Shown here: one piece after another, positions 1-64,000 of the stretch | Layout: each line of letters begins with the position of its first letter | Numbering within the stretch: position 1 is the first letter of the stretch | NCBI RefSeq assembly: GCF_964355755.1 | Contig: NC_092674.1 | Coordinates: 16,306,001-16,370,000, forward strand | From: Antedon mediterranea | Lineage: Eukaryota > Animalia > Echinodermata | Direction: 5' to 3' | DNA length: 64,000 nt | Program-made: the position numbers and the translations under genes | Notes under the pieces: generated by a model | The model's input: only the letters and a program-made list of their open reading frames with translations | Told to the model about the DNA's origin: nothing | Databases searched by the model: none

Positions 1-456
1 AAATTATGGAATCATAATGTACACATTAGTCCATTATTACAATTGAACCTACAACCTACAATGCATGCATTGTATTGTATCAATATTTTATGGAAAAATA
101 TACAATATATAGGTAAATTTTAATAGTTTTTATTCTCATAAGACAAAATTATTACATAAATAAATATTATTTATTTAGTAACATTCATTATAATGATATT
201 TATATTGCAAATATTTAAAATCAAAGATAAATTTTGAATTATTATATATTACAGAAAAAATAAAGTTCATTCATGGTGGATGAACTATGAGACTAGTGAT
301 TTTTAAAGATATTTTTATAAGATCACAAATTGTGAAATTATGTAAACATTTTAATCCATTATCATTGTTTAACCAACAAAGTAAAATAATTTTATATTTA
401 ATTTCTATATTTAAACCAAATTGGTAAAAGTAAGCAAACATAAGCAATACACTTAC

Positions 457-528
457 AGTGTTTCCAATGCTGTCAAACCAGCAAATGCATTGGCTTGTAA
501 TGTACTTATTTGGTTATACCTCAAATTC
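457..528 (-). CDS. LRR exon 12: NLRYNQISTLQANAFAGLTALETL
   Basis: 72 bp, intact splice sites. Confidence 0.88.
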
Positions 529-3500
529 CTTAAAAGTAAAAAGAATGCACAGTATAAGTAAATCACAATATCCAAGCTGTTTTTAAATTATTTTAGTTTT
601 TCTGTCACCTCAAATGTTGAAATGTCTACATTCCTGTACATTATTACTCTATTAGTGATGTCAAAATATGTTATGTTAAAATAAATATGGTAAATATAAT
701 TATAAAAATAAAAAATGATAGAATATATTCTATTATTAATGTCTAATTGTATTTCTAAATTAAAACCAAATAAATAAACTGATTGAAACAACATAAAATT
801 ACTCTAAACCATCAGCTGTAGTTCAACATTAACAACTGCACCCCCCCCCCCCCCCCCCCCCCCCCCTCTGGTCACTATTATCATGGACCTTTAAATTAGC
901 ATGAATCTATATAAATTCTTTCTTTCTTTGGTTGCAGAATATTTGTTGTATCAATAAACTTATGTTAAACCGATTCAATTTCAATTATTATCTTACAAAA
1001 ATAAATAATTCAATCATGGTGGATACATTTTAAAAATGTTGATTTTAAAATAATTCTTTTTGCTATACATACAAATATAAAATATATATTTATATTTTAA
1101 TAATTTTTTTCTCATAAGACAAAATTAATACATAAACAAATACTAATTATTTAGTAACATTTGTTATAATAATATTTATATTGTGATATTTAAATTAAAA
1201 TTTATTTTGAAATATTATTATTAAAAAAAATAAAGTTCATTCATGGTGGATGAGAAAAAAACTATTAATTACTAAATTATAAATTACATTATTACTCTAT
1301 TAGTGATGTCAAAATATGTTATGTTAAAATAAATGTGGTAAATATAATTATTTTAACAATTTGCAAAGTATAAGTAAATTGCTATATATCCAATCTGTTT
1401 TTACATTATTTTGTTGAAATGTCTACATATATATATATTGTGATATTGATTTTAAATTATTATGTATTATTAAAAAAATTAAGTTCAAACTATTGATTTT
1501 TAAAGTTATTTATTACAAGATCACAAATTGTGAAATTATATAATAATATTAATCCATTATCATTGCTTAACCAACAATGTAAAACAATTTGTAATTTAAT
1601 TCTAAATTTAACCAAATTGGTAAAACTAAGCAAACATAAGCAATACACTTACAGTGTTTCCAATGCTGTCAAACCAGCAAATACATTGGCTTGTAATGTA
1701 CTTATTTGGTTACCGTACAAATACCTTAAAAGTAAAAAGAATGCACAGTATAAGTAAATCACAATATCCAAGCTGTTTTAAAATTATTTTAGTTTTTCTG
1801 TCACCTCAAATGTTGAAATGTCTACATTCCTGTACATTATACAGTAGTTATACTGCATGTACTCTATTGTATGTACTTTAGTGATGTCAAAATATATTAT
1901 GTTAAAATAAAAATGTGGTAAATATATTTAAATTCACATTTTTGAATTGTTTTACGACAATAAATAATTCAATCATAGTAGATAAATAAAAAAAAATGTT
2001 GATTTTAAAATTCTTTTTACTGTAAATAATTAAATTATGGAATCATAATGTACACATTAGTCCATTATTACAATTGAACCTACAATGCATGCATTGTATT
2101 GTATCAATATTTTATGGAAAAATATACAATATATATGTAAATTTTAATAGTTTTTATTCTCATAAGACAAAATTATTACATAAATAAATATTAATTATTT
2201 AGTAACATTCATTATAATGATATTTATATTGCAAATATTTAAAATCAAAGATAAATTTTGAATTATTATATATTACAGAAAAAATAAAGTTCATTCATGG
2301 TGGATGAACTATGAGACTAGTGATTTTTAAAGATATTTTTATAAGATCACAAATTGTGAAATTATGTAAACATTTTAATCCATTATCATTGTTTAACCAA
2401 CAAAGTAAAATAATTTTATATTTAATTTCTATATTTAAACCAAATTGGTAAAAGTAAGCAAACATAAGCAATACACTTACAGTGTTTCCAATGCTGTCAA
2501 ACCAGCAAATGCATTGGCTGGTAATGTACTTATTTGGTTATACCTCAAATTCCTTAAAAGTAAAAAGAATGCACAGTATAAGTAAATCACAATATCCAAG
2601 CTGTTTTAAAATTATTTTAGTTTTTCTGTCACCTCAAATGTTGAAATGTCTACATTCCTGTACATTATACAGTAGTTATACTGCATGTACTCTATTGTAT
2701 GTACTTTAGTTATGTCAAAATATATTATGTTAAAGCTTAGGTACAGTCATGAATTTTAAATATAATATTTGGTTAATTGTACATAAATCAAATATTTGTA
2801 ACAGAAATCGAGACGAAAAAACAAGAATTTCCCTTAATATGGTCAAATACAAAATTTGGCAAAATTCTTCCATAAAAACCAGGAAGACTTTTTTTCAGTA
2901 GTTAGGTAGTTAACCTAATGTAATAACATGACTCCCTAGACGGTGAAAAAAGATGGTGGATATACGGTGGATAATTTTTGCTATAGCATGAAAATAAAAA
3001 TCTGAAGTTGAATAAAAATATCAGAAATGTAATATTCAAGTTATTATTACCTATATTTAGTCATCCGAAAAAATTTTTTTACCACACTGTTTATTTTTCA
3101 TAGCTTTTTAAAATTTGTAATTTAAGCAATACACTTACAGTGTTTCTAATGCTGTCAAACCAGCAAATGCATTGGCTTGTAATGTACTTATTTGGTTACC
3201 GTACAAATACCTTAAAAGTAAAAAGAATGCATAGTATAAGTAAATCACAATATCCAAGCTGTTTTTAAATTATTTTAGTTTTTCTGTCACCTCAAATGTT
3301 GAAATGTCTACATTCCTGTACATTATACAGTAGTTATACTGCATGTACTCTATTGTATGTACTTTAGTGATGTCAAAATATATTATGTTAAAATAAAAAT
3401 GTGGTAGATATATTTAAATTCACATTTTTGAATTGTTATATTTTACAACAATAAATAATTCAATCATGGTAGATAAATAAAAAAAAATTCTAAATTAAAA

Positions 3501-6500
3501 CCAAATAAATAAACTGATTGAAACAACATAAAATTACTCTAAACCATCAGCTGTAGTTCAACATTAACAACTGCACCCCCCCCCCCCCCCCCTCTGGTCA
3601 CTATTATCATGGACCTTTAAATTAGCATGAATCTATATAAATTCTTTCTTTCTTTGGTTGCAGAATATTTGTTGTATCAATCAACTTATGTTAAACCGAT
3701 TAAATTTCAATTATTATCATACAAAATTAAATAATTCAATCATGATGGATACATTTTAAAAATGTTGATTTTAAAATAATTTTTTTTTGCTATACATACA
3801 AATATAAAATATATATTTATATTTTAATAATTTTTTTTCTCATAAGACAAAATTAATACATAAACAAATACTAATTATTTAGTAACATTTGTTATAATAA
3901 TATTTATATTGTGATATTTAAAATAAAAATTTATTTTGAAATATTATTATTTAAAAAAATAAAGTTCATTCATGGTGGATGAGAAAAAAACTATTAATTA
4001 CTAAATTATAAATTACATTATTACTCTATTAGTGATGTCAAAATATGTTATGTTAAAATAAATGTGGTAAATATAATTATTTTAACAATTTGCAAAGTAT
4101 AAGTAAATTGCTATATATCCAATCTGTTTTTACATTATTTTGTTGAAATGTCTACATATATATATATTGTGATATTGATTTTAAATTACTATGTATTATT
4201 AAAAAAATTAAGTTCAAACTATTGATTTTTAAAGTTATTTATTACAAGATCACAAATTGTGAAATTATATAATAATATTAATCCATTATCATTGCTTAAC
4301 CAACAATGTAAAACAATTTGTAATTTAATTCTAAATTAAACCAAATTGGTAAAACTAAGCAAACATAAGCAATACACTTACAGTGTTTCCAATGCTGTCA
4401 AACCAGCAAATACATTGGCTTGTAATGTACTTATTTGGTTACTGTACAAATCCCTTAAAAGTAAAAAGAATGCACAGTATAAGTAAATCACAATATCCAA
4501 GCTGTTTTAAAATTATTTTAGTTTTTCTGTCACCTCAAATGTTGAAATGTCTACATTCCTGTACATTATACAGTAGTTATACTGCATGTACTCTATTGTA
4601 TGTACTTTAGTTATGTCAAAATATATTATGTTAAAGCTCAGGTACAGTCATGAATTTTAAATATAATATTTGGTTAATTGTACATAAATCAAATATTTGT
4701 AACAGAAATCGAGACGAAAAAACAAGAATTTCCCTTAATATGGTCAAATACAAAATTTGGCAAAATTCTTCCATAAAAACCAGGAAGACTTTTTTTCAGT
4801 AGTTAGGTAGTTAACCTAATGTAATAACATGACTCCCTAGACGGTGAAAAAAGATGGTGGATATATGGATAATTTTTGCTATAGCAAGAAAATAAAAATC
4901 TGAAGTTGAATAAAAATATCAGAAATGTAATATTCAAGTTATATTACCTATATTTAGTCATCCGAAAAAATTTTTTTACCACACTGTTTATTTTTCATAG
5001 CTTTTTAAAATTTGTAATTTAAGCAATACACTTACAGTGTTTCTAATGCTGTCAAACCAGCAAATGCATTGGCTTGTAATGTACTTATTTGGTTACCGTA
5101 CAAATACCTTAAAAGTAAAAAGAATGCATAGTATAAGTAAATCACAATATCCAAGCTGTTTTAAAATTATTTTAGTTTTTCTGTCACCTCAAATGTTGAA
5201 ATGTCTACATTCCTGTACATTATACAGTAGTTATACTGCATTTACTCTATTGTATGTACTTTAGTGATGTCAAAATATATTATGTTAAAATAAAAATGTG
5301 GTAGATATATTTAAATTCACATTTTTGAATTGTTATATTTTACAACAATAAATAATTCAATCATGGTAGATAAATAAAAAAAATTTCTAAATTAAAACCA
5401 AATAAATAAACTGATTGAAACAACATAAAATTACTCTAAACCATCAGCTGTAGTTCAACATTAACAACTGCACCCCCCCCCCCCCTCTGGTCACTATTAT
5501 CATGGACCTTTAAATTAGCATGAATCTATATAAATTCTTTCTTTCTTTGGTTGCAGAATATTTGTTGTATCAATCAACTTATGTTAAACCGATTAAATTT
5601 CAATTATTATCATACAAAATTAAATAATTCAATCATGATGGATACATTTTAAAAATGTTGATTTTAAAATAATTTTTTTTTGCTATACATACAAATATAA
5701 AATATATATTTATATTTTAATAATTTTTTTTCTCATAAGACAAAATTAATACATAAACAAATACTAATTATTTAGTAACATTTGTTATAATGATATTTAT
5801 ATTGTGACATTTACAATAAAAATTTATTTTGAAATATTATTATTTAAAAAAATAAAGTTCATTCATGGTGGATGAGCAAAAAACTATTAATTACTAAATT
5901 AAACCAAATTGGTAAAACTAAGCAAACATAAGCAATACACTTACAGTGTTTCCAATGCTATCAAACCAACAAATGCATTGGCTGGTAATGTACTTATTTT
6001 GTTATTGTCCAAATCCCTTAAAAGTAAAAAGAATGCACAATATACAGTAGTTATACTGCATGTACTCTATTGTATGTACTTTAGTTATGTCAAAATATAT
6101 TATGTTAAAATAAAAATGTGGTAAATATATTTAAATTCACATTTTTGAATTGTTTTACAACAATAAATAATTCAATCATAGTAGATAAATAAAAAAAAAT
6201 GTTGATTTTAAAATTCTTTTTACTGTAAATAATTAAATTATGGAATCATAATGTACACATTAGTCCATTATTACAATTGAACCTACAATGCATGCATTGT
6301 ATTGTATCAATATTTTATGGAAAAATATACAATATATATGTAAATTTTAATAGTTTTTATTCTCATAAGACAAAATTATTACATAAATAAATATTAATTA
6401 TTTAGTAACATTCATTATAATGATATTTATATTGCAAATATTTAAAATCAAAGATAAATTTTGAATTATTATATATTACAGAAAAAATAAAGTTCATTCA

Positions 6501-9500
6501 TGGTGGATGAACTATGAGACTAGTGATTTTTAAAGATATTTTTATAAGATCACAAATTGTGAAATTATGTAAACATTTTAATCCATTATCATTGTTTAAC
6601 CAACAAAGTAAAATAATTTTATATTTAATTTCTATATTTAAACCAAATTGGTAAAAGTAAGCAAACATAAGCAATACACTTACAGTGTTTCCAATGCTGT
6701 CAAACCAGCAAATGCATTGGCTGGTAATGTACTTATTTGGTTATACCTCAAATTCCTTAAAAGTAAAAAGAATGCACAGTATAAGTAAATCACAATATCC
6801 AAGCTGTTTTTAAATTATTTTAGTTTATTATTAGTTAGTTAGTTAGTTATTAGTTAGTTATTATTACTCTATTAGTGATGTCAAAATATGTTATGTTAAA
6901 ATAAATATGGTAAATATAATTATAAAAATAAAAAATGATAGAATATATTCTATTATTAATGTGTAATTGTATTTCTAAATTAAAACCAAATAAATAAACT
7001 GATTGAAACAACATAAAATTACTCTAAACCATCAGCTGTAGTTCAACATTAACAACTGCACCCCCCCCCCCCCCCCCCCCTCTGGTCACTATTATCATGG
7101 ACCTTTAAATTAGCATGAATCTATATAAATTCTTTCTTTCTTTGGTTGCAGAATATTTGTTGTATCAATAAACTTATGTTAAACCGATTCAATTTCAATT
7201 ATTATCTTACAAAAATAAATAATTCAATCATGGTGGATACATTTTAAAAATGTTGATTTTAAAATAATTCTTTTTGCTATACATACAAATATAAAATATA
7301 TATTTATATTACATTATTACTCTATTAGTGATGTCAAAATATGTTATGTTAAAATAAATGTGGTAAATATAATTATTTTAACAATTTGCAAAGTATAAGT
7401 AAATTGCTATATATCCAATCTGTTTTTACATTATTTTGTTGAAATGTCTACATATATATATATTGTGATATTGATTTTAAATTATTATGTATTATTAAAA
7501 AAATTAAGTTCAAACTATTGATTTTTAAAGTTATTTATTACAAGATCACAAATTGTGAAATTATATAATAATATTAATCCATTATCATTGCTTAACCAAC
7601 AATGTAAAACAATTTGTAATTTAATTCTAAATTAAACCAAATTGGTAAAACTAAGCAAACATAAGCAATACACTTACAGTGTTTCCAATGCTGTCAAACC
7701 AGCAAATACATTGGCTTGTAATGTACTTATTTGGTTACTGTACAAATCCCTTAAAAGTAAAAAGAATGCACAGTATAAGTAAATCACAATATCCAAGCTG
7801 TTTTAAAATTATTTTAGTTTTTCTGTCACCTCAAATGTTGAAATGTCTACATTCCTGTACATTATACAGTAGTTATACTGCATGTACTCTATTGTATGTA
7901 CTTTAGTTATGTCAAAATATATTATGTTAAAGCTCAGGTACAGTCATGAATTTTAAATATAATATTTGGTTAATTGTACATAAATCAAATATTTGTAACA
8001 GAAATCGAGACGAAAAAACAAGAATTTCCCTTAATATGGTCAAATACAAAATTTGGCAAAATTCTTCCATAAAAACCAGGAAGACTTTTTTTCAGTAGTT
8101 AGGTAGTTAACATAATGTAATAACATGACTCCCTAGACGGTGAAAAAAGATGGTGGATATACGGTGGATAATTTTTACTATAGCATGAAAATAAAAATCT
8201 GAAGTTGAATAAAAATATCAGAAATGTAATATTCAAGTTATATTACCTATATTTAGTCATCCGAAAAATTTTTTTTACCACACTGTTTATTTTTCATAGC
8301 TTTTTAAAATTTGTAATTTAAGCAATACACTTACAGTGTTTCCAATGCTGTCAAACCAGCAAATGCATTGGCTGGTAATGTACTTATTTGGTGCCTGCTC
8401 AAAGACCTTAAAAGTAAAAAGAATGCACAGTATAAGTAAATCACAATAGTTGTTTTAAAATTATTTTAGTTTTTCTGTCACCTCAAATGTTGAAATGTGT
8501 ACATTCCTGTACATTATACAGTAGTTATACTCTATACTCTATTGTATGTACTTTAGTTATGTCAAAATATATTATGTTAAAATAAAAATGTGGTAAATAT
8601 ATTTAAATTCACATTTTTGAATTGTTATATTTTACAACAATAAATAATTCAATCATGGTAGATAAATAAAAAATAAAAAAAAATGTTGATTTTAAAATTC
8701 TTTTTACTGTAAATAATTAAATTATGGAATCATAATGTACACATTAGTCCATTATTACAATTGAACCTACAATGCATGCATTGTATTGTATCAATATTTT
8801 ATGGAAAAATATACAATATTTCTGTAAATTGTAATAGTTTTTATTCTCATAAGACAAAATTATTACATAAATAAATATTAATTATTTAGTAACATTCATT
8901 ATAATGATATTTATATTGCAAATATTTACAATTAAAGATTAATTTTGAATTATTATATATTACAGAAAAAATAAAGTTCATTCATGGTGGATGAACTATA
9001 AGACTAGTGATTTTTAAAGATGTTTTTATAAAATCACAAATTGTGAAATTATGTAAACATTTCAATCCATTATCATTGTTTAACCAACAAAGTAAAATAA
9101 TTTGTAATTTAATTCTAAATTAAACCAAATTGGTAAATGTAAGCAAACATAAGCAATACACTTACAGTTTTGTTATTATAATATTTATATTGTGATATTT
9201 ACAATAACAATTTATTTTGAAATATTATTATTTAAAAAAATAAAGTTCATTCATGGTGGATAAGCAAAAAACTATTAATTTCTATATTTAAACCAAATTG
9301 GTAAAAGTAAGCAAACATAAGCAATACACTTACAGTGTTTCCAATGCTGTCAAACCAGCAAATACATTGGCTGGTAATGTACTTATTTGGTTACTGTACA
9401 AATACCTTAAAAGTAAAAAGAATGCACAGTATAAATATAATCACAATATCCAAGCTGTTTTTAAATTATTTTAGTTTTTCTGTCACCTCAAATGTTGAAA

Positions 9501-12500
9501 TGTCTACATTCCTGTACATTATACAGTAGTTATACTGCATGTACTCTATTGTATGTACTTTAGTGATGTCAAAATATACTATGTTAAAATTAAAAGGTGG
9601 TAAATAAATTTTAAAACTTATTTTGTTAAAATAAAATTTCTACAACAAATTCAAATTGTTTGTTAGCAACCATATAATAAATGTATTATCTAATATGTAA
9701 TACAGATTCACTTTCAATTGTTATATCTTACAAAAATAAATAATTCAATCAATGTGGATAAATTTTAAAAATAATAATGAAATGATAGAATATATTCTAT
9801 TATTAATGTAAAATAATGTGTAATTGTATTTCTAAATTAAATGTTAAACTGATTAAATTTCAATTATTATCTTACAAAATTAAATAATTCAATCATGGTG
9901 GATAAATTTTAAAAATGTTGATTTTAAAATAATTCTTTTTGCTATACATACAAATATAAAATATATATTTATATTTTAATAATTTTTTTCTCATAAGACA
10001 AAATTAATACTTAAACAAATACTAATTATTTAGTAACATTTGTTATTATAATATTTATATTGTGATATTTACAATAACAATTTATTTTGAAATATTATTA
10101 TTTAAAAAAATAAAGTTCATTCATGGTGGATAAGCAAAAAACTATTAATTACTAAATTAAACCAAATTGGTAAAAGTAAGCAAACATAAGCAATACACTT
10201 ACAGTGTTTCCAATGCTGTCAAACCAGCAAATGCATTGGCTGGTAATGTACTTATTTGGTTATAGCTCAAATACCTTAAAAGTAATAAGAATGCACAGTA
10301 TGAGTAAATCACAATATTCAAGTTGTTTTAAAATTATTTTAGTTTTTCTGTCACCTCAAATGTTGAAATGTCTACATTCTTGTACATTATTACTCTATTA
10401 GTGATGTCAAAATATGTTATGTTAAAATAAATGTGGTAAATATAATTATTTTAACAATTTGCAAAGTATAAGTAAATTGCTATATATCCAATCTGTTTTT
10501 ACATTATTTTGTTGAAATGTCTACATATATATATATTGTGATATTGATTTTAAATTATTATGTATTATTAAACAAATTAAGTTCAAACTATTGATTTTTA
10601 AAGTTATTTATTACAAGATCACAGATAATTTATTTTTATAAATCAATTGTTTGGTCAACCATAATAAATGTATTATCTAATATGTTAAACAGATTCAATT
10701 TAAATTGTTATCTTACAAAATAAATAGTTCAATCATGGTGGATAAATTTAAGAATTGTTGCTTTTTAAATTTGTTTTACTATAAATAATCATGAAATCAT
10801 AAGGTACATATTAATCCATTATTACAATTGAACCTACAATGCATGCATTGTATTGTGTCAACATTTTATTGATGTCAAAATAAAAATTATTAAAAGTAAA
10901 TATTCATCTCAAAACGTATGAATGTATAGTTGTACATGATATTGTTCACTATAGGTTTAATTATGTTACTCTGCACCCTATATCTTAATTTGTGTTTTAT
11001 TTAGGGTTATCCCTTTGTTCTTATAATTATGTGATGCCACTGCCCTTTTTTAACACTCAAACAAATAAAGACTTGGTTATACTGATCGGTTTGATAAATG
11101 TGTATTTATTGAAGTCTGTGACATTTGTTGAATTTGAATATAATTATCAATTATCAAAGACAAAATTACTACATAAACAAATACTAGTTATTTAGTAACA
11201 ATGATTTTGATATTTATATCGTGAAATTATACAATAAAGGATTTCGAATTATTATATCCTCCAAAAAAAAAGTTCACTCATGAACAAGAAAATGAATTGT
11301 TTCTAGAGTTATTTTTATAAGTATAAAGATAATAAAATTATATAATAATATTAATCCATTATCAATGTGTAAATGTATTTATAAATTAAAAACAAACTGG
11401 TTAAAATAACCAAACATGTAAATTTGCCTTTGTTCCACACACAAAAGAATCACAAAAAGCTGGTAAAAATCTCAAAATACAAACAATATAGTATAAACTA
11501 GCAAATGTGAAAAATTAAAACATTAAAAATAATACAGAGCACTCTACTCTCATTCAGAATGTACACGTCACATTACTTGTTTTAACTACCTTATTTATAT
11601 ATATTCCAAATAGATGATTGACTGATTGGGAGCATGCACATAGCTGACCATGTTATAATTTTTGGAAAACTAAGGCCTACCTACCAAATACCTACAATCG
11701 TTTTAATCATTTTTTTTTTAGTCTATCACATTCTTACGTAAAATGTCGTATACGGATATTGACCAGATTAATGATGAGCCCGTAAACTGATTGAAACCAC
11801 CTAAATATACTGTAGACCGCCACAAGACCAGTAGTTTCACATTAACAAATTCCACCCACTCCCCCTCTGTTCAATATTATCATGATCCTACTGTATAAAG
11901 CATGGACCTATTATCAAAGAAATATAAATTTTGCTCACAGTATGACATAAATTTAGTTAAATTTCAAAATATCGACAAAAGATGTTCTACTTACAATGTT
12001 GTTATTGGATCATACACATTGTACTTAACAAGCTCTGTATGTATATTTGCATTCCATGGATTACATCTAGTGTTATTATAACAATCATCCGAGTAACACG
12101 TCGGGACATTACATGTGCAAGATGCTGGGCATCCGACTATAGGCCCTAATGATTTTGTAAAAAAAAAACAAGCAGTAACTAAAAGTACTGTACTTTGTTT
12201 CTATCTTACATAGTAGAACACTACGATAATGATGAATAATGATGGTGATAACAATGAGTATTTTAAAGATGAACATAAATTCTTATAATTCGATACAGGT
12301 GAAATAAAATCATATCATATTTAAGTTTCAATATTACACTATTTAATTTAACGGTATTGTTTATTTCGTCGTGTTAAACAATGGAATATTATGAAAGGAG
12401 AATAAACGACGCCAAAAGTAGTTTAATCTCTTTTTTCTCTAACTGGGTAAACTCTTGAAAATAGAACTTATTTTTATATAATTTATAAAACAAAACACTC

Positions 12501-14288
12501 CCTCTTAGTCAATAGTGTATTGTAATACCGCCTGTTAGTACTGAAGTTTGTATTAAGTGTGAAATTGTCCTTACATTGACAAATAACACTAGCATCCTCA
12601 TCGTGTCCACAATCGTGTACACTCATTCCATTACATTGTAAAATTACAATACAAGTTTAAAACATTTCTTTATTTACATGCATACTGTTATTAATCCTAG
12701 TTGAGTGTTAGTAGCAGCGGCAGTATATTATCAGGGCATCGGCAGCGGCAGTATATTATCAGGGCATCGGCAGCGGCAGTAGCAGTAGTAGTAGTAATAC
12801 ACGGTATTCTTGGAGTGAGGGGTAATAATATTCTGCCTTACAAATAAGTAAATAAATAGTTTGCGGAAAATGTTTACTAAAGCCAAAAAATGAAATTATT
12901 ATTAATTAATTGTATTAATTACTGCTATTATTTTTAAATTATAAAGTACGACAAATAGAAATCGTATGTGATAATAGGCATACAGAATGGAAGAGATGTC
13001 CGGCGATTAAAACCAGTCAAATCTTATAAAGTGTGACGTAACAATCGTATGTGATAATACGCATACAGAATAGAAGTGATGTCCGGCGATTCAAACCAGT
13101 CAAATCTTATAAAGTGTGACGTAACAATCGTATGTGATAAATAGGCATACATAATGGAAGAGATGTCCGGCGATTAAAACCAGTCAAATCTTATAAAGTG
13201 TGACGTAACAATCGTATGTGATAATACGCATACAGAATAGAAGTGATGTCCGGCGATTCAAACCAGTCAAATCTTATAAAGTGTGACGTAACAATCGTAT
13301 GTGATAATACGCATACAAAATGGAAGCGATGTCCGGTGATCAAAACCTGCCGAATGTTATAAAGTGTGATTGTTATAATAAAGTGTGACGCATACAGAAT
13401 TGAAGTGATGTCCGGCGATTAAAACCAGTCAAAACTAATAAAGTTTAGACAAAAATGTTATTAAAAACGATTATTTTTCCATATCGGGCCTCTCTTTATG
13501 GAAATCCAAAAAACACTTAAGCAAGATTTAATTTAGCATATAATGAGTTAGATGTTTGGGAAATATTCTGCAACAGTAACAATAATGATAAAATGTTATA
13601 TATTCTGGGAACTACAATAATACTTTAATGTGTTTTGACAAATTTAGGGAAAAGAAATGATCTTAAAACTGTACAGCTCGCAGAGAACATTGGTGCTGCA
13701 TTTTTCAGTTGTTGCTCCCCCAACATTGGCACCTTTTTCAAGCTTATTCGCGAATCGTTTCGGTTTGACGTTTGACGCGCGTGTAAAATGCTCAGTGGGA
13801 ACCGGTCTTAAGTGTGTGGATACATCGAAAGATGAACAAAATAGTGCAAAATATTAGTTCTTGAACAAATGGAAAAAACTCTCGCAATTTTACTATTTGT
13901 TCATTAAAAGGTAAACTATTGACAACATTAACTAAAGAATTTGATCACAGTACCGTATATAAAAAATCTAAAATGTATAGTTCGAAAAAATATTTTCATT
14001 TCATTTCAATAAAACATTATAGAACAATGTTGTAAAATAAGGATTAGCCACAAATTCTGAAAAGGTCATCAAATATTATAATGCCTTACAATATTATAAT
14101 ATCTATTAAAAATGATAAATATTAAGAGAAGTAATCATACCGGAATTTGAACCAACATCAGCACAACTAGAAAACGATAACTCCACCAATATTATTACCA
14201 CTTTAAAGACAAACATCTTTTTATGCAATTCAGTACCGTGATGTGCGTAGTAAACTTTATCTCCGAAAGTCATCTCAACGTTTGACAT
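457..14288 (-). CDS. Multi-exon extracellular LRR protein gene (signal peptide + LRRNT + at least 12 single-LRR exons); 3' end lies beyond the left edge of the window
   Basis: Exons 14288 (or 14216)-14141, 12136-11995, then 72-bp exons starting (plus coordinates) at 10203, 9334, 8335, 7678, 6684, 5945, 5036, 4382, 3139, 2481, 1653 and 457. All have AG/GT boundaries and compatible phases (1, then 2-2). Spliced product: MFVFKVVIILVELSFSSCADVGSNS-VGCPASCTCNVPTC...ITTL-(xLxxNQISTL[PQ]AN[AV]FAGLTALETL)n. Confidence 0.9.
1653..1724 (-). CDS. LRR exon 11: YLYGNQISTLQANVFAGLTALETL
   Basis: 72 bp, intact splice sites. Confidence 0.88.
2481..2552 (-). CDS. LRR exon 10: NLRYNQISTLPANAFAGLTALETL
   Basis: 72 bp, intact splice sites. 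Confidence 0.88.
3139..3210 (-). CDS. LRR exon 9: YLYGNQISTLQANAFAGLTALETL
   Basis: 72 bp, intact splice sites. Confidence 0.88.
4382..4453 (-). CDS. LRR exon 8: DLYSNQISTLQANVFAGLTALETL
   Basis: 72 bp, intact splice sites. Confidence 0.88.
5036..5107 (-). CDS. LRR exon 7: YLYGNQISTLQANAFAGLTALETL
   Basis: 72 bp, intact splice sites. Confidence 0.88.
5945..6016 (-). CDS. LRR exon 6: DLDNNKISTLPANAFVGLIALETL
   Basis: 72 bp, intact splice sites; most divergent copy. Confidence 0.88.
6684..6755 (-). CDS. LRR exon 5: NLRYNQISTLPANAFAGLTALETL
   Basis: 72 bp, intact splice sites. Confidence 0.88.
7678..7749 (-). CDS. LRR exon 4: DLYSNQISTLQANVFAGLTALETL
   Basis: 72 bp, intact splice sites. Confidence 0.88.
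8335..8406 (-). CDS. LRR exon 3: SLSRHQISTLPANAFAGLTALETL
   Basis: 72 bp, intact splice sites; conserved Asn replaced by His. Confidence 0.85.
9334..9405 (-). CDS. LRR exon 2: YLYSNQISTLPANVFAGLTALETL
   Basis: 72 bp, intact splice sites. Confidence 0.88.
10203..10274 (-). CDS. LRR exon 1: YLSYNQISTLPANAFAGLTALETL
   Basis: 72 bp, TTTTAAG acceptor and GTAAGT donor. Confidence 0.88.
11995..12136 (-). CDS. LRRNT (N-terminal cysteine cap) exon
   Basis: TATAG| ... |GTAAGT boundaries. 142 bp, phase 1-2. Encodes GCPASCTCNVPTCYSDDCYNNTRCNPWNANIHTELVKYNVYDPITTL. Confidence 0.88.
12961..13445. repeat. Minisatellite, ~84-bp unit, ~5.5 copies, in intron 1 of the LRR gene
   Basis: Repeated ATCGTATGTGATAATA.GCATACAGAAT.GAAG.GATGTCCGGCGATT.AAACCAGTCAAATCTTATAAAGTGTGACGTAACA. 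Confidence 0.92.
14141..14288 (-). CDS. First coding exon of the LRR gene (signal peptide; likely start at the second ATG, 14216)
   Basis: Hydrophobic MFVFKVVIILVELSFSSCA segment. Ends G|GTATG in phase 1, matching the LRRNT exon. Confidence 0.75.
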
Positions 14289-14490
14289 AATATTGTTTCT
14301 TTTAGTATTGTTGCAAAAGAGTTTTAAATAATTAATATAAATCAGTTCACCAGCTGTATTACTTTGCTTAGTGGTTGATATTAATATTTAATTGTTTTGT
14401 TGGAATAAGTAATTACATAGATTGAAGATAAACAGTAATGAATGTGAATTTACTATGTGTACTGTTATTATGAATATAATGTGACTATAT

Positions 14491-14703
14491 CAGGAGTATT
14501 AGTTAGACACTGGTAGTGTACTAACCCTTATTTACTTATGTATATAACAGGAGTATTAGTTAGACACTGGTAGTGTACTAACCCTTATTTACTTATGTAT
14601 ATAACAGGAGTATTAGTTAGACACTGGTAGTGTACTAACCCTTATTTACTTATGTATATAACAGGAGTATTAGTTAGACACTGGTAGTGTACTAACCCTT
14701 ATT
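14491..14703. repeat. Tandem repeat, 57-bp unit, ~3.7 copies, just upstream of the LRR gene start
   Basis: CAGGAGTATTAGTTAGACACTGGTAGTGTACTAACCCTTATTTACTTATGTATATAA repeated. Confidence 0.92.
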
Positions 14704-14715
14704 AATTTTTTTTTC

Positions 14716-14930
14716 AATCGAGTTCGAACAATACCATGAAAGCCCCAGTGGTCTAATGGTTAGGACATCTGCATATCAAGCAGGCGATCCGAGTTCGAGT
14801 CTCGGTTGGGGCGACTTTTTCTCATTCTCACAGATTTCCTCATCTTTATCGTTTCAAATTAATTAATTAAATTTCAGTATATCACCGGGCGGTTTAGAAT
14901 TAATGTTCATTGCCTGATGTGTGTATATAT
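14716..14930 (+). mobile_element. tRNA-derived SINE-like repeat (cloverleaf head 14742-14813); second degraded copy at ~15383-15560
   Basis: A box TGGTCTAATGG and B box GAGTTCGAGTC. Pairable acceptor, D, anticodon (ATC) and T arms. The flanks are shared by both copies and end in (AT)n. Confidence 0.7.
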
Positions 14931-14985
14931 ATAAACACAAGAGGCAAAGAACATTAATTCTAAACCGCCCGCTGATATACTGAAA

Positions 14986-15027
<42 letters not shown>

Positions 15028-15097
15028 CTTTCAGTATATCACCGGGCGGTTTAGAATTAATGTTCATTGCCTGATGTGTTTATATATATACACACTT

Positions 15098-15134
15098 GCA
15101 CTGATGAAGGGCTAGTGTTGCCCGAAAGCTCTGC
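15098..15134 (+). ncRNA. Minimal type-I hammerhead ribozyme motif (Penelope-like retroelement type)
   Basis: GCA-CTGATGA-aGGGC-tagtgtt-GCCC-GAAA-GCTC-TGC: core boxes, stem II, short palindromic stem III, 3-bp stem I. Confidence 0.6.
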
Positions 15135-17840
15135 TAACTTTTCTGGCTGTTTACTTTATCGTTTTGATTTAGCTTTTCGCTTTTTATTTTTGTATCTCCA
15201 TTGAGATCCAGCCACTGATACCCACAGCATTGTCATTTTTTTCAGTTATTTGCCTTTGGATTTATATATATTTTGATATATACATCTATTGATCTCTATT
15301 GATCTCTGGTGTGCGTGCGTACAACTGAGGGACTAGTGTTGTTCCACCGTACCACGCCGAGAATGTTAAAGAGTCGCTATCCAATCGAGTTTGAACAATA
15401 CCATGAAAGCCCTAGTGGCCATATCAAGCAGAAGGTTCCGGGTTCGAGTTGGGGCAACTTTTTCTCATTCTAACAGATTTCCTCATCTTATCGTTTCAAA
15501 TGAATTAATTAAATTTCAGTACCGGGCGGTTTAGAATTTATTCTGTGCCTGTGTTGTTTATATATACGTATAAACATATACATATTATGTATATGAAGAG
15601 AAGGACACACCACACCAAAGAGAGAAAATACATAATAACTAGTTATACCAAAAAAAGGGTCGACATTTTGTCATTTTTCGAAATTTTTTTAAAGAAAAAT
15701 GACCAAAATATCGACCTTTTAAAATTAAATTATTATGAAATAATATTGCCATATATGCACATATTGCGTTATCATCATCTTATAGAGTCATAGTAACTAG
15801 TTATGTCAAAAAAGAAAAGGGTCGAAATTTGGTCACTTTTCGAAAATTTCCCTGTACTATAAGTTTATAGGGGTTTTTTTTTTTTAATATTGCCATATAT
15901 GCACATATTGCGTTATCATCATCTTATAGAGTCATAGTAACCAGTTATGTCACAAAATCACCCAAACATGACCTTTTTAAAATTAATTTAATATGTTCTA
16001 ATATTGCTATATATGCATGTATATTTCCAGACTTTCAAGACTTTTTCTCAAAGCAGAAAAAGGTTGAAATTGTATGCGATTCTACTCATGTCAATGCAAT
16101 GTCAAAAAGTCAGTTTCTCGAAAATTTCTATACTATAGTAAAGTTTTTTAAACATAATATAATACGGTACTATAAGGCGCATATTACAAAAATATTATGG
16201 CATAATTTAATTTTTTAATTTCAACCTTTTTGTTTAGTTGACATAATTAATATGACTCCATAAGACAATGATAACTTAATATTATGTGCATATAGTACTA
16301 TTATATTATCGCTTTTTTCCTTCCAAAGAGGCCTACCTGAAATGTTTAATTGCCAAATTTCGTCAAACAAAATGTAATATTCGTTACAAAAAAATGACGT
16401 CATTTTACCGGTAACCCTGATTTGCAATACATACTAGGGCTGATCAAAATCGGTTTCCAATCATAATAACCAGATTAAGATTAGTCGACTATTGGTTCAC
16501 ACTAGAGGCGCACAGCAAGCGAGTTAACAAGCGTCAGTTCGAATAATCCATCGCTTGTGATTGGTCAAATCACTTATGTTGCGTTACGTACTTGTGTCTC
16601 GACTTGGGAACCAAGATCGCGCTATCAGATCGATAATTTCTTACATAGACTGACACGATTTGTTAGCTCCCGATAACAACTCTAGCGTGAACCATGACTT
16701 CATAACAATTTCTAGCGTGAACCAGGACTACAAAAACACCTCTGCTCAATTGTCTTATTCAGATAAATCAGTAGTCATATGTCTACAAAAGATGAAGGCA
16801 TAACAACCATGTTTGAACATATAGTCTATTGTATAAGTGGTACACATACATATAAACACGGATAGAGTTCAACATATCATGCAATACTATTATACTAAAC
16901 ATGTTTATAGTCTTAGTACAGTAATATTATACATTTATAATTATATATTATTATAATAAACAAAAATATATAACAAAAATAAAAATATAGGACCGAAGGA
17001 AAAATTGATAATTTTCTTTATACATAAGTTTCATAAACAAATAATTGTTTGTAACCCGTCTATTGCTCGTTACAAAACTGTTAATTATTCTACAATTATG
17101 AATCAGTTACTAATTAATATGGGGTCACGTGGGGTCATATTGAGCACATATGGTCAGTATTGTAGGTGGCAAAGTATTTGGTTCATGTTTTAAAAAACAA
17201 TGGCAGGAATTAAACAAGAAATATGAAGAATCAGAAATAAATAAAATAAAGATTTTCGGAATTACTTTAAAAAAAATGAAAATTTCCTAAAATGTGTTTA
17301 TACTATGACCATAAAAAAAAAAAAAAAACAACTGTATGAGAGACGTTGGCTATTCCTTATTTTATTTAATGTATATACATAAAGTATAACCCCCCTCCTT
17401 TGGGACACCTCTATTTAGGGGACACCCCTAATTAAAGGGGCACTTTCTTGGGTCCTATGGTTGTCCCTTTAATATTGTAATTAAACTATTTAATTTGTTA
17501 TGAAATACAAATTTATCAAATGTATGTATCTCTTTAATTTTAATTTCATTTTAATATGAAATACAAATTAATTAAATAAATGTATTTATGTTTTAGTTTT
17601 ACTCTTTCATTTATTATGAAATACATATTTGTTGTATGTATTCATATTTCCATTTCACAATGTATCGTGTTAGCATCATAGTATAAACACACGGATAATT
17701 TGTTGATCTAAACCAACATTTTATATAACATATTATATAATATACAATGTAATTCACATCTCCAGATAAAAAATATAAACTCACTTTCTACAGAATTACT
17801 AGCATGATCGACAACAGGAGGATTTCTCTCAGATATTTAA

Positions 17841-18388
17841 AGATGTATTGTCCCTTTGACTAATTTCAAAAAAATAAAAAATAAAAGATTTGGAAAAAAG
17901 GTGGGTCATTTTGAAGTATCATAATAGTTATTAACTATCACCAAAAAATTTTCGAAAAAAAAAAAAATTTAACTGAAATACAGACGTTTTTTTGTTAAAA
18001 AAATAACTTTGACTTCCAGTCAAAGTTTTCAATCAAAACATATCCCATAATGAAACGCGCTTGTTTGGCTACTCTGTATGCATAATCATAAAACTTCCTC
18101 ATGATCTGTGTGAAAATACCTTCTTAACCGTGACGGGTTGTAAACAATCCTAATTTAGCATATGCATAATGCGTACTCATGGTTTGAAATCTTTGTTTAC
18201 TTTCGCTCGTGACGATTTTCCAGATGAAATGTAATCAAACTAATTTACCTGTTAATTACGTAAACTTGTTGTTTTTGGCTCAAATTTTCGACTTAAAGTG
18301 AATAACTTTAATATTACTTAGATATGGCCACTTTAAATTTAGAATATTTTGACCTTCATTTTTTTGTGTTTCAAGGGACAATACATCT
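17841..18388. mobile_element. Non-autonomous DNA transposon (Kolobok-type MITE)
   Basis: TIRs AGATGTATTGTCCCTT / AAGGGACAATACATCT, flanked by TTAA on both sides. Confidence 0.8.
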
Positions 18389-18898
18389 TTAAACAACTCA
18401 ATTACAATTTTAATTGTTTACATTAAATTAATTGTAACTCTATCCATATAAAATGATTTAATATATGTTGTTTCAAGATATATTTCCTCCTCTGAAAATG
18501 TGTCAGGAAAACAATGATTTTGGGTGACAATTACAATTTTTATAATTCATTGGTAACAAATATTATTAACTAAAAACCATTTTGATACATCCTGTAAATT
18601 ATGATATTTCTGATATTTTTAATGTCGCTATGATTAAATATCTTTATATTTTCTTCTTTTTCAGATGAATATGTTTAGTTCTTAAAAGAGCTAACATGAT
18701 ATATCTTGATTTGCCAGTTAGCTTCACAGATTTCCCTGCAAATATAAAAAAAAAGTATAGCAGAAATAAATTTATTTCTCACTTTATCAAAATTGAATCA
18801 AAGATTTTATACAAATAAAGGCATCTACAGCATATAATAATTGGTAAATAATTGCTTAAAAATAAATAAAATTGTCAATTTTAATAAAAAAATCTTTT

Positions 18899-19390
18899 TG
18901 TGGCACATACTCGACTGCGGCGCTTACTGAACTGTGGCGCTTACTGGACTGCGTCGCTTACTGGACGGTGGGACTTTGTGGATTGTGGCGTTTACTGGAC
19001 TGCGGCGCTTACTGGACTGTGGTGCTTATTAGACTGTGGCGCTTACTGGACGGTGGCACTTTGTGGATTGTGGCGTTTACTGGACTGCGGCGCTTACTGG
19101 ACGGTGGCGCTTACTAGACTGTGGCGCTTACTGGACGGTGGCACTTTGTGGATTTTGGCGTTTACTTGACTGTGGCGCTTACTTGTGTGGTGCGTACTGG
19201 ACTGAGGCGCTTACTGGACTGTTGCGCTTACTAGACTGCGGCGCTTACTGGACTGCGGCGCTTACTGGACTGCGGCGCTTATTAGACTGCGGCGCTTACT
19301 GGACGGTGGCGCTTACTAGACTGTGGCGCTTACTGGACGGTGGCACTTTGTGGACTGCAGAGCTTACTGTGGCGCTTTGTGGATTGTGGA
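18899..19390. repeat. GC-rich minisatellite, 17-bp unit (GACTGCGGCGCTTACTG)
   Basis: Directly visible; explains the repetitive ORFs in three frames. Confidence 0.93.
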
Positions 19391-20395
19391 TGACTACTTA
19401 CAAATGGATCTGTATTTTGCTGTGTTGGTGGTCTATGTATTTGCTGTGGTCCTGTTGCATTGTATGCCATACCTGTTCTCATTCCCTAAAATAAAGAAGT
19501 ATTCAACACTTGTTATATATATATTGATTACTTATGTCCCGTTCAAACTAACACACATTTTTGTCCGCACTGTTCCGCATTCAGTGTGTGTCATTTAATG
19601 TTGTCACAAATATTTTACGCATCGTACCCTAGGTCACATGGTCTGCATGGGCAATCTATTACCTAAAAAACCAGCGTAAATTATGCACAAATTATTATCA
19701 CCCATGTCGTGAAATGCGTGTCATTTCCCACAATAACATCTGAGACAACAATCAATTGATTGTTGTCTCAGATAACATGCACGGCTGCAACCATGGTGCG
19801 CATCATTGCACAGTTCAGGAATATGGATGCAGGCGCAAATATTCAGTAATGTTGAACATTTGTGCATGCATTACATGCAATGTCCCTCAAATTTCCGCAA
19901 AATGGTACACATGATTCCCACATTGTAATGAATTCAATGCGGGGCAGTGCAGGACCAATATTCGTGTCAACATAGTTTTACTTTATAAAATCATGAACAT
20001 TCTTTGTATAAATATATCTATTTTGTTATATTGAATTGATTGGTATTGACAAACTTTTCTTAATCGTTAATTCTCAACAGAGTTTATTCAATAACGAACG
20101 AAGGCTTTTGAATTATTATAATTATTCATTTGTTTACCTTAACATACCATATATTAATTTAGTTTTGTTATTGTTATTGACAGACCTTTCTTAATCGTTC
20201 TCAACAGAGTTTATTCAATAACGAACGAAGGCTTTTGAATCATTTTAACTTTATTGTACAAATACATTTACATGACAAAAGGATCATAGGAAATAAGCTA
20301 AATATTAATTATTATTATTTGTTATATTTTCAAAACTGTGAATTCAGAACTTATGTAGGAAATGAGACATACCATTTGTTGATTAGATGCCACAA

Positions 20396-21036
20396 CAGGC
20401 CCGTAGCCAGGGGGGGTTTTTATGGTTCGGGCGAACCCGCCCTTTACAGCGAACCCCCTTAACCAACTGCGAACCCCCATCCTCGACATGCCCAATACCT
20501 CACCCTCATCTCCAAAAATCCTCCAAATACGTGCCCCACAGTACAAAAAGTTGTTTGTAAATTGAAAAATTCGTAAACTTGTTCGTGAACCTTCTTTTCT
20601 GTATGAGCGTCAACTAGTGATACGTGTCTGTAAATTTCTAAAAGCTGCAAATGAATTGCCGATTTTAACCTGAAAAATAAATGTTTGGTCCCTGCATGTA
20701 ACATGATATTGACGCGTCTCATAGCGAGCTGGCGCACGAACGATTCGTACAAAGGACACTGTCAGACAACTGCGTACTTATAATTGTTTAGATCACTGGC
20801 AGTCAGGCAGCATGCATAAAGTATATAGCCTTCCGACGTACATCAGTATTTATGTGTGACTATGAAGTATAATGTATCATAGAGGATTATAGTGAATATT
20901 AATATTTTACACTATAATATCTATGGTATCAAGTACTGTAGTTCACATTATGGCATCCGATTATTTTGAGAGTTGACCCAAATATTTAGTGTCCGAACCC
21001 CCCCCCCCCCCTTGACAGATCCTGGCTACGGCCCTG
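20396..21036. mobile_element. Non-autonomous hAT-like MITE with 5-bp target duplication
   Basis: TIRs CAGGCCCGTAGCCAGG / CCTGGCTACGGCCCTG, with CACAA on both sides. Confidence 0.8.
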
Positions 21037-21969
21037 CACAATCTGTCCAGAAAAAGCTCCTGATCTCCAATCAGCTGGCTGACCTCCCTGCAACAACAAT
21101 GGAACATACCAAATACTAGTAAACTAATTTTGATTAAAAAACAAACTGAAAGTAATTGTAACAATAGAAGCACTTAGTAGAATATAAAGTAGTTGTTGTG
21201 GTAGATGACTAGTAATTTTATTTTACATGATGTTAAATGGTTTAGTAAACATTAAAATATTAATTAAAAAATATTTTTTAGTAACATTATCATTATATCA
21301 TATTGCCTTTTCATATTCAGTACTGGATTTTCATCTACAAAATGTAAAATAAAAAGTAATAGAATATGCTCAAATATTTCACTAAAATCATAGTTATCAC
21401 TTCTTTGAACTAATATTAACATCAATTCCATATTACAAGGAAAGTTTAAAAGTACAGTAAAAAAAAAAGATTATTTTCAAGGCTTAACTAATTATTATAT
21501 TCGACACAAAATTAATATGATCACACACAATAACTGAAAAAAATGATTAAAATAACTCTTAATACACAATATGTGCAGATACTGCTGAGGAATGAGAATA
21601 GGTCCATCCCTTCTATGCACTATATAGAGGTAATATTTAACTAGTAGTTTGCACAGTTGAAAAGAGTCCATTTCTCAACAAGAGAGGCACACAAATAATA
21701 CTATTTTAGAAGAATGTTTTCACCCACCTCACATCAAAGAACTTTAAATATTTGACAACTAACAACTTTATAAACATTTAAGAACATTAGGAAAGAAATT
21801 TTAAAAAAAAGAAAAATAAATTATATTTAAAAAAAAATCATAATTATAGCACAAAAATAAACACACAATTTAATATATGTGCAGTTGATACAATATACCA
21901 TACAATGTACTAGAAGTTAAAAAACACAAGGAAAAAATAGAAATTGTTGCAAATATAAAACGGTTTTAA

Positions 21970-22552
21970 AGGCCAGGTGCGGGCAAAAAATTTCTATTGA
22001 TCATACATTCCAATAATTATCGATCTACAGTTTCCCCTATGTTTCATAATTTTTGGGATTTTATTTGTGTTACACGAGCTTGTTGAAAATAAGCACTTTC
22101 TTATCAGTGGGGGGATAGTTCAAATTATAGTAAAATCTCTATTCTTTTGTACACAAATTTTGTAAATAGAGAGGCATTTTAAAAAGGTATGAAAAATAAA
22201 TGGTGTGGTAAAAAATGTTATCAGATATATAGGTAATATAACTTGAATATTACATTTCAACATACATTCAACTTCAGATTTTTATTTTCATGCTATAGCA
22301 AAAATTATCCACCGTATATCCACCATCTTTTTTCACCGTCTAGGGAGTCACCAGACATGTTATTACATTAGGTTAACTACCTAACTACTGAAAAAAAGTC
22401 TTCCTGGTTTTTATGGAAGAATTTTGCCAAATTTTGTATTTGACCACATTAAGGGAAATTCATGTTTTTTCGTCTCGATTTCTGTTACAAATATTTGATT
22501 TATGTACAATTAACCAAATATTATATTTAAAATTCATGCCTGTACCTGAGCT
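21970..22552. mobile_element. Kolobok-type MITE; one-ended copies also lie in three introns of the LRR array
   Basis: TTAA on both sides, imperfect TIRs AGGCCAGGTGCGGGCA / TGCCTGTACCTGAGCT. 22190-22552 is the reverse complement of the blocks at ~2734-3110, ~4635-5010 and ~7931-8310. Confidence 0.75.
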
Positions 22553-22640
22553 TTAAAGTGACATGCTAAAATCCTAAAAATAAAACCCTTAATGCAAAAT
22601 TGAACAATAATTTTGAATTATTAATATTAATATCATACAA

Positions 22641-22792
22641 TTGGTTCCTACTTGGATGCAACGCAAGTACGTGAGCACAACATATGTAATTTGACCAATC
22701 ACGATGCAATGGATCATCCAAACTGTCGCTTGTGATTGGTCAACTCACTTGCGTTGTTCTCACATTCTTGCGTTACGTCCTAGTGGAACCAG
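22641..22792. mobile_element. Small palindromic MITE (related copy at ~16492-16725)
   Basis: TGGTTCC.ACT...AGTGGAACCA ends and internal inverted TTGACCAATCAC / GTGATTGGTCAA. Confidence 0.55.
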
Positions 22793-23563
22793 CTTTTAGG
22801 TCTAAACCTATACTTTATGATTATTATTTAGGCTTTTTTTACTCTATTATGTCATTACATTCCAAACTAACTACCAGATTTCTGACATTATCATTTGTAA
22901 ATAAACTTTAAAATTTGTTTTAGTCATGTTTGGAAGATTTGATTGAACAAAAACTTATATTACATCTTTAAAAATATAAAGTAGTTTTTTTTTTTATATG
23001 GAATAATAACTTTATTAAAACTGTAAAAACTAAAATGGCCTATTAAAAGTCTGATTTTATAAATCTTCTTTTTTCTTGATTTTCAAGAAAAACACATCTT
23101 TAAAAAAAGTTGTAGCTTAAATTGCATTTTTCATTTACACAAGTAAAAATAAGAATTTTAATTATATAAATATTGTTTAATTTCGTTTTTTTATTGTTAT
23201 TAACAGACCTTTCTTAATCGTTAATTCTCAACAGAGTTTATTCAATAACGAACGAAGGCTTTTGAATTATTATAATTAGTCCATTGTTTACCTTAACATG
23301 TCATAATTCATAATTATTATCCTAGCAGTATCTTCATTGCAGTACTTTGATTAATATGAATTAACAAACGCTTTCCTGGTAGCTGCATAAATTATTTACA
23401 GGGTGCTTTTAGCCATATGATAATACACATCCGTTGCTGTGATAGCAATCAATGCAAGCCACATCAAGATCTGAACTTTACATTTCCAACAAAGTCTAGT
23501 AGTTTATTTGATCAAAATAAAACAATGTAAATTTGAAAATTAGATTCTCCAGACTGTAATTAA

Positions 23564-24006
23564 AGACACTAGCCCTGCGTTTCTTTGACCTAATTTAAGG
23601 TTACACACTATACACACATATTATATGGACCTATTGCGATATTTCTTCGTCTTTAAACGGTTAAAAATGTGAAAAATAAGTCGATTCTAATAATTTTAGC
23701 GGTCCGTTATAAATCCAAATATATATCGCGCACGGATTGATATTTCCATATTTTTATGTAATGCACCCACTTCGACCGATCGAATGAAAGGGTGACCAAA
23801 TAAAAGAACCGTAACTTTTCAGCGAAAATACCAAGTCTTCTCCAATTTATTTTAACAGATTCTGGCAAAAAAGCTACTAAAGGTACAATTCATAGTGCAT
23901 TGTTTTTTCACTTCACCCACATTTAAGACAAGAAATGACCTGGTTTAATGTTTTTAAAGTTATGCATTATTTTTACAAAAAGTCAAAAATTGCAGGTCTA
24001 GTGTCT
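23564..24006. mobile_element. Kolobok-type MITE
   Basis: TIRs AGACACTAG.CCTGC / GCAGGTCTAGTGTCT, with TTAA duplication. Confidence 0.8.
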
Positions 24007-24914
24007 TTAATAAAAACATCAACAAAATACTGGAAATACAAAACTAGAACCATAAACAGTTGTATAGATATGGTATACAGATATATTGTTTAATTTTTAA
24101 CATTTTGTTATTAAAACCAGTTTTTGTTTCTTCTTTATACTGTGTGAACTCTTCAATCAAGGACTGTTCTCCCATAGGGCACAGTAGCCTACTCACAGTG
24201 GCCGAGTGTGAACTAGTACACTGGGGTAACCCCCTACTCGTCTCCAAAGTGCACACAAGCATTTTGTGTACATTGGACCTACAGTTTACAGTCCTTAACC
24301 GCACAAGACGACGGGAAGAAATATATTAAATATTAAAATATTTTCTGCTATCAATTTGATATGTAAGCCAATACAAAGCCTGCATTAAACTATAGAGAAT
24401 AGAAAACTATTCAGTAATAGAGGGGGTATTTTGGGGGCGGGGGGCAGAGGTCACACGACACCATGACATCATCTCTAAATGAAGGGGTCACATACATACA
24501 GAAAATATACTAAATGTCTGTTGATTTAGTAGCACTGATCTCAATGGTAGCATATTAGGCCTACAAATGAAACATATTAAAATAATTATAAGCTAAAATA
24601 ATTATGTATTTTGTATACAGTAAATGATATTAAAATATATTTTAAGATAACTAAAACTAATTTTATCAATATGCTTTTTGTAAATTCATATTCAGCACCA
24701 TTATGAAACATGTTAATGTTATTAATAATCATTGATCAAACTGTTATATACTGTATATTAAATGTTCATACAGTACACTCCAACAACTCCAGGACCAAAC
24801 AAAAGTTTACCCTTAATACGGCCGTTATGTTAGCACACATATTGCTCCTAGTTCATTTTATTGGGAAATTATCCCCTAAATAGGGGGTGTTACAAAGATT
24901 ATTTTAAGCCGTTA

Positions 24915-25241
24915 ATGTTACTTTATGAGATATGAGTTCAGTATGTTACCCTTTATGAGATAGGAGTTCAGTAGGCCTATGTTACCCTTTATGAGATAGG
25001 AGTTCAGTATGTCACCCATTATGAGATAGGAGTTCAGTATGTTACCCTTTATGAGATAGGAGTTCAGTATGTTACCTTTTATGAGATAGGAGTTCAGTAT
25101 GTTACCCTTTATGAGATAGGAGTTCAGTATGTTACCCTTTATGGGATAGGAGTTCAGTATGTTACCCTTTATGGGATAGGAGTTCAGTATGTTACCTTTT
25201 ATGAGATAGGAGTTCGGTATGTTACCCATATGAGATAGGAG
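24915..25241. repeat. Minisatellite, 30-bp unit, ~10.5 copies, abutting the virus-like island
   Basis: ATGAGATAGGAGTTCAGTATGTTACCCTTT repeated. Confidence 0.95.
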
Positions 25242-25321
25242 GTGATCTGTATGCTAGATCGATTAAAAGCCAATCTCGTTTGCGTGTCGTTGTCGTTCAT
25301 CGGCCAGGCGTTGACGGTAGA

Positions 25322-25762
25322 ATGCACAGCGCTCTATCAAATCTGCTCGCCAGCTGTGAAAACGTACGTCTCTTGACCGAATATCATTTGGCGGCCGTGC
25401 GCAATTCGGCCACGAACATTATTGTGACCGGTCCTAAAATTCAATCGAAATCTAACGGCATGAATGATGGCGAAGATGACAACAACAACAACAACACAGA
25501 AGACTTGGTTACCGGAGCAGCCGGAGCGAATCTGATCAAAGCCAGAACCATGGGCGTTCCAATGGCAACTTCTCTACTGGACGACGTTAACAAAACGAGC
25601 ACAGTAGACGAAAAAGAGAAACTTATCGGCGATCTAGTCAGATGCAGAAAGGAGAAGGAAAAGTTGAGAAAGAGTTTTCTTTTCGATAAAAGACGTGAAC
25701 GACACTTGTTACCGGTTATGACGACCGAGGATGTTGGTGACGAGAGAAGTATGTATGTATAA
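25322..25762 (+). CDS. Hypothetical protein (virus-like island)
   Basis: 146-aa ORF from ATG with a charged helical C-terminus; no recognisable domain. Confidence 0.55.
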   Translation: MHSALSNLLASCENVRLLTEYHLAAVRNSATNIIVTGPKIQSKSNGMNDGEDDNNNNNTEDLVTGAAGANLIKARTMGVPMATSLLDDVNKTSTVDEKEKLIGDLVRCRKEKEKLRKSFLFDKRRERHLLPVMTTEDVGDERSMYV

Positions 25763-25801
25763 AAACTCAATCGGGACTCGAACAGGCATCCGCCTCTCTC
25801 G

Positions 25802-26136
25802 ATGTTCTCGTCAGAAACGTTCTATTGGGATCAATACCGGTGTCAGGGGGAGGCGCCGGCAACGTTGCACGCCACGGAACAACGTCTGCGCTTCCAGCGA
25901 AAATGTTACAGCAGATTGTCAGCGATTGTTCGGCATCGTGGCAAGATTTCATCGTCACTGCTCGACGATTGGATGAAAGAATACGGCGTACCGCTGAAAC
26001 CGTGGACAAAGAGAGCGTTTGAGGACATTGAAATGATGATGCCTCTTCTGCCCTACTTTCGATCAGGCTGTGGACGGCGTATGCTCGCCGAAATGCTCGA
26101 CGTTTCTGAACATGATTTCACGTCAACTTTTCAGCT

Positions 26137-26173
<37 letters not shown>

Positions 26174-26182
26174 TCTTCTTGA
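25802..26182 (+). CDS. Hypothetical protein (virus-like island)
   Basis: 126-aa ORF; ends in an (ACT)n tract overlapping the convergent ORF. Confidence 0.55.
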
Positions 26183-27064
26183 TCGTCGAAAGAGAGAGAA
26201 TCTGTGTTGTTTCTTTGTGGAATTCAAAACGGATGCATGCAGCACTGTCGGTCGCACTGCACCATCGGGAAAGAGAAGCGGTGCGCACGCAACAATTGTA
26301 CCGTGCTCGAGTTTTATTTTTCTGTTGACAATCTGTATTCGAAATTCGTCGACAGCAGCAGAAGAAGCAGCAGCAGCAGCAACAGACTGTTGGAAAACAA
26401 AAGTGTCTACAATGCCGTTACAGCCGATGCGTTGAACAGTGTTTTCGTGTTTCACCTCGCCTATCCATTCACCGGGCGTAGGATGCAATGGTGCCGTTGT
26501 TTTCACGAACCTTCCCGACGGTACGTGTACAGTGATGACGGTGTTGCCGTGGAACGCTACAATCGTGTTTGCGTCAAAGAACGAATGCACACTGGTACGT
26601 TTCACATTCTTTTGCTTTTCGTTTTCGTCCATGGAAATTGGATGTCTGAGTAGGACGTTCCACGTTGTTCGGGTACGTCGCAACATCACCAGAAGATGAT
26701 CACCCGCTTGATCCACGTACCATGCGCATAGGTCGCGACCGTGTTGACACGTTGCGTGCGACGTGTACAATTCACCGCCGACGCCCGTATCCAACGACTG
26801 TTCCACGCTCCACGCACCACTATCCAAATCGAACGTTTCAAATTCTTTAGCTCCACCACCGCTTAGTATCAACAAATCTTCGTTCATTCTCGTCAGGCAT
26901 ACCGATTCGTCTGTACGCTTCGTTGTAGAGTTTTGCAATCTTACGAACGTTCCAACGATGGCATTGTATCGATGAAGACGCATCGTCGCGTTCTCCTCGT
27001 CTGCTGGAGATACTGTGTACGCCAGATTCCGAACTACGGTAGTTCGATAGAACGGTGCCGTCAT
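26123..27064 (-). CDS. Hypothetical protein with kelch/beta-propeller-like segment
   Basis: 313 aa. LLILSGGGAKEFETFDLDSGAWS...SHATCQHGRDL resembles a kelch blade (GG...fD...W). Confidence 0.6.
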
Positions 27065-27103
27065 GAACGAAGCGGTAACGTGTACGTATTCTTCCAGCTG
27101 CTG

Positions 27104-27975
27104 TTATGGTATTGATGGTGGTGGAGGTGGCGTTGTTGTTCCGAAAGTGGCAATTTGTCGATGACTGTGACGAACACCCAACGCCGATTGCTCGTTCAAT
27201 CGATGATGATGAAACACTTGTTTTACATAATGTCTCAAATCTTGAACCAGTTGATTGATGGAGGAGAGACGTACAAACGCGATTCTGTACAGCATTTCCG
27301 AATCGTTCAGTAATCTGCCTCGTATGAGTTTAACGAGAGCGTGTTGTTTTCTTCGATGTTCCGTTTTGCCGTTTTTGTTAATCCATGTGTGCACAAGATG
27401 CCAAAGATACGATTCTGGCATATAGTACACACTGTCGTGCGATTTTACTTCTGTCGGCTGATCGTGTCTGGCCGTATCCAGCCAGGTCATCAACTCTTCC
27501 CACTTGAGTTCCTGTTCGTGCAGTTTAATTTTGCCAAACGTTCTGCAAATGGCCAAGATGAAATTCTGTCGGCGGTTCTTCTGGCTTTCAGCAGATCGTG
27601 CATGCACATCTCGTACACGGCAGACGTAAACACGCAGATGGTGTCCTTGCAGCCAATCTTCTCGGCTATACTCAAGCAAGAGATTCGATCCTGATAGGAA
27701 AGAGTGGCGACAAAGTATGAGTTTCTATTCGTGTTCATGAACGTCAACAACGCGTCAACAAGTTGATCGTTTGCCATTCCAATAATGTTTACGCACCCTT
27801 TAGGCTTTTTACTCTCGTACGTGGGTATTATCCAAACCATAATCGTTTTGTCTTTCGATGTACATACTCGAATCTGTTCAGATCCTTTGTAGCCCAACGT
27901 TCTCGGTCGTTGACCGACGTATGCTAGATCTTCACGCGCTTTGTGATGATTGACAAGCAAACGTTTCTCTTCCAT
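27104..27975 (-). pseudogene. Probable single frameshifted gene (MEEKRLL... joined to ...QNFILAICRTFGK...)
   Basis: Two same-strand ORFs overlap at 27490-27679 and the downstream one lacks an ATG start. A frameshift near 27570-27590 would join them. Confidence 0.55.
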
Positions 27976-28037
27976 CTTGTTGTTAACGTCCCGGTTTTCT
28001 TTGTTTGTTTTCGTAAAACACACACACACAAATAATA

Positions 28038-29024
28038 ATGGTATCACGATTCCATCCTTACGCCGCCGGTGATGGTATTAGATGGTACACGGGCATACAG
28101 CCAAATTCACCGATCAAAGCGACAGAACGTCGTGGCGAGTACAGACTCGATGAGACAGACATGACGGCCGGTACGTCGCGTATACCAAATTTCGGCGATA
28201 GAAGAAACTTTATGTATCCAACGTCAACTCACGCACAAAAGGATACGGACGGTGTTCGTGACATAACAACGTATCACGAATTCTTCAACAGATCCATTCA
28301 ATTCAATCGAGGCGATATGCTGTTTCTTTACAACGGTCAAAGGAAAATGTCTACTGCAACACCGGCTCCTGTAAACTGTTACGCGTTACCCGAACCCAGT
28401 TTTAAAGCGAGTACGGACAAGGCAACGGTGCCGTTGCCTCACCTCCAAAACATCATCAAAGAAGAGGTTACACTCGACATCAACGACTGTTTCGATCGCG
28501 ACGTGCCGCACAACGAATACATCAAAACGGTGTGTCAACGACGTGGATTCGACAGCTTTGGAACCGTACTGGCACGCATGAAAACTCCTAGAGATTTCCT
28601 CTCTTACTTTCTGCCTATCGGCTATCAGCTTTCTTTCGGTGGCAATCAATGGTTTACGAACGAATCGTATCCGTGCATAACAACGCAACATTTCGGTAAG
28701 ATGATTACAACACTGTCTGGAGTTCACGAATCGTGTCGATTGAATGCAAAAGCGGGTACTAAACTGTACTTGGCCGTTGGCATGCTACCCGGAGTAACCG
28801 ACGCTCTTAACTATCCATATCCTTCGCTGTTTTTTAGCAACGATCATTATATTCCCAATCAACTAAAGTCTATGGGATTTGTTTGTCGATCGAGAAACGG
28901 TTGTGTGACGCCGTGTATGGTGAAAGCCATCGGAGAGTTTGCTACCGATTTCTACGGTAACGTTCGCAGTCCCGAGATTGAACTGTTTATGAACAGATAC
29001 TTTCGACCGTATCACTTTTCTTGA
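28038..29024 (+). CDS. Hypothetical protein, candidate capsid triplex-like (beta-tulip) protein
   Basis: Intact 328-aa ORF with ordered motifs FNRGDMLFLY ... LPHLQNII ... FLPIGY ... ITTQHFGKM ... AGTKLYLAV ... KAIGEF ... EIELFM. The ORF is secure; the function is inferred. Confidence 0.6.
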   Translation: MVSRFHPYAAGDGIRWYTGIQPNSPIKATERRGEYRLDETDMTAGTSRIPNFGDRRNFMYPTSTHAQKDTDGVRDITTYHEFFNRSIQFNRGDMLFLYNGQRKMSTATPAPVNCYALPEPSFKASTDKATVPLPHLQNIIKEEVTLDINDCFDRDVPHNEYIKTVCQRRGFDSFGTVLARMKTPRDFLSYFLPIGYQLSFGGNQWFTNESYPCITTQHFGKMITTLSGVHESCRLNAKAGTKLYLAVGMLPGVTDALNYPYPSLFFSNDHYIPNQLKSMGFVCRSRNGCVTPCMVKAIGEFATDFYGNVRSPEIELFMNRYFRPYHFS

Positions 29025-29099
29025 CGCGACACACACACACACACACACTATATAATAACGTGTCAGAGCAAAAAAAAAAATCATTCAGATTCGTTCGGT

Positions 29100-29741
29100 A
29101 TGGGAAAGTCAAAGGATATGATTGCGGAATTGAAACAGGAACTTGAAGCTATGCAAGTTGATAAGTTGAGTATGTTACAAGAACAAGATCGACTGAGAGG
29201 AAGAGTAATCGCTGCCGAAAAGTACGCCAACTCGTTACCGCAAAACATGTACAAAGACTTGACACATGCCGCCATGGACGCGCATAGGGATGTGGTAAAG
29301 GAGGAGACACAACGATACGAGATAGACAGCCTAAAGGCAAGACTCGCTGAAATGACTGTGAAGTATGAACAGTTGCGAAGGAAACTGCCCGAAACTTTGG
29401 AATTATGTTCCAAATACAAGGGGGCGACCGAGATGATCAAACTTTTACAAATTCAATGTGAAATCAACAAACAAGACTTTATGAAGGAGCAAGCGGATCG
29501 TCAAATGTTGGCCAGAAGAGCAAACTTACCGTACAAACAAACCGTTACAGAAGTCATACGAAAGCTGAATCTATTGATCGGACAGGATTATGTTGATGGT
29601 GATCTTGAAACAGACTGTGCCGACGTCAATCAAATAGAAGCAAATGTTTGTCATGCAATTGAACCGGTGCAGTTTCCTGAAGATCCATTACTAGACACGT
29701 GCGATCAACTGATGGCCGAATACGGAGCAACGGTGGTGTGA
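29100..29741 (+). CDS. Coiled-coil hypothetical protein
   Basis: 213 aa, heptad-rich. TATA-like TATAATAA ~50 bp upstream and AATAAA at ~29783. Confidence 0.7.
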   Translation: MGKSKDMIAELKQELEAMQVDKLSMLQEQDRLRGRVIAAEKYANSLPQNMYKDLTHAAMDAHRDVVKEETQRYEIDSLKARLAEMTVKYEQLRRKLPETLELCSKYKGATEMIKLLQIQCEINKQDFMKEQADRQMLARRANLPYKQTVTEVIRKLNLLIGQDYVDGDLETDCADVNQIEANVCHAIEPVQFPEDPLLDTCDQLMAEYGATVV

Positions 29742-30520
29742 AACAATTGTGTAAAATGTCATGTATAACATAAGAAAGTAAAAATAAATGCACCACAAAC
29801 CTTAATGTCTTCTTCTTATTTCATTACTGTGCGCGTGTGTTTGTAATATCGATGACAGCTAGTAGTAGGGCCTACTGTAAACGATACAAATAACAACGGC
29901 CAGAGAAGCAAAAACGTAAATTATCTGAGTGGACGTTGATGATGGTAACAAACTATGTAATACACATGACCGACAAAAACGTAAGTGGTATTAAAAAAAA
30001 ACCAGTAGTAACTACCGAATACTTAGTTGGTGCTCAAATACCGATGATGATGATGATAATAATTATAAAGAATTGGTTGAGGCACATACCAATTAAAAAA
30101 TACACAACAATTGGTCTGCGTTTTCTCTTCACCTTTATTTCGAACGGTTTGTTTGTTGGCCTTCACTACACTTAACTACAGTTAAAGCCGCTGATGAGCC
30201 CGCGACGACGTTGTTTCTTTCCAACGTAAGCAAACTCGTGAAACTGTGCTGCCGTGAGTTAACAAAATCTGCCCCATGTCGAATGGATTTTAATTTTCTG
30301 GTAGTTAGAACAACGATCGAATTGATCCAAGACGGATATCTGGATGGTTTTAGATGTTCAGTGTGTACAAATTCATTTCCTTCACAACAGAGAAAAAAAT
30401 AAAACGATTTCAACTAACGTGCTTTCTGCATCTCGAGTACATTTTATGCGGTAGATTGTCTGTGTATGAATACAATGAATGTATATCGAACTCATAGTAT
30501 TGCAAGTGCTCGTGTGTAAA

Positions 30521-30754
30521 TTAAGCGTTTATTTGCTCAATCTCTTTGGCAAGTTTTTGTGTATCCTGACACACGGTTCTATACGTTTTAAAATCACTCG
30601 GTGACGGTACTTCGTCTTGCATCATCACCGTATCCGCCATGAATCTCTCTAAACGTCTGCAAATCAACAATTGCTCTTCACACACTCGACGATAGCTGGG
30701 TATAATGTGCTGATCGAAATGAAGACGAACCTCGTCCAACGTAATATCGTTCAT
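30521..30754 (-). CDS. Small hypothetical protein
   Basis: 77-aa helical ORF from ATG; AATAAA overlaps its last codons. Confidence 0.55.
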   Translation of the reverse strand: MNDITLDEVRLHFDQHIIPSYRRVCEEQLLICRRLERFMADTVMMQDEVPSPSDFKTYRTVCQDTQKLAKEIEQINA

Positions 30755-31044
30755 TGATGTGTCTATTGTAGCTATGCTGGTTGTGATACTCTGAAGGATC
30801 TCTTTTTGATTTCTACCGCCCTACTTTTCGAATATGTGCTCACCGTGCAACACGGGATGATAGTTTTGTGAACTAGGATCATTGTTGCAAAATTGTCTCT
30901 GCTTACTGTCAACGTCATACGAGCACAGTCTACACCCTGCTGCCATCACGGATGTTGCATCATACATACACACACACACACACATATATATAGTATGTAT
31001 ATTTTATTTTTGTCAAGCAAAACACTATGAAGGACCTATCGATA

Positions 31045-31270
31045 GATTTTCTTTTTTGCTACGAAGATCCGCACGGTCTTCTAGAGTTCGAGGACGATTT
31101 TATTTTTTGCAACGAGGATGCGCACGGTCTTCTCGAGTTCGAGGACGATTTTCTTTTTTGCTACGAGGATCCGCACGGTCTTCTTGAGTTCGAAGACGAA
31201 TTTCTTTTTTGCTACGAGGATCCGCATTGTTTGGGGTACGAGGACGAATTTTCTATTTTGTTACGAGGAG
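31045..31270. repeat. 51-bp tandem repeat (~4.5 copies) inside the virus-like island
   Basis: GAGGACGATTTTCTTTTTTGCTACGAGGATCCGCACGGTCTTCTCGAGTTC repeated; open in one frame as (DDFLFCYEDPHGLLEFE)n. Confidence 0.85.
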
Positions 31271-31364
31271 GCTATTTGTAGTACTTAAAAAGAGGCAATG
31301 AGATGACATTAGTTAGTTGATTACGCATCGTCGTATAGAGATGCTGTTCGTTTGGGAGAGAAAT

Positions 31365-32311
31365 ATGGCAGAATTAACAGATCTCTTTCAATGCGAATAT
31401 TGTTTACGGACATGGGAAGGAAACGGTCAATGTCCTTGTTGCAACTATATAGTGACTGAAATGCAGTACGACGCTGGTGATGAAGAAAGTTTACATGCCG
31501 GGGAATGTCATGATGATGATGGTGAGATGACAAGAAGATTGTACAATATTGATTTTCCAATTGATAACGATAGTATAAAGGTGCTGTTCGTTGAGGAAGA
31601 GAAGAAAAATAGCTATATGGCAGAATTGACAGATCTCTTTCAATGCGAATATTGTTTACAGGCATGGGACGGAAACAGTCAATGTCCTTGTTGCAACTAT
31701 ATAGTGACTGAAATGCAATACGACGCTGGTGATGAAGAAATTTACATGCCGGGGAATGTCATGATGATGATGGTGAGATGACAAGAAGATTGTACAATAT
31801 TGATTTGCCAATTGATAACGATAGTATAAAGGTGCTGTTCGTTGAGGAAGAGAAGAAAAATAGCTATATGGCAGAATTGACAGATCACTTTCAATGCGAA
31901 CACTGTTTACAGACATGGGACGGAAACGGTCAATGTCCTTGTTGGTACACGCGCAACGATACAGTGACTGAAATACAATACGAAAACGATCCAGTGTTGC
32001 AGTACAATAATGAAGAATGTTTACATGCCGACAACGCCCGGGAATATCATGATGATGATGATGACATCGTTGATCATGAGATAACAAGAAAGTTGAACCA
32101 TATCGATTTGGATCCAATGTTATGCGAAGAAACGTATAGTAGTAATACATCGAATGACCAATCGATTACCGATTCGCCAATAATCTTTGTTGATTCACCA
32201 CAATCGTCAGCGACGGTGGTAAGCGACGAAGAAGACCATTTGATTACGTGTGACGCGTGCATGAACGTATGGGATGGATTCTCTCAGTGTCCGTGTCTAC
32301 CTACTACCTAG
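31365..32311 (+). pseudogene. Acidic protein with four CxxC-x3-W[DE]G-x2-QCPC putative zinc-binding motifs; triplicated 252/251-bp unit with one frameshift
   Basis: ATGGCAGAATT recurs at 31365, 31617 and 31868. A 1-bp deletion near 31741 (GAAAGTTTAC vs GAAATTTAC) splits ORFs 31317-31781 and 31778-32311. Confidence 0.7.
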
Positions 32312-32589
32312 CACGTTTAAACTTACTGTTGCCTTTACACAATAGAACTACGAACATGTTTGCCGTTACGACGACTGTGTTACTCAATAGTTGGTACGTA
32401 TATTGGAATCATCGATGTGCTGCTGTTTGTTTTTGTTTTTTTTATATAGTGATTGTGAAGAATTGATAACGGGTATAAACGCTAGAGATCTTGAAACTGT
32501 GTTTTCATGATCTATCTATTACACATGTTGTTTATGGGATTGTTTACTTTGATTCATGAATTGAAACAAATCTTTTACCATAATCTAAA

Positions 32590-32815
32590 TGTAGATGTAG
32601 ATGTAGATGTAGATGTAGTTGTAGTTGTAGATGTAGATGTAGATGTAGATGTAGTTGTAGTTGTAGATGTAGATGCAGATGCAGATGCAGATGCAGATGC
32701 AGATGCAGATGCAGATGCAGATGCAGTTGCAGTTGCAGTTGCAGTTGCAGTTGCAGTTGCAGTTGCAGTTGCAGTTGCAGTAGCAGTAGCAGTAGCAGTA
32801 GCAGTAGCAGTAGCA

Positions 32816-32892
<77 letters not shown>

Positions 32893-32937
32893 GGCAGCGG
32901 CAGCGGCAGCGGCAGCGGCAGCGGTACTGCTACTGCT

Positions 32938-32969
<32 letters not shown>
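32590..32969. repeat. Compound graded microsatellite
   Basis: (GTAGAT)n/(GTAGTT)n > (GCAGAT)n > (GCAGTT)n > (GCAGTA)n > (GCT)n > (GCGGCA)n > (GCA)n. Confidence 0.95.
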
Positions 32970-33074
32970 GACAAATAAAACCAAAAGCAAAGACGTGCGT
33001 TACATTGTGTTTTTTTTTTAATAATGACTCTTGGACGAACAAAATAAATTAAAAAAAAGCTACAATAAATCGTT

Positions 33075-33964
33075 TTATATAGACAATAATGAATTACACG
33101 ACCGCGTGAAGCACGAGGTGAGGCCTCTATCGATCGTTTCTCCATTCTTCTCAATGTGTATCATTATTGGAATACGTTCGATGGGTACTCGTCTGTCGAA
33201 AAACATGCAGCACGTCCACTTTAACCGTTCATCTTCACGTTCGTAAAGTAGGCCTACAAGTTGATCGTGTTGCTTCAATCGACAATCGTTCCAATTGAAT
33301 TTCCACGAAATAGGCTCCGATTGAATTGTGACGACGTTCCTTTTTGTCTTGACCGTTCGGTTATAGATTCCACATGATCGTCGAAACGACTGCACGATAC
33401 CCGTCTCTGCGTCGGTCTCAAGAACTAACGGTTTCAGTAACGCTTTAACAAACTCGTCGGCTCTACCACCTTTTCCCCAATCTCTCAACACTCTTCCCAC
33501 CAGCGTTACACACTCGTTCGTATGCGTGCGTTATACGTTGACTGTGCGACGTTGAACAAATGCATGTGGATAGCTGGTACGAAGGAGACAAAGAGACGAT
33601 CGAAACACTTTATCGACGCCAAGTTATGTTTGTGTGCATGACTTCTGAAATCGGTGAGTACACGAACGCGATCGTTCAGTCTGTTCCATAGACGATTCAT
33701 AACGACAGATTCCAGGAACGGATAGGGATCGTAGCCGACTCTTTCTATTTCTCTTGCTCTTCGAACTACTCCATCGCTCGTCTGGAACGTTGGAAATTTA
33801 ATCCAATTGAGTCGTGGTGGTGTTGGTAAAAGTACAGGCACCGTTTGAAATGTGACTAAAGACTCGTAAACGTACACCATATCGTTACGTTTGCAAGCGA
33901 CGATTCTGTGCTGGTAATATTCGCGTTCTATTGCATCCGCGTCCAGATAGTATTCTGACAGCAT
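33075..33964 (-). pseudogene. Probable single ~295-codon gene split by a frameshift
   Basis: ORF 33964-33506 is followed by ATG-less ORF 33500-33075, whose frame is already open (RTHTNECVTLVGRVLRDW) across the end of the first. Confidence 0.55.
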
Positions 33965-34145
33965 GTCGTTAGAAAAGTACTTGGAGTGGAGACGCTACTG
34001 GACGTTTGACAGTGACTTTTCTGACGCCTGCGATCGTGACGAGAATGTAATCGATAGAGTCGATGTTCGTGGTTATATGGCCATGCAGGATGAATTCGAC
34101 GTACTATGCAAAAGATCAACGTGCGAAGCTTGGCGAATTGCCTAG
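33963..34145 (+). CDS. Short or truncated hypothetical ORF at the right edge of the island
   Basis: 60 aa; its ATG overlaps the ATG of the divergent ORF (CATG at 33962-33965). Confidence 0.35.
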   Translation: MSLEKYLEWRRYWTFDSDFSDACDRDENVIDRVDVRGYMAMQDEFDVLCKRSTCEAWRIA

Positions 34146-36841
34146 CTGTCGATTAGCCTCGACTCGACCACACATTTTGTGTGAAGAAGAGTGCGCGAAG
34201 GCATCACGTGAATTGACTTAGAATCCTAGGCCTACTGTAGAAAGTATCGTATCGCAGTTGTGTAATCACTTCTTGTTGCTATACGCTTGGGTGCACACGG
34301 AACAACAAATTTAACTGATGAATTATTCATGTTTATTTTGTGACGTTTCATGAGGGGTCCCCAACTTATGTACGAAAAAAAAATCGCAGGCCGGCTAAGG
34401 ACTAAACAATTAATAAACAAAACAACTTGGCAACACGATTTCATATTTCAACAGCCTCGATCGTACATTCAGCACTGTACGTAGGCCTACTCGATCTTTT
34501 TCATTTTGAAACAAAATGATCATTGGTTGATTCGAAATCCATATTTACATACCGCCCGCCCCATATAGCCAAATACGGTATGATAACCTACGTCATTCTT
34601 ATCGGATGTTTGCGGTCTGCAAATCGATTTCTATACGTGTATTTTCAGGCAAAAATCGCGGTCGAAATAAAAACAAATAAATAAAATAAAATAAAACAAT
34701 TCAGACTTGGGGCAAGTCTACTATGACCATAACTGCCTTACAATTTCTGAGATATGAAAAGTGTGCTCTAAACCAAAAATGTTTGTGCCGGCTATATGTC
34801 AAAGGTCAAAATTAAGGGTTTATTGACAGTTTTATGATTTTTATTACATTAGAACAAATATAAACATATACTTTGCGAGTAATTTGAGACCACAATTACC
34901 ACTCTCTGATCAGTGGTTAATGAGATATTCATATGGCCAATTTCTTGACCAGTCGTCAGAAAAGGGGGTTCTGTCCACTTTTGACAAAAGTTTCCCATTA
35001 GAGTGAATAGAAATATGGTTCTTCTGAGTAGTTTGGCACAACAAATATTCCAATACACCTAGTAGTTACCAAGTTACGCACAGTACTAACTTTGACCATA
35101 TTGACCTTTTGGCCGCTGTACTGACCAAGCGCCCCATTTTTTTCGGCCAACAGCAAAAAATTGATCTGTATTGATATAAGGAAGCAAAAAACCATTGTTA
35201 ACATAGTTTGCTAGAGCCTTAGAGGGTGCACGTAAACCCTTTCTGGCTCCCCAACTATTGGTTCAAAGTGGGTGCAAAGACATGTCCCCTAAAATTGTAC
35301 TTAGGCCTATACTTTGAATTATACAAAATTTGTGAGTTGTAAGGTAAAGACAATTTTGAAAAATAGAGCTGCTAGGTCCCCAGAAATTACACTTAGGCCT
35401 ATACTTTAAAAAGGTCTGGCTATATTATTAGGAAGGAAAATATGCCTCATTTTAGATACACCGAAACCAAAGGTACTACTGTAGTAAACATTGCTATCAG
35501 ACTACGGTTACAGAGTATTTGCGTGCTTTTGCTGATAGCTTCCGGGAATTTCCCTTTTAAAATTCCATCGAAAGCTGGACACTTGGAATACTGAATCTAT
35601 GCTTTCACTGTACCGTTGTCATACAGTAGCTAGAAAGTATTGATTTATTAATAATACTCAAACATACAATTAGCATTGATCTACAATCAACCCATTTCTT
35701 ATTTGCCTTTCCCACGCACTCTATTTCTTTTTTCTTCAGCCTGGTACGAATTTGCTATTCCACCTGCCTCCTCGACTGTTATTACGCAACATGGTGGGAG
35801 CCTCTGCAAAACTCAAGACGATAATAAATATTAATTTAAGGGTAGTTAGTCGCTTTTAAAGTTGAAAATCCTTGATTTGGCACACTTAGTTAGTATAGGG
35901 TATTGTTTTATTTTTGTTAGGAAATAGATCATATTTCTCCCCGCGCAGGGGTTTCCCCTGACCTGATAGCGCGTTTAGTGCGACACCGCGGAGTAATTAC
36001 GGCGGGGTTCCTCTAATTGGGAGCATTGCCGAGGTGCGAAATCTACACGGCGGAGCTTCCCCTTTTATACCTACACGTTCCCTGTTATTTTGTGTTTAAA
36101 TAGAATATCATTGCGTAATTTAACACACTTGTAAACTATTTTAATGTTTTGCGATGTGTGGCGACTTTGCTATGGGGCGACTTGACTAATCCCTCCTAAA
36201 TACGACGCAAAACAAATAAACATACTAGTTGACGTTTTTTAAAAGTAAATTGTCCTCTGAAAATAGGCTTGAAAACGCTATGTTATTTCTGTTAGTTACG
36301 AAGCGTTGCACGGCGTCATCAATCGATGTCTTCTGTTTCGTGAAATAAGCCTATACACGCACTAAATTATTTGTTCGTATCAGTCGTTTAATTTTCTGAT
36401 AATATAAACTGTGGACACGTACAAGTTTCCGCAGTGTGGCCTACTGCATCCTTGATGCTGATTGATTATTTTTTACACCAATCGCCTCAAAAGTATAATG
36501 AAAATGCAAAACACACACAATATATCCTATTTTGTATAATTTACACTTTATACTGGGTAATGGGGCTTGGTTATAATTGATAGGGACTTGGTTGGGCTTA
36601 GTATTTAAGAGGACTCAACTGAAGGCACACTTGGCGTTTCATAACCGTTAGCATGGCGACACGATACGTCACACAGTACACACGCCACACCACTTTTGTG
36701 AACAACATAAACAAAGTCGTAAACAACTCTTGCTTGGAGTTTGCTAGGCCTAAATTATTTTCTGTTGATTCGACGATTGGATTTACTTATTCATCTTAAC
36801 TAATATATTTTATATAGGCCTAACGCCCAAATAATGTTGAA

Positions 36842-39800
36842 ATGCCTTCCTATGTGAGTTTAAAAACTGCAAATATCGGAGTTTTGTTACCTACATTCAT
36901 CATGCAGCCTCTAGCCTTGGTGTGGTGGTAGGGCCAGGCTAGACCCTAGCTAGGCCTGGTGTGGTGGTAGGGCCAGGCTAGACCCTAGGCCTCTAGATAG
37001 GCCTCTAGGCTCTAGCCTATATATAGGCTAGGCCTAGAGGGCCTAGGCTAGGCCTTGTCTAGTAGGCCCCCTCCTAGCCTAGCTAGCTAGTACGGTTGGG
37101 CTAGCCTAGCCTAGTAGCTTGCGGGCAGGACCTCGTGTACGGTGTAGGTTACTATTAGTATTAGAGTAGCCTAGGCCCTAGCCTACTAGGCTAGGCCTAG
37201 GTCTAAACTAAGTAAAGTAGCCTAGTACAGTTGTAGTAGGCCTAGCTAGGCTAGCTAGGATGGATCAGGTAGGATTGGATGGTACTGTAGGCTTCGATAG
37301 CTACCCTGCTTGGTGGGACACCCTCGTCCGGCGCTCGGCAGTTTCGCACCTAAAACTAAACTGGGCATAATAAGACTTCTCGGTCATTCACCATTACTGC
37401 CGCGCAGCGGGTGAATGTTTTTAAATTGGATAAGCTAGAGAGATTGTGATGCGACAGTGCAGTAGCACCCTCCTTCCTACCTAGTAGGGTTAATTAATCT
37501 CTAGGCCTATACTTTAAAAAGTAAACTGCTAGGCCTACTAGCTAGCCTAGGCCTAGCTAGAGAGGCCTACACCTACTATAGGCCTAGGTGGTGGAGTACA
37601 GTAGCTAGCCTCCAAACAGGTCGGTCAGTTTTTTCCATACAATAGTTCCTCCATCCTTTCACTTTGGACTCAATCGACTCTTCGGATAGGAAGTCTGCTT
37701 ACAAACTAGGCCTACTTTGTGTCTGATAGGCAGCACAACGACACCGACGAGGCTAGCCGCGATTGACCAATTATATTTCAGAGATCATGCAGGTTATTGG
37801 ATCCCCAGATGTAGAGACAATTGAACGAAAACATTATGAAAGGGGTTTTGTTTTTTTTTCAGTTTATAATTACTGTTCCCTTGATTGAATTTATGATTGA
37901 ATTTATTTGATGCTCAACATTAATATAACGAACAGACAAAAGACAAAATAACGAGCATCAGGAACACCCATTAGGCCGGAAAAACCAGCCCATTTCCAAT
38001 GGGGTCCAAATTGCACATAACAAACAATAGAAAATACAACATTATAAAACTATAAATATATAAATATACATAAAAATAAAGCCCAGTAAAACAGAAAAAT
38101 TAAAAGAGAAAGCAAACAAGTAATGAGAAAAATTGCACGTTATCAAGACCATTATAGTTATCAAAATTATTCTAAATATAAAATATATTTATATTATATA
38201 TAAGGTCATTATATAAAAAAGGTCCACTTTTTCAGGCCTCTATGCCTGATATTTTCAAAGTATAAGTGTAATTTTTGAAGACCTGTAGCTCTTGTTTTCA
38301 AAATTTTCTTAGCTCAGTCCCAACCATAGAGCTGGTCATGGATACTTATAAATTTTGTTTCATATTTCAAAGTAAAATAAGTGCATTTTCCGAGGACCTA
38401 ACAGCTCTATTTTTCGAAAAATTGTCTTAGCTCAGTCCCAACCATGGTAGCTGGTCCTGAAGATACTGTAGTTTGTTTTATATTTCAAAGAAGGCCTATA
38501 ATCTAATTTCCGGTGACCTTATAGAAGCAACTCTATTTTTCTAAATTTTCTTAGCTCCATCCCCAAGCATGGTGGGCTGGAATTTTGTTTCATATACCAA
38601 TGTATAATTGCAATTTCTGGGGACCTAGCAGCTCTATTTTTCAAAATTGTCTTGCAGGTCAGCTCAAGGGTGTTAGTCCTGCGCATTTACAATTCACATC
38701 CCCATACAGCAACCAGCCTACACGTGCCTCTGCGATTAACGATATCTTGGCCTGTGGCCATGTTTTATGTTCGCATATTTTTTCTATGCTACAATTTACC
38801 AGATAATTAATATAGGTATATTGAAAAAGGTCACTTCATTATTAAAATTGAAATAATTGATTTACACACAGTCATCACATTGGACCTTGTGTGCAATGTG
38901 TTTTGCACACAGTATTTTATTTAAGTACCATAACAAAATGGAAATAGTTGACTACCCTAAATCTGATTAAAACGGCCTCAAACTGTGCTACAATGCACCC
39001 CAACCCTTAAAAGGGCAATTTCCGGTAACTTAGCAGCTCTAATTTAAAAAAAATTTTCTACTACAGAATTTTTGTTCCATATTTCAAATTAAGTTTCATT
39101 TCCGGGCATCGTAACAGCTTTATTTTTTCAATTTTTCTTACCTCAGCCCCAGTGACGATGGTGGGCCGAGGTCCTAGGTCCTAGGTCTTGTACATTTTTA
39201 TTTCAAATTAAGTGCCATTCGAGCAGCTCTATTTTCTCCATGAAAATGTTATCAACAGTTTTTTGTATTGTTGTGGTTTTTTTATTCGAAATGAAATAAT
39301 CTCAAAATTGTAAATTTTTGTTTGGAAAAAGCTTGAACTCATTTTTTTTTATAATTTTTATACTGTACAGATTTGTAGGAAGAGTAACCAACTTCTCAGA
39401 AGACCCATAGCACCATCACAAACATCAACAGTAGAACAAGTTGAAAAAGATTTAAATGAAAAGAATGTTATAGTGCATGAAACAAAGTCATTTGTCAGCT
39501 CATGCCAGAATTTATCTCCAGTGCCAAGTGTTGCACCAACTCTAGCGTCAGATATTGAAACAGGGGATTTTGCAGAGTTTCAGACACCAGCAAACACACC
39601 ACGCACACGAGCAAAGAGTAGGAAATCACAAAAAAATGCTTGTGCACCCCTTTTCACTGGAAAACATGATTTTAGATTTAAGATAGAGCCTAGGTATCAA
39701 TTGAGCCACAATTACTTACCTAAGGTTGAGTCACCCTCAATAGTATATCCTTATAAACCAAGAGGACCAGATGCATTTCCATTTAGAGAGCCTATGCGAC

Positions 39801-42800
39801 CTCCAGAAGTTAAAAAGGAACTTTTATATACAGACACTTTTGATATGGAGAATTTAAAGTTTCCTGAATTTACATTAAATGACTTTCAGTTTGATATCAA
39901 TTCTATTTATGAAATGCCAAAAGTTACTATGACAAAAGCTGTGCTATCAAAACAGAACTATAAGAAATTAACAACATTGTTCGCAACATTAGTTAAAACA
40001 CCAAGACAAGAGAAAGTAAACACAATTCAGCTAAAAGGTAGGATTAATATGTCCTAATAATTTAATTAAAGGCAAATGACTAATCAATGTACTGTTATAA
40101 TTTTTATTATTATAATGTTTTTTTTACATTATTTATGCATGTTAACCTATTTGTTTTGTTCAAACTTGTTTTCTTACATGTAAAACTTAACTTGCTTATG
40201 TAGTGACATGCCAACTTGTTACTTTATATATCATTTATGCTTGTGTAAGTGTGGAAATAAATATTACTTACTAAACTATTACTTATTACTAAAATATTTC
40301 ATTGTTTATAGGTGAAAATATTCCTAATGTTCAGCCCAGAATTCCTCAGTGTCAGTTGTTGGCTGAAATTGCATTAACAATTCGTCAACAAATGCGAGAG
40401 TTGATGAATGAAGGTATACATAATGATATTACTCAAGTCTATATAACATCAAACAGTCAGTTGACTCCATTGGACAAAGGCAAACCAATGCGGAAAAAAG
40501 TGTAAGTTTTTTACTTTTATTGCTTGTTATTTAACCATTTGTACTAAAATACTGTAAAGCATGCATTTTAACCTATTTTTCAACTACTGAAATTCAACTA
40601 CAAAATTATTTTGAATGGTGGCTAGGCATGCAAGAGAGAATTTTTTTTATGGATGATGATAATAATACAATACTCTTTCTTTGTTTTACAGACATGACAT
40701 GCCATATGTGAATGAAGCAATAGTTACAGTTCCAGTTGCTAAATATTTTCAAGGGGCCAAGCGTAGTTATTCTCCTTTCAGTAAGTTCATGCACATAATG
40801 CCAGCCGTTGGTACATTTGTTCTTAAGGAAAGCCTAGGCACAATCAGTCTTTCTTATTTATCTCACACTGTTCAGTTAAATGTTCATAGCCTATTTGTGT
40901 TTCATAACATTATTTTCTTCTTCTTTAATCTCCCCTTTTTTCTACTCTAATTGGATGACCCAATAACGGTGTAACAGGTGGAACATTTGTAGAGTGAAAT
41001 GTGACTCTGTAATTCCAAAAATCCATGATAATCTTTTTACTATAAGAACTCACAATACTGTCTGTCTGTTATATCCGGGTGACATAGGTTTAATGTTGTC
41101 TACTCTTGTTCCTGCTTGGCGTAATAAGATAATCAATATTTAATTTCGGTCTAAAATATGGCATCAACTGTCTTTGACACTGTGTCAACCTCAATTGTTT
41201 TTATGGTATATATTTTTATTATAACGCACCTGATTGTAGTCTTGCAATTTCATTGGTTATTGATGTTTCATTTGAAATTAGCCCTACCTAACAAAAAAGT
41301 GATAACAATTGTGATAATTAATGCACTCAAATTCACGTTCAGCTTTTCTTTAAACATATTGGGCATTTTTGCCATGCGACGTTGTTGACTAATCGCGTTC
41401 CGAAATCAACGTGTTGTCGCAGCCTCTATACTCCACATTATTGTTTGTTTGTTTAAAATAATATCTAAATAGATTCTTGTCATTTGAATTGAATAATAGG
41501 TACATTTGATTCACATTAAAACAGTAACATTTAATTGGCTTTTTGTAAATATATGTTTTTTTATATTAAATATTTTATTTATTTGTATATTTTTATAAAC
41601 ACACCTACTGTAGTTTCAATTATGTCAACAACTGACCAAACAATCTTAGGCCTAACCTAATACTAATACAGTAGCAAACTGATCTTTAATTCTGTTTTTT
41701 TCCTAATGATTCCACTTCTTGTAGTAATGTACCCATTAATTAATCACAATACTACAAACGATCTAAAACTAATTTAAATGCTTATTTTGGTCTAATTTAA
41801 TACATACATGCCAACATCTGAAGTTAAAAAAACGGGAAGTGGTGTTTTTTGTCAACAGCACCCTCTGTCTATTATTCGAGATGTAAGGAGTGCAGTGTGT
41901 GACATCATAAGCAGTATCACATGGTGGCTATGTGAGGGGAATCCCTTTTCTGTTCATAAAAAAATTATGACTGCAGATGGTCGTGCAATGGCTTAAGAAT
42001 CATAAATTTGCTTGTGAAGCCTTTTTGTTGTATTTTAATGCAGAAAACAACACATTATACATCAAAATTCAGTTACCTTTGTAATCAGGGAGAAAATGTT
42101 AATCGGCATGTATGATATCTCTAAAAAAAATGATATATCTCTAAAAAAATGATATAGGCGGCACTGTTTGATTTATAAATAAATTAAATGGTCCTAAAAA
42201 AATATTTTCCGTTTGCAAAAAAAAGATTTTTTTTTCGACTTTACTATTTAATGATTGTGAAATAGTGCATACTACTTCATGCCATGTGACCCACAATCAT
42301 CTAATTAAATGACAGGAATTTATTTAGGTGTTGTAAATATAACAAAACAAATATTGAATGTTTTGTATTCGTTGAATGGAGAGAATATTTCATTTGATGA
42401 AAAATTGATGGCTCTGTTTCATTAAATGAAATAGAACAGTCAAATCATGAAATATTCTCACTAAGTATCCACCTCTAAATCAGTCATTATTTGTATATTA
42501 TTTTACAGCTATAGTAATTTTAATTATGGTTTTAATGAGCTGAATGGAAAATTCAGTGAACTATTTTTTTTACAGATGATTCTGACCAGTCTTCAACAAT
42601 AACCCCAGCAGAGCTGGCTATTCTAGATTGCCTAGTGAATGGTGGTCTTGCATTGAGCTTAAAAGTATGTGTTCTTATGTCAGGTGACTATTGCCTCACA
42701 TTAATATCTGAGCTCTCAACATCTTACTCTTTGTGTTACTTCATATAAATGTCAAACAATGAATCATGTGAATAAAATAGAATTCAAAAATATAATTTGA

Positions 42801-45800
42801 ATAGAAATTATATGTTTAGTGACTTTCTCAAATGATAATATGAATTTTCTATGAGTACAGTATACTACCTACCTAAAAGAAAGAAAAAAGAATTAAAAGT
42901 TAATGAAACTAAAAAAGCAGTGTATGTACCTTAGTTGAGCATTTCAAATATTATTATATTAATTATTATATATATATAATATTGTCTCTATTTTTAATTG
43001 AATTAATTTTGTCACATTTTAGGCTCATTTTATTGCACAGTTACCCGAGATTACACCTCTAAGGACAACTTTAACCTACCTGAACCTTTCTTTCAATAAC
43101 TTTTGGGTAAGTCTATTTCAGTCTCATTAAATTAATGTGTTTTAACAGAGTTGTAACAAAATAGATTGACAGTAATTGTATTACATCAGGCATGGATCCT
43201 CCACCTAATTTTTTTTGGCTTATAGCCCTGGGCCTGGTCTACTACTAAAGGTTTTTTTTTGTACCTTTTGTATCAATTTCCTTCAGCGTGTATAGGCTTT
43301 GTCAAATGTTTTACCCTACCCTGACGTAATTTGTACTTTATACTATGTACATTGAGAATTCTCCTGTAGACCACTAACCTTGCGCTGATGGCTAGGGGTT
43401 AGCGCCTGCAATAAGGTTGATGTTTATATGCCACAACTCTACAGATGTAGGGCGAATAATGTATTTGAATAACTGTCAATAACTCAATACAACAACATGA
43501 AAATCAAAGCAACAACTAACGAACAACGCCAGCCCAAGAGGGTGCACTGGCGTGACTACTTTTCTTTCTTCTTCATAAAAAAGTATCAGTTTTTATCTAA
43601 TACAATTTCCTTTAAAGCAATACATGAGAAAAGCAAAATATATGGTAACCGGGTTCACAAAATCAAAGCTAATAATAAAATAATGTTAGTCTGTGTATAA
43701 TTTTTAAAATAATAATATCGTGCAAGATCGTAAAACCACTAGTCCATAATAAATTCAGCAAATCGGTTTGGTAGGTGGTGAGAGCGTTGAGGTCTTAAGC
43801 AAGACTGAGTTGGTTGGTTCATCGCGAAACTGGTTGTAGGGCGGATCACTATCACGGTGTTTGTGGCACCGTCGACAAGCGGAGAAGATATCTCGACAGG
43901 AATAACAGGCTGAACCGGGGCTACCACGGTAGGTCCAAATGTATAATCCTCATAGTCTGATCCCTTTACTCTGGTACTTTCGTGAAGTAAGCGTACTAGG
44001 AGCAAGTATAGAGCTAGGAACTTTAAAGCATTCGGATCGCTTAACACAGTAAGATGTGTTTCGTAACTGGGTTCCACTGAACTTGCGAACGCAACACCAT
44101 GTACCATCAACAGATACGACAAGGTATCTCTTACGAGCGTTAGACTTGTTAAGGTCTGCATAAAGGTATACGAGATCACCCACCTCCACAGGAGTTCACG
44201 ATTGGGAGCTTTTGAAATTTGACTGTATTTGTGATTAGCGGTGCGCGTTGAGTGCTGTTCTTTGGATAAGCTCGAGGTCAGAGAGTGGGATCTGTTCGTG
44301 GGAAAACTGGTCACGCTGGGTCCACATCTCACGAGCGGATAAACCACGGGAGCGAATGCATGAGTTGAGTTGTGCGGTTGCAATAGGCGATATAAAACCA
44401 GCATCAGGATCCAAACGAAGTAGCTCATCTTCCATGGAGCTTTAACAATTGTGCTTCGGGAAATAACAGGACAGTAGTTTGCGATCTGGCCTAGCATGAG
44501 CTCGAGCATGTGTACCCTTTTCTGAGCAGTACGTCGACGTGCTCTAGGGACAGCGTCATCATCGTCCTCAAATAGGCGGAGGGATCTGGTTTTGGTGGCC
44601 CATTGTGTGCCTTCTATAAAGAATGGAGCAAAATTTTCATCCAACAAAAGTGTATAAATAATGTTCTGCTGCCATGACTCAAATGAGTTTATTGTTTCAG
44701 TTTTGGTTAAGCTCCACTGTTTAGGAGCTCTGTTAACGTTCGCCATCCTACCAGCTATATGTGCTGGCTGGTCGTACGCCTCTGTGCGTTAGTGCGGTCT
44801 CGTAGATAATACGGTCTGGTTTTAACAGTAGGTTCGAATATCTTGGGCCGCCACCATGCCAATAAGGTTGATGTTTATATGCCACAACTCTACAGATCAC
44901 ACATAGACCGATGTAATGCCACTAATGTATTTTAATAACTGTCAATAACTCAATACAACAACATTTTTTCCAAGTTTCAAGTTTCAATTTATTTATCAAA
45001 CACAAAAAGTAAAACAGGTGATAAAATAAGAACCATTGTGAACGAAAGGAAGACCAATAAGAGCATACAGTAGATCATAACAAATGGTCACCTAAAAAAA
45101 ACAGAAAGTATAAAAAGTAAAAAATAGTTTATATGCCACCAACATTAAGATAAGTGCGGTTACAATGAACCACTTGAAGGCGATCCCACAAACCCTGTAA
45201 TGTTTAAGTTTTAGTAAAAGTATTTTGTGGTCTATCGTGTCAAAAGCCTTCGAGAGGTCCAGGAAAATTCCAAGAGTATGGCACTTTTTGTCTAACTCGG
45301 TCACAATTTTATTATAGGCTTCAAGTATCGCCATGTATGAGGATGTTTAGATCTAAAACCAAATTGGGAATTGTGTAATAAATTAAAGCGAGAAATAAAA
45401 TTATATAGTCTTGTGTGGACAATCTTTTCTAATAGTTTTGAAAAGACGAGAAGAAAAGATAGCATCAGCTTTTAAGTGATCATGACCACAACTGGTACCA
45501 GATTTTAATGATTGACATAGTTCAATTACTTCATTAGAATTTGTTGGGGTAAAATATAATGAATTTATTGGTGAAATAACATAAAATCCTTGTTTGATGA
45601 TTGCATTTTAGAGGCCAGATTAGATCCAATATTAACAAAATAAGAATTAAAATGGTCAGAAATTGTACATGGATCAGATAGAAGAATTATTTATTTTAAA
45701 TGTTCCAGGAAGAGTATGAGTTTTATGACAACCTAAGATAGTGTTAAGAATGTTCCAAGTTTGTTTAGAATTGTATTTACAACTTTCAAGTTTTTCGGAA

Positions 45801-48800
45801 TAATATTGTCTTTTGGAGACTCTAATTAAGGTAGTAAATGTACATTCCGATAATGATGGCATTTTTGTTGGTTTAGATCTGTGGGATTGTTCATATACTT
45901 TTTGTAGAGTTTTTGTTTTCGATTTATAGATTTAATCACAGCAGAAAATATCCACGGCTTCTTGGAAATACAAGTTTGCCTACGGCCAGAAAGAGATCGA
46001 GAATTTACAATTGCAAAAAAAAATATTTGATAAATACATCATATGCATCCTAATTATAATTTAAAACAAAAGACCAATCTGTTTCAGATACATTATTATA
46101 AAAAGCATTTAGCCTATTTTGCTTAAACAAACGGTGCATTTAGAAAATTGTTGATGGTATCGTTAACATTGTATTTTAATAAATCTAGATTGAAATCACC
46201 AGAGATGTAACATTTTTTGCCTTCACTGGTAACCTTAGATAAACAATTTTCAAGATCATTTTTAAACAAGTTGCAATCCGTAAATAAACATTTCCAACAA
46301 TAATATTTTTACAGATTGGATTTGAGATTTCGATAAATGAAGATTCGGAGTGGTTATTAATTGATGATTCAACTATTAATTTAAGATCAATTCTTACAAA
46401 GAATTCAACGGAGTTATGAATATAGATTGCTGAACCACCACTCATTCGTTCAAGACGGAAATTGCTTATTAAGTTGTAATTTTCAAGATCTATTATATTT
46501 GAGTTATTGTCATCAAACCATGTCTCTGACATTGCATTTACTGTAAAGGTATGACTTAAACTGAATATAAAAGAGCGGATGTTATCGATTTATTAAGGCT
46601 GCGTGGATTTATGTGCAAAATTGAAAAATCATTTTCATGGGGAGACATTTCTATATTATTATCATATATATTGTTTGAAGGTTTGGATGGCGAAATCAAA
46701 TGTTGATATACTGTTTGCGGTTCACCTTCTCAGAACTAATATACGTGGTGTACCGCAAACAGTATCAACAATATTATCATATAAATATGAACACTTTTGC
46801 GATACTTATTGTGGTTATTTATGCTACTATATTTGTGCAACTATTCATCAATTTCAAATAGGTTTAGTTTTAAACAAAGCATTTTGTTAAAATTTGTAGA
46901 GTTACTGTGACAAAATAAAGTAAATCTAAACTCATTGTCATCGGTATAATGATTAAAAGGAAGTAAATCTCCTGTACATTGGAAACAATACGAGTCTTTA
47001 AAATCACTTTCGTCACTGTAAACACACCTTACATGATAGTGTGAATTGCAGGAATAACACTTTATGTGGGGTTGATTTGAGTAGATAAGTTTAAAACAAG
47101 TATTACATATTATTTCCATCTAAAGGATTTGGTAAAACAATAACGATCAAGAGAAATAAGATAATATACAAAAAATAGTATCATGCCAATAATATTTAAA
47201 CAGAAACATAATAATGTAAAAATAAACGTGTAACTAAAATACAGAGTTTCTATCATCAAAGATGAGAAAAAGGCTAAAAAGTGAGAGACATTCCAAGAAA
47301 AAATAAAGTTATTATAAAGTTCATAAAAGAAACAGTTCAAGGTCTAATTGCCGTTCCAACCCATGTTGTCTACGAAGAGTTGAACAAGTATACCATTTAT
47401 ACGTATCTTAGCGTGTTTGCCTTCAGCTTAAGTTTAACATGGAAATCTCGCACATGGTCTCTCTGGACTGATCCAGGGGTGGATTCAAAGGGTGGGTGGG
47501 TTTGGTGATTGGTGTAAATGCACAGCTTCTTATAACTATTGACTTAACCGTGTACAGGATTATTATTTTATTGTAGTTACTGTAAATGCAAAAAAAAAAC
47601 ACTGTTTGAGCAACGATCAACAATCAAACAATCACGCAAAACAATGTTATGTCATCCTGTGTTTTTAGCGACGAAAAATTATCGTGATCAGGATCGCTGA
47701 TTGCTTGGTAGCGTCCAGCCAATAAGAGGTGCCATTTATCATGAAATTTATGTACGAGAGTACCATTTCCAACCATCTGGGGGTGTCATTTACCAAAATT
47801 TGCCAACATGCGCCAACAATTTCAACATGCTGGATCTGTACATGGTAGTGCCATATGTTGTGTCATCTTTTGTTATTGTTAAGATTTTTCCTTAATTTTG
47901 GTGATACTAGAAGATTCAGCATTATTATATAGCACCAGGCATAAATAAATATTATAGTGTAAATGTTGCATCACAGAATTTTGAGATGTACAGACAGGAT
48001 CGCGACTCGAAAGCTGTGGGAAAATTCCGCGGGGACGGAGTATGTCTGCTTGTTACTCAAAATTGGTGTAAGGATATAAAGAATCTGTCAGCCACATGCA
48101 CATCGCAGCTGGAGGCGCTTACGATTAGCTGTCGTCCTTTCTACTTACCACGGGAGTTGACGTCGCTAATCATAACAGTAGTCTACATACTGTACCTCCT
48201 GATGCAAATGCTATAACATTAACGTCGGTTCTGATGAAAATGCTTTGAACATATATGTGCTTAATTACCTGAAGGCCAAGTGTCCTCGAGATCTTGACCA
48301 ATATCAGTTCGCTTATGGACCAAACCGGTCTACCGAAGATGCTGTATCTATCACTTTGCATAGGATCTTAGAGAATCTCGAACAAGATAAAAGATGCTAG
48401 GATTTTATATACCGGTAGATTTTAGTTCAGCATTTAATACGATTGTACTGTATAATAAGGGACACACTAAGATGGTTGAAATCGGTTTCAATATTTCTAT
48501 ATGTAACTGAGTGTTAAACTTTTTAGCTGATCGACCCCAACGTACTAAAGTAAAAGTGGGCACCATTTTATAAGGTATACCACAGGGCTGTGTACTGTCG
48601 CCCTTTCTTTTTACTTTAATTACCTATGACTGTCTTACCTACTACAGTACAGTAACTGTCATATCGCTAAATTTGCAGAGGGTACTACCATTGTAGGTCT
48701 AATCAATGATGACAGTGATGAGTATAATTATCGCAACCAAGTTAAACAAGTTGTAGACTGGTGTAACGAAAACAATCTGTTCTTGAATGTATCTAAGACT

Positions 48801-51057
48801 GAAGAAATGGTTGTAGACTTCCGTAAATCACTTAATGTCAATTATCCAATATTTATTAATGGTATATCAGACGAGTTTGTACTGTAGAAGAATTTAAATT
48901 TTTGGGTATTTATATTTCTAATGATGAGAAGTGGCATATTAACACACAAAACATTAATATTAGAAAGGCCCAGAGAAGAATCTACTACCTACGTAGTCAT
49001 TTGGTATAAACTCTGCAATAATGTCGTCCTTCTATAGGTCAGTTATATTATAGAGAGTATCAAAACGTATTCTTTAACAGTATGGTCCGGTAGCGCTACC
49101 GAAAATGTAAAACGTGACCTAAACTGGATCTGCACAATTGCCTTTGGAGAACATATTTTCGGATCGTCTTCTGAAAAAGGCAGTTGCTATCAAAGATGAT
49201 CAATTTCATCCGGCCTCTAGTATGTTCCAGTTAATGCGCAGCGGTCAGTGATTTCGTTCTATTAAGGCCAATAAGGCACGATTTACAAATAGTTTCTTTC
49301 CAGGAGCTATTAGAGCCTTAAACATCATGTAGACACTTTTTGTAATGTTTTTGTTTTGAGTTTGTGTTGCGTCCGTTGGATTGTGCTCCGCCAACAGAGC
49401 AAACAGAATTTCTATATTTTTTTCTTAAAACAAATGACAATAAATGATACTTGACTTGACTTGATCAATAAATACAGTGGCTGAAAAAGTTATTTTGGTA
49501 TCTCTTAAGGTCTGTGTGTGCTTTAGTGTGAAATGTTGCTTTCTTTCCAGTCTCATCACAAGTCTGAATATGCCCATATATGTTTAGTTACAGAACAAAT
49601 TATTTTGGTATGGATGAAGAAAAACAAACATTTTCTTTCAAGTCATTTTAGTTTTTGATGAAGTGTTGTAAATAAGGCCAACTGGTGGGTTCTTATTTTT
49701 AGTTTTACCATATTTTAAGCTTAGCCTTATTTTCTTAGGTTTTTCCAGGTGAGATCTTGTACTTAAAGCAACTTGAAGTTTTGAAGATGCGTAATAATCC
49801 ACTCAAAGAGCTTCCTCAAGATATCAACAGATTAACAAAGCTTCAAACGCTGGTTGTCTCTTTTTGTTTAATTACATCATTACCACTGAGGTTAGTCAAT
49901 TAACATAGTGTTCTAGTATTAAGTTCAATACAGGTTTGCAAAATGAAGATTAATCCAAATCCTATTAATATATACCATGATTACTAATTAATATGTATAC
50001 TGTAAAGCAGTAGGTGCGAAAAATAAAGTAGCATCATAAATTCACCTATACGGTGATTATATTTTTTCAGGTGTAATTAAAACAAATTGCAACTGGACTG
50101 GGCGAAAATGTTTCCTCAATCCGCTTGCTCTTCACCCAACAATTGAGAAGGGTGCTAGCTGGTTTTATCGCTAAATAGCAAGTTTGATTTTAAGATATAA
50201 CAGCTTTACAGCAGTTTTTAGTAAATTTGTAATTCAATGTATATTTTGTACTTGCTTGAAGAATCTAATAAATATTTAATAAGTTGTAATGTGTAATGTT
50301 GGTAAATCCGTTCATTTTTGGAGTGTCCACTATTTAGTGTGTGTGTAGTAAAAACGATTAGTTGCATCCCTAAATTTACAATCGCGCATTCTATATTATT
50401 CACTGCACGATATTTGAGAAGAAAACAATTACTGTTCACCAAATTATACAAGAAAAGGAAATTGCGAAACTACAGTAAAAGGTCGCAAAACAGTTGGAAT
50501 TGTAAAATCTAAAAAATGTTAGGGCCGCAATGTTCTTATTTTGAGTTTATTTAACTTTGGTTTATTGATTGGCTTGATTCCTATTTAAAAATGCATATTT
50601 TCTTTATAGTTTGTACACACTCCCATTGCAGTTTCTAGATTTATCACACAACAAGATATCTTTTCTACCCAATGAAATTAAACAATTGAAGTAAGTTCTG
50701 TTTACAATCACTTTTTGACTTGTTTAGTTTAAATTTTGTGCTGAGCAAGTAAACAAATGTGAATCTTCTTATTATGGCACTAACAAAATATAATCTGAAA
50801 AATAAATGTATGTATATTTTGATTTATTATTTTTTAAGTATATTTACATTATAACAGCATTTTGTTTATTTAATATATATGGTAATGGTAAATTTTTGGA
50901 TTATTGCAGGAAATTAAGAGCGTTAAATTTAGATGGTAACCAGTTAGCTGCCATGCCTGCGGGTTCACTCAAACTTCACAACTTGGAATATCTCCGTGTA
51001 TATAACAATTACATGCATCCATATCTCTGGTTTGAAAACAGTACAAATACTCCACAG
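36842..51057 (+). CDS. LRRC63: Leucine-rich repeat-containing protein 63 orthologue (3' exons not found in the window)
   Basis: Phase-consistent GT-AG exons 36842-36853, 39371-40037, 40312-40501, 40692-40780, 42576-42664, 43023-43106, 49739-49890, 50610-50690 and 50910-51057. Motifs [50 protein letters not shown] and NNYMHP..W.EN..N.PQ match vertebrate LRRC63 as I recall it. Confidence 0.88.
36905..37610. repeat. TAGGCCTA/CTAG-rich low-complexity palindromic tract in LRRC63 intron 1
   Basis: Dense TAGGCCTA and CTAGCTAG motifs. Confidence 0.8.
38260..39240. repeat. Degenerate tandem subrepeats (~115 bp), probably the interior of a DNA transposon
   Basis: Recurring CAGCTCTATTTTTCAAAATTTTCTTAGCTCAGTCCCAACCATGG-like unit. 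Confidence 0.6.
43407..44963 (-). mobile_element. Internally deleted Ty3/Gypsy LTR retrotransposon
   Basis: Direct repeats 43407-43497 and 44857-44963. PBS TGGTGGCGG follows the 5' LTR and a purine tract lies at ~43560-43575. Gag N-terminus ([20 protein letters not shown]...[13 protein letters not shown]) is joined to the integrase end ([22 protein letters not shown]). Confidence 0.85.
44964..47400 (-). mobile_element. Degraded CR1/L2-group LINE
   Basis: PHD-like Cys/His segment, APE motifs (SETWF, GGSAIYI, GDFN), RT motif [15 protein letters not shown], and a (TTGAAAC)n tail. Confidence 0.85.
47980..49463 (+). mobile_element. Degraded Rex1/Babar-like LINE
   Basis: [29 protein letters not shown] and PQGCVLSP motifs in broken frames; (ACTTG)n tail. 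Confidence 0.85.
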
Positions 51058-51779
51058 GTAAAAATTAGTCATTCATTTTAACTACTGTAACTAGAGATGA
51101 TTCTAGGCCAGTTTTCCAAATCCCTCACGGTTCAGCAGTAACTACCAGTTTAGCCGACTGCATAATACGATGGTAAATTAGAGTACACAGCCCCCATTCG
51201 TCTTGGTATAGTGTTCGACACTAACAATTCTAGAAGGGGTGCCCAAAAATTTGAACAATTTAATGACGTCATTTTGACCACACCCCTTTTAAATATAGTA
51301 ATTATTATGTAGCTATGTGAACATTAAGAAAATCTATAAATTACATAAATATGTCAAGTTTGGTATCAAATTATAGCTTATGACATGTACAATACCAATA
51401 AAATGAGAAAAATAAAATTTCACAATATAATGACATCATCAAAGCCACACCCATTATATGTAATAACTTTGTGGAAAAATAAAAATTGAAGAAATCAAAT
51501 TAATATGGCAAGTTTGGTATTAAATTAAAGCTTATGACATGTACAAAACCACGGAACTATGTAAAATATAATGATGCCATTACTTAAGCCACACCCATTA
51601 GTGGCGGTTTCATCGCTGTTGGTTGACAACTGAATAAAATAAAATAAATAAATAAATTATATGATGTGTATATTATATATATAAATCAAAAGGCAAATTA
51701 CTGAAAAAATGACAATGCTGTGGGTATCAGTGGCTCTGAGGCTTGTCTGAATTTAGAGAAGGTGATGCATTTTACAGCT

Positions 51780-52730
51780 CTCTTATGTATTTCCACGTAT
51801 TAAGTTACCATACTGAAAGTGAGGTAATACTAAGGTGTTATACAGACTAATACGGACTTTATGAGGAAAGAATTCTCTTACTTTTAAAAGTATACCAGTT
51901 GCCCTAATAAGCTGTATGTGATGTTTCCAGTTAAAATTTCCGTTTAAATTACACCTAGAAATGTTACATTTTTTTTTTCTATGTAATAGCACATTATTCA
52001 TTTTGATTTCAAACTGGTTTTTGTCGAAGTACTTTTGGGTAGTTCTAAAAACAACGTAATTAGTTTTGCTGACATTCAGTAACAAGCTTATTTGGCTTTA
52101 AGCCATACGTTTATTTTTTCTAGTTCAATATTCATAATATGGTTTAACATTGTAGGGTCATCTTCCCTTGTTATACAAGTTGTGTCGTCGGCAAAACTTA
52201 TTATATCTACTTTACTACTTGCTCGACTTATATCATTGAGGTAAATCAAAAACAAAAGTGGTCCTAAAACAGAGCCCTGTGGCACTCCTATATTGGTGTC
52301 TTTTAAACATGATGAGCTACCATTGGCATAAAAATATTGTTTGCGGCCACTTAAAAAGTTTCTAAGCCGCATTAAAACGATGCCTCTTATACCATAATGC
52401 GCCAATTTGCTTTTGACAAATCCATAAAGGTAGTAAGTGCATATTCCTTTTTTTCAAATGCATTTAATATACTATGGACCAAGTCGATCATAGCATGAGA
52501 AGTTGAGTGTTTGTTTCTAAATCCATATTGATTGTTGCTTAACACTTTGAATTTTGTATAATTGATTATGGATAATCTTTTCAAAAACTTTCGAAAAAAT
52601 GGGCAACAGCGATATGGGACGATAGTTTGAGACCAAATGGCGGTCCCCTTTTTTATGTATAGGAACTACTTTGGAAATTTTCAACTTCCCTGGTATCAGT
52701 CCAGTTTGAAGTGATAAATTTAAAATATAC
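51780..52730 (-). mobile_element. CR1/L2-group LINE reverse-transcriptase fragment
   Basis: QYGFR, MDLSKA, GVPQGSVLGPLLFLIY and FADDT motifs with frameshifts. Confidence 0.88.
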
Positions 52731-55700
52731 TTCCTTTACAACTTTTGGCTCCCTGACAAGGAATGAACCTTCAATTCAATACAGTTTGTATGATTTAGAG
52801 TTCCATTTTATCCGTTGCAACCAATAAAATTAATTTGTGTACAGGTCGATCAAGTGTCTTTTCCAATTTTGAGTTGTACTTTCCGCACAAGTCCATCTTC
52901 ACTGGCATACACATTTGTTATTATTTCAAGTTTCCACTGGTTTCTAGCAGCATTATCGTCCTTTATCAAAACAACATCTCCAATTTCCATATTACGTTTT
53001 TGGCAAGTCCATTTCTGACGAGTCTGAAGAGTTGTAATGTGCTCCTTTTTCCAGCGTTGCCAGAACTGTTCCGCAACATACTGCACTCTTTGCCATCGTC
53101 GACGACAATACACATCTGTATTCTGGAACCTACCTGGGGGAGGAAGAATAACTTTCGCCTTCATGGTTAATAAACGGTTTGGAGTAAGAGGTTCGGGTGA
53201 ATCAACCTCGAATAAAGTATTTATAGTTAAAGGGCGAGAGTTTACAATATTTTGAACTTCGGCTAATAATGTTCTGAAAGATTTGTCATCAAGTTGCTCG
53301 CCACAACGTTGTAGTAGAAGTTTTAGCGCACTTCTTACTTTACGTATCATGCGCTCCCATATGCCACCCATGTGGCTAGCTGACGGGACGTTGAACTTAA
53401 ACGAAATCCAGTCGCAGTTTTCATCTAACAGATATTGTCTAGTTTCTCTTCTTGAAATTCATTTCGAGCGGCAATAAAATTTGTACCTTTAGTCTGACCG
53501 AATTTAACGAACCGCCCCACGAATACTAATAAATCGTCTTAGCGAGTTGATGAAAGAATCGGTCTCTATCGAGTTCAAAGATTCTAGATAAACAGCCCTA
53601 GATGCAAGACATGTATACAATGCACCGTACCGCTTCACCTTATTTCGTCTATCTTTAATAAGAAAAGGTCCAAAAATGTCAACAGCACAATATAGTACAG
53701 TCACATATGTAAGGAAAACTAGCTCCAGCTCGATATTAGTGCCAAAATAGATTTTATTGGCTAACTTTGTTATTCTTGAGTTGCTGAATTCAAAAAGTTA
53801 GGTGCCATTTTTTTCGACCACTCCTTCATGATAACATAATTTTATTGAATATAAATTAAATCGGTGGCATATTCTAATGCTCACAAGAATACAAATACTA
53901 ACAACAAACGGACACAATAGGATCATGCCCAAGAAAAATAAAATAATAATAATTCAAAACGCACCGATGACTGAAAGGCCGATTCTATCTCCTACCGGTG
54001 TGTGGTCGCAATCAACTGCATTTTTAATAAATATAACTGAGAAATGCAGTAAAAGTAACAAAATTAAAATACAAATTTATAAAAGGGAATTCAATAACTG
54101 AAATCGTTACATACGGTATATATTTATAAAGTGTCTGTAGTTAAAAGATTTCGTTTTTCTCAAACTAATTTGAATATTATTGCTGGAAAGAGGATTTTGT
54201 TTCCCTTATTTCCAATAAGTTCTTAAAGTTAAGTTACCAGAAACAAGTATAGTTTGATTAATTATTCTATGTGACTTTTAATAATAACCACGTATAGTTA
54301 GGATTTACATTTAGACGTTAAAAACACCGAATTCGTTTCTTTACAATATCGATTGGTAGTTTGTAAAGGCAGTAGGACACTGACTTCTCTTTATTTCGTG
54401 TAAACTTTATTTGAGGAAAACTAATTCATTTTATTTATTTTTTTTTTTTTAATTCTTAAGATTTTTTCACTGTATAATAATATCCAATGAAAAAATGTTT
54501 GCTGCTGCACTTCATCTGAGGTTCAAAGGGAAAGGCATGCCAATTAACATTGGCATTGTGCACAGATGGCTTTATATTGTGTGGTAACCGCTTTGACAAA
54601 AATACAAATGATTTTGAACACTACGCAAATGATACCATGACCCGTAGCATTTTTTTCTTTTTACGAAAAACAGAAATGTAAACTACTAAAAAAAAAATAG
54701 ATTCAGAATTTCTATCCAACGAAACAAACCAAAGATGTGACTTGACAACAGTTTATTTCACCTTTGTTCACAGACTATAGTTATTTTGATTTTAAAGTAA
54801 ATAACTCGGAAATTTGACATTGAAGTTAAGTGTAATCCAGTACCGTACGGTACTTGTTTAGTATTAAGATAATATATAATATACTATAAAACATATAAAT
54901 GGACAATAACAAAGTAGAATGAAAATCAAACAAACATTTGAATGAATTGTAAGAAAAACCGTATTTATCTTAATACGAAGGAGACTACTTTTGTCATTGT
55001 TAAAATGAGTATAGCGATTTAATGAATAGGCAAACTGCCTTAAAATGTGACATGTTTCGAGAAACTATTCTCATCAGAAGAAGAACAGAAAACAACGCCT
55101 AAAGTACTTATATACCAATAGGACAGATTGTATGTAAATAAGAAAGTGATTAGCATGAAAAAACAACAAGGAACATTTAAAAACAATTTATTTACATAAT
55201 TGGAAAATTATGACAATAAACAAAGTAAAATAGAATAGATATTAGTAAAACTGTATTTAGAATAAAAAAATCTATCCAACAATACCAAACAGTACAGTAT
55301 TTTGATGAAATTGCATTTTGACCTCTTGACCTTTATTGGTCACGTGATTTGTTTTATTTCGCAATAACTATGTAACTATGCGGTTATTGATATGGGTGTA
55401 ATGGAATAAAATAATCAGTATTACATTCCCTTTCCAATGATACCATGGATGACCAAGTTTAGTGTGGAACGTCAGCCATTTTGAAATACAAAATGGCGGC
55501 TGAAGGAGTGGTCGAAAAAAATGGCACCTAACTTTTTTGGATTCAGCATCTCAAGAATAACAAAGTTAGCTAAAAAAATCTATTTTGGCACAAATATCGA
55601 GCTGGAAGACATAATAACCCGTACTAATAAGTAAAGGGAGGATGTTGTTCTAGTCTATCCAAAGGAAGGTTGGCCATTTTTAGGGTTGATAATGGTCCCC

Positions 55701-58700
55701 TTAGTTTTCGGCAAGTTACACACTTATAAATGTATTGTGATGTAGCTGAATTACCACCCACGATCCAGTATCCATTTTTCCTTATGCAATTATGTGTCGT
55801 ACTTCTGCCCATATGATTAACCTTCTTGTGGTAATAATTGTGGATTTTCTTGGGATTACGATGGGATGTTTTACCTCATTTGGAGCTACCGCATTTCTCA
55901 TTCTCCTACCGACTCTTAACAAGTTCATCTTCGTCTAGGAAGGGATCCAGACGATATATTCCAATGGTTCGTTTCAAATTACGATTTCTTTTCTTAGTCT
56001 CTTTGTTTTGTATTTCTTCAGATACCACATAATACAGATTTTTCGCTAGAGAAATATTCAGATTGAACAGATTTTAAGATAATTGATTCGCTAACTTGTA
56101 AGTCTTGAACATTAAGTTGTATGTCTGCGGATATTCTATCCATTACTCCACCTTTCTTGATTGGAACATTTGCTGCCAGCATCATTTTTTTTTTAAGTAA
56201 GAAGTTGTGCTACGACTTCCTTAAGTAACATCCAATTTGACAACAGGCTGTAAATACATTTGAGTGGATCATCATTCTGAAAGACAACTTTATCAACATT
56301 AGTGTGGAATGAATGCATACATTTTAGTTCCGAAGCAACAGTTTTACGAGATTCTTCATTGGTGAAGAAATGTAGGACCACTCGCCCATATGGTATCCGA
56401 GATCAATTGCTTAGCATGCACACCTCTACTGACTTTATCACTCGGATTAGAAAATGATTATATTATGTAATTCCAATTTTCTATTGCCGTTGATTTGTTA
56501 AACCCGGTTTGCTACATAAACTTGATATCTTTTGTATTCGTTTTGCAAATTTCCAAGGACTACCATACTGTCCGTCCAGAAGTATTCTCTTAAATCATAC
56601 GGCAACTCTTGCTTTACAAATTCACTTACACGAGCAGATAGCACCGCTGCTGTTAGTTCTAGTTTCGGTATAGAGATCTTCCTCTTAGCTGGCGTCACTC
56701 TTGCTTTAGCTAGTAGAAGAGAAATAGAAGGAATGTTATCATGATTTATCAATCTTAAATACGTGCATTGGCCATATGGTACTTCACTGGCATCTGAGAA
56801 ATAGTGGATTTCTGCCTGCTTGGCTTGACTTCTCCGAACCCTTGTGGTTTGTAACATCGACTGACTTGTAGTTTTCCAAGATGAGCGATATCTTCATACC
56901 ACTGTAACCAACTGGTCCGTAATTCAGATGTTAACGGTTCGTCCCAGTCTAAATTCTGCTTACACATAGCCTGTAAAATCAGCTTTCCTGTAATTAGTAC
57001 CGGAGCTGCAAATCCGAATGGATCATAAATAGAACAAATAGTACCTAAAATAGTCCTTCTGGCCGGGGAACGATTGTTCAGTTCAATTCGGAAATTAAAC
57101 GCTTTCCACACACCAAGATATCCCAAGCACCCGTTCCAGCGGTAATGGGTCAGATTTAGGGTTTATTTCTTTAATTAGTTTACCTCGCTAATCTTGAGGA
57201 ATTGTCTCTAACCATTTTCTGTCATTCGTAACCAACTTGTGTAAGCGTAAACCAGCCTTAGCACACATGGCTGTACTGCTAGAAATCAGATTAATAGCTT
57301 CATCCAGTGATGATACAGATATCAGCCCATCATCTACATAGAAATTGTTACGAATGAAGTTGGCGGCATTCTTACCGAATTTCTTTTCGCCGTCGCTCGC
57401 TGCCCGTTTTAGTCCATAATTTGCACATGCTGGTGAACTGCACCAAATAAGTGCACTTTCATTCGATATTCTTGTATGTACAGTATGTGACACGTAATTT
57501 ATTTTACTATATTACCACAATGCTATCAACAGGAACTGGTTCTGCACATTGATTAATTATTTGGTTCATAAATTTAATGTAGCTAAAGCGTCGCTTTTCA
57601 CTGTTTCTAAATGGAAGAGGCATTTCATAGTGTCCATCAGTACGTTGTTTGATGTTCTCATCCATTACCTGAAGAAATCGTTTCTCTTCCAAAGACAAAG
57701 GTTTCATCTTTTGATCTGAAAAGTCAAGCTCAAACATTTGATTAATTTGTGAAGGTGTTATAATTTCCTTACAGGATGAAGGTAACACGATATTTCTATG
57801 AGATATTGCTGAATCCTCATCTTTACACACAGTTCCTACAATACCCCCATCCCAGTAGCGACTTTTGACCATACGGTTGACTATCACCACCAGCCTTAAT
57901 GTCCCTTGTCGTATGACATTAGGGACGTTATTACCAATCAACAGAGATACTGGTATGTCTGGCATATGCGGAATAATATAGTCGTCAATACATTTTAGAT
58001 GTTCCCATTTACGAGCTACTTCAGGACAAGGTATTTGACTTCTTTCGGCCGAGATGTTTGGTCTACTAAATACAGGTGGTAGGGTGACATTCTCGCTTCT
58101 GTTAAAGCTTATAATTTGAAGACCATTACCTTTTGACAATCCACTACAGTATCAGATGAATGCATCGTAGATAATTTCAACTGAGTTTGTGTACCCTTGA
58201 CTTTCAGCCGTTTTATCAAGTCTTTGTCTATGAAGCATGAATTACTTTGAGCATCAAAAATCCCGTATACAAGATGCTCTGAATGATTTTGCAAGTTACG
58301 TACCCATACTGGAACAATCATCGAATTGTCATTACATTTTCCGATCGATCCGCACACATTTGTTGTCCACCACTTACGGTTTCTTTTCGAAATGTAAGCA
58401 CGTCATATGTTCTTTAGAGCAAGTCCTACACTTAGATTTGTTCCTGCGTTCCTGTTTTTGGTGATTTGCTTTTCAACAACCGAAACACAAGTTGGCTTTA
58501 ATATAAATAAAAACTGCTTTCTAGCGTTTCTTTGGATATCAAGAAAAGTGTTACAATTATCAAAATCATGTTTCACATCATTACAATAATAACATTTCTT
58601 TTGGCAACGACTTTTGTCTATGTTTGTCGAAAGGGAAGAAATTGGTTTGTTTGCAGATTTCCTGGTAGCACTTCCATCTGGAGTAGTGTTGATTTTAGTT

Positions 58701-60090
58701 TGAAACATTCGCCTCTTTTGCCTTCGATCTTAAGAAATTAGAAAACTGCATTAAAGTTGGAAAACTTTGTTTGTTATTTAAATGAGTCTGTACTACTGTT
58801 CTCCATTTGTTTTCAATATAATAAGGTAATTTACATACCAATTTATAGTTCTCCTGAGGATAGTCAAGAATTCCAGAGTCTTCTACCTTCTGTCTTGCGA
58901 CTGCCATCTCAAACACGAAGTCTGAAAATTGTCTCAAACCTATGTTTTCCCGTGGCGACACTTTAGGCCAGGAAGATAATTTAGAAAGAAAGGTATTCGC
59001 TATCACTGAACTATGACCATACCAATCCTTCAACTCATTTCTAGCTAGGTAGTATGCATCCTCGGATTGTAAGAATAAATAATTGTTTACCAGCACTTTT
59101 GGTTGACCTATGAGGTGTTGGCCTAATAGATTTAGCTTCTGATGTTGAAGCAGCTTTCGATGCCAACAACGGTTCAAATGCAGTTTCCCACATAGGAAAT
59201 GCTAACAGGTCCCCGTCAAATTTATCCACCTTTACTGGTGGGAGTCTAAAAGAATCAACTAAACGGTTCAACATAGTTTCTGAATGGAGGATATAACTTG
59301 TTTCGCATAAACGAATTAAGTTTACCTTGATCATATTTTGGAGTAGTATTATGTACTTGAACATCAACCTTATCCACCTGATTCTTTACTTTCTTATCCA
59401 GAAATCTCTCAAGATGTGTTATTCTGTCTCCATAACTGGTTTCTTTAGGAGTTGTAATATCAGAAGTGTATCCTGTTTTATCAATCGTAACAAATTCGTT
59501 ATTTAAGTCTCTAAATGATTCAAGTTGAGCCTCACTCTTTGCTAATTTCTTTGCAATGCGAAGTCAATTGAGCTCGCTAGTTAGACGATTCTCCTCAGCA
59601 CTAAACTCTAATTCTACCTTCAGGGAAGCTTTACTTTCAGCCAGCTTTATTTTCCTATCCATTATAACTAGTAGTACTAGCTGCAACACTAGCAGCAAAC
59701 CCGACACTCGGATCTGACCGTAGAGACACCGTTTCCAATAGCTAGCTGTTCTCAGCTTTAATAAGACAAATCTCGATCCTATTGCATAAACTGTCGTAAT
59801 CCCTGCCATGATCAATCATTCGAAATGAATCCAAGATGAATTTGCATGACTTTGAAATATTCTCTGCTCATGAGACCTCAGCTGATTTATATTTTCTTGA
59901 AAGGCGTTAAACGATACGCATGTATTTATTTCTTCTATTAAATAATAAACTTCGGCCTCACTGGCCTTATATACCCGCTCAGCACTAACCTTATTGGTCG
60001 TCATATTATCGTATCATAAATCAACACAAAATGGCTGACAAAGCTTTATTATCGATGGTCACGTATAGACTGTAACTGCGGCCTCACTGG
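52731..60090 (-). mobile_element. Degraded BEL/Pao LTR retrotransposon
   Basis: Gag (FDGD...WE.AF, Cys knuckles), protease (FDAQSNSCFI), RT (SSPACANY, FYVDDGL), Pao RNaseH region (YDPFGF, FSDASE, IPKLELTAA, FWTDS) and integrase (VDIFGPF, GGIWERMI, PLTPN.LL). GGGGAGCC purine tract at ~52750. Confidence 0.93.
53693..55626. mobile_element. Non-autonomous TIR DNA transposon inserted in the Pao integrase (Academ-like ends)
   Basis: Ends TAGTAC...GTACTA with ~105-bp subterminal inverted repeats (53723-53828 vs 55501-55606). A 3-bp ATA duplication splits the PPFTY|CAVD motif. Confidence 0.8.
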
Positions 60091-60917
60091 CCACTTCTTT
60101 GAGTTGAGATAATTTATTTATTTATTTTTTTTTTTATTCTACAGGCACTTTCAGTACTAGTGCACTGATTTCCAAAGTGGTACAGTAATTGAAAATATAA
60201 CAAACATAATAAAATAAAGACAAAGAGTAATTGAAATATACAATAAAAATAGCAATCAATTTTAGAAAACAAAAAATTCAGTTAAAAATGTTGAGTACTA
60301 ATTGTATTTGGGAATGAAGTTATTGAAAAATCTTTAATGTTAATTTTTAATTCATTTGGAAGTTCATTCCAGAGGTTTTTTTGCCTTGACAAATGTTCCA
60401 GGTGGGGATAACTAAATTGTTATGGCTTTGGCTTCGGGTGCCTTTAGAATGGGTAGTGTTATTAAAAGTCAATTTTGAGGTCAAATATGGAGGAGCACAC
60501 CCTTTTAAACACTTGAAAGTCATCTATATATAAATTATGGTTAATTCTGACATAGGTGAGCACAATGCAAAATCTTCGGTACAAATCTCCGCCTTGGATA
60601 CCTACCTTATCTATCTGAGGTGTACCGTGAAATGTAGATTTGATAACATTAGTGTTCACATCGACGCTATTGTTCCATATTTCTATCTTAGGAAAATATT
60701 ATAAAGAGTTTTTTAACAAAATTTATGATTTCAACATTAGATTTTCATCTAAATTTCAATTCTTCCCGGTCAAAGTAATTTCCGAGTTTAAGATAAGTTC
60801 ACCTTGTACCAACCTGGTTTCAAATATTTTCTCTCTTTTAAACACAAGGGAGTAGTTAAAATAATAGATTTGACCCTAAAGGTGACTGGAAACAGGCACT
60901 TTCCATCAATCAATACA

Positions 60918-62918
60918 GGCCCTGTTCAGACCCATGGCGTTAGACCGTTTTAGCGTACAACGTTACTATCAAGGTCACGTTACAAACCGCAGAGAAAAAA
61001 ACGAGGTGTTCAGACCCATAGCGTACGATTATCGTTACAACGGAAGTACGTCATCCAGGTTGTTTCTAGTTGCATATTCATGTACTCTTACCCACGTGTT
61101 TTCATCATTATTTCCACTGTATATAGGCCTAGATCTCAGCCCTACAATTATGACAAAATTTGCCGTAAATAAAAAATACCTCAGCATTTATTTAAGAAAA
61201 ATATAGTAAAGCCAAATTTCTGTTTCTATTGTTTTTATTTTGTAGTAAAAAACATTTTCCCCAGGCTATTGTGTTACGAAAATAAAACAGGCCTCGTCGT
61301 AATGATGAAGAAAAAAATGATTGTTGATTAGTCTATCCAGTCCAGTCAAAGATATATATTCTTTGGTCCAGTCGGTTGAAAATAACCCTTAACTTGCTAA
61401 TAAAAGGGACACAGCTCCCCTTGTTTGTTTACTGATTTTTTTAGGAGTTAGGGGGTTTTCAGCATTAAACTTGTCCAGTCTAGTCTGCCTTGTATGAATG
61501 AGTGACTTGATGTCCCACGCTAGTTTTTAGCTTGAATGAAATGCGTGAATGGCTCTAGGCCTAGGTAGGCCTAAAAGCGGATGGGATCGTAGTCCCTATG
61601 TTTAAATACAAGGTGCATGTATTTATGTCATTTGTTAGAAAATATGGCGCTAGTTCCGTTTCGCACCTGTCGTTTATTTCGACTCAAAATTGGTTAAGAA
61701 ACTTTATCGTGAGTACCACACCTTAGAATTAGGCCTCAAAAATATTTTTACGAAGGAGATCACACAAAAAATAAAAAATAAATCCTTTAAATTGATGAAT
61801 TTACAGACGTGTTTCTCGCACATCGGTTTGTGAATACTCCATGTTCAATGTTGTTGTTTCTATGGAGCGCCAAAAGAGCAATCATAATAGAGGGCTAAAA
61901 ACTCAGTAAATTGCGTATATTTAATGCATTTATTGGTGAAAATTACGTTCAATTTTATCATACTTTGTCAATGTCAATGCAACAAAAATATTACTGTTGA
62001 TACTGTACATGCTTTTTGCAGGAACTTTTATTTTAGGAATGAAAATCGACAAATTCATCATCATATTACATGTACTGCTGTAGGGGTATACCTGATCTAA
62101 ATAATATTCCTCTTAGTCTTAGTCTATAGCCTAGTCTTACTCTTAGTTAGGCCTAGGGTTGGTTGCTATTTGAAAACAGCAAATTATTAGCAGTAAAATG
62201 TTACAGCATTTTTATTGACAAAATATATTAAAATTAAACGTGTATTTCAATAATAAATGCATTAAAAGAAGACGCATTTCACTGAGTTTTTAACCATCTA
62301 TTGTTGTTGCTCTTTTGGCGCTCCATAGAAACGAAAATATTGAACTTCGAGTATGCTAAATTCGCGAACGGTATGCCAGCAGAATCATGTCTGTAAAATC
62401 ATCAATTTAAGGATTTATTTGTTACTTTTTATGTGATTCTTCTTCATAAAAGTACTTATGAGGCCCAATTTTAAGGTGTGGTATTCACAATAAGTTGCTT
62501 AACAATTTGGAGTCAAAAGGAAGTCGAAATAAAAACAGGTGCGAAACGGAACTAGCGCCGAAAATATAATGGTAATCAGTTGATAATAGTTTGTAGCCTT
62601 TGTAACAGTTGTATTTGTAGTGTAGTTAGGCCTTATTTATTCTGGCCTTTTTGTTATTGAAATCCATCTTACACATTGACGATACAAGATGTCAGCCTAG
62701 GTCAAACCTTTTTTCGCGTCATAACAGGAAACGTTCTGATTGGATACAACGTTGACTTACAGTAGCGTCGTACGCTAAAACGGTACTATCAACCGTTTTC
62801 CACTACAACGCTACAACCGTTGTACGACGCGTTGTACGCTAATCCCCAACTGTTCAGACACACATTCTTTTAGCGTCGTACGCTAAAACGGTCTAACGCC
62901 ATGGGTCTGAACAGGGCC
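60918..62918. mobile_element. PIF/Harbinger-type non-autonomous transposon
   Basis: 41-bp TIRs GGCCCTGTTCAGACCCATGGCGTTAGACCGTTTTAGCGTAC and a 3-bp ACA duplication. Confidence 0.85.
61646..62559. mobile_element. Foldback MITE with long TIRs and 8-bp TSD (Merlin- or Mutator-type), nested in the Harbinger element
   Basis: GGCGCTAGTTCCGTTTCGCACCTG... inverted over several hundred bp, with GAAAATAT on both sides. Confidence 0.85.
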
Positions 62919-64000
62919 ACAGTGTCCCTTAGGAAGATGAAAAAAAAAATCAGATAGTAGGACTGGAGCTTAAGTTGGCCATTAGTCATAGCCATTTCAG
63001 TTTTTTGTTTATTTTAAAACATACTGCGCGTGTGTGAAGGTACAGTAGTTAAATAATAGAAATTATACTGCAAATTAATGAAGATCAAATTAAATATACG
63101 CCATAAAGAATCAGAATATATTGTGGGGAATAGTATTATAAAATTACATAGGGAGATTTGATGATAAGACATTTTTCGAGTAAAATCCCGATAGCTGAGT
63201 TTTATTGAGAGTAAGCTTGCAGGAATAACTGTAGGCTATCTTCCTGTGTCCCGTTAGGACCGAGATGTCTGCCCATGTTGCAAGCCGTAATGTCTTCTTT
63301 CTTGGGCCCACTCTGTCACGGCAGTTAATTTCAAAAGATGATTAAATTAAATAATGTATTAATAATTATTAGGATGGTATTCATTTGAATAAACGCCTCT
63401 CCAACAAAACATCACTTTGAATAATAACCCCCCCCCCCCCCCCACCCCCCACCCAACCCAACCCAACTATCTAATAAACGTCCATCCACATCTCTATATA
63501 AATTTACGTAAGGGCAAAATTCGGTAAATCACGCGTTATTTCTAGAATGTTTACTCGATGGTATATAAAGTTGGTTCGTACTTTCGGTACTGATTTTAAC
63601 CGCCTGATGTAACCCTATTTACTAATTAAATTGAGTTCGATAATTAGTTATTGACGATTAAAACGAATTTAGGTTCAACGATTTGCCCCAAATAGGGGTG
63701 TTTTTCGATCGTGGTATACACTGTCTAATGGATGTCCGACTTGAAAAATACCCGCAGACGATAATACGAAGATGCTTCGCATTTTCCTATCTCCTCCTAC
63801 GATAATTGTTTTTAATGGCTGAAAACCGGCTGAACAGCTCGAGTACAGCATCATAATGTTGAAGACAGGCCAATTTTCTTTAAAAAATACTATTTTGATA
63901 GATTTAATATACTGTAACGTTTCCCTGCCTCGTTGTTAGCGGGTTCGGCGTCTGTGTTATTACGACGACGATAAGTAAGTAATATGACGTACAGAAGCAC

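Follow-up and report, generated by a model that had tools for sequence, protein, structure and literature searches.

A feather-star gene built from single-repeat LRR exons, probably the 5' part of a germline-shuffled LRR-GPCR

LGRs are conserved hormone receptors and are mostly single-copy. Crinoid immunity and chemical sensing have, to our knowledge, been little studied. Features of LGRs include a signal peptide and an LRR ectodomain (PMC4079206), together with a hinge and a rhodopsin 7TM, and the available text of PMC11863921 gives the LDLa module as the mark of type C (RXFP1/2, type C1; GRL101, type C2). GRL101 is single-copy among ambulacrarians, crinoids included, according to the accessible part of PMC8286064. 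GRL101-like receptors are enriched in the sensory tentacles of a starfish, where the receptor has six LDLa modules (PMC6267866, available in part), and in those of a triton snail (PMC13403566, likewise).

Agnathan VLRs carry 24-residue LRR modules (consensus in PMC4731796) with a variable concave face behind an N-cap. As LRR-only proteins, they terminate in CP and LRRCT. They are diversified in lymphocytes by CDA-driven somatic conversion of germline cassettes, which are incomplete and non-functional according to the available portion of PMC13428168; the same review describes echinoderm diversity as germline-encoded. Brown-algal LRR-ROCO genes encode one LRR per 72-bp phase-2 exon with four selected concave-face sites; these intracellular ROC-COR GTPases are alternatively spliced in algae, and an immune role has been proposed for them there (PMC11378527, in the text available, which also records phase-2 LRR exons in gonadotropin receptors). 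In fungal NLRs with high internal conservation (HIC) repeats (HNWD; PMC13449251), WD40 and other repeats of intracellular proteins are 80-100% alike, have about four hypervariable positions and are gained, lost and shuffled by unequal exchange, with length polymorphism shown in fungi.

The window, a 64,000-nucleotide stretch of the Antedon mediterranea genome, contains a minus-strand gene whose signal-peptide and cysteine-cap exons are followed by 12 LRR exons, the whole set joining in one open frame. The first-pass annotation had described 12 intact 72-bp phase 2-2 exons behind signal-peptide and cap exons, with seven heads (YLSYN, YLYSN, SLSRH, DLYSN, NLRYN, DLDNN and YLYGN); the whole of this description was confirmed and every head was recovered. 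The features are listed below in order of transcription.

14141..14288, minus strand: signal-peptide first coding exon; ATG at 14288, likely working ATG at 14216; phase-1 donor
11995..12145, minus strand: cysteine-rich N-cap (LRRNT-like) exon; CPxxCxC; begins in phase 1 and ends in phase 2; LDLa absent
10703..11884, minus strand: cap-to-first-module intron; contains repeat-unit intron pieces, 70-88% diverged
10203..10274, minus strand: LRR exon E1, head YLSYN
9334..9405, minus strand: LRR exon E2, head YLYSN
9100..9171, minus strand: orphan splice donor and flank, exon gone; likely deletion of one module
8335..8406, minus strand: LRR exon E3, head SLSRH
7927..8310, no strand assigned: dispersed element in intron 3, common to introns 7 and 9; marker of one intron family
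7678..7749, minus strand: LRR exon E4, head DLYSN
6684..6755, minus strand: LRR exon E5, head NLRYN
5945..6016, minus strand: LRR exon E6, head DLDNN, the most divergent copy
5036..5107, minus strand: LRR exon E7, head YLYGN
4631..5011, no strand assigned: dispersed element in intron 7
4382..4453, minus strand: LRR exon E8, head DLYSN, identical to E4
3139..3210, minus strand: LRR exon E9, head YLYGN, identical to E7
2730..3114, no strand assigned: dispersed element in intron 9
2481..2552, minus strand: LRR exon E10, head NLRYN, identical to E5
1653..1724, minus strand: LRR exon E11, likely recombinant, with the head of E7/E9 and the tail and next intron of E4/E8
457..528, minus strand: LRR exon E12, likely recombinant, with head NLRYN and Q at position 11
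1..456, minus strand: partial intron at the left edge of the window; the gene continues beyond

Each LRR exon is flanked by ag and gtaagt splice signals, is open and is free of stops and frameshifts (0 in 12 copies). The 12 exons comprise nine distinct modules at both the DNA and the protein level, and the distinct modules have a mean column identity of 88%. Translation from the second ATG gives a short hydrophobic leader of typical kind, and the leader exon joins the cap exon directly. As the cap exon had no Pfam match, it was named only LRRNT-like. Neither an LDLa-like motif nor an LDLa tblastn match was found in the 5' introns or exons of the gene, and tblastn with hinge and 7TM pieces gave 0 matches within the window, the receptor end being unseen there. 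The array likely extends to the left of the window, because the intron type at the edge elsewhere precedes another module. A decayed 13th exon had been suspected in the cap intron, where intron homology alone was detected, and was left unconfirmed.

Among 182 proteins, the best module matches were to P0178 (XP_071956189.1, 22/24 residues) and P0175 (21/24), followed by 18/24 for the next best. Both are Antedon mediterranea proteins annotated as 'GRL101-like', with LRRs, a hinge and a rhodopsin-type 7TM domain (7tm_1). The solved structure closest to P0178 is relaxin receptor 1 (7TMW, E 1e-88). A third protein, P0010 (XP_071963861.1), also matched the intron-derived part of the query, so exon and intron tail are both likely homologous. 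By score alone, nine proteins from microbial or other records ranked above P0010, since generic LRR arrays accumulate score. High-scoring bacterial, Capsaspora and metagenome LRR proteins were set aside, their best modules reaching at most 18/24. Leader and cap together aligned weakly with the N-terminus of P0056 (E 2e-4, a score reached by 1 of 2000 shuffles). The cap exon alone gave no significant P0056 match (E 1.8), no Pfam or Atlas match and no candidate; three other matches of this exon were implausible.

RefSeq holds 'GPCR GRL101-like' entries for Antedon mediterranea (XP_071956189.1, XP_071956203.1, XP_071963861.1, XP_071949331.1) and also for Anneissia japonica. These relatives share with the window gene a scaffold matching at up to 22/24 positions, a similar intron tail, a leader and Cys cap followed by 24-residue LRRs, duplications of module blocks and the same four variable positions. 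They differ in being automatic annotations, mostly 5'-truncated, whereas the window array is more uniform internally and its 7TM unseen. In a tree calculated by a quick method from rows other than true GRL101 and RXFP, 19 crinoid rows formed one clade (SH-aLRT 98) with 16 Antedon rows inside it (100). Nine of these 16 are 92.7-100% alike across hinge and 7TM and differ in their LRR faces; they make up a very young subfamily. All 11 parsed Antedon proteins with related modules carry hinge and 7TM, in a search that favoured 7TM proteins.

The window gene has the signal peptide and LRR ectodomain of an LGR, and its Antedon relatives resemble type C LGRs in having an LRR ectodomain joined by a short Cys hinge to a rhodopsin 7TM. 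It differs from type C in the absence of LDLa, the type C mark in the text available, and in having at least 12 LRRs rather than about 7-9. From GRL101 proper, for which the accessible source gives one copy per species, the 16 Antedon relatives in one clade differ in number, and they are fast-changing.

The exons hold 18 segregating changes. As stated in the first-pass annotation, a single one is synonymous (TTG/TTA, exons at 3139 and 5036). The three x codons (1, 3 and 4) contain 11 of the 18 in 9 of 72 nt, compared with seven in the remaining 63 nt (p 1.6e-6), and 10 changes in these 9 nt stood against six across 80 nt of flanking intron (p 5e-7). Synonymous sites within the heads are invariant in the window. 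pN was 0.55 and pS 0.014. Plain counts of nonsynonymous against synonymous change were not significant, either across the exon (17/18 nonsynonymous, p 0.054) or across codons 1-5 (12/12, p 0.058). The change spectrum is rich in transversions and is not deaminase-like. Among 29 Antedon modules, entropy was highest at positions 1, 3, 4 and 23, and codons 1, 3, 4 and 23 held 19 of the 34 exon letter variants listed from four sequencing runs. A modelled strand, E29-33, would span positions 23, 1 and 3; residues past 343 of the P0178 single-sequence fold are unreliable.

The introns are 582-1171 bp long and are mosaics of a few families. The near-identity of the flanking introns noted earlier held for 11 of 55 intron pairs (96.6-99.7% alike over aligned columns), whereas the other 44 were 80-94% alike with large indels. 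About 105 nt ahead of the exon are near-identical in 10 of the 12 copies. Four-gamete conflicts were found inside the exon. Site pairs were incompatible in 121 of 630 cases with an Rm of 6, values inflated by non-homologous flanks; the case for recombination relies on the within-exon conflicts and the table of intron types, and repeated mutation may explain some of the conflicts. It is likely that the LRR exons are recombinant, with E11 and E12 as examples. Sequencing runs of a second organism carry the same exon and flank variants; the read comparison covered one 298-base stretch in 4 of 11 runs, and summed depth there does not measure copy number. Change at concave-face positions, together with signs of recombination between modules, supports the proposal, already made in the first reading of this DNA, of a diversifying receptor ectodomain.

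The locus is probably the 5' part of a feather-star LRR-GPCR with a germline-shuffled, selected binding face, which would most likely sense variable non-self proteins; we infer that hinge and 7TM follow to the left of the window. Germline recombination, rather than lamprey-style rearrangement, is the likely means of reshuffling. Splicing would join all modules one after another to form a single long solenoid. Misaligned exchange (unequal crossing-over or gene conversion) within the shared exon-centred core would add, remove and recombine modules and would keep the scaffold uniform, with selection retaining new heads at the strand residues. Paralogs and alleles would then present different surfaces on a near-constant signalling unit. 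As for the role of the receptor, we put non-self or immune sensing at a little short of an even chance, the sensing of chemical, pheromone or gamete cues next, and other functions at what is left.

A receptor of the same family could instead sense chemical, pheromone or gamete cues, a real but minor possibility. GPCR expansions are often sensory. The tentacle enrichment of GRL101-like receptors points the same way, but the starfish receptor carries LDLa modules and the window gene has none, and in fungi and algae a link to recognition or immunity exists for near-identical repeats that vary strongly at a few sites. The window gene shows the fungal HIC design too: its repeats are 80-100% alike, hypervariable at few sites, and bear signs of exchange. 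They match the brown-algal genes in one LRR per 72-bp phase-2 exon; the signal peptide and GPCR relatives differ from an intracellular ROCO protein, and ROC/COR domains were absent from all four relatives scanned.

Combinatorial in-frame exon skipping, giving many isoforms from one gene in the manner of ROCO genes (or Dscam-like, if mutually exclusive), is unlikely. In its favour, every exon is phase 2-2 and the splice sites are near-identical, and ROCO genes behave in this way in the accessible text; skippability had been taken earlier as a sign of combinatorial splicing, but it follows from phase-2 LRR exons, which are also recorded for gonadotropin receptors, and gives no evidence of such splicing. 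P0175 and P0178 have the same 621 C-terminal residues, all differences being confined to their 5' modules, so they could be isoforms, but their names bear no isoform label and both models begin in apparent intron sequence. Contigs of run X8, a run whose RNA nature is a guess and which covers intron too, contain three intron-less module-to-module joints with a 72-nt period; the heads at these joints are absent from the window, and the joints therefore come from relatives and not from this locus. They show that relatives are spliced with several modules consecutively, an arrangement also present in the relatives' protein models. This argues against mutual exclusion, and the earlier Dscam-like reading is not supported. 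Dscam-type splicing picks one exon per cluster in a mutually exclusive way and involves docking-selector intron pairing. No exact reverse-complement match of at least 20 nt was found in 1-12200, the longest exact match being an 18-nt palindrome.

We consider it quite unlikely that the array lacks a 7TM and is an LRR-only derivative of the family, either secreted or truncated, or else a reservoir of its modules. The window is without 7TM sequence, and LRR-only shuffling loci are known in brown algae from the source text available; the parsed Antedon relatives, found by a search favouring such proteins, all have hinge and 7TM. It is improbable that the repeats expanded neutrally or that the assembly is false in part, conversion having merely carried old heads along. 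Its attractions are the borderline nonsynonymous count, blocks more than 99% alike and the lack of a read contig spanning the stretch; against it are the invariant synonymous sites within heads, the intact state of all 12 copies, the mosaic indels by which copies differ in place of one exact duplicate, and the matching variants in the second organism. VLR-like somatic assembly, or programmed rearrangement in immune cells, is very improbable: the CPxxCxC cap, the 24-residue modules variable on the VLR face and the direct repeats able to recombine in any cell are set against 12 of 12 complete, in-frame exons with splice sites and no incomplete donors, many transversions unlike deaminase damage, the published account of germline-encoded echinoderm diversity, and nearest relatives that are LRR-GPCRs ending in hinge and 7TM (the C-terminus of the window gene itself lies outside the window), and the VLR-like reading first proposed was not retained.

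On the preferred reading of a germline-shuffled LRR-GPCR, a crinoid LGR branch likely dropped LDLa and made its LRR domain into a recognition surface that shuffles fast, a design shared with candidate immune receptors of brown algae and fungi, and feather stars would gain many binding surfaces on one signalling unit. A broader proposal, speculative and on balance doubtful, is that the LDLa-less LRR-GPCRs of feather stars are a large family, still growing, that forms an anticipatory non-self repertoire. Exon-level recombination and skipping in frame would make module number and order differ from gene to gene, from allele to allele and possibly from cell to cell, and a single conserved G-protein switch in an invertebrate deuterostome would thereby read a range of surfaces like that of VLRs. 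No description of a crinoid GPCR of such design was found in the literature searched, which took in few subscription journals; supplementary LGR lists (PMC8286064, PMC11521371, PMC11863921) could hold members. The public gene models of the Antedon relatives look truncated.

The array is a real feature. Re-reading of the sequence bore out the phases and heads (the xLxxN segment, codons 1-5 of each 24-residue module) that the first-pass annotation had stated for the 12 LRR exons (E1-E12 in transcription order). These exons form a single open frame with two further exons:

14141-14288, minus strand, leader exon, same open frame as the LRR exons
11995-12145, minus strand, cysteine-cap exon, joined in frame with the leader and LRR exons

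The 12 exons encode 9 distinct modules with 7 distinct heads. The gene lies on the minus strand and exits the window at its left edge; no hinge, 7TM or LDLa sequence was found within the 64 kb. The first intron carries an 83-bp minisatellite at 12960-13444; directly upstream of the leader exon is a 57-bp repeat (14486-14703), and inverted repeats of 63-73 nt (14866-15095) lie farther upstream.

Eighteen segregating changes were found across the 12 exon copies, 11 of which fall in codons 1, 3 and 4, the x codons (9 nt in all; p 1.6e-6). Seventeen were non-synonymous and one (1/18) was the single synonymous difference already reported. Pairwise pN and pS were 0.55 and 0.014 at codons 1, 3 and 4, and 0.037 and 0.023 at codons 6-23. 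For the 10 copies with a common upstream flank, 10 changes were counted in the 9 nt of x codons versus 6 in 80 nt of flank (p 5e-7). As the bare N-versus-S count was borderline (p 0.054-0.058), selection on the x codons is graded as likely from these sequences, short of formal proof. Across 11 Antedon proteins, which supplied 29 distinct modules, positions 1, 3, 4 and 23 varied most. Exon letter variants were tallied over four sequencing runs, and 19 of the 34 counted (at least 41 in total, with 7 beyond those counted) fell in codons 1, 3, 4 and 23. In the AlphaFold model of the Antedon GRL101-like receptor P0178 (XP_071956189.1), a predicted strand at residues 29-33 spans positions 23, 1 and 3; in LRR solenoids this strand is established to line the concave binding face (PMC4731796).

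A profile of the LRR exons plus their intron tail was used as search query. The best named eukaryotic match was the Antedon mediterranea 'GRL101-like' GPCR P0010 (XP_071963861.1), whose mis-predicted start resembles the intron tail of the array; 9 other LRR arrays, microbial included, outscored it because of repeat number. The search onward from P0010 returned 16 Antedon and 3 Anneissia receptors. Among 182 proteins compared, module identity to the array was highest in P0178 (22/24) and P0175, a further Antedon relative (21/24), followed by 18/24. In both, LRRs are followed by a short Cys hinge and a 7tm_1 domain, and the best solved-structure match of P0178 was relaxin receptor 1. The only relative with a clear leader aligned weakly to the array leader and cap (E 2e-4); the cap exon alone did not match it. 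In a quick-method tree of 41 hinge-7TM rows, 9 of them 92.7-100% alike to P0178, crinoid proteins formed one clade (support 98) and Antedon proteins their own (support 100). From these comparisons the likely source of the window is a feather star close to Antedon, and the array gene is likely a member of a young Antedon LRR-7TM receptor subfamily, a 7TM domain being predicted for it purely by homology. The LGR literature describes a signal peptide and LRR ectodomain (PMC4079206), lineage-specific expansions, e.g. 41 in Trichoplax (PMC9545775), and GRL101-like genes tied to sensory tentacles in starfish (PMC6267866) and snail (PMC13403566; see also PMC11521371 on LGRs).

P0175 and P0178 share 621 identical C-terminal residues, differ only in their 5' LRR modules, and are either isoforms or very recent duplicates. 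P0010 has a duplicated block of three modules. The public models P0010, P0054-P0061 and P0175-P0181 mostly have no leader and seemingly begin in intron sequence.

The array introns fall into about three families. Their described near-identity held for 11 of 55 pairs (>96% alike) and failed for the rest (80-94%). One family (introns 3, 7 and 9) holds a dispersed element, of which an inverted copy, 91% alike, was seen at 22176-22556. Heads, tails and next introns are re-assorted among copies: E11 combines an E7/E9 head with a tail and following intron of the E4/E8 type, and positions 11 (P/Q) and 14 (A/V) show all four combinations. An orphan splice donor near 9165 is likely the trace of a deleted module, and the cap intron contains older, diverged fragments of the unit intron. 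Repeated germline unequal exchange or conversion would leave such re-assorted modules and introns; the mosaic pattern carries no information on somatic change.

Contigs matching one exon numbered 321, 296 and 202 in runs X1, X5 and X6. Many of their letters are absent from the window, which suggests many more modules in these genomes, with no copy number derivable. Run X8, a further sample of the same coded organism whose RNA nature is a guess, gave three contig joints at which modules recur every 72 nt, uninterrupted by an intron (flanks taken from the window). Because their heads (WLYKN, YLDHN, YLSDN) are absent from the window's 12 exons (0/3), the joints come from other loci and splicing in a row was assigned to relatives, which likely splice consecutive modules.

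Taken together, the array probably encodes the ectodomain of an LRR-GPCR, which germline shuffling of modules together with selection would have diversified; our literature search found no description of such a family. A role in non-self sensing is plausible though tentative, and one in sensing chemical or gamete cues less likely. The array would work much like brown-algal ROCO genes, in which each 72-bp phase-2 exon encodes one LRR and selection acts on four concave-face sites (PMC11378527), and much like fungal high-internal-conservation repeats (PMC13449251). The Dscam-like splicing proposed earlier is unsupported for the array gene; the X8 joints show relatives' modules in a row. The proposed VLR likeness did not hold, as germline VLR cassettes are incomplete and somatically assembled (PMC13428168), whereas the array modules are intact exons. 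The array gene does not fit GRL101 proper, which is single-copy in crinoids (PMC8286064), unlike the 16 Antedon relatives in one clade; LDLa, the mark of type C LGRs (PMC11863921), is also absent.

Elsewhere in the window, Pfam gave no match for the long ORFs at 39314-40057 (247 aa) and 43739-44788 (349 aa). At 25200-34000 lies a GC-rich block (40-48% GC versus 20-30% around the array gene) in which both strands are densely packed with ORFs lacking introns, among them one of 335 aa (28017-29024) and one of 326 aa (26123-27103); a large DNA element or a virus may have integrated here. PHROGs gave no match for 10 of its ORFs, Atlas none for the 335-aa ORF, and Pfam just sub-threshold coiled-coil and RING-like matches. 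The block also contains a 251-bp tandem repeat that encodes CxxC motifs rich in Cys, along with microsatellites of hexamer and trimer units (31363-31944 and 32589-32962). A broken retrotransposon lies on the minus strand at 52850-59563, with a DUF5641 match at 52850-53455 and other ORF pieces that we take to be BEL/Pao-like.

Follow-up and report, generated by a model that had tools for sequence, protein, structure and literature searches.

A decayed fragment of a probable undescribed herpes-like virus, with a predicted triplex gene, in an animal genome

The analyzed window, the whole 64-kb stretch of DNA, contains an 8.9-kb island whose base composition differs sharply from its surroundings, which raises the question of where this DNA came from and whether it is part of the genome in which it is found. 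The island is probably what remains of an undescribed herpes-like virus in the germline: a dead copy that is truncated and covers only part of the virus. The product predicted for its sole intact core gene is capsid triplex subunit 1 (Tri1).

From 25,240 to 34,142 the GC content was 0.437, the observed/expected ratio of CpG was 1.33 and the CpG density was 63.6 per kb, and none of 150 outside windows of the same length exceeded 27.5 CpG per kb or a ratio of 1.0. The compositional island described in a previous sequence-only reading is therefore well founded. The host DNA had also been called CpG-poor; depletion is present, but it is only moderate in the 9-kb flanks (0.77 and 0.62) and strong depletion is limited to 1-11 kb of the window. 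The change point of the CpG density was found at 25,251. Contigs of the runs X1, X5 and X8 lose the match at 25,240 and those of X1, X5 and X9 at 34,140-34,142, in each case continuing with different letters. The right edge, earlier placed at 34,230, was corrected to about 34,142, where the contigs of three runs diverge and a host repeat begins.

Twelve ATG-initiated ORFs of at least 120 aa were counted in the island (microsatellite excluded, overlapping frames included), whereas 200 dinucleotide-shuffled versions had 0.57 such ORFs on average and never more than 3. The earlier number of about 12 ORFs holds as a count, but these are pieces of about nine genes (Table 1). The distances between genes, which include −60, 62, 75, 83 and −2 bases, are short or overlapping as proposed, a packing in line with a viral origin, and the internal tandem repeats were confirmed with periods of 51, 251 and 3-6 bases. 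The AATAAA signals noted earlier exist at 29,783 (+), 30,398 (+) and 30,528 (−), but the 5+5 sites of the island match the expected 4.5+4.4, so there is no enrichment and the sites carry no evidential weight. No further piece of the viral element was found elsewhere in the window.

Table 1. Features of the island and its borders (window positions).
Feature	Position	Strand	Description
Left flank	24921..25241	.	30-bp minisatellite, multi-copy in host runs
Whole viral fragment	25240..34142	.	Each end interrupts a reading frame
G1	25240..26182	+	Function unassigned; 5' end likely cut
G2	26123..27975	-	Single gene of ~620 aa, earlier read as three ORFs; frames fit
G3	28038..29024	+	Intact 328-aa ORF; predicted capsid triplex subunit 1 (Tri1 / VP19C type)
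G4	29100..29741	+	Intact 213-aa coiled coil with NEMO/ABIN (UBAN)-like segment
G5	30521..30967	-	~148 aa; in-frame stop 30,821-30,823
G6	31027..31281	+	84-aa frame of 17-aa repeats (51-bp period, 4.5 copies); putative gene
G7	31365..32311	+	Acidic protein with repeated Cys-x2-Cys ... Cys-Pro-Cys units; 251-bp period
Compound microsatellite	32551..32969	.	3-6-base units, inside the fragment
G8	33075..33964	-	Conserved gene of ~280-300 aa, function unassigned; frameshift near 33,509
G9	33963..34142	+	5' part of a gene cut at the right junction; flank supplies the stop codon
Right flank	34143..34700	.	Very high-copy host repeat; summed depth >100,000 in X1

For G3, nine relatives were found, none of them named, including a full-length relative at 56%. 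The profile search yielded ten hits, nine of which were kept (P0013, a COX4 match, was removed as false), and the alignment for folding comprised 14 rows, excluding P0009, whose C-terminus departs. An alignment of 2 rows gave a pLDDT of 31 and no usable model, whereas the final AlphaFold model reached a pLDDT of 71 and a pTM of 0.73. This model was matched by Foldseek (E 5.5e-7), and the VIA comparison with herpesvirus Tri1 gave Z scores of up to 13.2 and an rmsd of 3.5-4.0. Among 48,161 PDB representatives, a Z score of at least 8 was reached by nine chains, all of which are herpesvirus Tri1 (Z 11.5-13), followed by phage cement proteins with at most 6.9. In each capsid entry the best-matching chain carries Tri1 numbering. 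The likeness covers residues 68-326 of G3 with about 200 aligned residues. G3 differs from herpesvirus Tri1 by an identity of only 8-18%, by its N-terminal 70 residues, which lie outside the model, and in that no Tri2 partner was found in the window. Sequence-level searches with G3 found no match to herpesvirus Tri1, and the top two matches of the BFVD fold search are unnamed. The corresponding genes are VP19C in HSV, ORF20 in VZV, BORF1 in EBV, ORF62 in KSHV, UL46 in HCMV and ORF112 in OsHV-1. In herpesviruses, one Tri1 and two Tri2 molecules sit between the capsomers and brace the HK97-type shell; in the source virus, the G3 product would have served in the same arrangement.

Two-subunit triplexes are described only for herpesviruses and mirusviruses in the accounts of PMC10132985 and PMC11565193, so the predicted Tri1 fold supports the assignment of the island to the eukaryotic Duplodnaviria. 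Both the triplex-like ORF and the Duplodnaviria assignment of the sequence-only reading are thus borne out by structure prediction (AlphaFold and Foldseek). As stated there, MCP, terminase, portal and polymerase are missing: no candidate ORF for any of them, for a maturation protease or for Tri2 was found in the 64-kb window. The placement at order level is limited because it is based on one predicted fold from the 14-row alignment; an affinity to herpesviruses appears fairly likely and one to mirusviruses improbable, with the rest falling to another lineage.

The source could also be a mirusvirus or a third animal-infecting lineage of eukaryotic duplodnaviruses outside the Herpesvirales, which we regard as rather unlikely. 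This would fit with the presence of both triplex proteins reported for the Mirusviricota (PMC10132985), and one published mirusvirus host survey left out animals. Endogenous forms of the Mirusviricota have been reported as well (PMC10132985, PMC12768974, PMC10827195). The fold libraries hold no recognisable mirusvirus entry, hence no competing match could appear, the 2-row profile reached no named herpesvirus Tri1 among 1.84 billion proteins, and the relatives group on contigs of about 25 kb. The reported hosts of the Mirusviricota are unicellular and the island lies in an animal context, although animals were outside that one survey. None of the mirusvirus hallmark genes (MCP, terminase, portal and, in many members, RNA polymerase subunits) was found in the window. 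No named malacoherpesvirus protein was among the sequence matches.

Members of the Herpesvirales have an HK97-fold MCP with a tower, a maturation protease, a family B polymerase, a genome of 100-300 kb and an animal host. For the source virus, an animal host is suggested by the flank, which holds a spliced GT-AG gene and the BEL/Pao-type domains DUF5641 and DUF1759. On contig L001 (JGI), a Tri1 relative adjoins an ORF with a sub-threshold likeness to Bcl-2 (Pfam E 2.2e-5), which also points to an animal host.

No protein of the island exceeded a curated cut-off in Pfam or NCBIfam, and matches in PHROG were weak. PDB sequence searches with G3, the G3 profile, G2 and G1 yielded nothing useful. 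G4 has a coil similar to that of NEMO and ABIN, which belong with optineurin to the UBAN proteins; its match to Pfam CC2-LZ (E 1.2e-6) reached 29.3 bits, which is below the curated cut-off of 35.3. Among PDB sequences, just two matches at E<=1 were found, NEMO (E 0.45) and TNIP2 (E 0.65). Its product is a candidate decoy for ubiquitin chains. The earlier statement that no host gene or transposase is present holds for the transposase, of which no ORF was found, but must be qualified for G4 and its sub-threshold resemblance to the NEMO/ABIN coil. G2 is possibly of the BTB-BACK-propeller (kelch-like) type, as judged from a Pfam BACK match (E 0.08-0.096, below cut-off) and from BTB and propeller segments seen by eye only. 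WD40 matches in the PDB sequence searches were sums of short repeats of designed proteins and were rejected. In the source virus, genes neighbouring G3 may have acted on host ubiquitin signalling, through the NEMO/ABIN-like coil and perhaps a kelch-type adaptor, as far as these weak matches indicate.

G1 contains a stretch that looks BRCT-like by eye only, and had no match in Pfam, PHROG, NCBIfam or PDB. G5, read through its stop with X, matched no family, and G6 gave nothing above cut-off in Pfam and PHROG. For G7, zinc-finger matches were weak and below cut-off. Both halves of G8 match one 281-aa relative (58% and 69%), of which three matching stretches were found in IMG/VR with no locus recovered. 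A kinase fold for G8 (phosphomevalonate kinase, E 0.093) was not reproduced with a profile, and its identity as Tri2 found no support, since the relative matched the Tri1 family profile with a probability of 0.1. The best ESM Atlas scores (0.84 and 0.78) were treated as leads only and rejected.

Five genes carry stops or frameshifts, and both island ends truncate frames. The frame of G1 is open from 25,205 and resumes beyond an in-frame stop at 25,760-25,762, which is probably a lesion. G2 has a frameshift near 27,552, where the window differs from all four runs compared, and a stop at 27,104-27,106, where it differs from X1 and X5. At 30,821 in G5 the window differs from X1, X5 and X9, and at 33,509 in G8 from X1; the frameshift of G7 lies near 31,740 inside the repeats, with different frames on either side. 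Four lesions are missing from contigs of other runs, and unlike the island genes, the host exons align free of gaps with a spliced contig. PMC5822658 treats the decay of ORFs as indicating integration. Between the window and X1, 19 gene differences (from the best-supported 40 of 283 and 40 of 114 rows) comprise 7 silent and 11 residue-changing differences and one at a stop, a pattern as under neutral decay.

Island DNA was found in runs under three organism labels from four studies, where it extends past both ends, and no RNA datasets were among the listed holders. The divergence of the island compared to that of the host was 0.29 vs 0.17% (X1), 2.3 vs 3.2% (X5), 2.5 vs 4.6% (X8, host figure from 151 bases) and 0.33 vs 0.52% (X9). 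The contig depth of the island compared to the adjacent host gene was 861-1045 vs 288 in X1, 261-592 vs 190 in X5 and 2-5.6 vs 2.9 in X8, which is a hint and no copy number. In X9, which has a spliced host contig, the island depth of 2-6 is similar to that of an intron contig (2.9) and is not taken as a sign of expression. An X5 contig joins 31,325 to 31,573 in the G7 region, and X5 cover is low over 33,240-33,770, a hole that is not proof of absence. The cut ends, the lesions and the longer copies of near-host depth and divergence elsewhere identify the island as a dead fragment of a longer element, which is likely inherited at low copy. The integrated virus proposed earlier is thus supported by copy-specific gene decay and by the depth and divergence of the island in other runs, both of which resemble those of the host, but truncation, pseudogenisation and the longer, less damaged copies had been overlooked, as had the herpes-like elements already published from invertebrate assemblies.

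The longer copies could instead represent a free, persistent herpes-like infection (episomes), with only the decayed piece of the window integrated. X1 contigs have open frames at every checkable break, a host-virus junction was not observed for the longer copies, and the depth ratio varies (~3, 1.4-3 and ~1). However, the depth stays within a few-fold of the host in three non-RNA runs, divergence tracks the host, and X5 contigs join across stretches of 0.25-2 kb, as decaying or variable copies would. Episomes are therefore considered improbable. Even less likely is an assembly chimera, in which viral DNA from an infection was misjoined to a host contig: both junctions touch repeats, which are prone to misassembly, and no contig bridging either one was among those listed, but five broken genes in 9 kb are unlikely for a replicating virus and the lesions are specific to the window copy while host exons are clean. 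A host gene cluster or the cargo of a known transposon is scarcely credible, since the weak resemblance of G4 and G2 to host ubiquitin-pathway proteins is set against the predicted Tri1 fold, densely packed genes that lack introns, no transposase ORF in the window, no terminal inverted pair among the 25 longest of 68 inverted repeats and no shared flank of at least 5 bases at the island ends.

For the germline copy of a herpes-like virus, we infer that the 8.9-kb piece probably entered passively, either during break repair or through partial duplication beside host repeats and not via an integrase of its own, and has decayed neutrally since. Longer open-frame copies would persist at low copy in the same organism and two relatives, likely by inheritance. 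A more far-reaching interpretation, tentative but conceivable, is an undescribed family-level herpes-like lineage that forms an inherited, low-copy, gene-intact provirus in an invertebrate clade, sheds decaying fragments and carries a captured NEMO/ABIN-type ubiquitin-binding decoy against NF-kB signalling. If true, this provirus lineage would be an invertebrate counterpart of Teratorn, whatever its entry route.

Molluscs are the only invertebrates with well-known herpesviruses. The island differs from the telomere-integrating herpesviruses (HHV-6, MDV), as no TTAGGG array was found within 23-36 kb. Herpes-like elements have been reported for fish (Teratorn) and, among invertebrates, for amphioxus, Capitella, a ribbon worm and a starfish, and the island would be a new divergent member of this kind. 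The Herpesvirales-related regions of starfish and ribbon worm (10.1101/2025.04.19.649669) are likewise herpes-like DNA inside invertebrate genomes, apart from named families; they are described as identified through a DNA polymerase together with three or more marker hits, whereas the island has neither polymerase nor sequence hit. Teratorn and Teratorn-like viruses of teleosts (PMC5601938, PMC5822658) are similar in being low- or multi-copy, intact and degraded, and common to related species. There, Teratorn is described as the fusion of an alloherpesvirus with piggyBac, bearing terminal inverted repeats as well as target duplications, none of which was seen in the window copy; alloherpesvirus Tri1 scored low against the G3 model (E 0.021). 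The malacoherpesvirus-like elements of amphioxus and Capitella (PMC5552708) are also herpes-like sequences in non-mollusc assemblies, with integration unproven in that account. Their matches to OsHV-1 proteins have very low E-values, whereas G3 matches OsHV-1 by fold only (Tri1, E 0.012, weaker than orthoherpesvirus Tri1).

In the literature searched, which included few subscription journals, neither this lineage nor the two unnamed BFVD accessions were found described, and no report of a viral mimic of UBAN proteins turned up. The fragment marks a lineage with no sequence-level link to any named virus and bears on the standing question of the gap between herpesviruses and mirusviruses. The less damaged copies of the three related organisms would allow the lineage to be placed by means of their polymerase, terminase and ends, and these would also reveal how a herpes-like genome enters an invertebrate germline.

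The nine unnamed Tri1 relatives provide a marker family for locating the rest of the lineage. In a tree of 10 relatives only small groups were resolved, and IMG/VR gave no match for A1, P0006, P0007, P0018, P0014 and P0001. An ORF beside the Tri1 relative of L001 looks polymerase-derived by eye and had no Pfam, NCBIfam or PDB match. The contigs of the relatives range between 0.7 and 60 kb, several of those with Tri1 relatives being 24-60 kb in length. An ENA contig of 24,652 bases is listed for a Tri1 relative, and one of identical length for a cluster mate of the G8 relative.

The island at 25,240-34,142 has a GC content of 0.437, a CpG observed/expected ratio of 1.33 and 63.6 CpG per kb, whereas the maximum in 150 island-sized segments elsewhere in the window was 27.5 per kb. 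The compositional island claimed by the sequence-only reading is therefore genuine. With the microsatellite left out and overlapping frames counted, 12 ATG ORFs of at least 120 aa were found (200 dinucleotide shuffles: mean 0.57, maximum 3). The about 12 ORFs of that reading reduce to about nine genes; nine gene units (G1-G9, left to right) cover 77% of the island (G5 in its shorter form). The AATAAA sites named in that reading are present as well, but without enrichment (10 seen, about 9 expected from composition). No second comparable island was found in the window; apart from one host exon, the long frames outside the island are retroelement remnants.

For the 328-aa product of G3, whose ORF spans 28,038-29,024, no family match was found in Pfam, PHROG or NCBIfam and no sequence match in the PDB. 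One of 339 candidates was a full-length relative (56% identity). A search of 1.84 billion proteins with the profile of these two yielded 10 at E ≤ 0.001, nine of which were kept; none of the nine is named past "hypothetical protein". The tenth, a COX4 repeat, was dropped. AlphaFold2 gave no usable model with a 2-row alignment; the 14-row alignment resulted in a pLDDT of 71 and a pTM of 0.73, with a core at residues 71-328. Foldseek identified 49 PDB matches at E ≤ 0.001 (best E 5.5e-7), and those listed were all herpesvirus capsid entries. BFVD gave 12 matches at E ≤ 0.001. The top two are unnamed, the other 10 carry names of herpesvirus triplex-1 or capsid proteins, and the Tri1 proteins of OsHV-1 (ORF112), abalone herpesvirus and eel herpesvirus ranked lower (E 0.012-0.021). 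ORF112 is described as a triplex-1 homologue (PMC11565193). A Foldseek-independent search of 48,161 chains yielded nine with Z ≥ 8, all herpesvirus chains with Tri1 numbering (Z 11.5-13.0, rmsd 3.6-5.3, 187-207 aligned residues), followed by phage cement proteins at Z ≤ 6.9. A further structure comparison agreed with herpesvirus Tri1 (Z 13.2). The ORF suspected to be triplex-like thus has the predicted fold of capsid triplex subunit 1 (Tri1).

Both triplex proteins are described as conserved across herpesviruses and mirusviruses, and known tailed phages as lacking them (PMC10132985). Together with the G3 fold, this points to a eukaryotic duplodnavirus as the probable source, whereby the Tri1 fold does not separate herpesviruses from mirusviruses. 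No sequence search linked the island lineage to any named virus. The hosts reported for mirusviruses are mainly unicellular (PMC12768974), and animals were excluded from one host survey (PMC10827195). For the coiled coil of G4, two PDB matches were found at E ≤ 1, NEMO and TNIP2. G2 has a weak BACK match, and its layout may be read by eye as BTB-BACK-propeller. On the JGI contig L001, a Tri1 relative adjoins a Bcl-2-like ORF (E 2.2e-5, below the cut-off). Bcl-2-like, NEMO-like and BTB-BACK-type genes suit a virus of animals and so tilt the call towards Herpesvirales. Membership in this order is likely, resting on one of its defining genes.

A 281-aa relative matched both halves of G8 (58% and 69%), so G8 is one gene. 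In ENA, a contig 24,652 bases long is given for both a Tri1 relative and a cluster mate of the G8 relative. This is probably the same contig, and the G8 and Tri1 genes therefore likely keep company in a related virus. The largest contigs of the Tri1 relatives P0002/P0015, P0007, P0016 and P0019 comprise 24,652, 24,564, 27,047 and 25,100 bases, perhaps reflecting either a small genome or chance of assembly; that of one further relative comprises 60,180 bases.

The island is present in nine runs from four studies under three organism labels (A, B and C), and four runs (X1, X5, X8 and X9) were compared in detail. At the left edge (25,240), contigs of X1, X5 and X8 cease matching and continue with other sequence for up to about 400 bases; at the right edge (34,140-34,142), those of X1, X5 and X9 diverge and continue for up to about 630 bases. 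In the window, a minisatellite with a 30-bp unit adjoins the left edge, and the right edge meets a repeat of very high copy number. The left edge lies within the open G1 frame, and the right flank supplies the G9 stop codon. Four lesions occur in the window copy only (Table). Sequencing error is unlikely as their cause, since the host exons have no gap compared to a spliced contig. The window copy is dead and truncated. ORF decay has been taken as a sign of integration (PMC5822658). The island is real, viral and decayed, and very likely endogenous.

Table. Features of the island and its surroundings (window positions)
Feature	Position	Strand	Remark
G4	29,100-29,741		intact coiled coil; NEMO CC2-LZ model, E 1.2e-6, below cut-off
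G8	33,964 to about 33,075	-
Frameshift	near 27,552		window only; all four runs differ
Stop	27,104-27,106		window only; X1, X5 differ
Stop	30,821-30,823		window only; X1, X5, X9 differ
Frameshift	near 33,509		window only; X1 and natural relative differ
Stop	25,760-25,762		probable further lesion; absent among differences listed
Frameshift	G7 repeats		probable further lesion; absent among differences listed
G3 5′ end	28,038-28,061		basic-x2-Pro-Tyr motif, also opening the 56% relative
Skipped stretch	29,835-30,364		530 bases
78-aa ORF	29,939-30,175		within skipped stretch; probably no core gene
Microsatellite	32,551-32,969		graded, repeat unit drifting stepwise
CATG	33,962-33,965		common to start codons of G8 (-) and G9 (+)
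Host gene	36,739-40,501	+	spliced, GT-AG intron ends; 2.6 kb right of island
349-aa frame	43,739-44,788	-	no Pfam match
Retroelement pieces	52,850-59,201	-	decayed; DUF5641, DUF1759 above cut-off
AT-rich segment	1-11,000		GC 0.20-0.25, CpG o/e mostly <0.35, unlike rest of window

Divergence was counted on the longest of the listed pieces, and host pieces within multi-copy repeats were excluded. Differences between window and run amounted to 22/7,657 (island) and 6/3,625 (host) for X1, 148/6,400 and 55/1,697 for X5, 88/3,566 and 7/151 for X8, and 6/1,817 and 7/1,336 for X9. The element therefore diverges about as the host does. The simplest reading is that A, B and C inherited it from a common ancestor; a ubiquitous low-level infection is a less likely source of the longer, less damaged copies. 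No contig among those listed bridges a junction of the window copy or any other. Contig depth of the island compared to a neighbouring gene was 861-1,045 (collapsed repeat 1,729) vs. 288 in X1, 261-592 vs. 190 in X5 and 2-5.6 vs. 2.9 in X8. These depths, which are not copy numbers, hint that each genome carries a few copies. The 530-base stretch is present in X1 (A) and skipped by joined contigs of X5 and X8 (B, C); it was either inserted in lineage A or lost in B and C.

Tri1 of the source virus would brace the capsid shell by joining two molecules of its partner Tri2. This arrangement is described as established for orthoherpesviruses, and alloherpesvirus triplexes as not modelling as heterotrimers (PMC13030845). 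G4 may bind ubiquitin chains and dampen NF-kB signalling. Germline entry likely preceded the split of A, B and C, after which the element would have persisted in few copies. The window piece likely arose next to host repeats, either through passive capture or through partial duplication, and would be decaying neutrally (7 silent, 11 residue-changing and 1 stop-site among the 19 differences listed). That a new family exists as an inherited provirus with intact genes and carries a ubiquitin decoy is a tentative and rather doubtful proposal. The element in the window would work like known endogenous herpesviruses. Unlike Teratorn, the teleost endogenous alloherpesvirus fused to piggyBac, the window copy has no transposase, as had been claimed from the sequence, and no terminal inverted repeats or target duplication of at least 5 bases. 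It also differs from HHV-6 and MDV, for which telomeric integration is described (PMC12096621), in having no telomeric array.

The motif opening G3 presumably resembles a PY-type nuclear import signal. The ORF at L001:3-905 (minus strand), head-to-head with the Tri1 relative, had no database match; in our reading it resembles a family B polymerase N-terminus and may be an inactive derivative. The minus strand of the microsatellite reads as an Ala/Thr/Ser-rich frame and is perhaps part of a mucin-like gene. Either the G8 or the G9 start at the common CATG may not be the true one.

Three exons of the host gene are joined in one X9 contig; its large exon had no Pfam match. The 349-aa frame looks by eye like a retroelement gag remnant, and the DUF5641/DUF1759 pieces are presumably of a BEL/Pao-type LTR retrotransposon. 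The segment at the left end of the window may be a methylated gene body.

What the first reader, a model, noticed from the sequence alone, without database searches (positions are those of the whole stretch)
28038..29024. Candidate capsid triplex (beta-tulip) gene, the best handle on the virus's identity
Seen: two spaced 'G-x-x-L-[FY]-L' strands (RGDMLFLY, AGTKLYLAV), each followed later by a hydrophobic-Gly strand (FLPIGY, KAIGEF). An ITTQHFGKM strand lies between them and the ORF ends in EIELFM. Established: herpesvirus triplex proteins contain duplicated beta-tulip domains related to phage cement proteins such as lambda gpD, and mirusviruses also encode triplex proteins. Inference from remembered motif layout only: this ORF is a triplex subunit, which would place the element among eukaryotic Duplodnaviria.
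Basis: inference. Interest (0 to 1): 0.8.

Follow-up and report, generated by a model that had tools for sequence, protein, structure and literature searches.

The report
Herpes-type capsid gene in animal DNA
This intact gene is predicted to fold like the herpesvirus capsid protein "triplex 1" and sits in a 9-kb island of tightly packed foreign genes inside animal DNA, likely a decaying piece of a distant, unnamed herpes-like virus of an invertebrate.

Summary
ORF 28038-29024 (328 aa) has no Pfam, PHROG or PDB sequence hit, but 10 unnamed relatives turned up. An AlphaFold2 model built on them (pLDDT 70, pTM 0.73) matches herpesvirus triplex chains: Foldseek E 2e-6; VIA Z 11-12.7. Phage cement proteins score Z 8.7 or less and the chains read as Tri2 score 4.8, so it is Tri1-like. 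One detail is wrong: the cited paper describes one beta-tulip per subunit, and I found no internal duplication. The gene lies in an 8.9-kb island (25240-34142) that is GC- and CpG-rich and gene-dense, within AT-rich animal DNA. Neighbours include a NEMO/ABIN UBAN-like ORF and a broken gene. Near-identical DNA occurs in 4 studies, where contigs run past both edges, so the window holds a fragment of a longer element. A relative sits beside a Bcl-2-like gene. Best reading: Tri1 of a deep-branching invertebrate herpes-type virus. Mirusvirus origin could not be tested, and no listed contig bridges either junction. Endogenous invertebrate herpesviruses are already reported (lancelet, annelid, starfish, ribbon worm), so this is a new member of a known kind.

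The parts
28038..29024 (+). Intact 328-aa ORF, predicted capsid triplex subunit 1 (Tri1/VP19C-like). Low-confidence N-terminus (1-61); a beta domain with a helical insertion (about 68-219, helices 133-190; read as the beta-tulip); C-terminal beta domain (about 220-327).
   Evidence: domain boundary inferred from aligned ranges
25240..34142 (.). Gene-dense foreign island, read as a fragment of a large eukaryotic DNA virus genome
   Evidence: GC 0.44 and CpG o/e 1.33, against 0.28/0.67 (left) and 0.35/0.77 (right); ORF cover 0.69 against 0.01 and 0.11, including low-complexity frames; contigs of other runs stop matching at 25240 and 34140-34142 and run on with other DNA
29100..29741 (+). 213-aa coiled-coil ORF with a NEMO/ABIN UBAN-like segment; candidate captured immune modulator, directly downstream of Tri1
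   Evidence: Pfam CC2-LZ E 1.2e-6, 29.3 bits, below the 35.3 cut-off; top 5 of 9 PDB rows are ABIN2/NEMO, each only E 0.1-0.5; whole-protein PDB search empty at E<=0.1
26123..27975 (-). Divergent neighbour in three pieces, broken by a frame change near 27550 and a stop near 27105; possibly one BTB/BACK/kelch-like gene (weak lead)
   Evidence: frames; BACK E 0.08-0.1; last piece nearly all beta but pLDDT 35, no fold match; contigs of X1, X5 and X6 differ from the window at both places
25322..26182 (+). Two unassigned ORFs (146 and 126 aa) at the left edge
   Evidence: no Pfam hit
31027..32311 (+). Repeat-built acidic and Cys-rich ORFs: a 51-bp unit x4.5, then a 251-bp unit x2.3 that changes frame; CxxC..CxxC motifs
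   Evidence: weak zinc-finger Pfam rows, best E 4e-4, below cut-off
33075..33964 (-). Two unassigned ORFs (152 and 141 aa) near the right edge
24921..25241 (.). 30-bp tandem array (10.5 copies) abutting the left edge
34143..34330 (.). Start of high-copy repeat DNA abutting the right edge
   Evidence: summed contig depth jumps from about 900 to over 100,000 in X1

Best explanation
The ORF is predicted to encode capsid triplex subunit 1 of a large herpes-type DNA virus, and it sits intact in an 8.9-kb island that is likely a decaying, integrated fragment of that virus's genome in an invertebrate chromosome. In the virus, by analogy with herpesviruses (inferred), one copy would join two Tri2 copies through the beta-tulip domain. 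The trimer would sit at the three-fold positions of an HK97-fold procapsid, with the flexible N-terminus reaching the capsid floor to lock major capsid proteins together. Shown: the ORF, its relatives, the fold match to Tri1, the island and its presence in 4 studies. Inferred: capsid role, partners, herpes rather than mirusvirus ancestry, invertebrate host, and integration at this site. In this window the gene probably builds nothing, since no major capsid, Tri2, portal or terminase gene was recognised in the fragment.
For: Fold: pLDDT 69.7, pTM 0.73. Foldseek PDB best E 2.4e-6. VIA Z 11.2-12.7, rmsd 3.6-5.8 A over 188-214 residues, for 9 herpes chains; then Pam3 cement 8.7; best non-viral row 3.9. 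Chains read as HCMV Tri2 score Z 4.8; subunit identity of PDB chains is read from residue ranges and recalled lengths, backed by BFVD names. Family: 6 other clusters at E<=0.001 among 1.84 billion representatives, plus cluster members, 10 relatives in all, 20-58% identical; three starred subgroups plus one long-branch row. Animal-virus hints: Bcl-2-like ORF next to relative P0004 in L001 (Pfam E 2.7e-5, below cut-off) and the UBAN-like neighbour here. Host: exons with GT-AG borders and an LRR exon at 39-51 kb, Pao and RT relics. Decay: broken neighbour gene, microsatellites, repeats at both edges. Precedent: herpes-related regions in starfish and ribbon-worm genomes branching between Ortho- and Malacoherpesviridae (10.1101/2025.04.19.649669, section 10).
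Against: TM-scores are modest (0.30-0.44 to solved chains; 0.53 to the best, unnamed BFVD model) and identity is 8-18%. The model rests on 10 sequences and no control fold was run. No Pfam hit for P0001 or for 4 of 4 relatives scanned. No second hallmark gene was confirmed: the polymerase-like look of the L001 neighbour is recalled, and Pfam, PDB and the Atlas did not support it. No row in either fold library was named as a mirusvirus. No listed contig of the 5 runs laid bridges island and flank at either edge; they continue into other DNA. The host taxon was not identified.
Confidence: 0.7

Rival explanations
1. It is Tri1 of a mirusvirus, or of a third eukaryotic duplodnavirus lineage outside Herpesvirales.
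For: Mirusviruses carry both triplex genes (PMC10132985, passages). There is no sequence link to named herpesviruses. Relatives come from unnamed contigs of Logan, ENA, JGI and NCBI. The published eukaryote-wide mirusvirus screen excluded Metazoa (PMC10827195).
Against: The host is an animal and neighbours look like animal immune and apoptosis genes. Mirusviruses are described from unicellular hosts. No relative was found in IMG/VR in 5 of 5 completed scans, which are insensitive pattern scans.
Confidence: 0.13
2. The gene is Tri1, but the island is DNA of a free, latent or elsewhere-integrated virus that the assembly joined between two repeats.
For: Both edges abut repeats. In X6 a contig runs 1,242 letters past the left edge and in X5 630 letters past the right edge with DNA unlike the window. 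No listed contig bridges a junction.
Against: The window copy has a frame change and a stop where three other runs differ, which fits decay in a chromosome. Short-read contigs break at repeats, so missing bridges are expected.
Confidence: 0.12
3. It is a Tri2 subunit, or a phage-type cement protein that acts as a homotrimer.
For: Phage decoration proteins align across both domains at Z 5-8.7. No Tri2 gene was recognised in the island.
Against: Tri1 chains score Z about 12, chains read as Tri2 4.8, lambda gpD 3.3-3.5. No named Tri2 is among the 50 BFVD rows. No PHROG hit and no relative in prokaryote genomes in 2 of 2 scans. The island is only a fragment.
Confidence: 0.04

Closest known systems
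Orthoherpesvirus triplex subunit 1 (HSV VP19C, VZV, EBV BORF1, KSHV, HCMV, HHV-6B chains)
   Same: Predicted fold across residues 69-326 (Z 11-12.7); helical insertion in the first beta domain; similar length to the shorter chains
   Different: 8-18% identity; no Pfam match; host apparently an invertebrate
Malacoherpesvirus triplex 1 (OsHV-1 ORF112; abalone herpesvirus K4JYJ4) and malacoherpes-like insertions in lancelets and Capitella
   Same: Weak Foldseek matches (E 2e-2 and 2e-3); invertebrate host; Tri1 followed by a same-strand ORF, as in the OsHV-1 bicistronic VP19/ORF113 unit (PMC11565193)
   Different: 462-473 aa against 328; scores lower than orthoherpes Tri1; no sequence similarity detected
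Herpesvirales-related regions in starfish and ribbon-worm genomes (bioRxiv 10.1101/2025.04.19.649669)
   Same: Deep-branching herpes-type DNA embedded in marine invertebrate chromosomes
   Different: Those were placed by DNA polymerase, which is absent here; their sequences and supplements could not be seen, so identity with this family is untested
Mirusvirus triplex 1
   Same: Same protein class in eukaryotic Duplodnaviria
   Different: Described from protists; no direct comparison was possible
Phage decoration/cement proteins (lambda gpD, Pam3, TW1, E217)
   Same: Two-domain beta-tulip core, Z 3-8.7
   Different: About half the size, homotrimeric, lower scores

Membership tests
Herpes-type triplex subunit 1 | Triplex fold over the whole core | tested here: met
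   E down to 1e-6, Z 11-12.7 over about 190-214 residues
Herpes-type triplex subunit 1 | Closer to Tri1 than to Tri2 (short helical insertion, no long embracing arm) | tested here: met
   Z about 12 against 4.8 for chains read as HCMV Tri2 (identity from range 6-306 and recalled length); named Tri1 rows in BFVD; helices 133-190
Herpes-type triplex subunit 1 | N-terminal arm that contacts the capsid floor | tested here: inconclusive
   residues 1-61 have pLDDT under 50: compatible, not shown
Herpes-type triplex subunit 1 | 1:2 heterotrimer with Tri2 on an HK97-fold capsid | not testable with these tools
   no Tri2 or major capsid gene of this virus is in hand
Named herpesvirus triplex sequence families (Pfam/PDB) | Profile match at sequence level | tested here: not met
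   0 Pfam families at E<=1 for P0001 and 4 relatives; family profile finds 0 of 177,635 PDB sequences at E<=10
Herpesvirales | Linked major capsid protein, terminase, portal, protease and herpes-type polymerase | tested here: inconclusive
   none recognised among island ORFs; the island is a fragment and L001 is 2.5 kb
Malacoherpesviridae | Tri1 closest to OsHV-1/abalone virus Tri1 | tested here: inconclusive
   ranks 12 and 16 in BFVD, behind orthoherpes rows; predicted models only, no tree possible
Mirusviricota | Match to mirusvirus Triplex1 profile and mirusvirus hallmark genes | not testable with these tools
   no mirusvirus profile or named model available; supplement search gave only cluster ids
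   HHalign of halves, probability 0.1%, on a shallow profile; Stone et al. describe one tulip per subunit; single phage cement chains align across both domains
Endogenous viral element | Joined to host DNA in reads | tested here: inconclusive
   joined in the window; no bridging contig listed in 5 runs laid

The most novel reading that the evidence does not exclude
The protein marks an undescribed, family-level lineage of animal-infecting duplodnaviruses outside the three herpesvirus families and the mirusviruses. It has at least four divergent branches, enters invertebrate chromosomes, persists as near-identical longer copies under several organism labels, and carries a captured NEMO/ABIN-type linear-ubiquitin decoy next to its capsid gene.
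Probability: 0.35. Interest if true: 0.72.

Novelty: new member of a known kind. Interest (0 to 1): 0.52.

Why it matters
Invertebrate herpes-type viruses are known from very few hosts, and this triplex family is invisible to Pfam, PHROGs and PDB sequence searches. The 11 proteins give a new marker for finding such viruses and point to contigs of 12-60 kb that should place the lineage. A virus-borne UBAN-like gene would be an unusual route to blocking NF-kB signalling; one literature search (listing only) showed no clear precedent but was narrow.

Tried and rejected
Sequence searches that gave nothing useful: Pfam, PHROGs, PDB phmmer (17, one chance row at E 2.1), PDB with family profile, ESM Atlas (12, best 0.84). 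Word-indexed homolog searches found only P0002 and P0009. Five IMG/VR scans and two prokaryote-genome scans found no relative (16, 26, 44, 45, 86; 65, 87). No whole genome is held. Homotrimer prediction gave no verdict. No RNA holder listed; X8 is only guessed to be RNA. Contig depth over the island was about 3-6 times that of some flank contigs in X1, X5 and X6, but depth is no copy number, so copy number is left open. The L001 divergent ORF looked polymerase-like from recalled motifs; Pfam, PDB and the Atlas did not confirm it. The single-sequence fold of 26123-27064 was unusable. Reading the broken neighbour through with X at its stop gave no Pfam hit. I considered that neighbour as Tri2 and dropped it for lack of any support. 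The two unnamed top BFVD accessions are in no paper of the library. Rosani et al. 2023 is not held. An echinoderm-focused search listed nothing relevant. Earlier-findings look-ups were empty.

Full report
Observation. The ORF is real: ATG at 28038, stop at 29024, 328 aa. None of 200 shuffles of the island gave an ORF this long. All quoted motifs are present; EIELFM is 10 residues short of the end. The doubled G-x-x-L-[FY]-L pattern was defined after the fact and is not kept exactly by relatives.

Relatives. Pfam, PHROGs, PDB sequences and the ESM Atlas gave nothing usable. HMMER over 1.84 billion representatives returned 7 proteins at E<=0.001; cluster look-ups added 3. All 10 are unnamed, 20-58% identical, on contigs of 0.7-60 kb. 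Alignment A3 used the query and 9 of the 10; P0008 was left out because its C-terminus does not align. A tree of 9 rows (P0007 and P0010 left out) shows three starred groups and one long branch.

Fold. AlphaFold2 on A3 gave pLDDT 69.7 and pTM 0.73, with residues 1-61 unresolved. Foldseek against the PDB counted 48 matches at E<=0.001; all 35 shown are herpesvirus capsid entries, best E 2.4e-6, TM 0.30-0.44. BFVD gave 11 at E<=0.001: 2 unnamed (the best, TM 0.53) and 9 herpesvirus proteins, 5 named triplex 1, TRI1 or BORF1. Abalone herpesvirus (2e-3), OsHV-1 ORF112 (2e-2) and eel herpesvirus Tri1 (6e-2) follow. OsHV-1 ORF112 is identified as triplex 1 in PMC11565193 (passages). VIA-align over 48,161 chains gave 10 at Z>=8: 9 herpes chains (Z 11.2-12.7) and the Pam3 cement protein (8.7); other phage decoration proteins score 3-7 and the best non-viral row 3.9. 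In the second look, chains read as HCMV Tri2 score 4.8. PDB rows carry no subunit names; I read them from residue ranges and recalled lengths. No control fold was run; the tool's note gives Z 7-8 as typical for models without a clear match.

One tulip, not two. Stone et al. (10.1101/216911, passages) describe one discontinuous beta-tulip in each of Tri1 and Tri2, with a helical insertion that is much larger in Tri2. The model has helices 133-190 inside the first beta domain and a second beta domain from about 220. The halves do not align by HHalign (shallow profile), and single phage cement chains align across both domains.

Surroundings. The gene lies in 25240-34142: GC 0.44, CpG o/e 1.33 and ORF cover 0.69, against 0.28/0.67/0.01 to the left and 0.35/0.77/0.11 to the right. 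The flanks hold a spliced gene with an LRR exon and Pao and RT relics, so the host is an animal, probably an invertebrate (inferred; taxon not identified). Downstream of Tri1 is a UBAN-like ORF (below cut-off, and empty). Upstream is a divergent gene broken at two places. Relative P0004 in L001 is followed by a Bcl-2-like ORF. No major capsid, Tri2, portal, terminase or polymerase gene was recognised in the island.

Other samples. Nine runs of 4 studies and 3 organism labels hold the island or part of it; 5 were laid. Over the ORF, X1 differs at 2 of 1,002 letters and X9 at 5 of 717, without gaps; X6 differs at 78 places over about 4 kb. Contigs stop matching at 25240 and 34140-34142 and go on with other DNA, by 1,242 letters on the left (X6) and 630 on the right (X5). 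So longer versions exist and the window holds a fragment. No listed contig bridges island and flank, so integration here rests on the window's assembly and on signs of decay.

Mechanism. By analogy with herpesviruses (inferred), the protein would trimerise with two Tri2 subunits through its tulip, occupy three-fold sites of an HK97-fold procapsid and anchor its N-terminus in the floor (10.1101/216911; PMC10132985, passages). In the window it is most likely a passenger of a decaying insertion.

Known context. Malacoherpes-like insertions are reported in lancelets and Capitella (PMC5552708, passages; PMC12373286, passages). [quoted passage not shown] Mirusviruses also carry triplexes and are described from protists (PMC10827195, PMC12768974, passages); that screen excluded animals. 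Of 19 supplement files of PMC10132985, 11 were searched and gave only cluster ids. Literature searches showed no description of this family, which is weak since it has no name. An earlier AI note (e1-7277521) reports a Tri1-like protein read as mirusvirus-type in another genome; I did not check it.

Verdict. Triplex, Tri1-like: about 0.93. Animal herpes-type virus rather than mirusvirus: about 0.8. Truly integrated at this site: about 0.85. Overall 0.7. New member of a known kind; interest 0.52.

Noticed in passing
window 29100-29741 (+): UBAN-like stretch (about residues 110-150) aligns to ABIN2 and NEMO, keeping the D-F-x-x-E-x-x-x-R pattern; possible viral decoy for linear ubiquitin (function recalled, untested).
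   Followed up: partly
window 29049-29055 and 29783-29788: A TATA-like box between Tri1 and the UBAN-like ORF, and the island's first + strand AATAAA just after the latter; the two genes may share a poly(A) site.
   Followed up: no
window 26123-27975 (-): Three-piece broken gene with a weak BACK hit and a beta-rich tail; would resemble viral kelch-like Cullin-3 adaptors (recalled).
   Followed up: partly
L001 1944-2468 (+) and 3-905 (-): Bcl-2-like ORF overlapping the end of the triplex relative, and a divergent ORF with polymerase-B-like N-terminal motifs (recalled, unconfirmed).
   Followed up: partly
window 32589-32962: Compound microsatellite that drifts through several 6-bp and 3-bp units, inside the island.
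   Followed up: no
window 29834-30365 and 31325-31573: Runs of organism B skip these stretches, so copies differ in structure.
   Followed up: no
window 36500-37700: GC-rich, AGGCCT-rich stretch upstream of the host gene; I recall such stretches from echinoderm genomes, untested.
   Followed up: no
window 39370-51060 (+): Host gene with GT-AG exon borders and an LRR exon (Pfam E 2e-4, below cut-off).
   Followed up: partly
window 52850-59800 (-); 45092-46589 and 51783-52665 (-): Decayed Pao/BEL retrotransposon (Peptidase_A17, DUF1759, DUF5641) and reverse-transcriptase relics.
   Followed up: partly
window 12960-13444, 14486-14703, 18899-19369: Minisatellite arrays of 83, 57 and 17 bp.
   Followed up: no
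window 1-11000: Very AT-rich (GC 0.20-0.25) and CpG-depleted (o/e 0.00-0.36), as expected of methylated host DNA.
   Followed up: no
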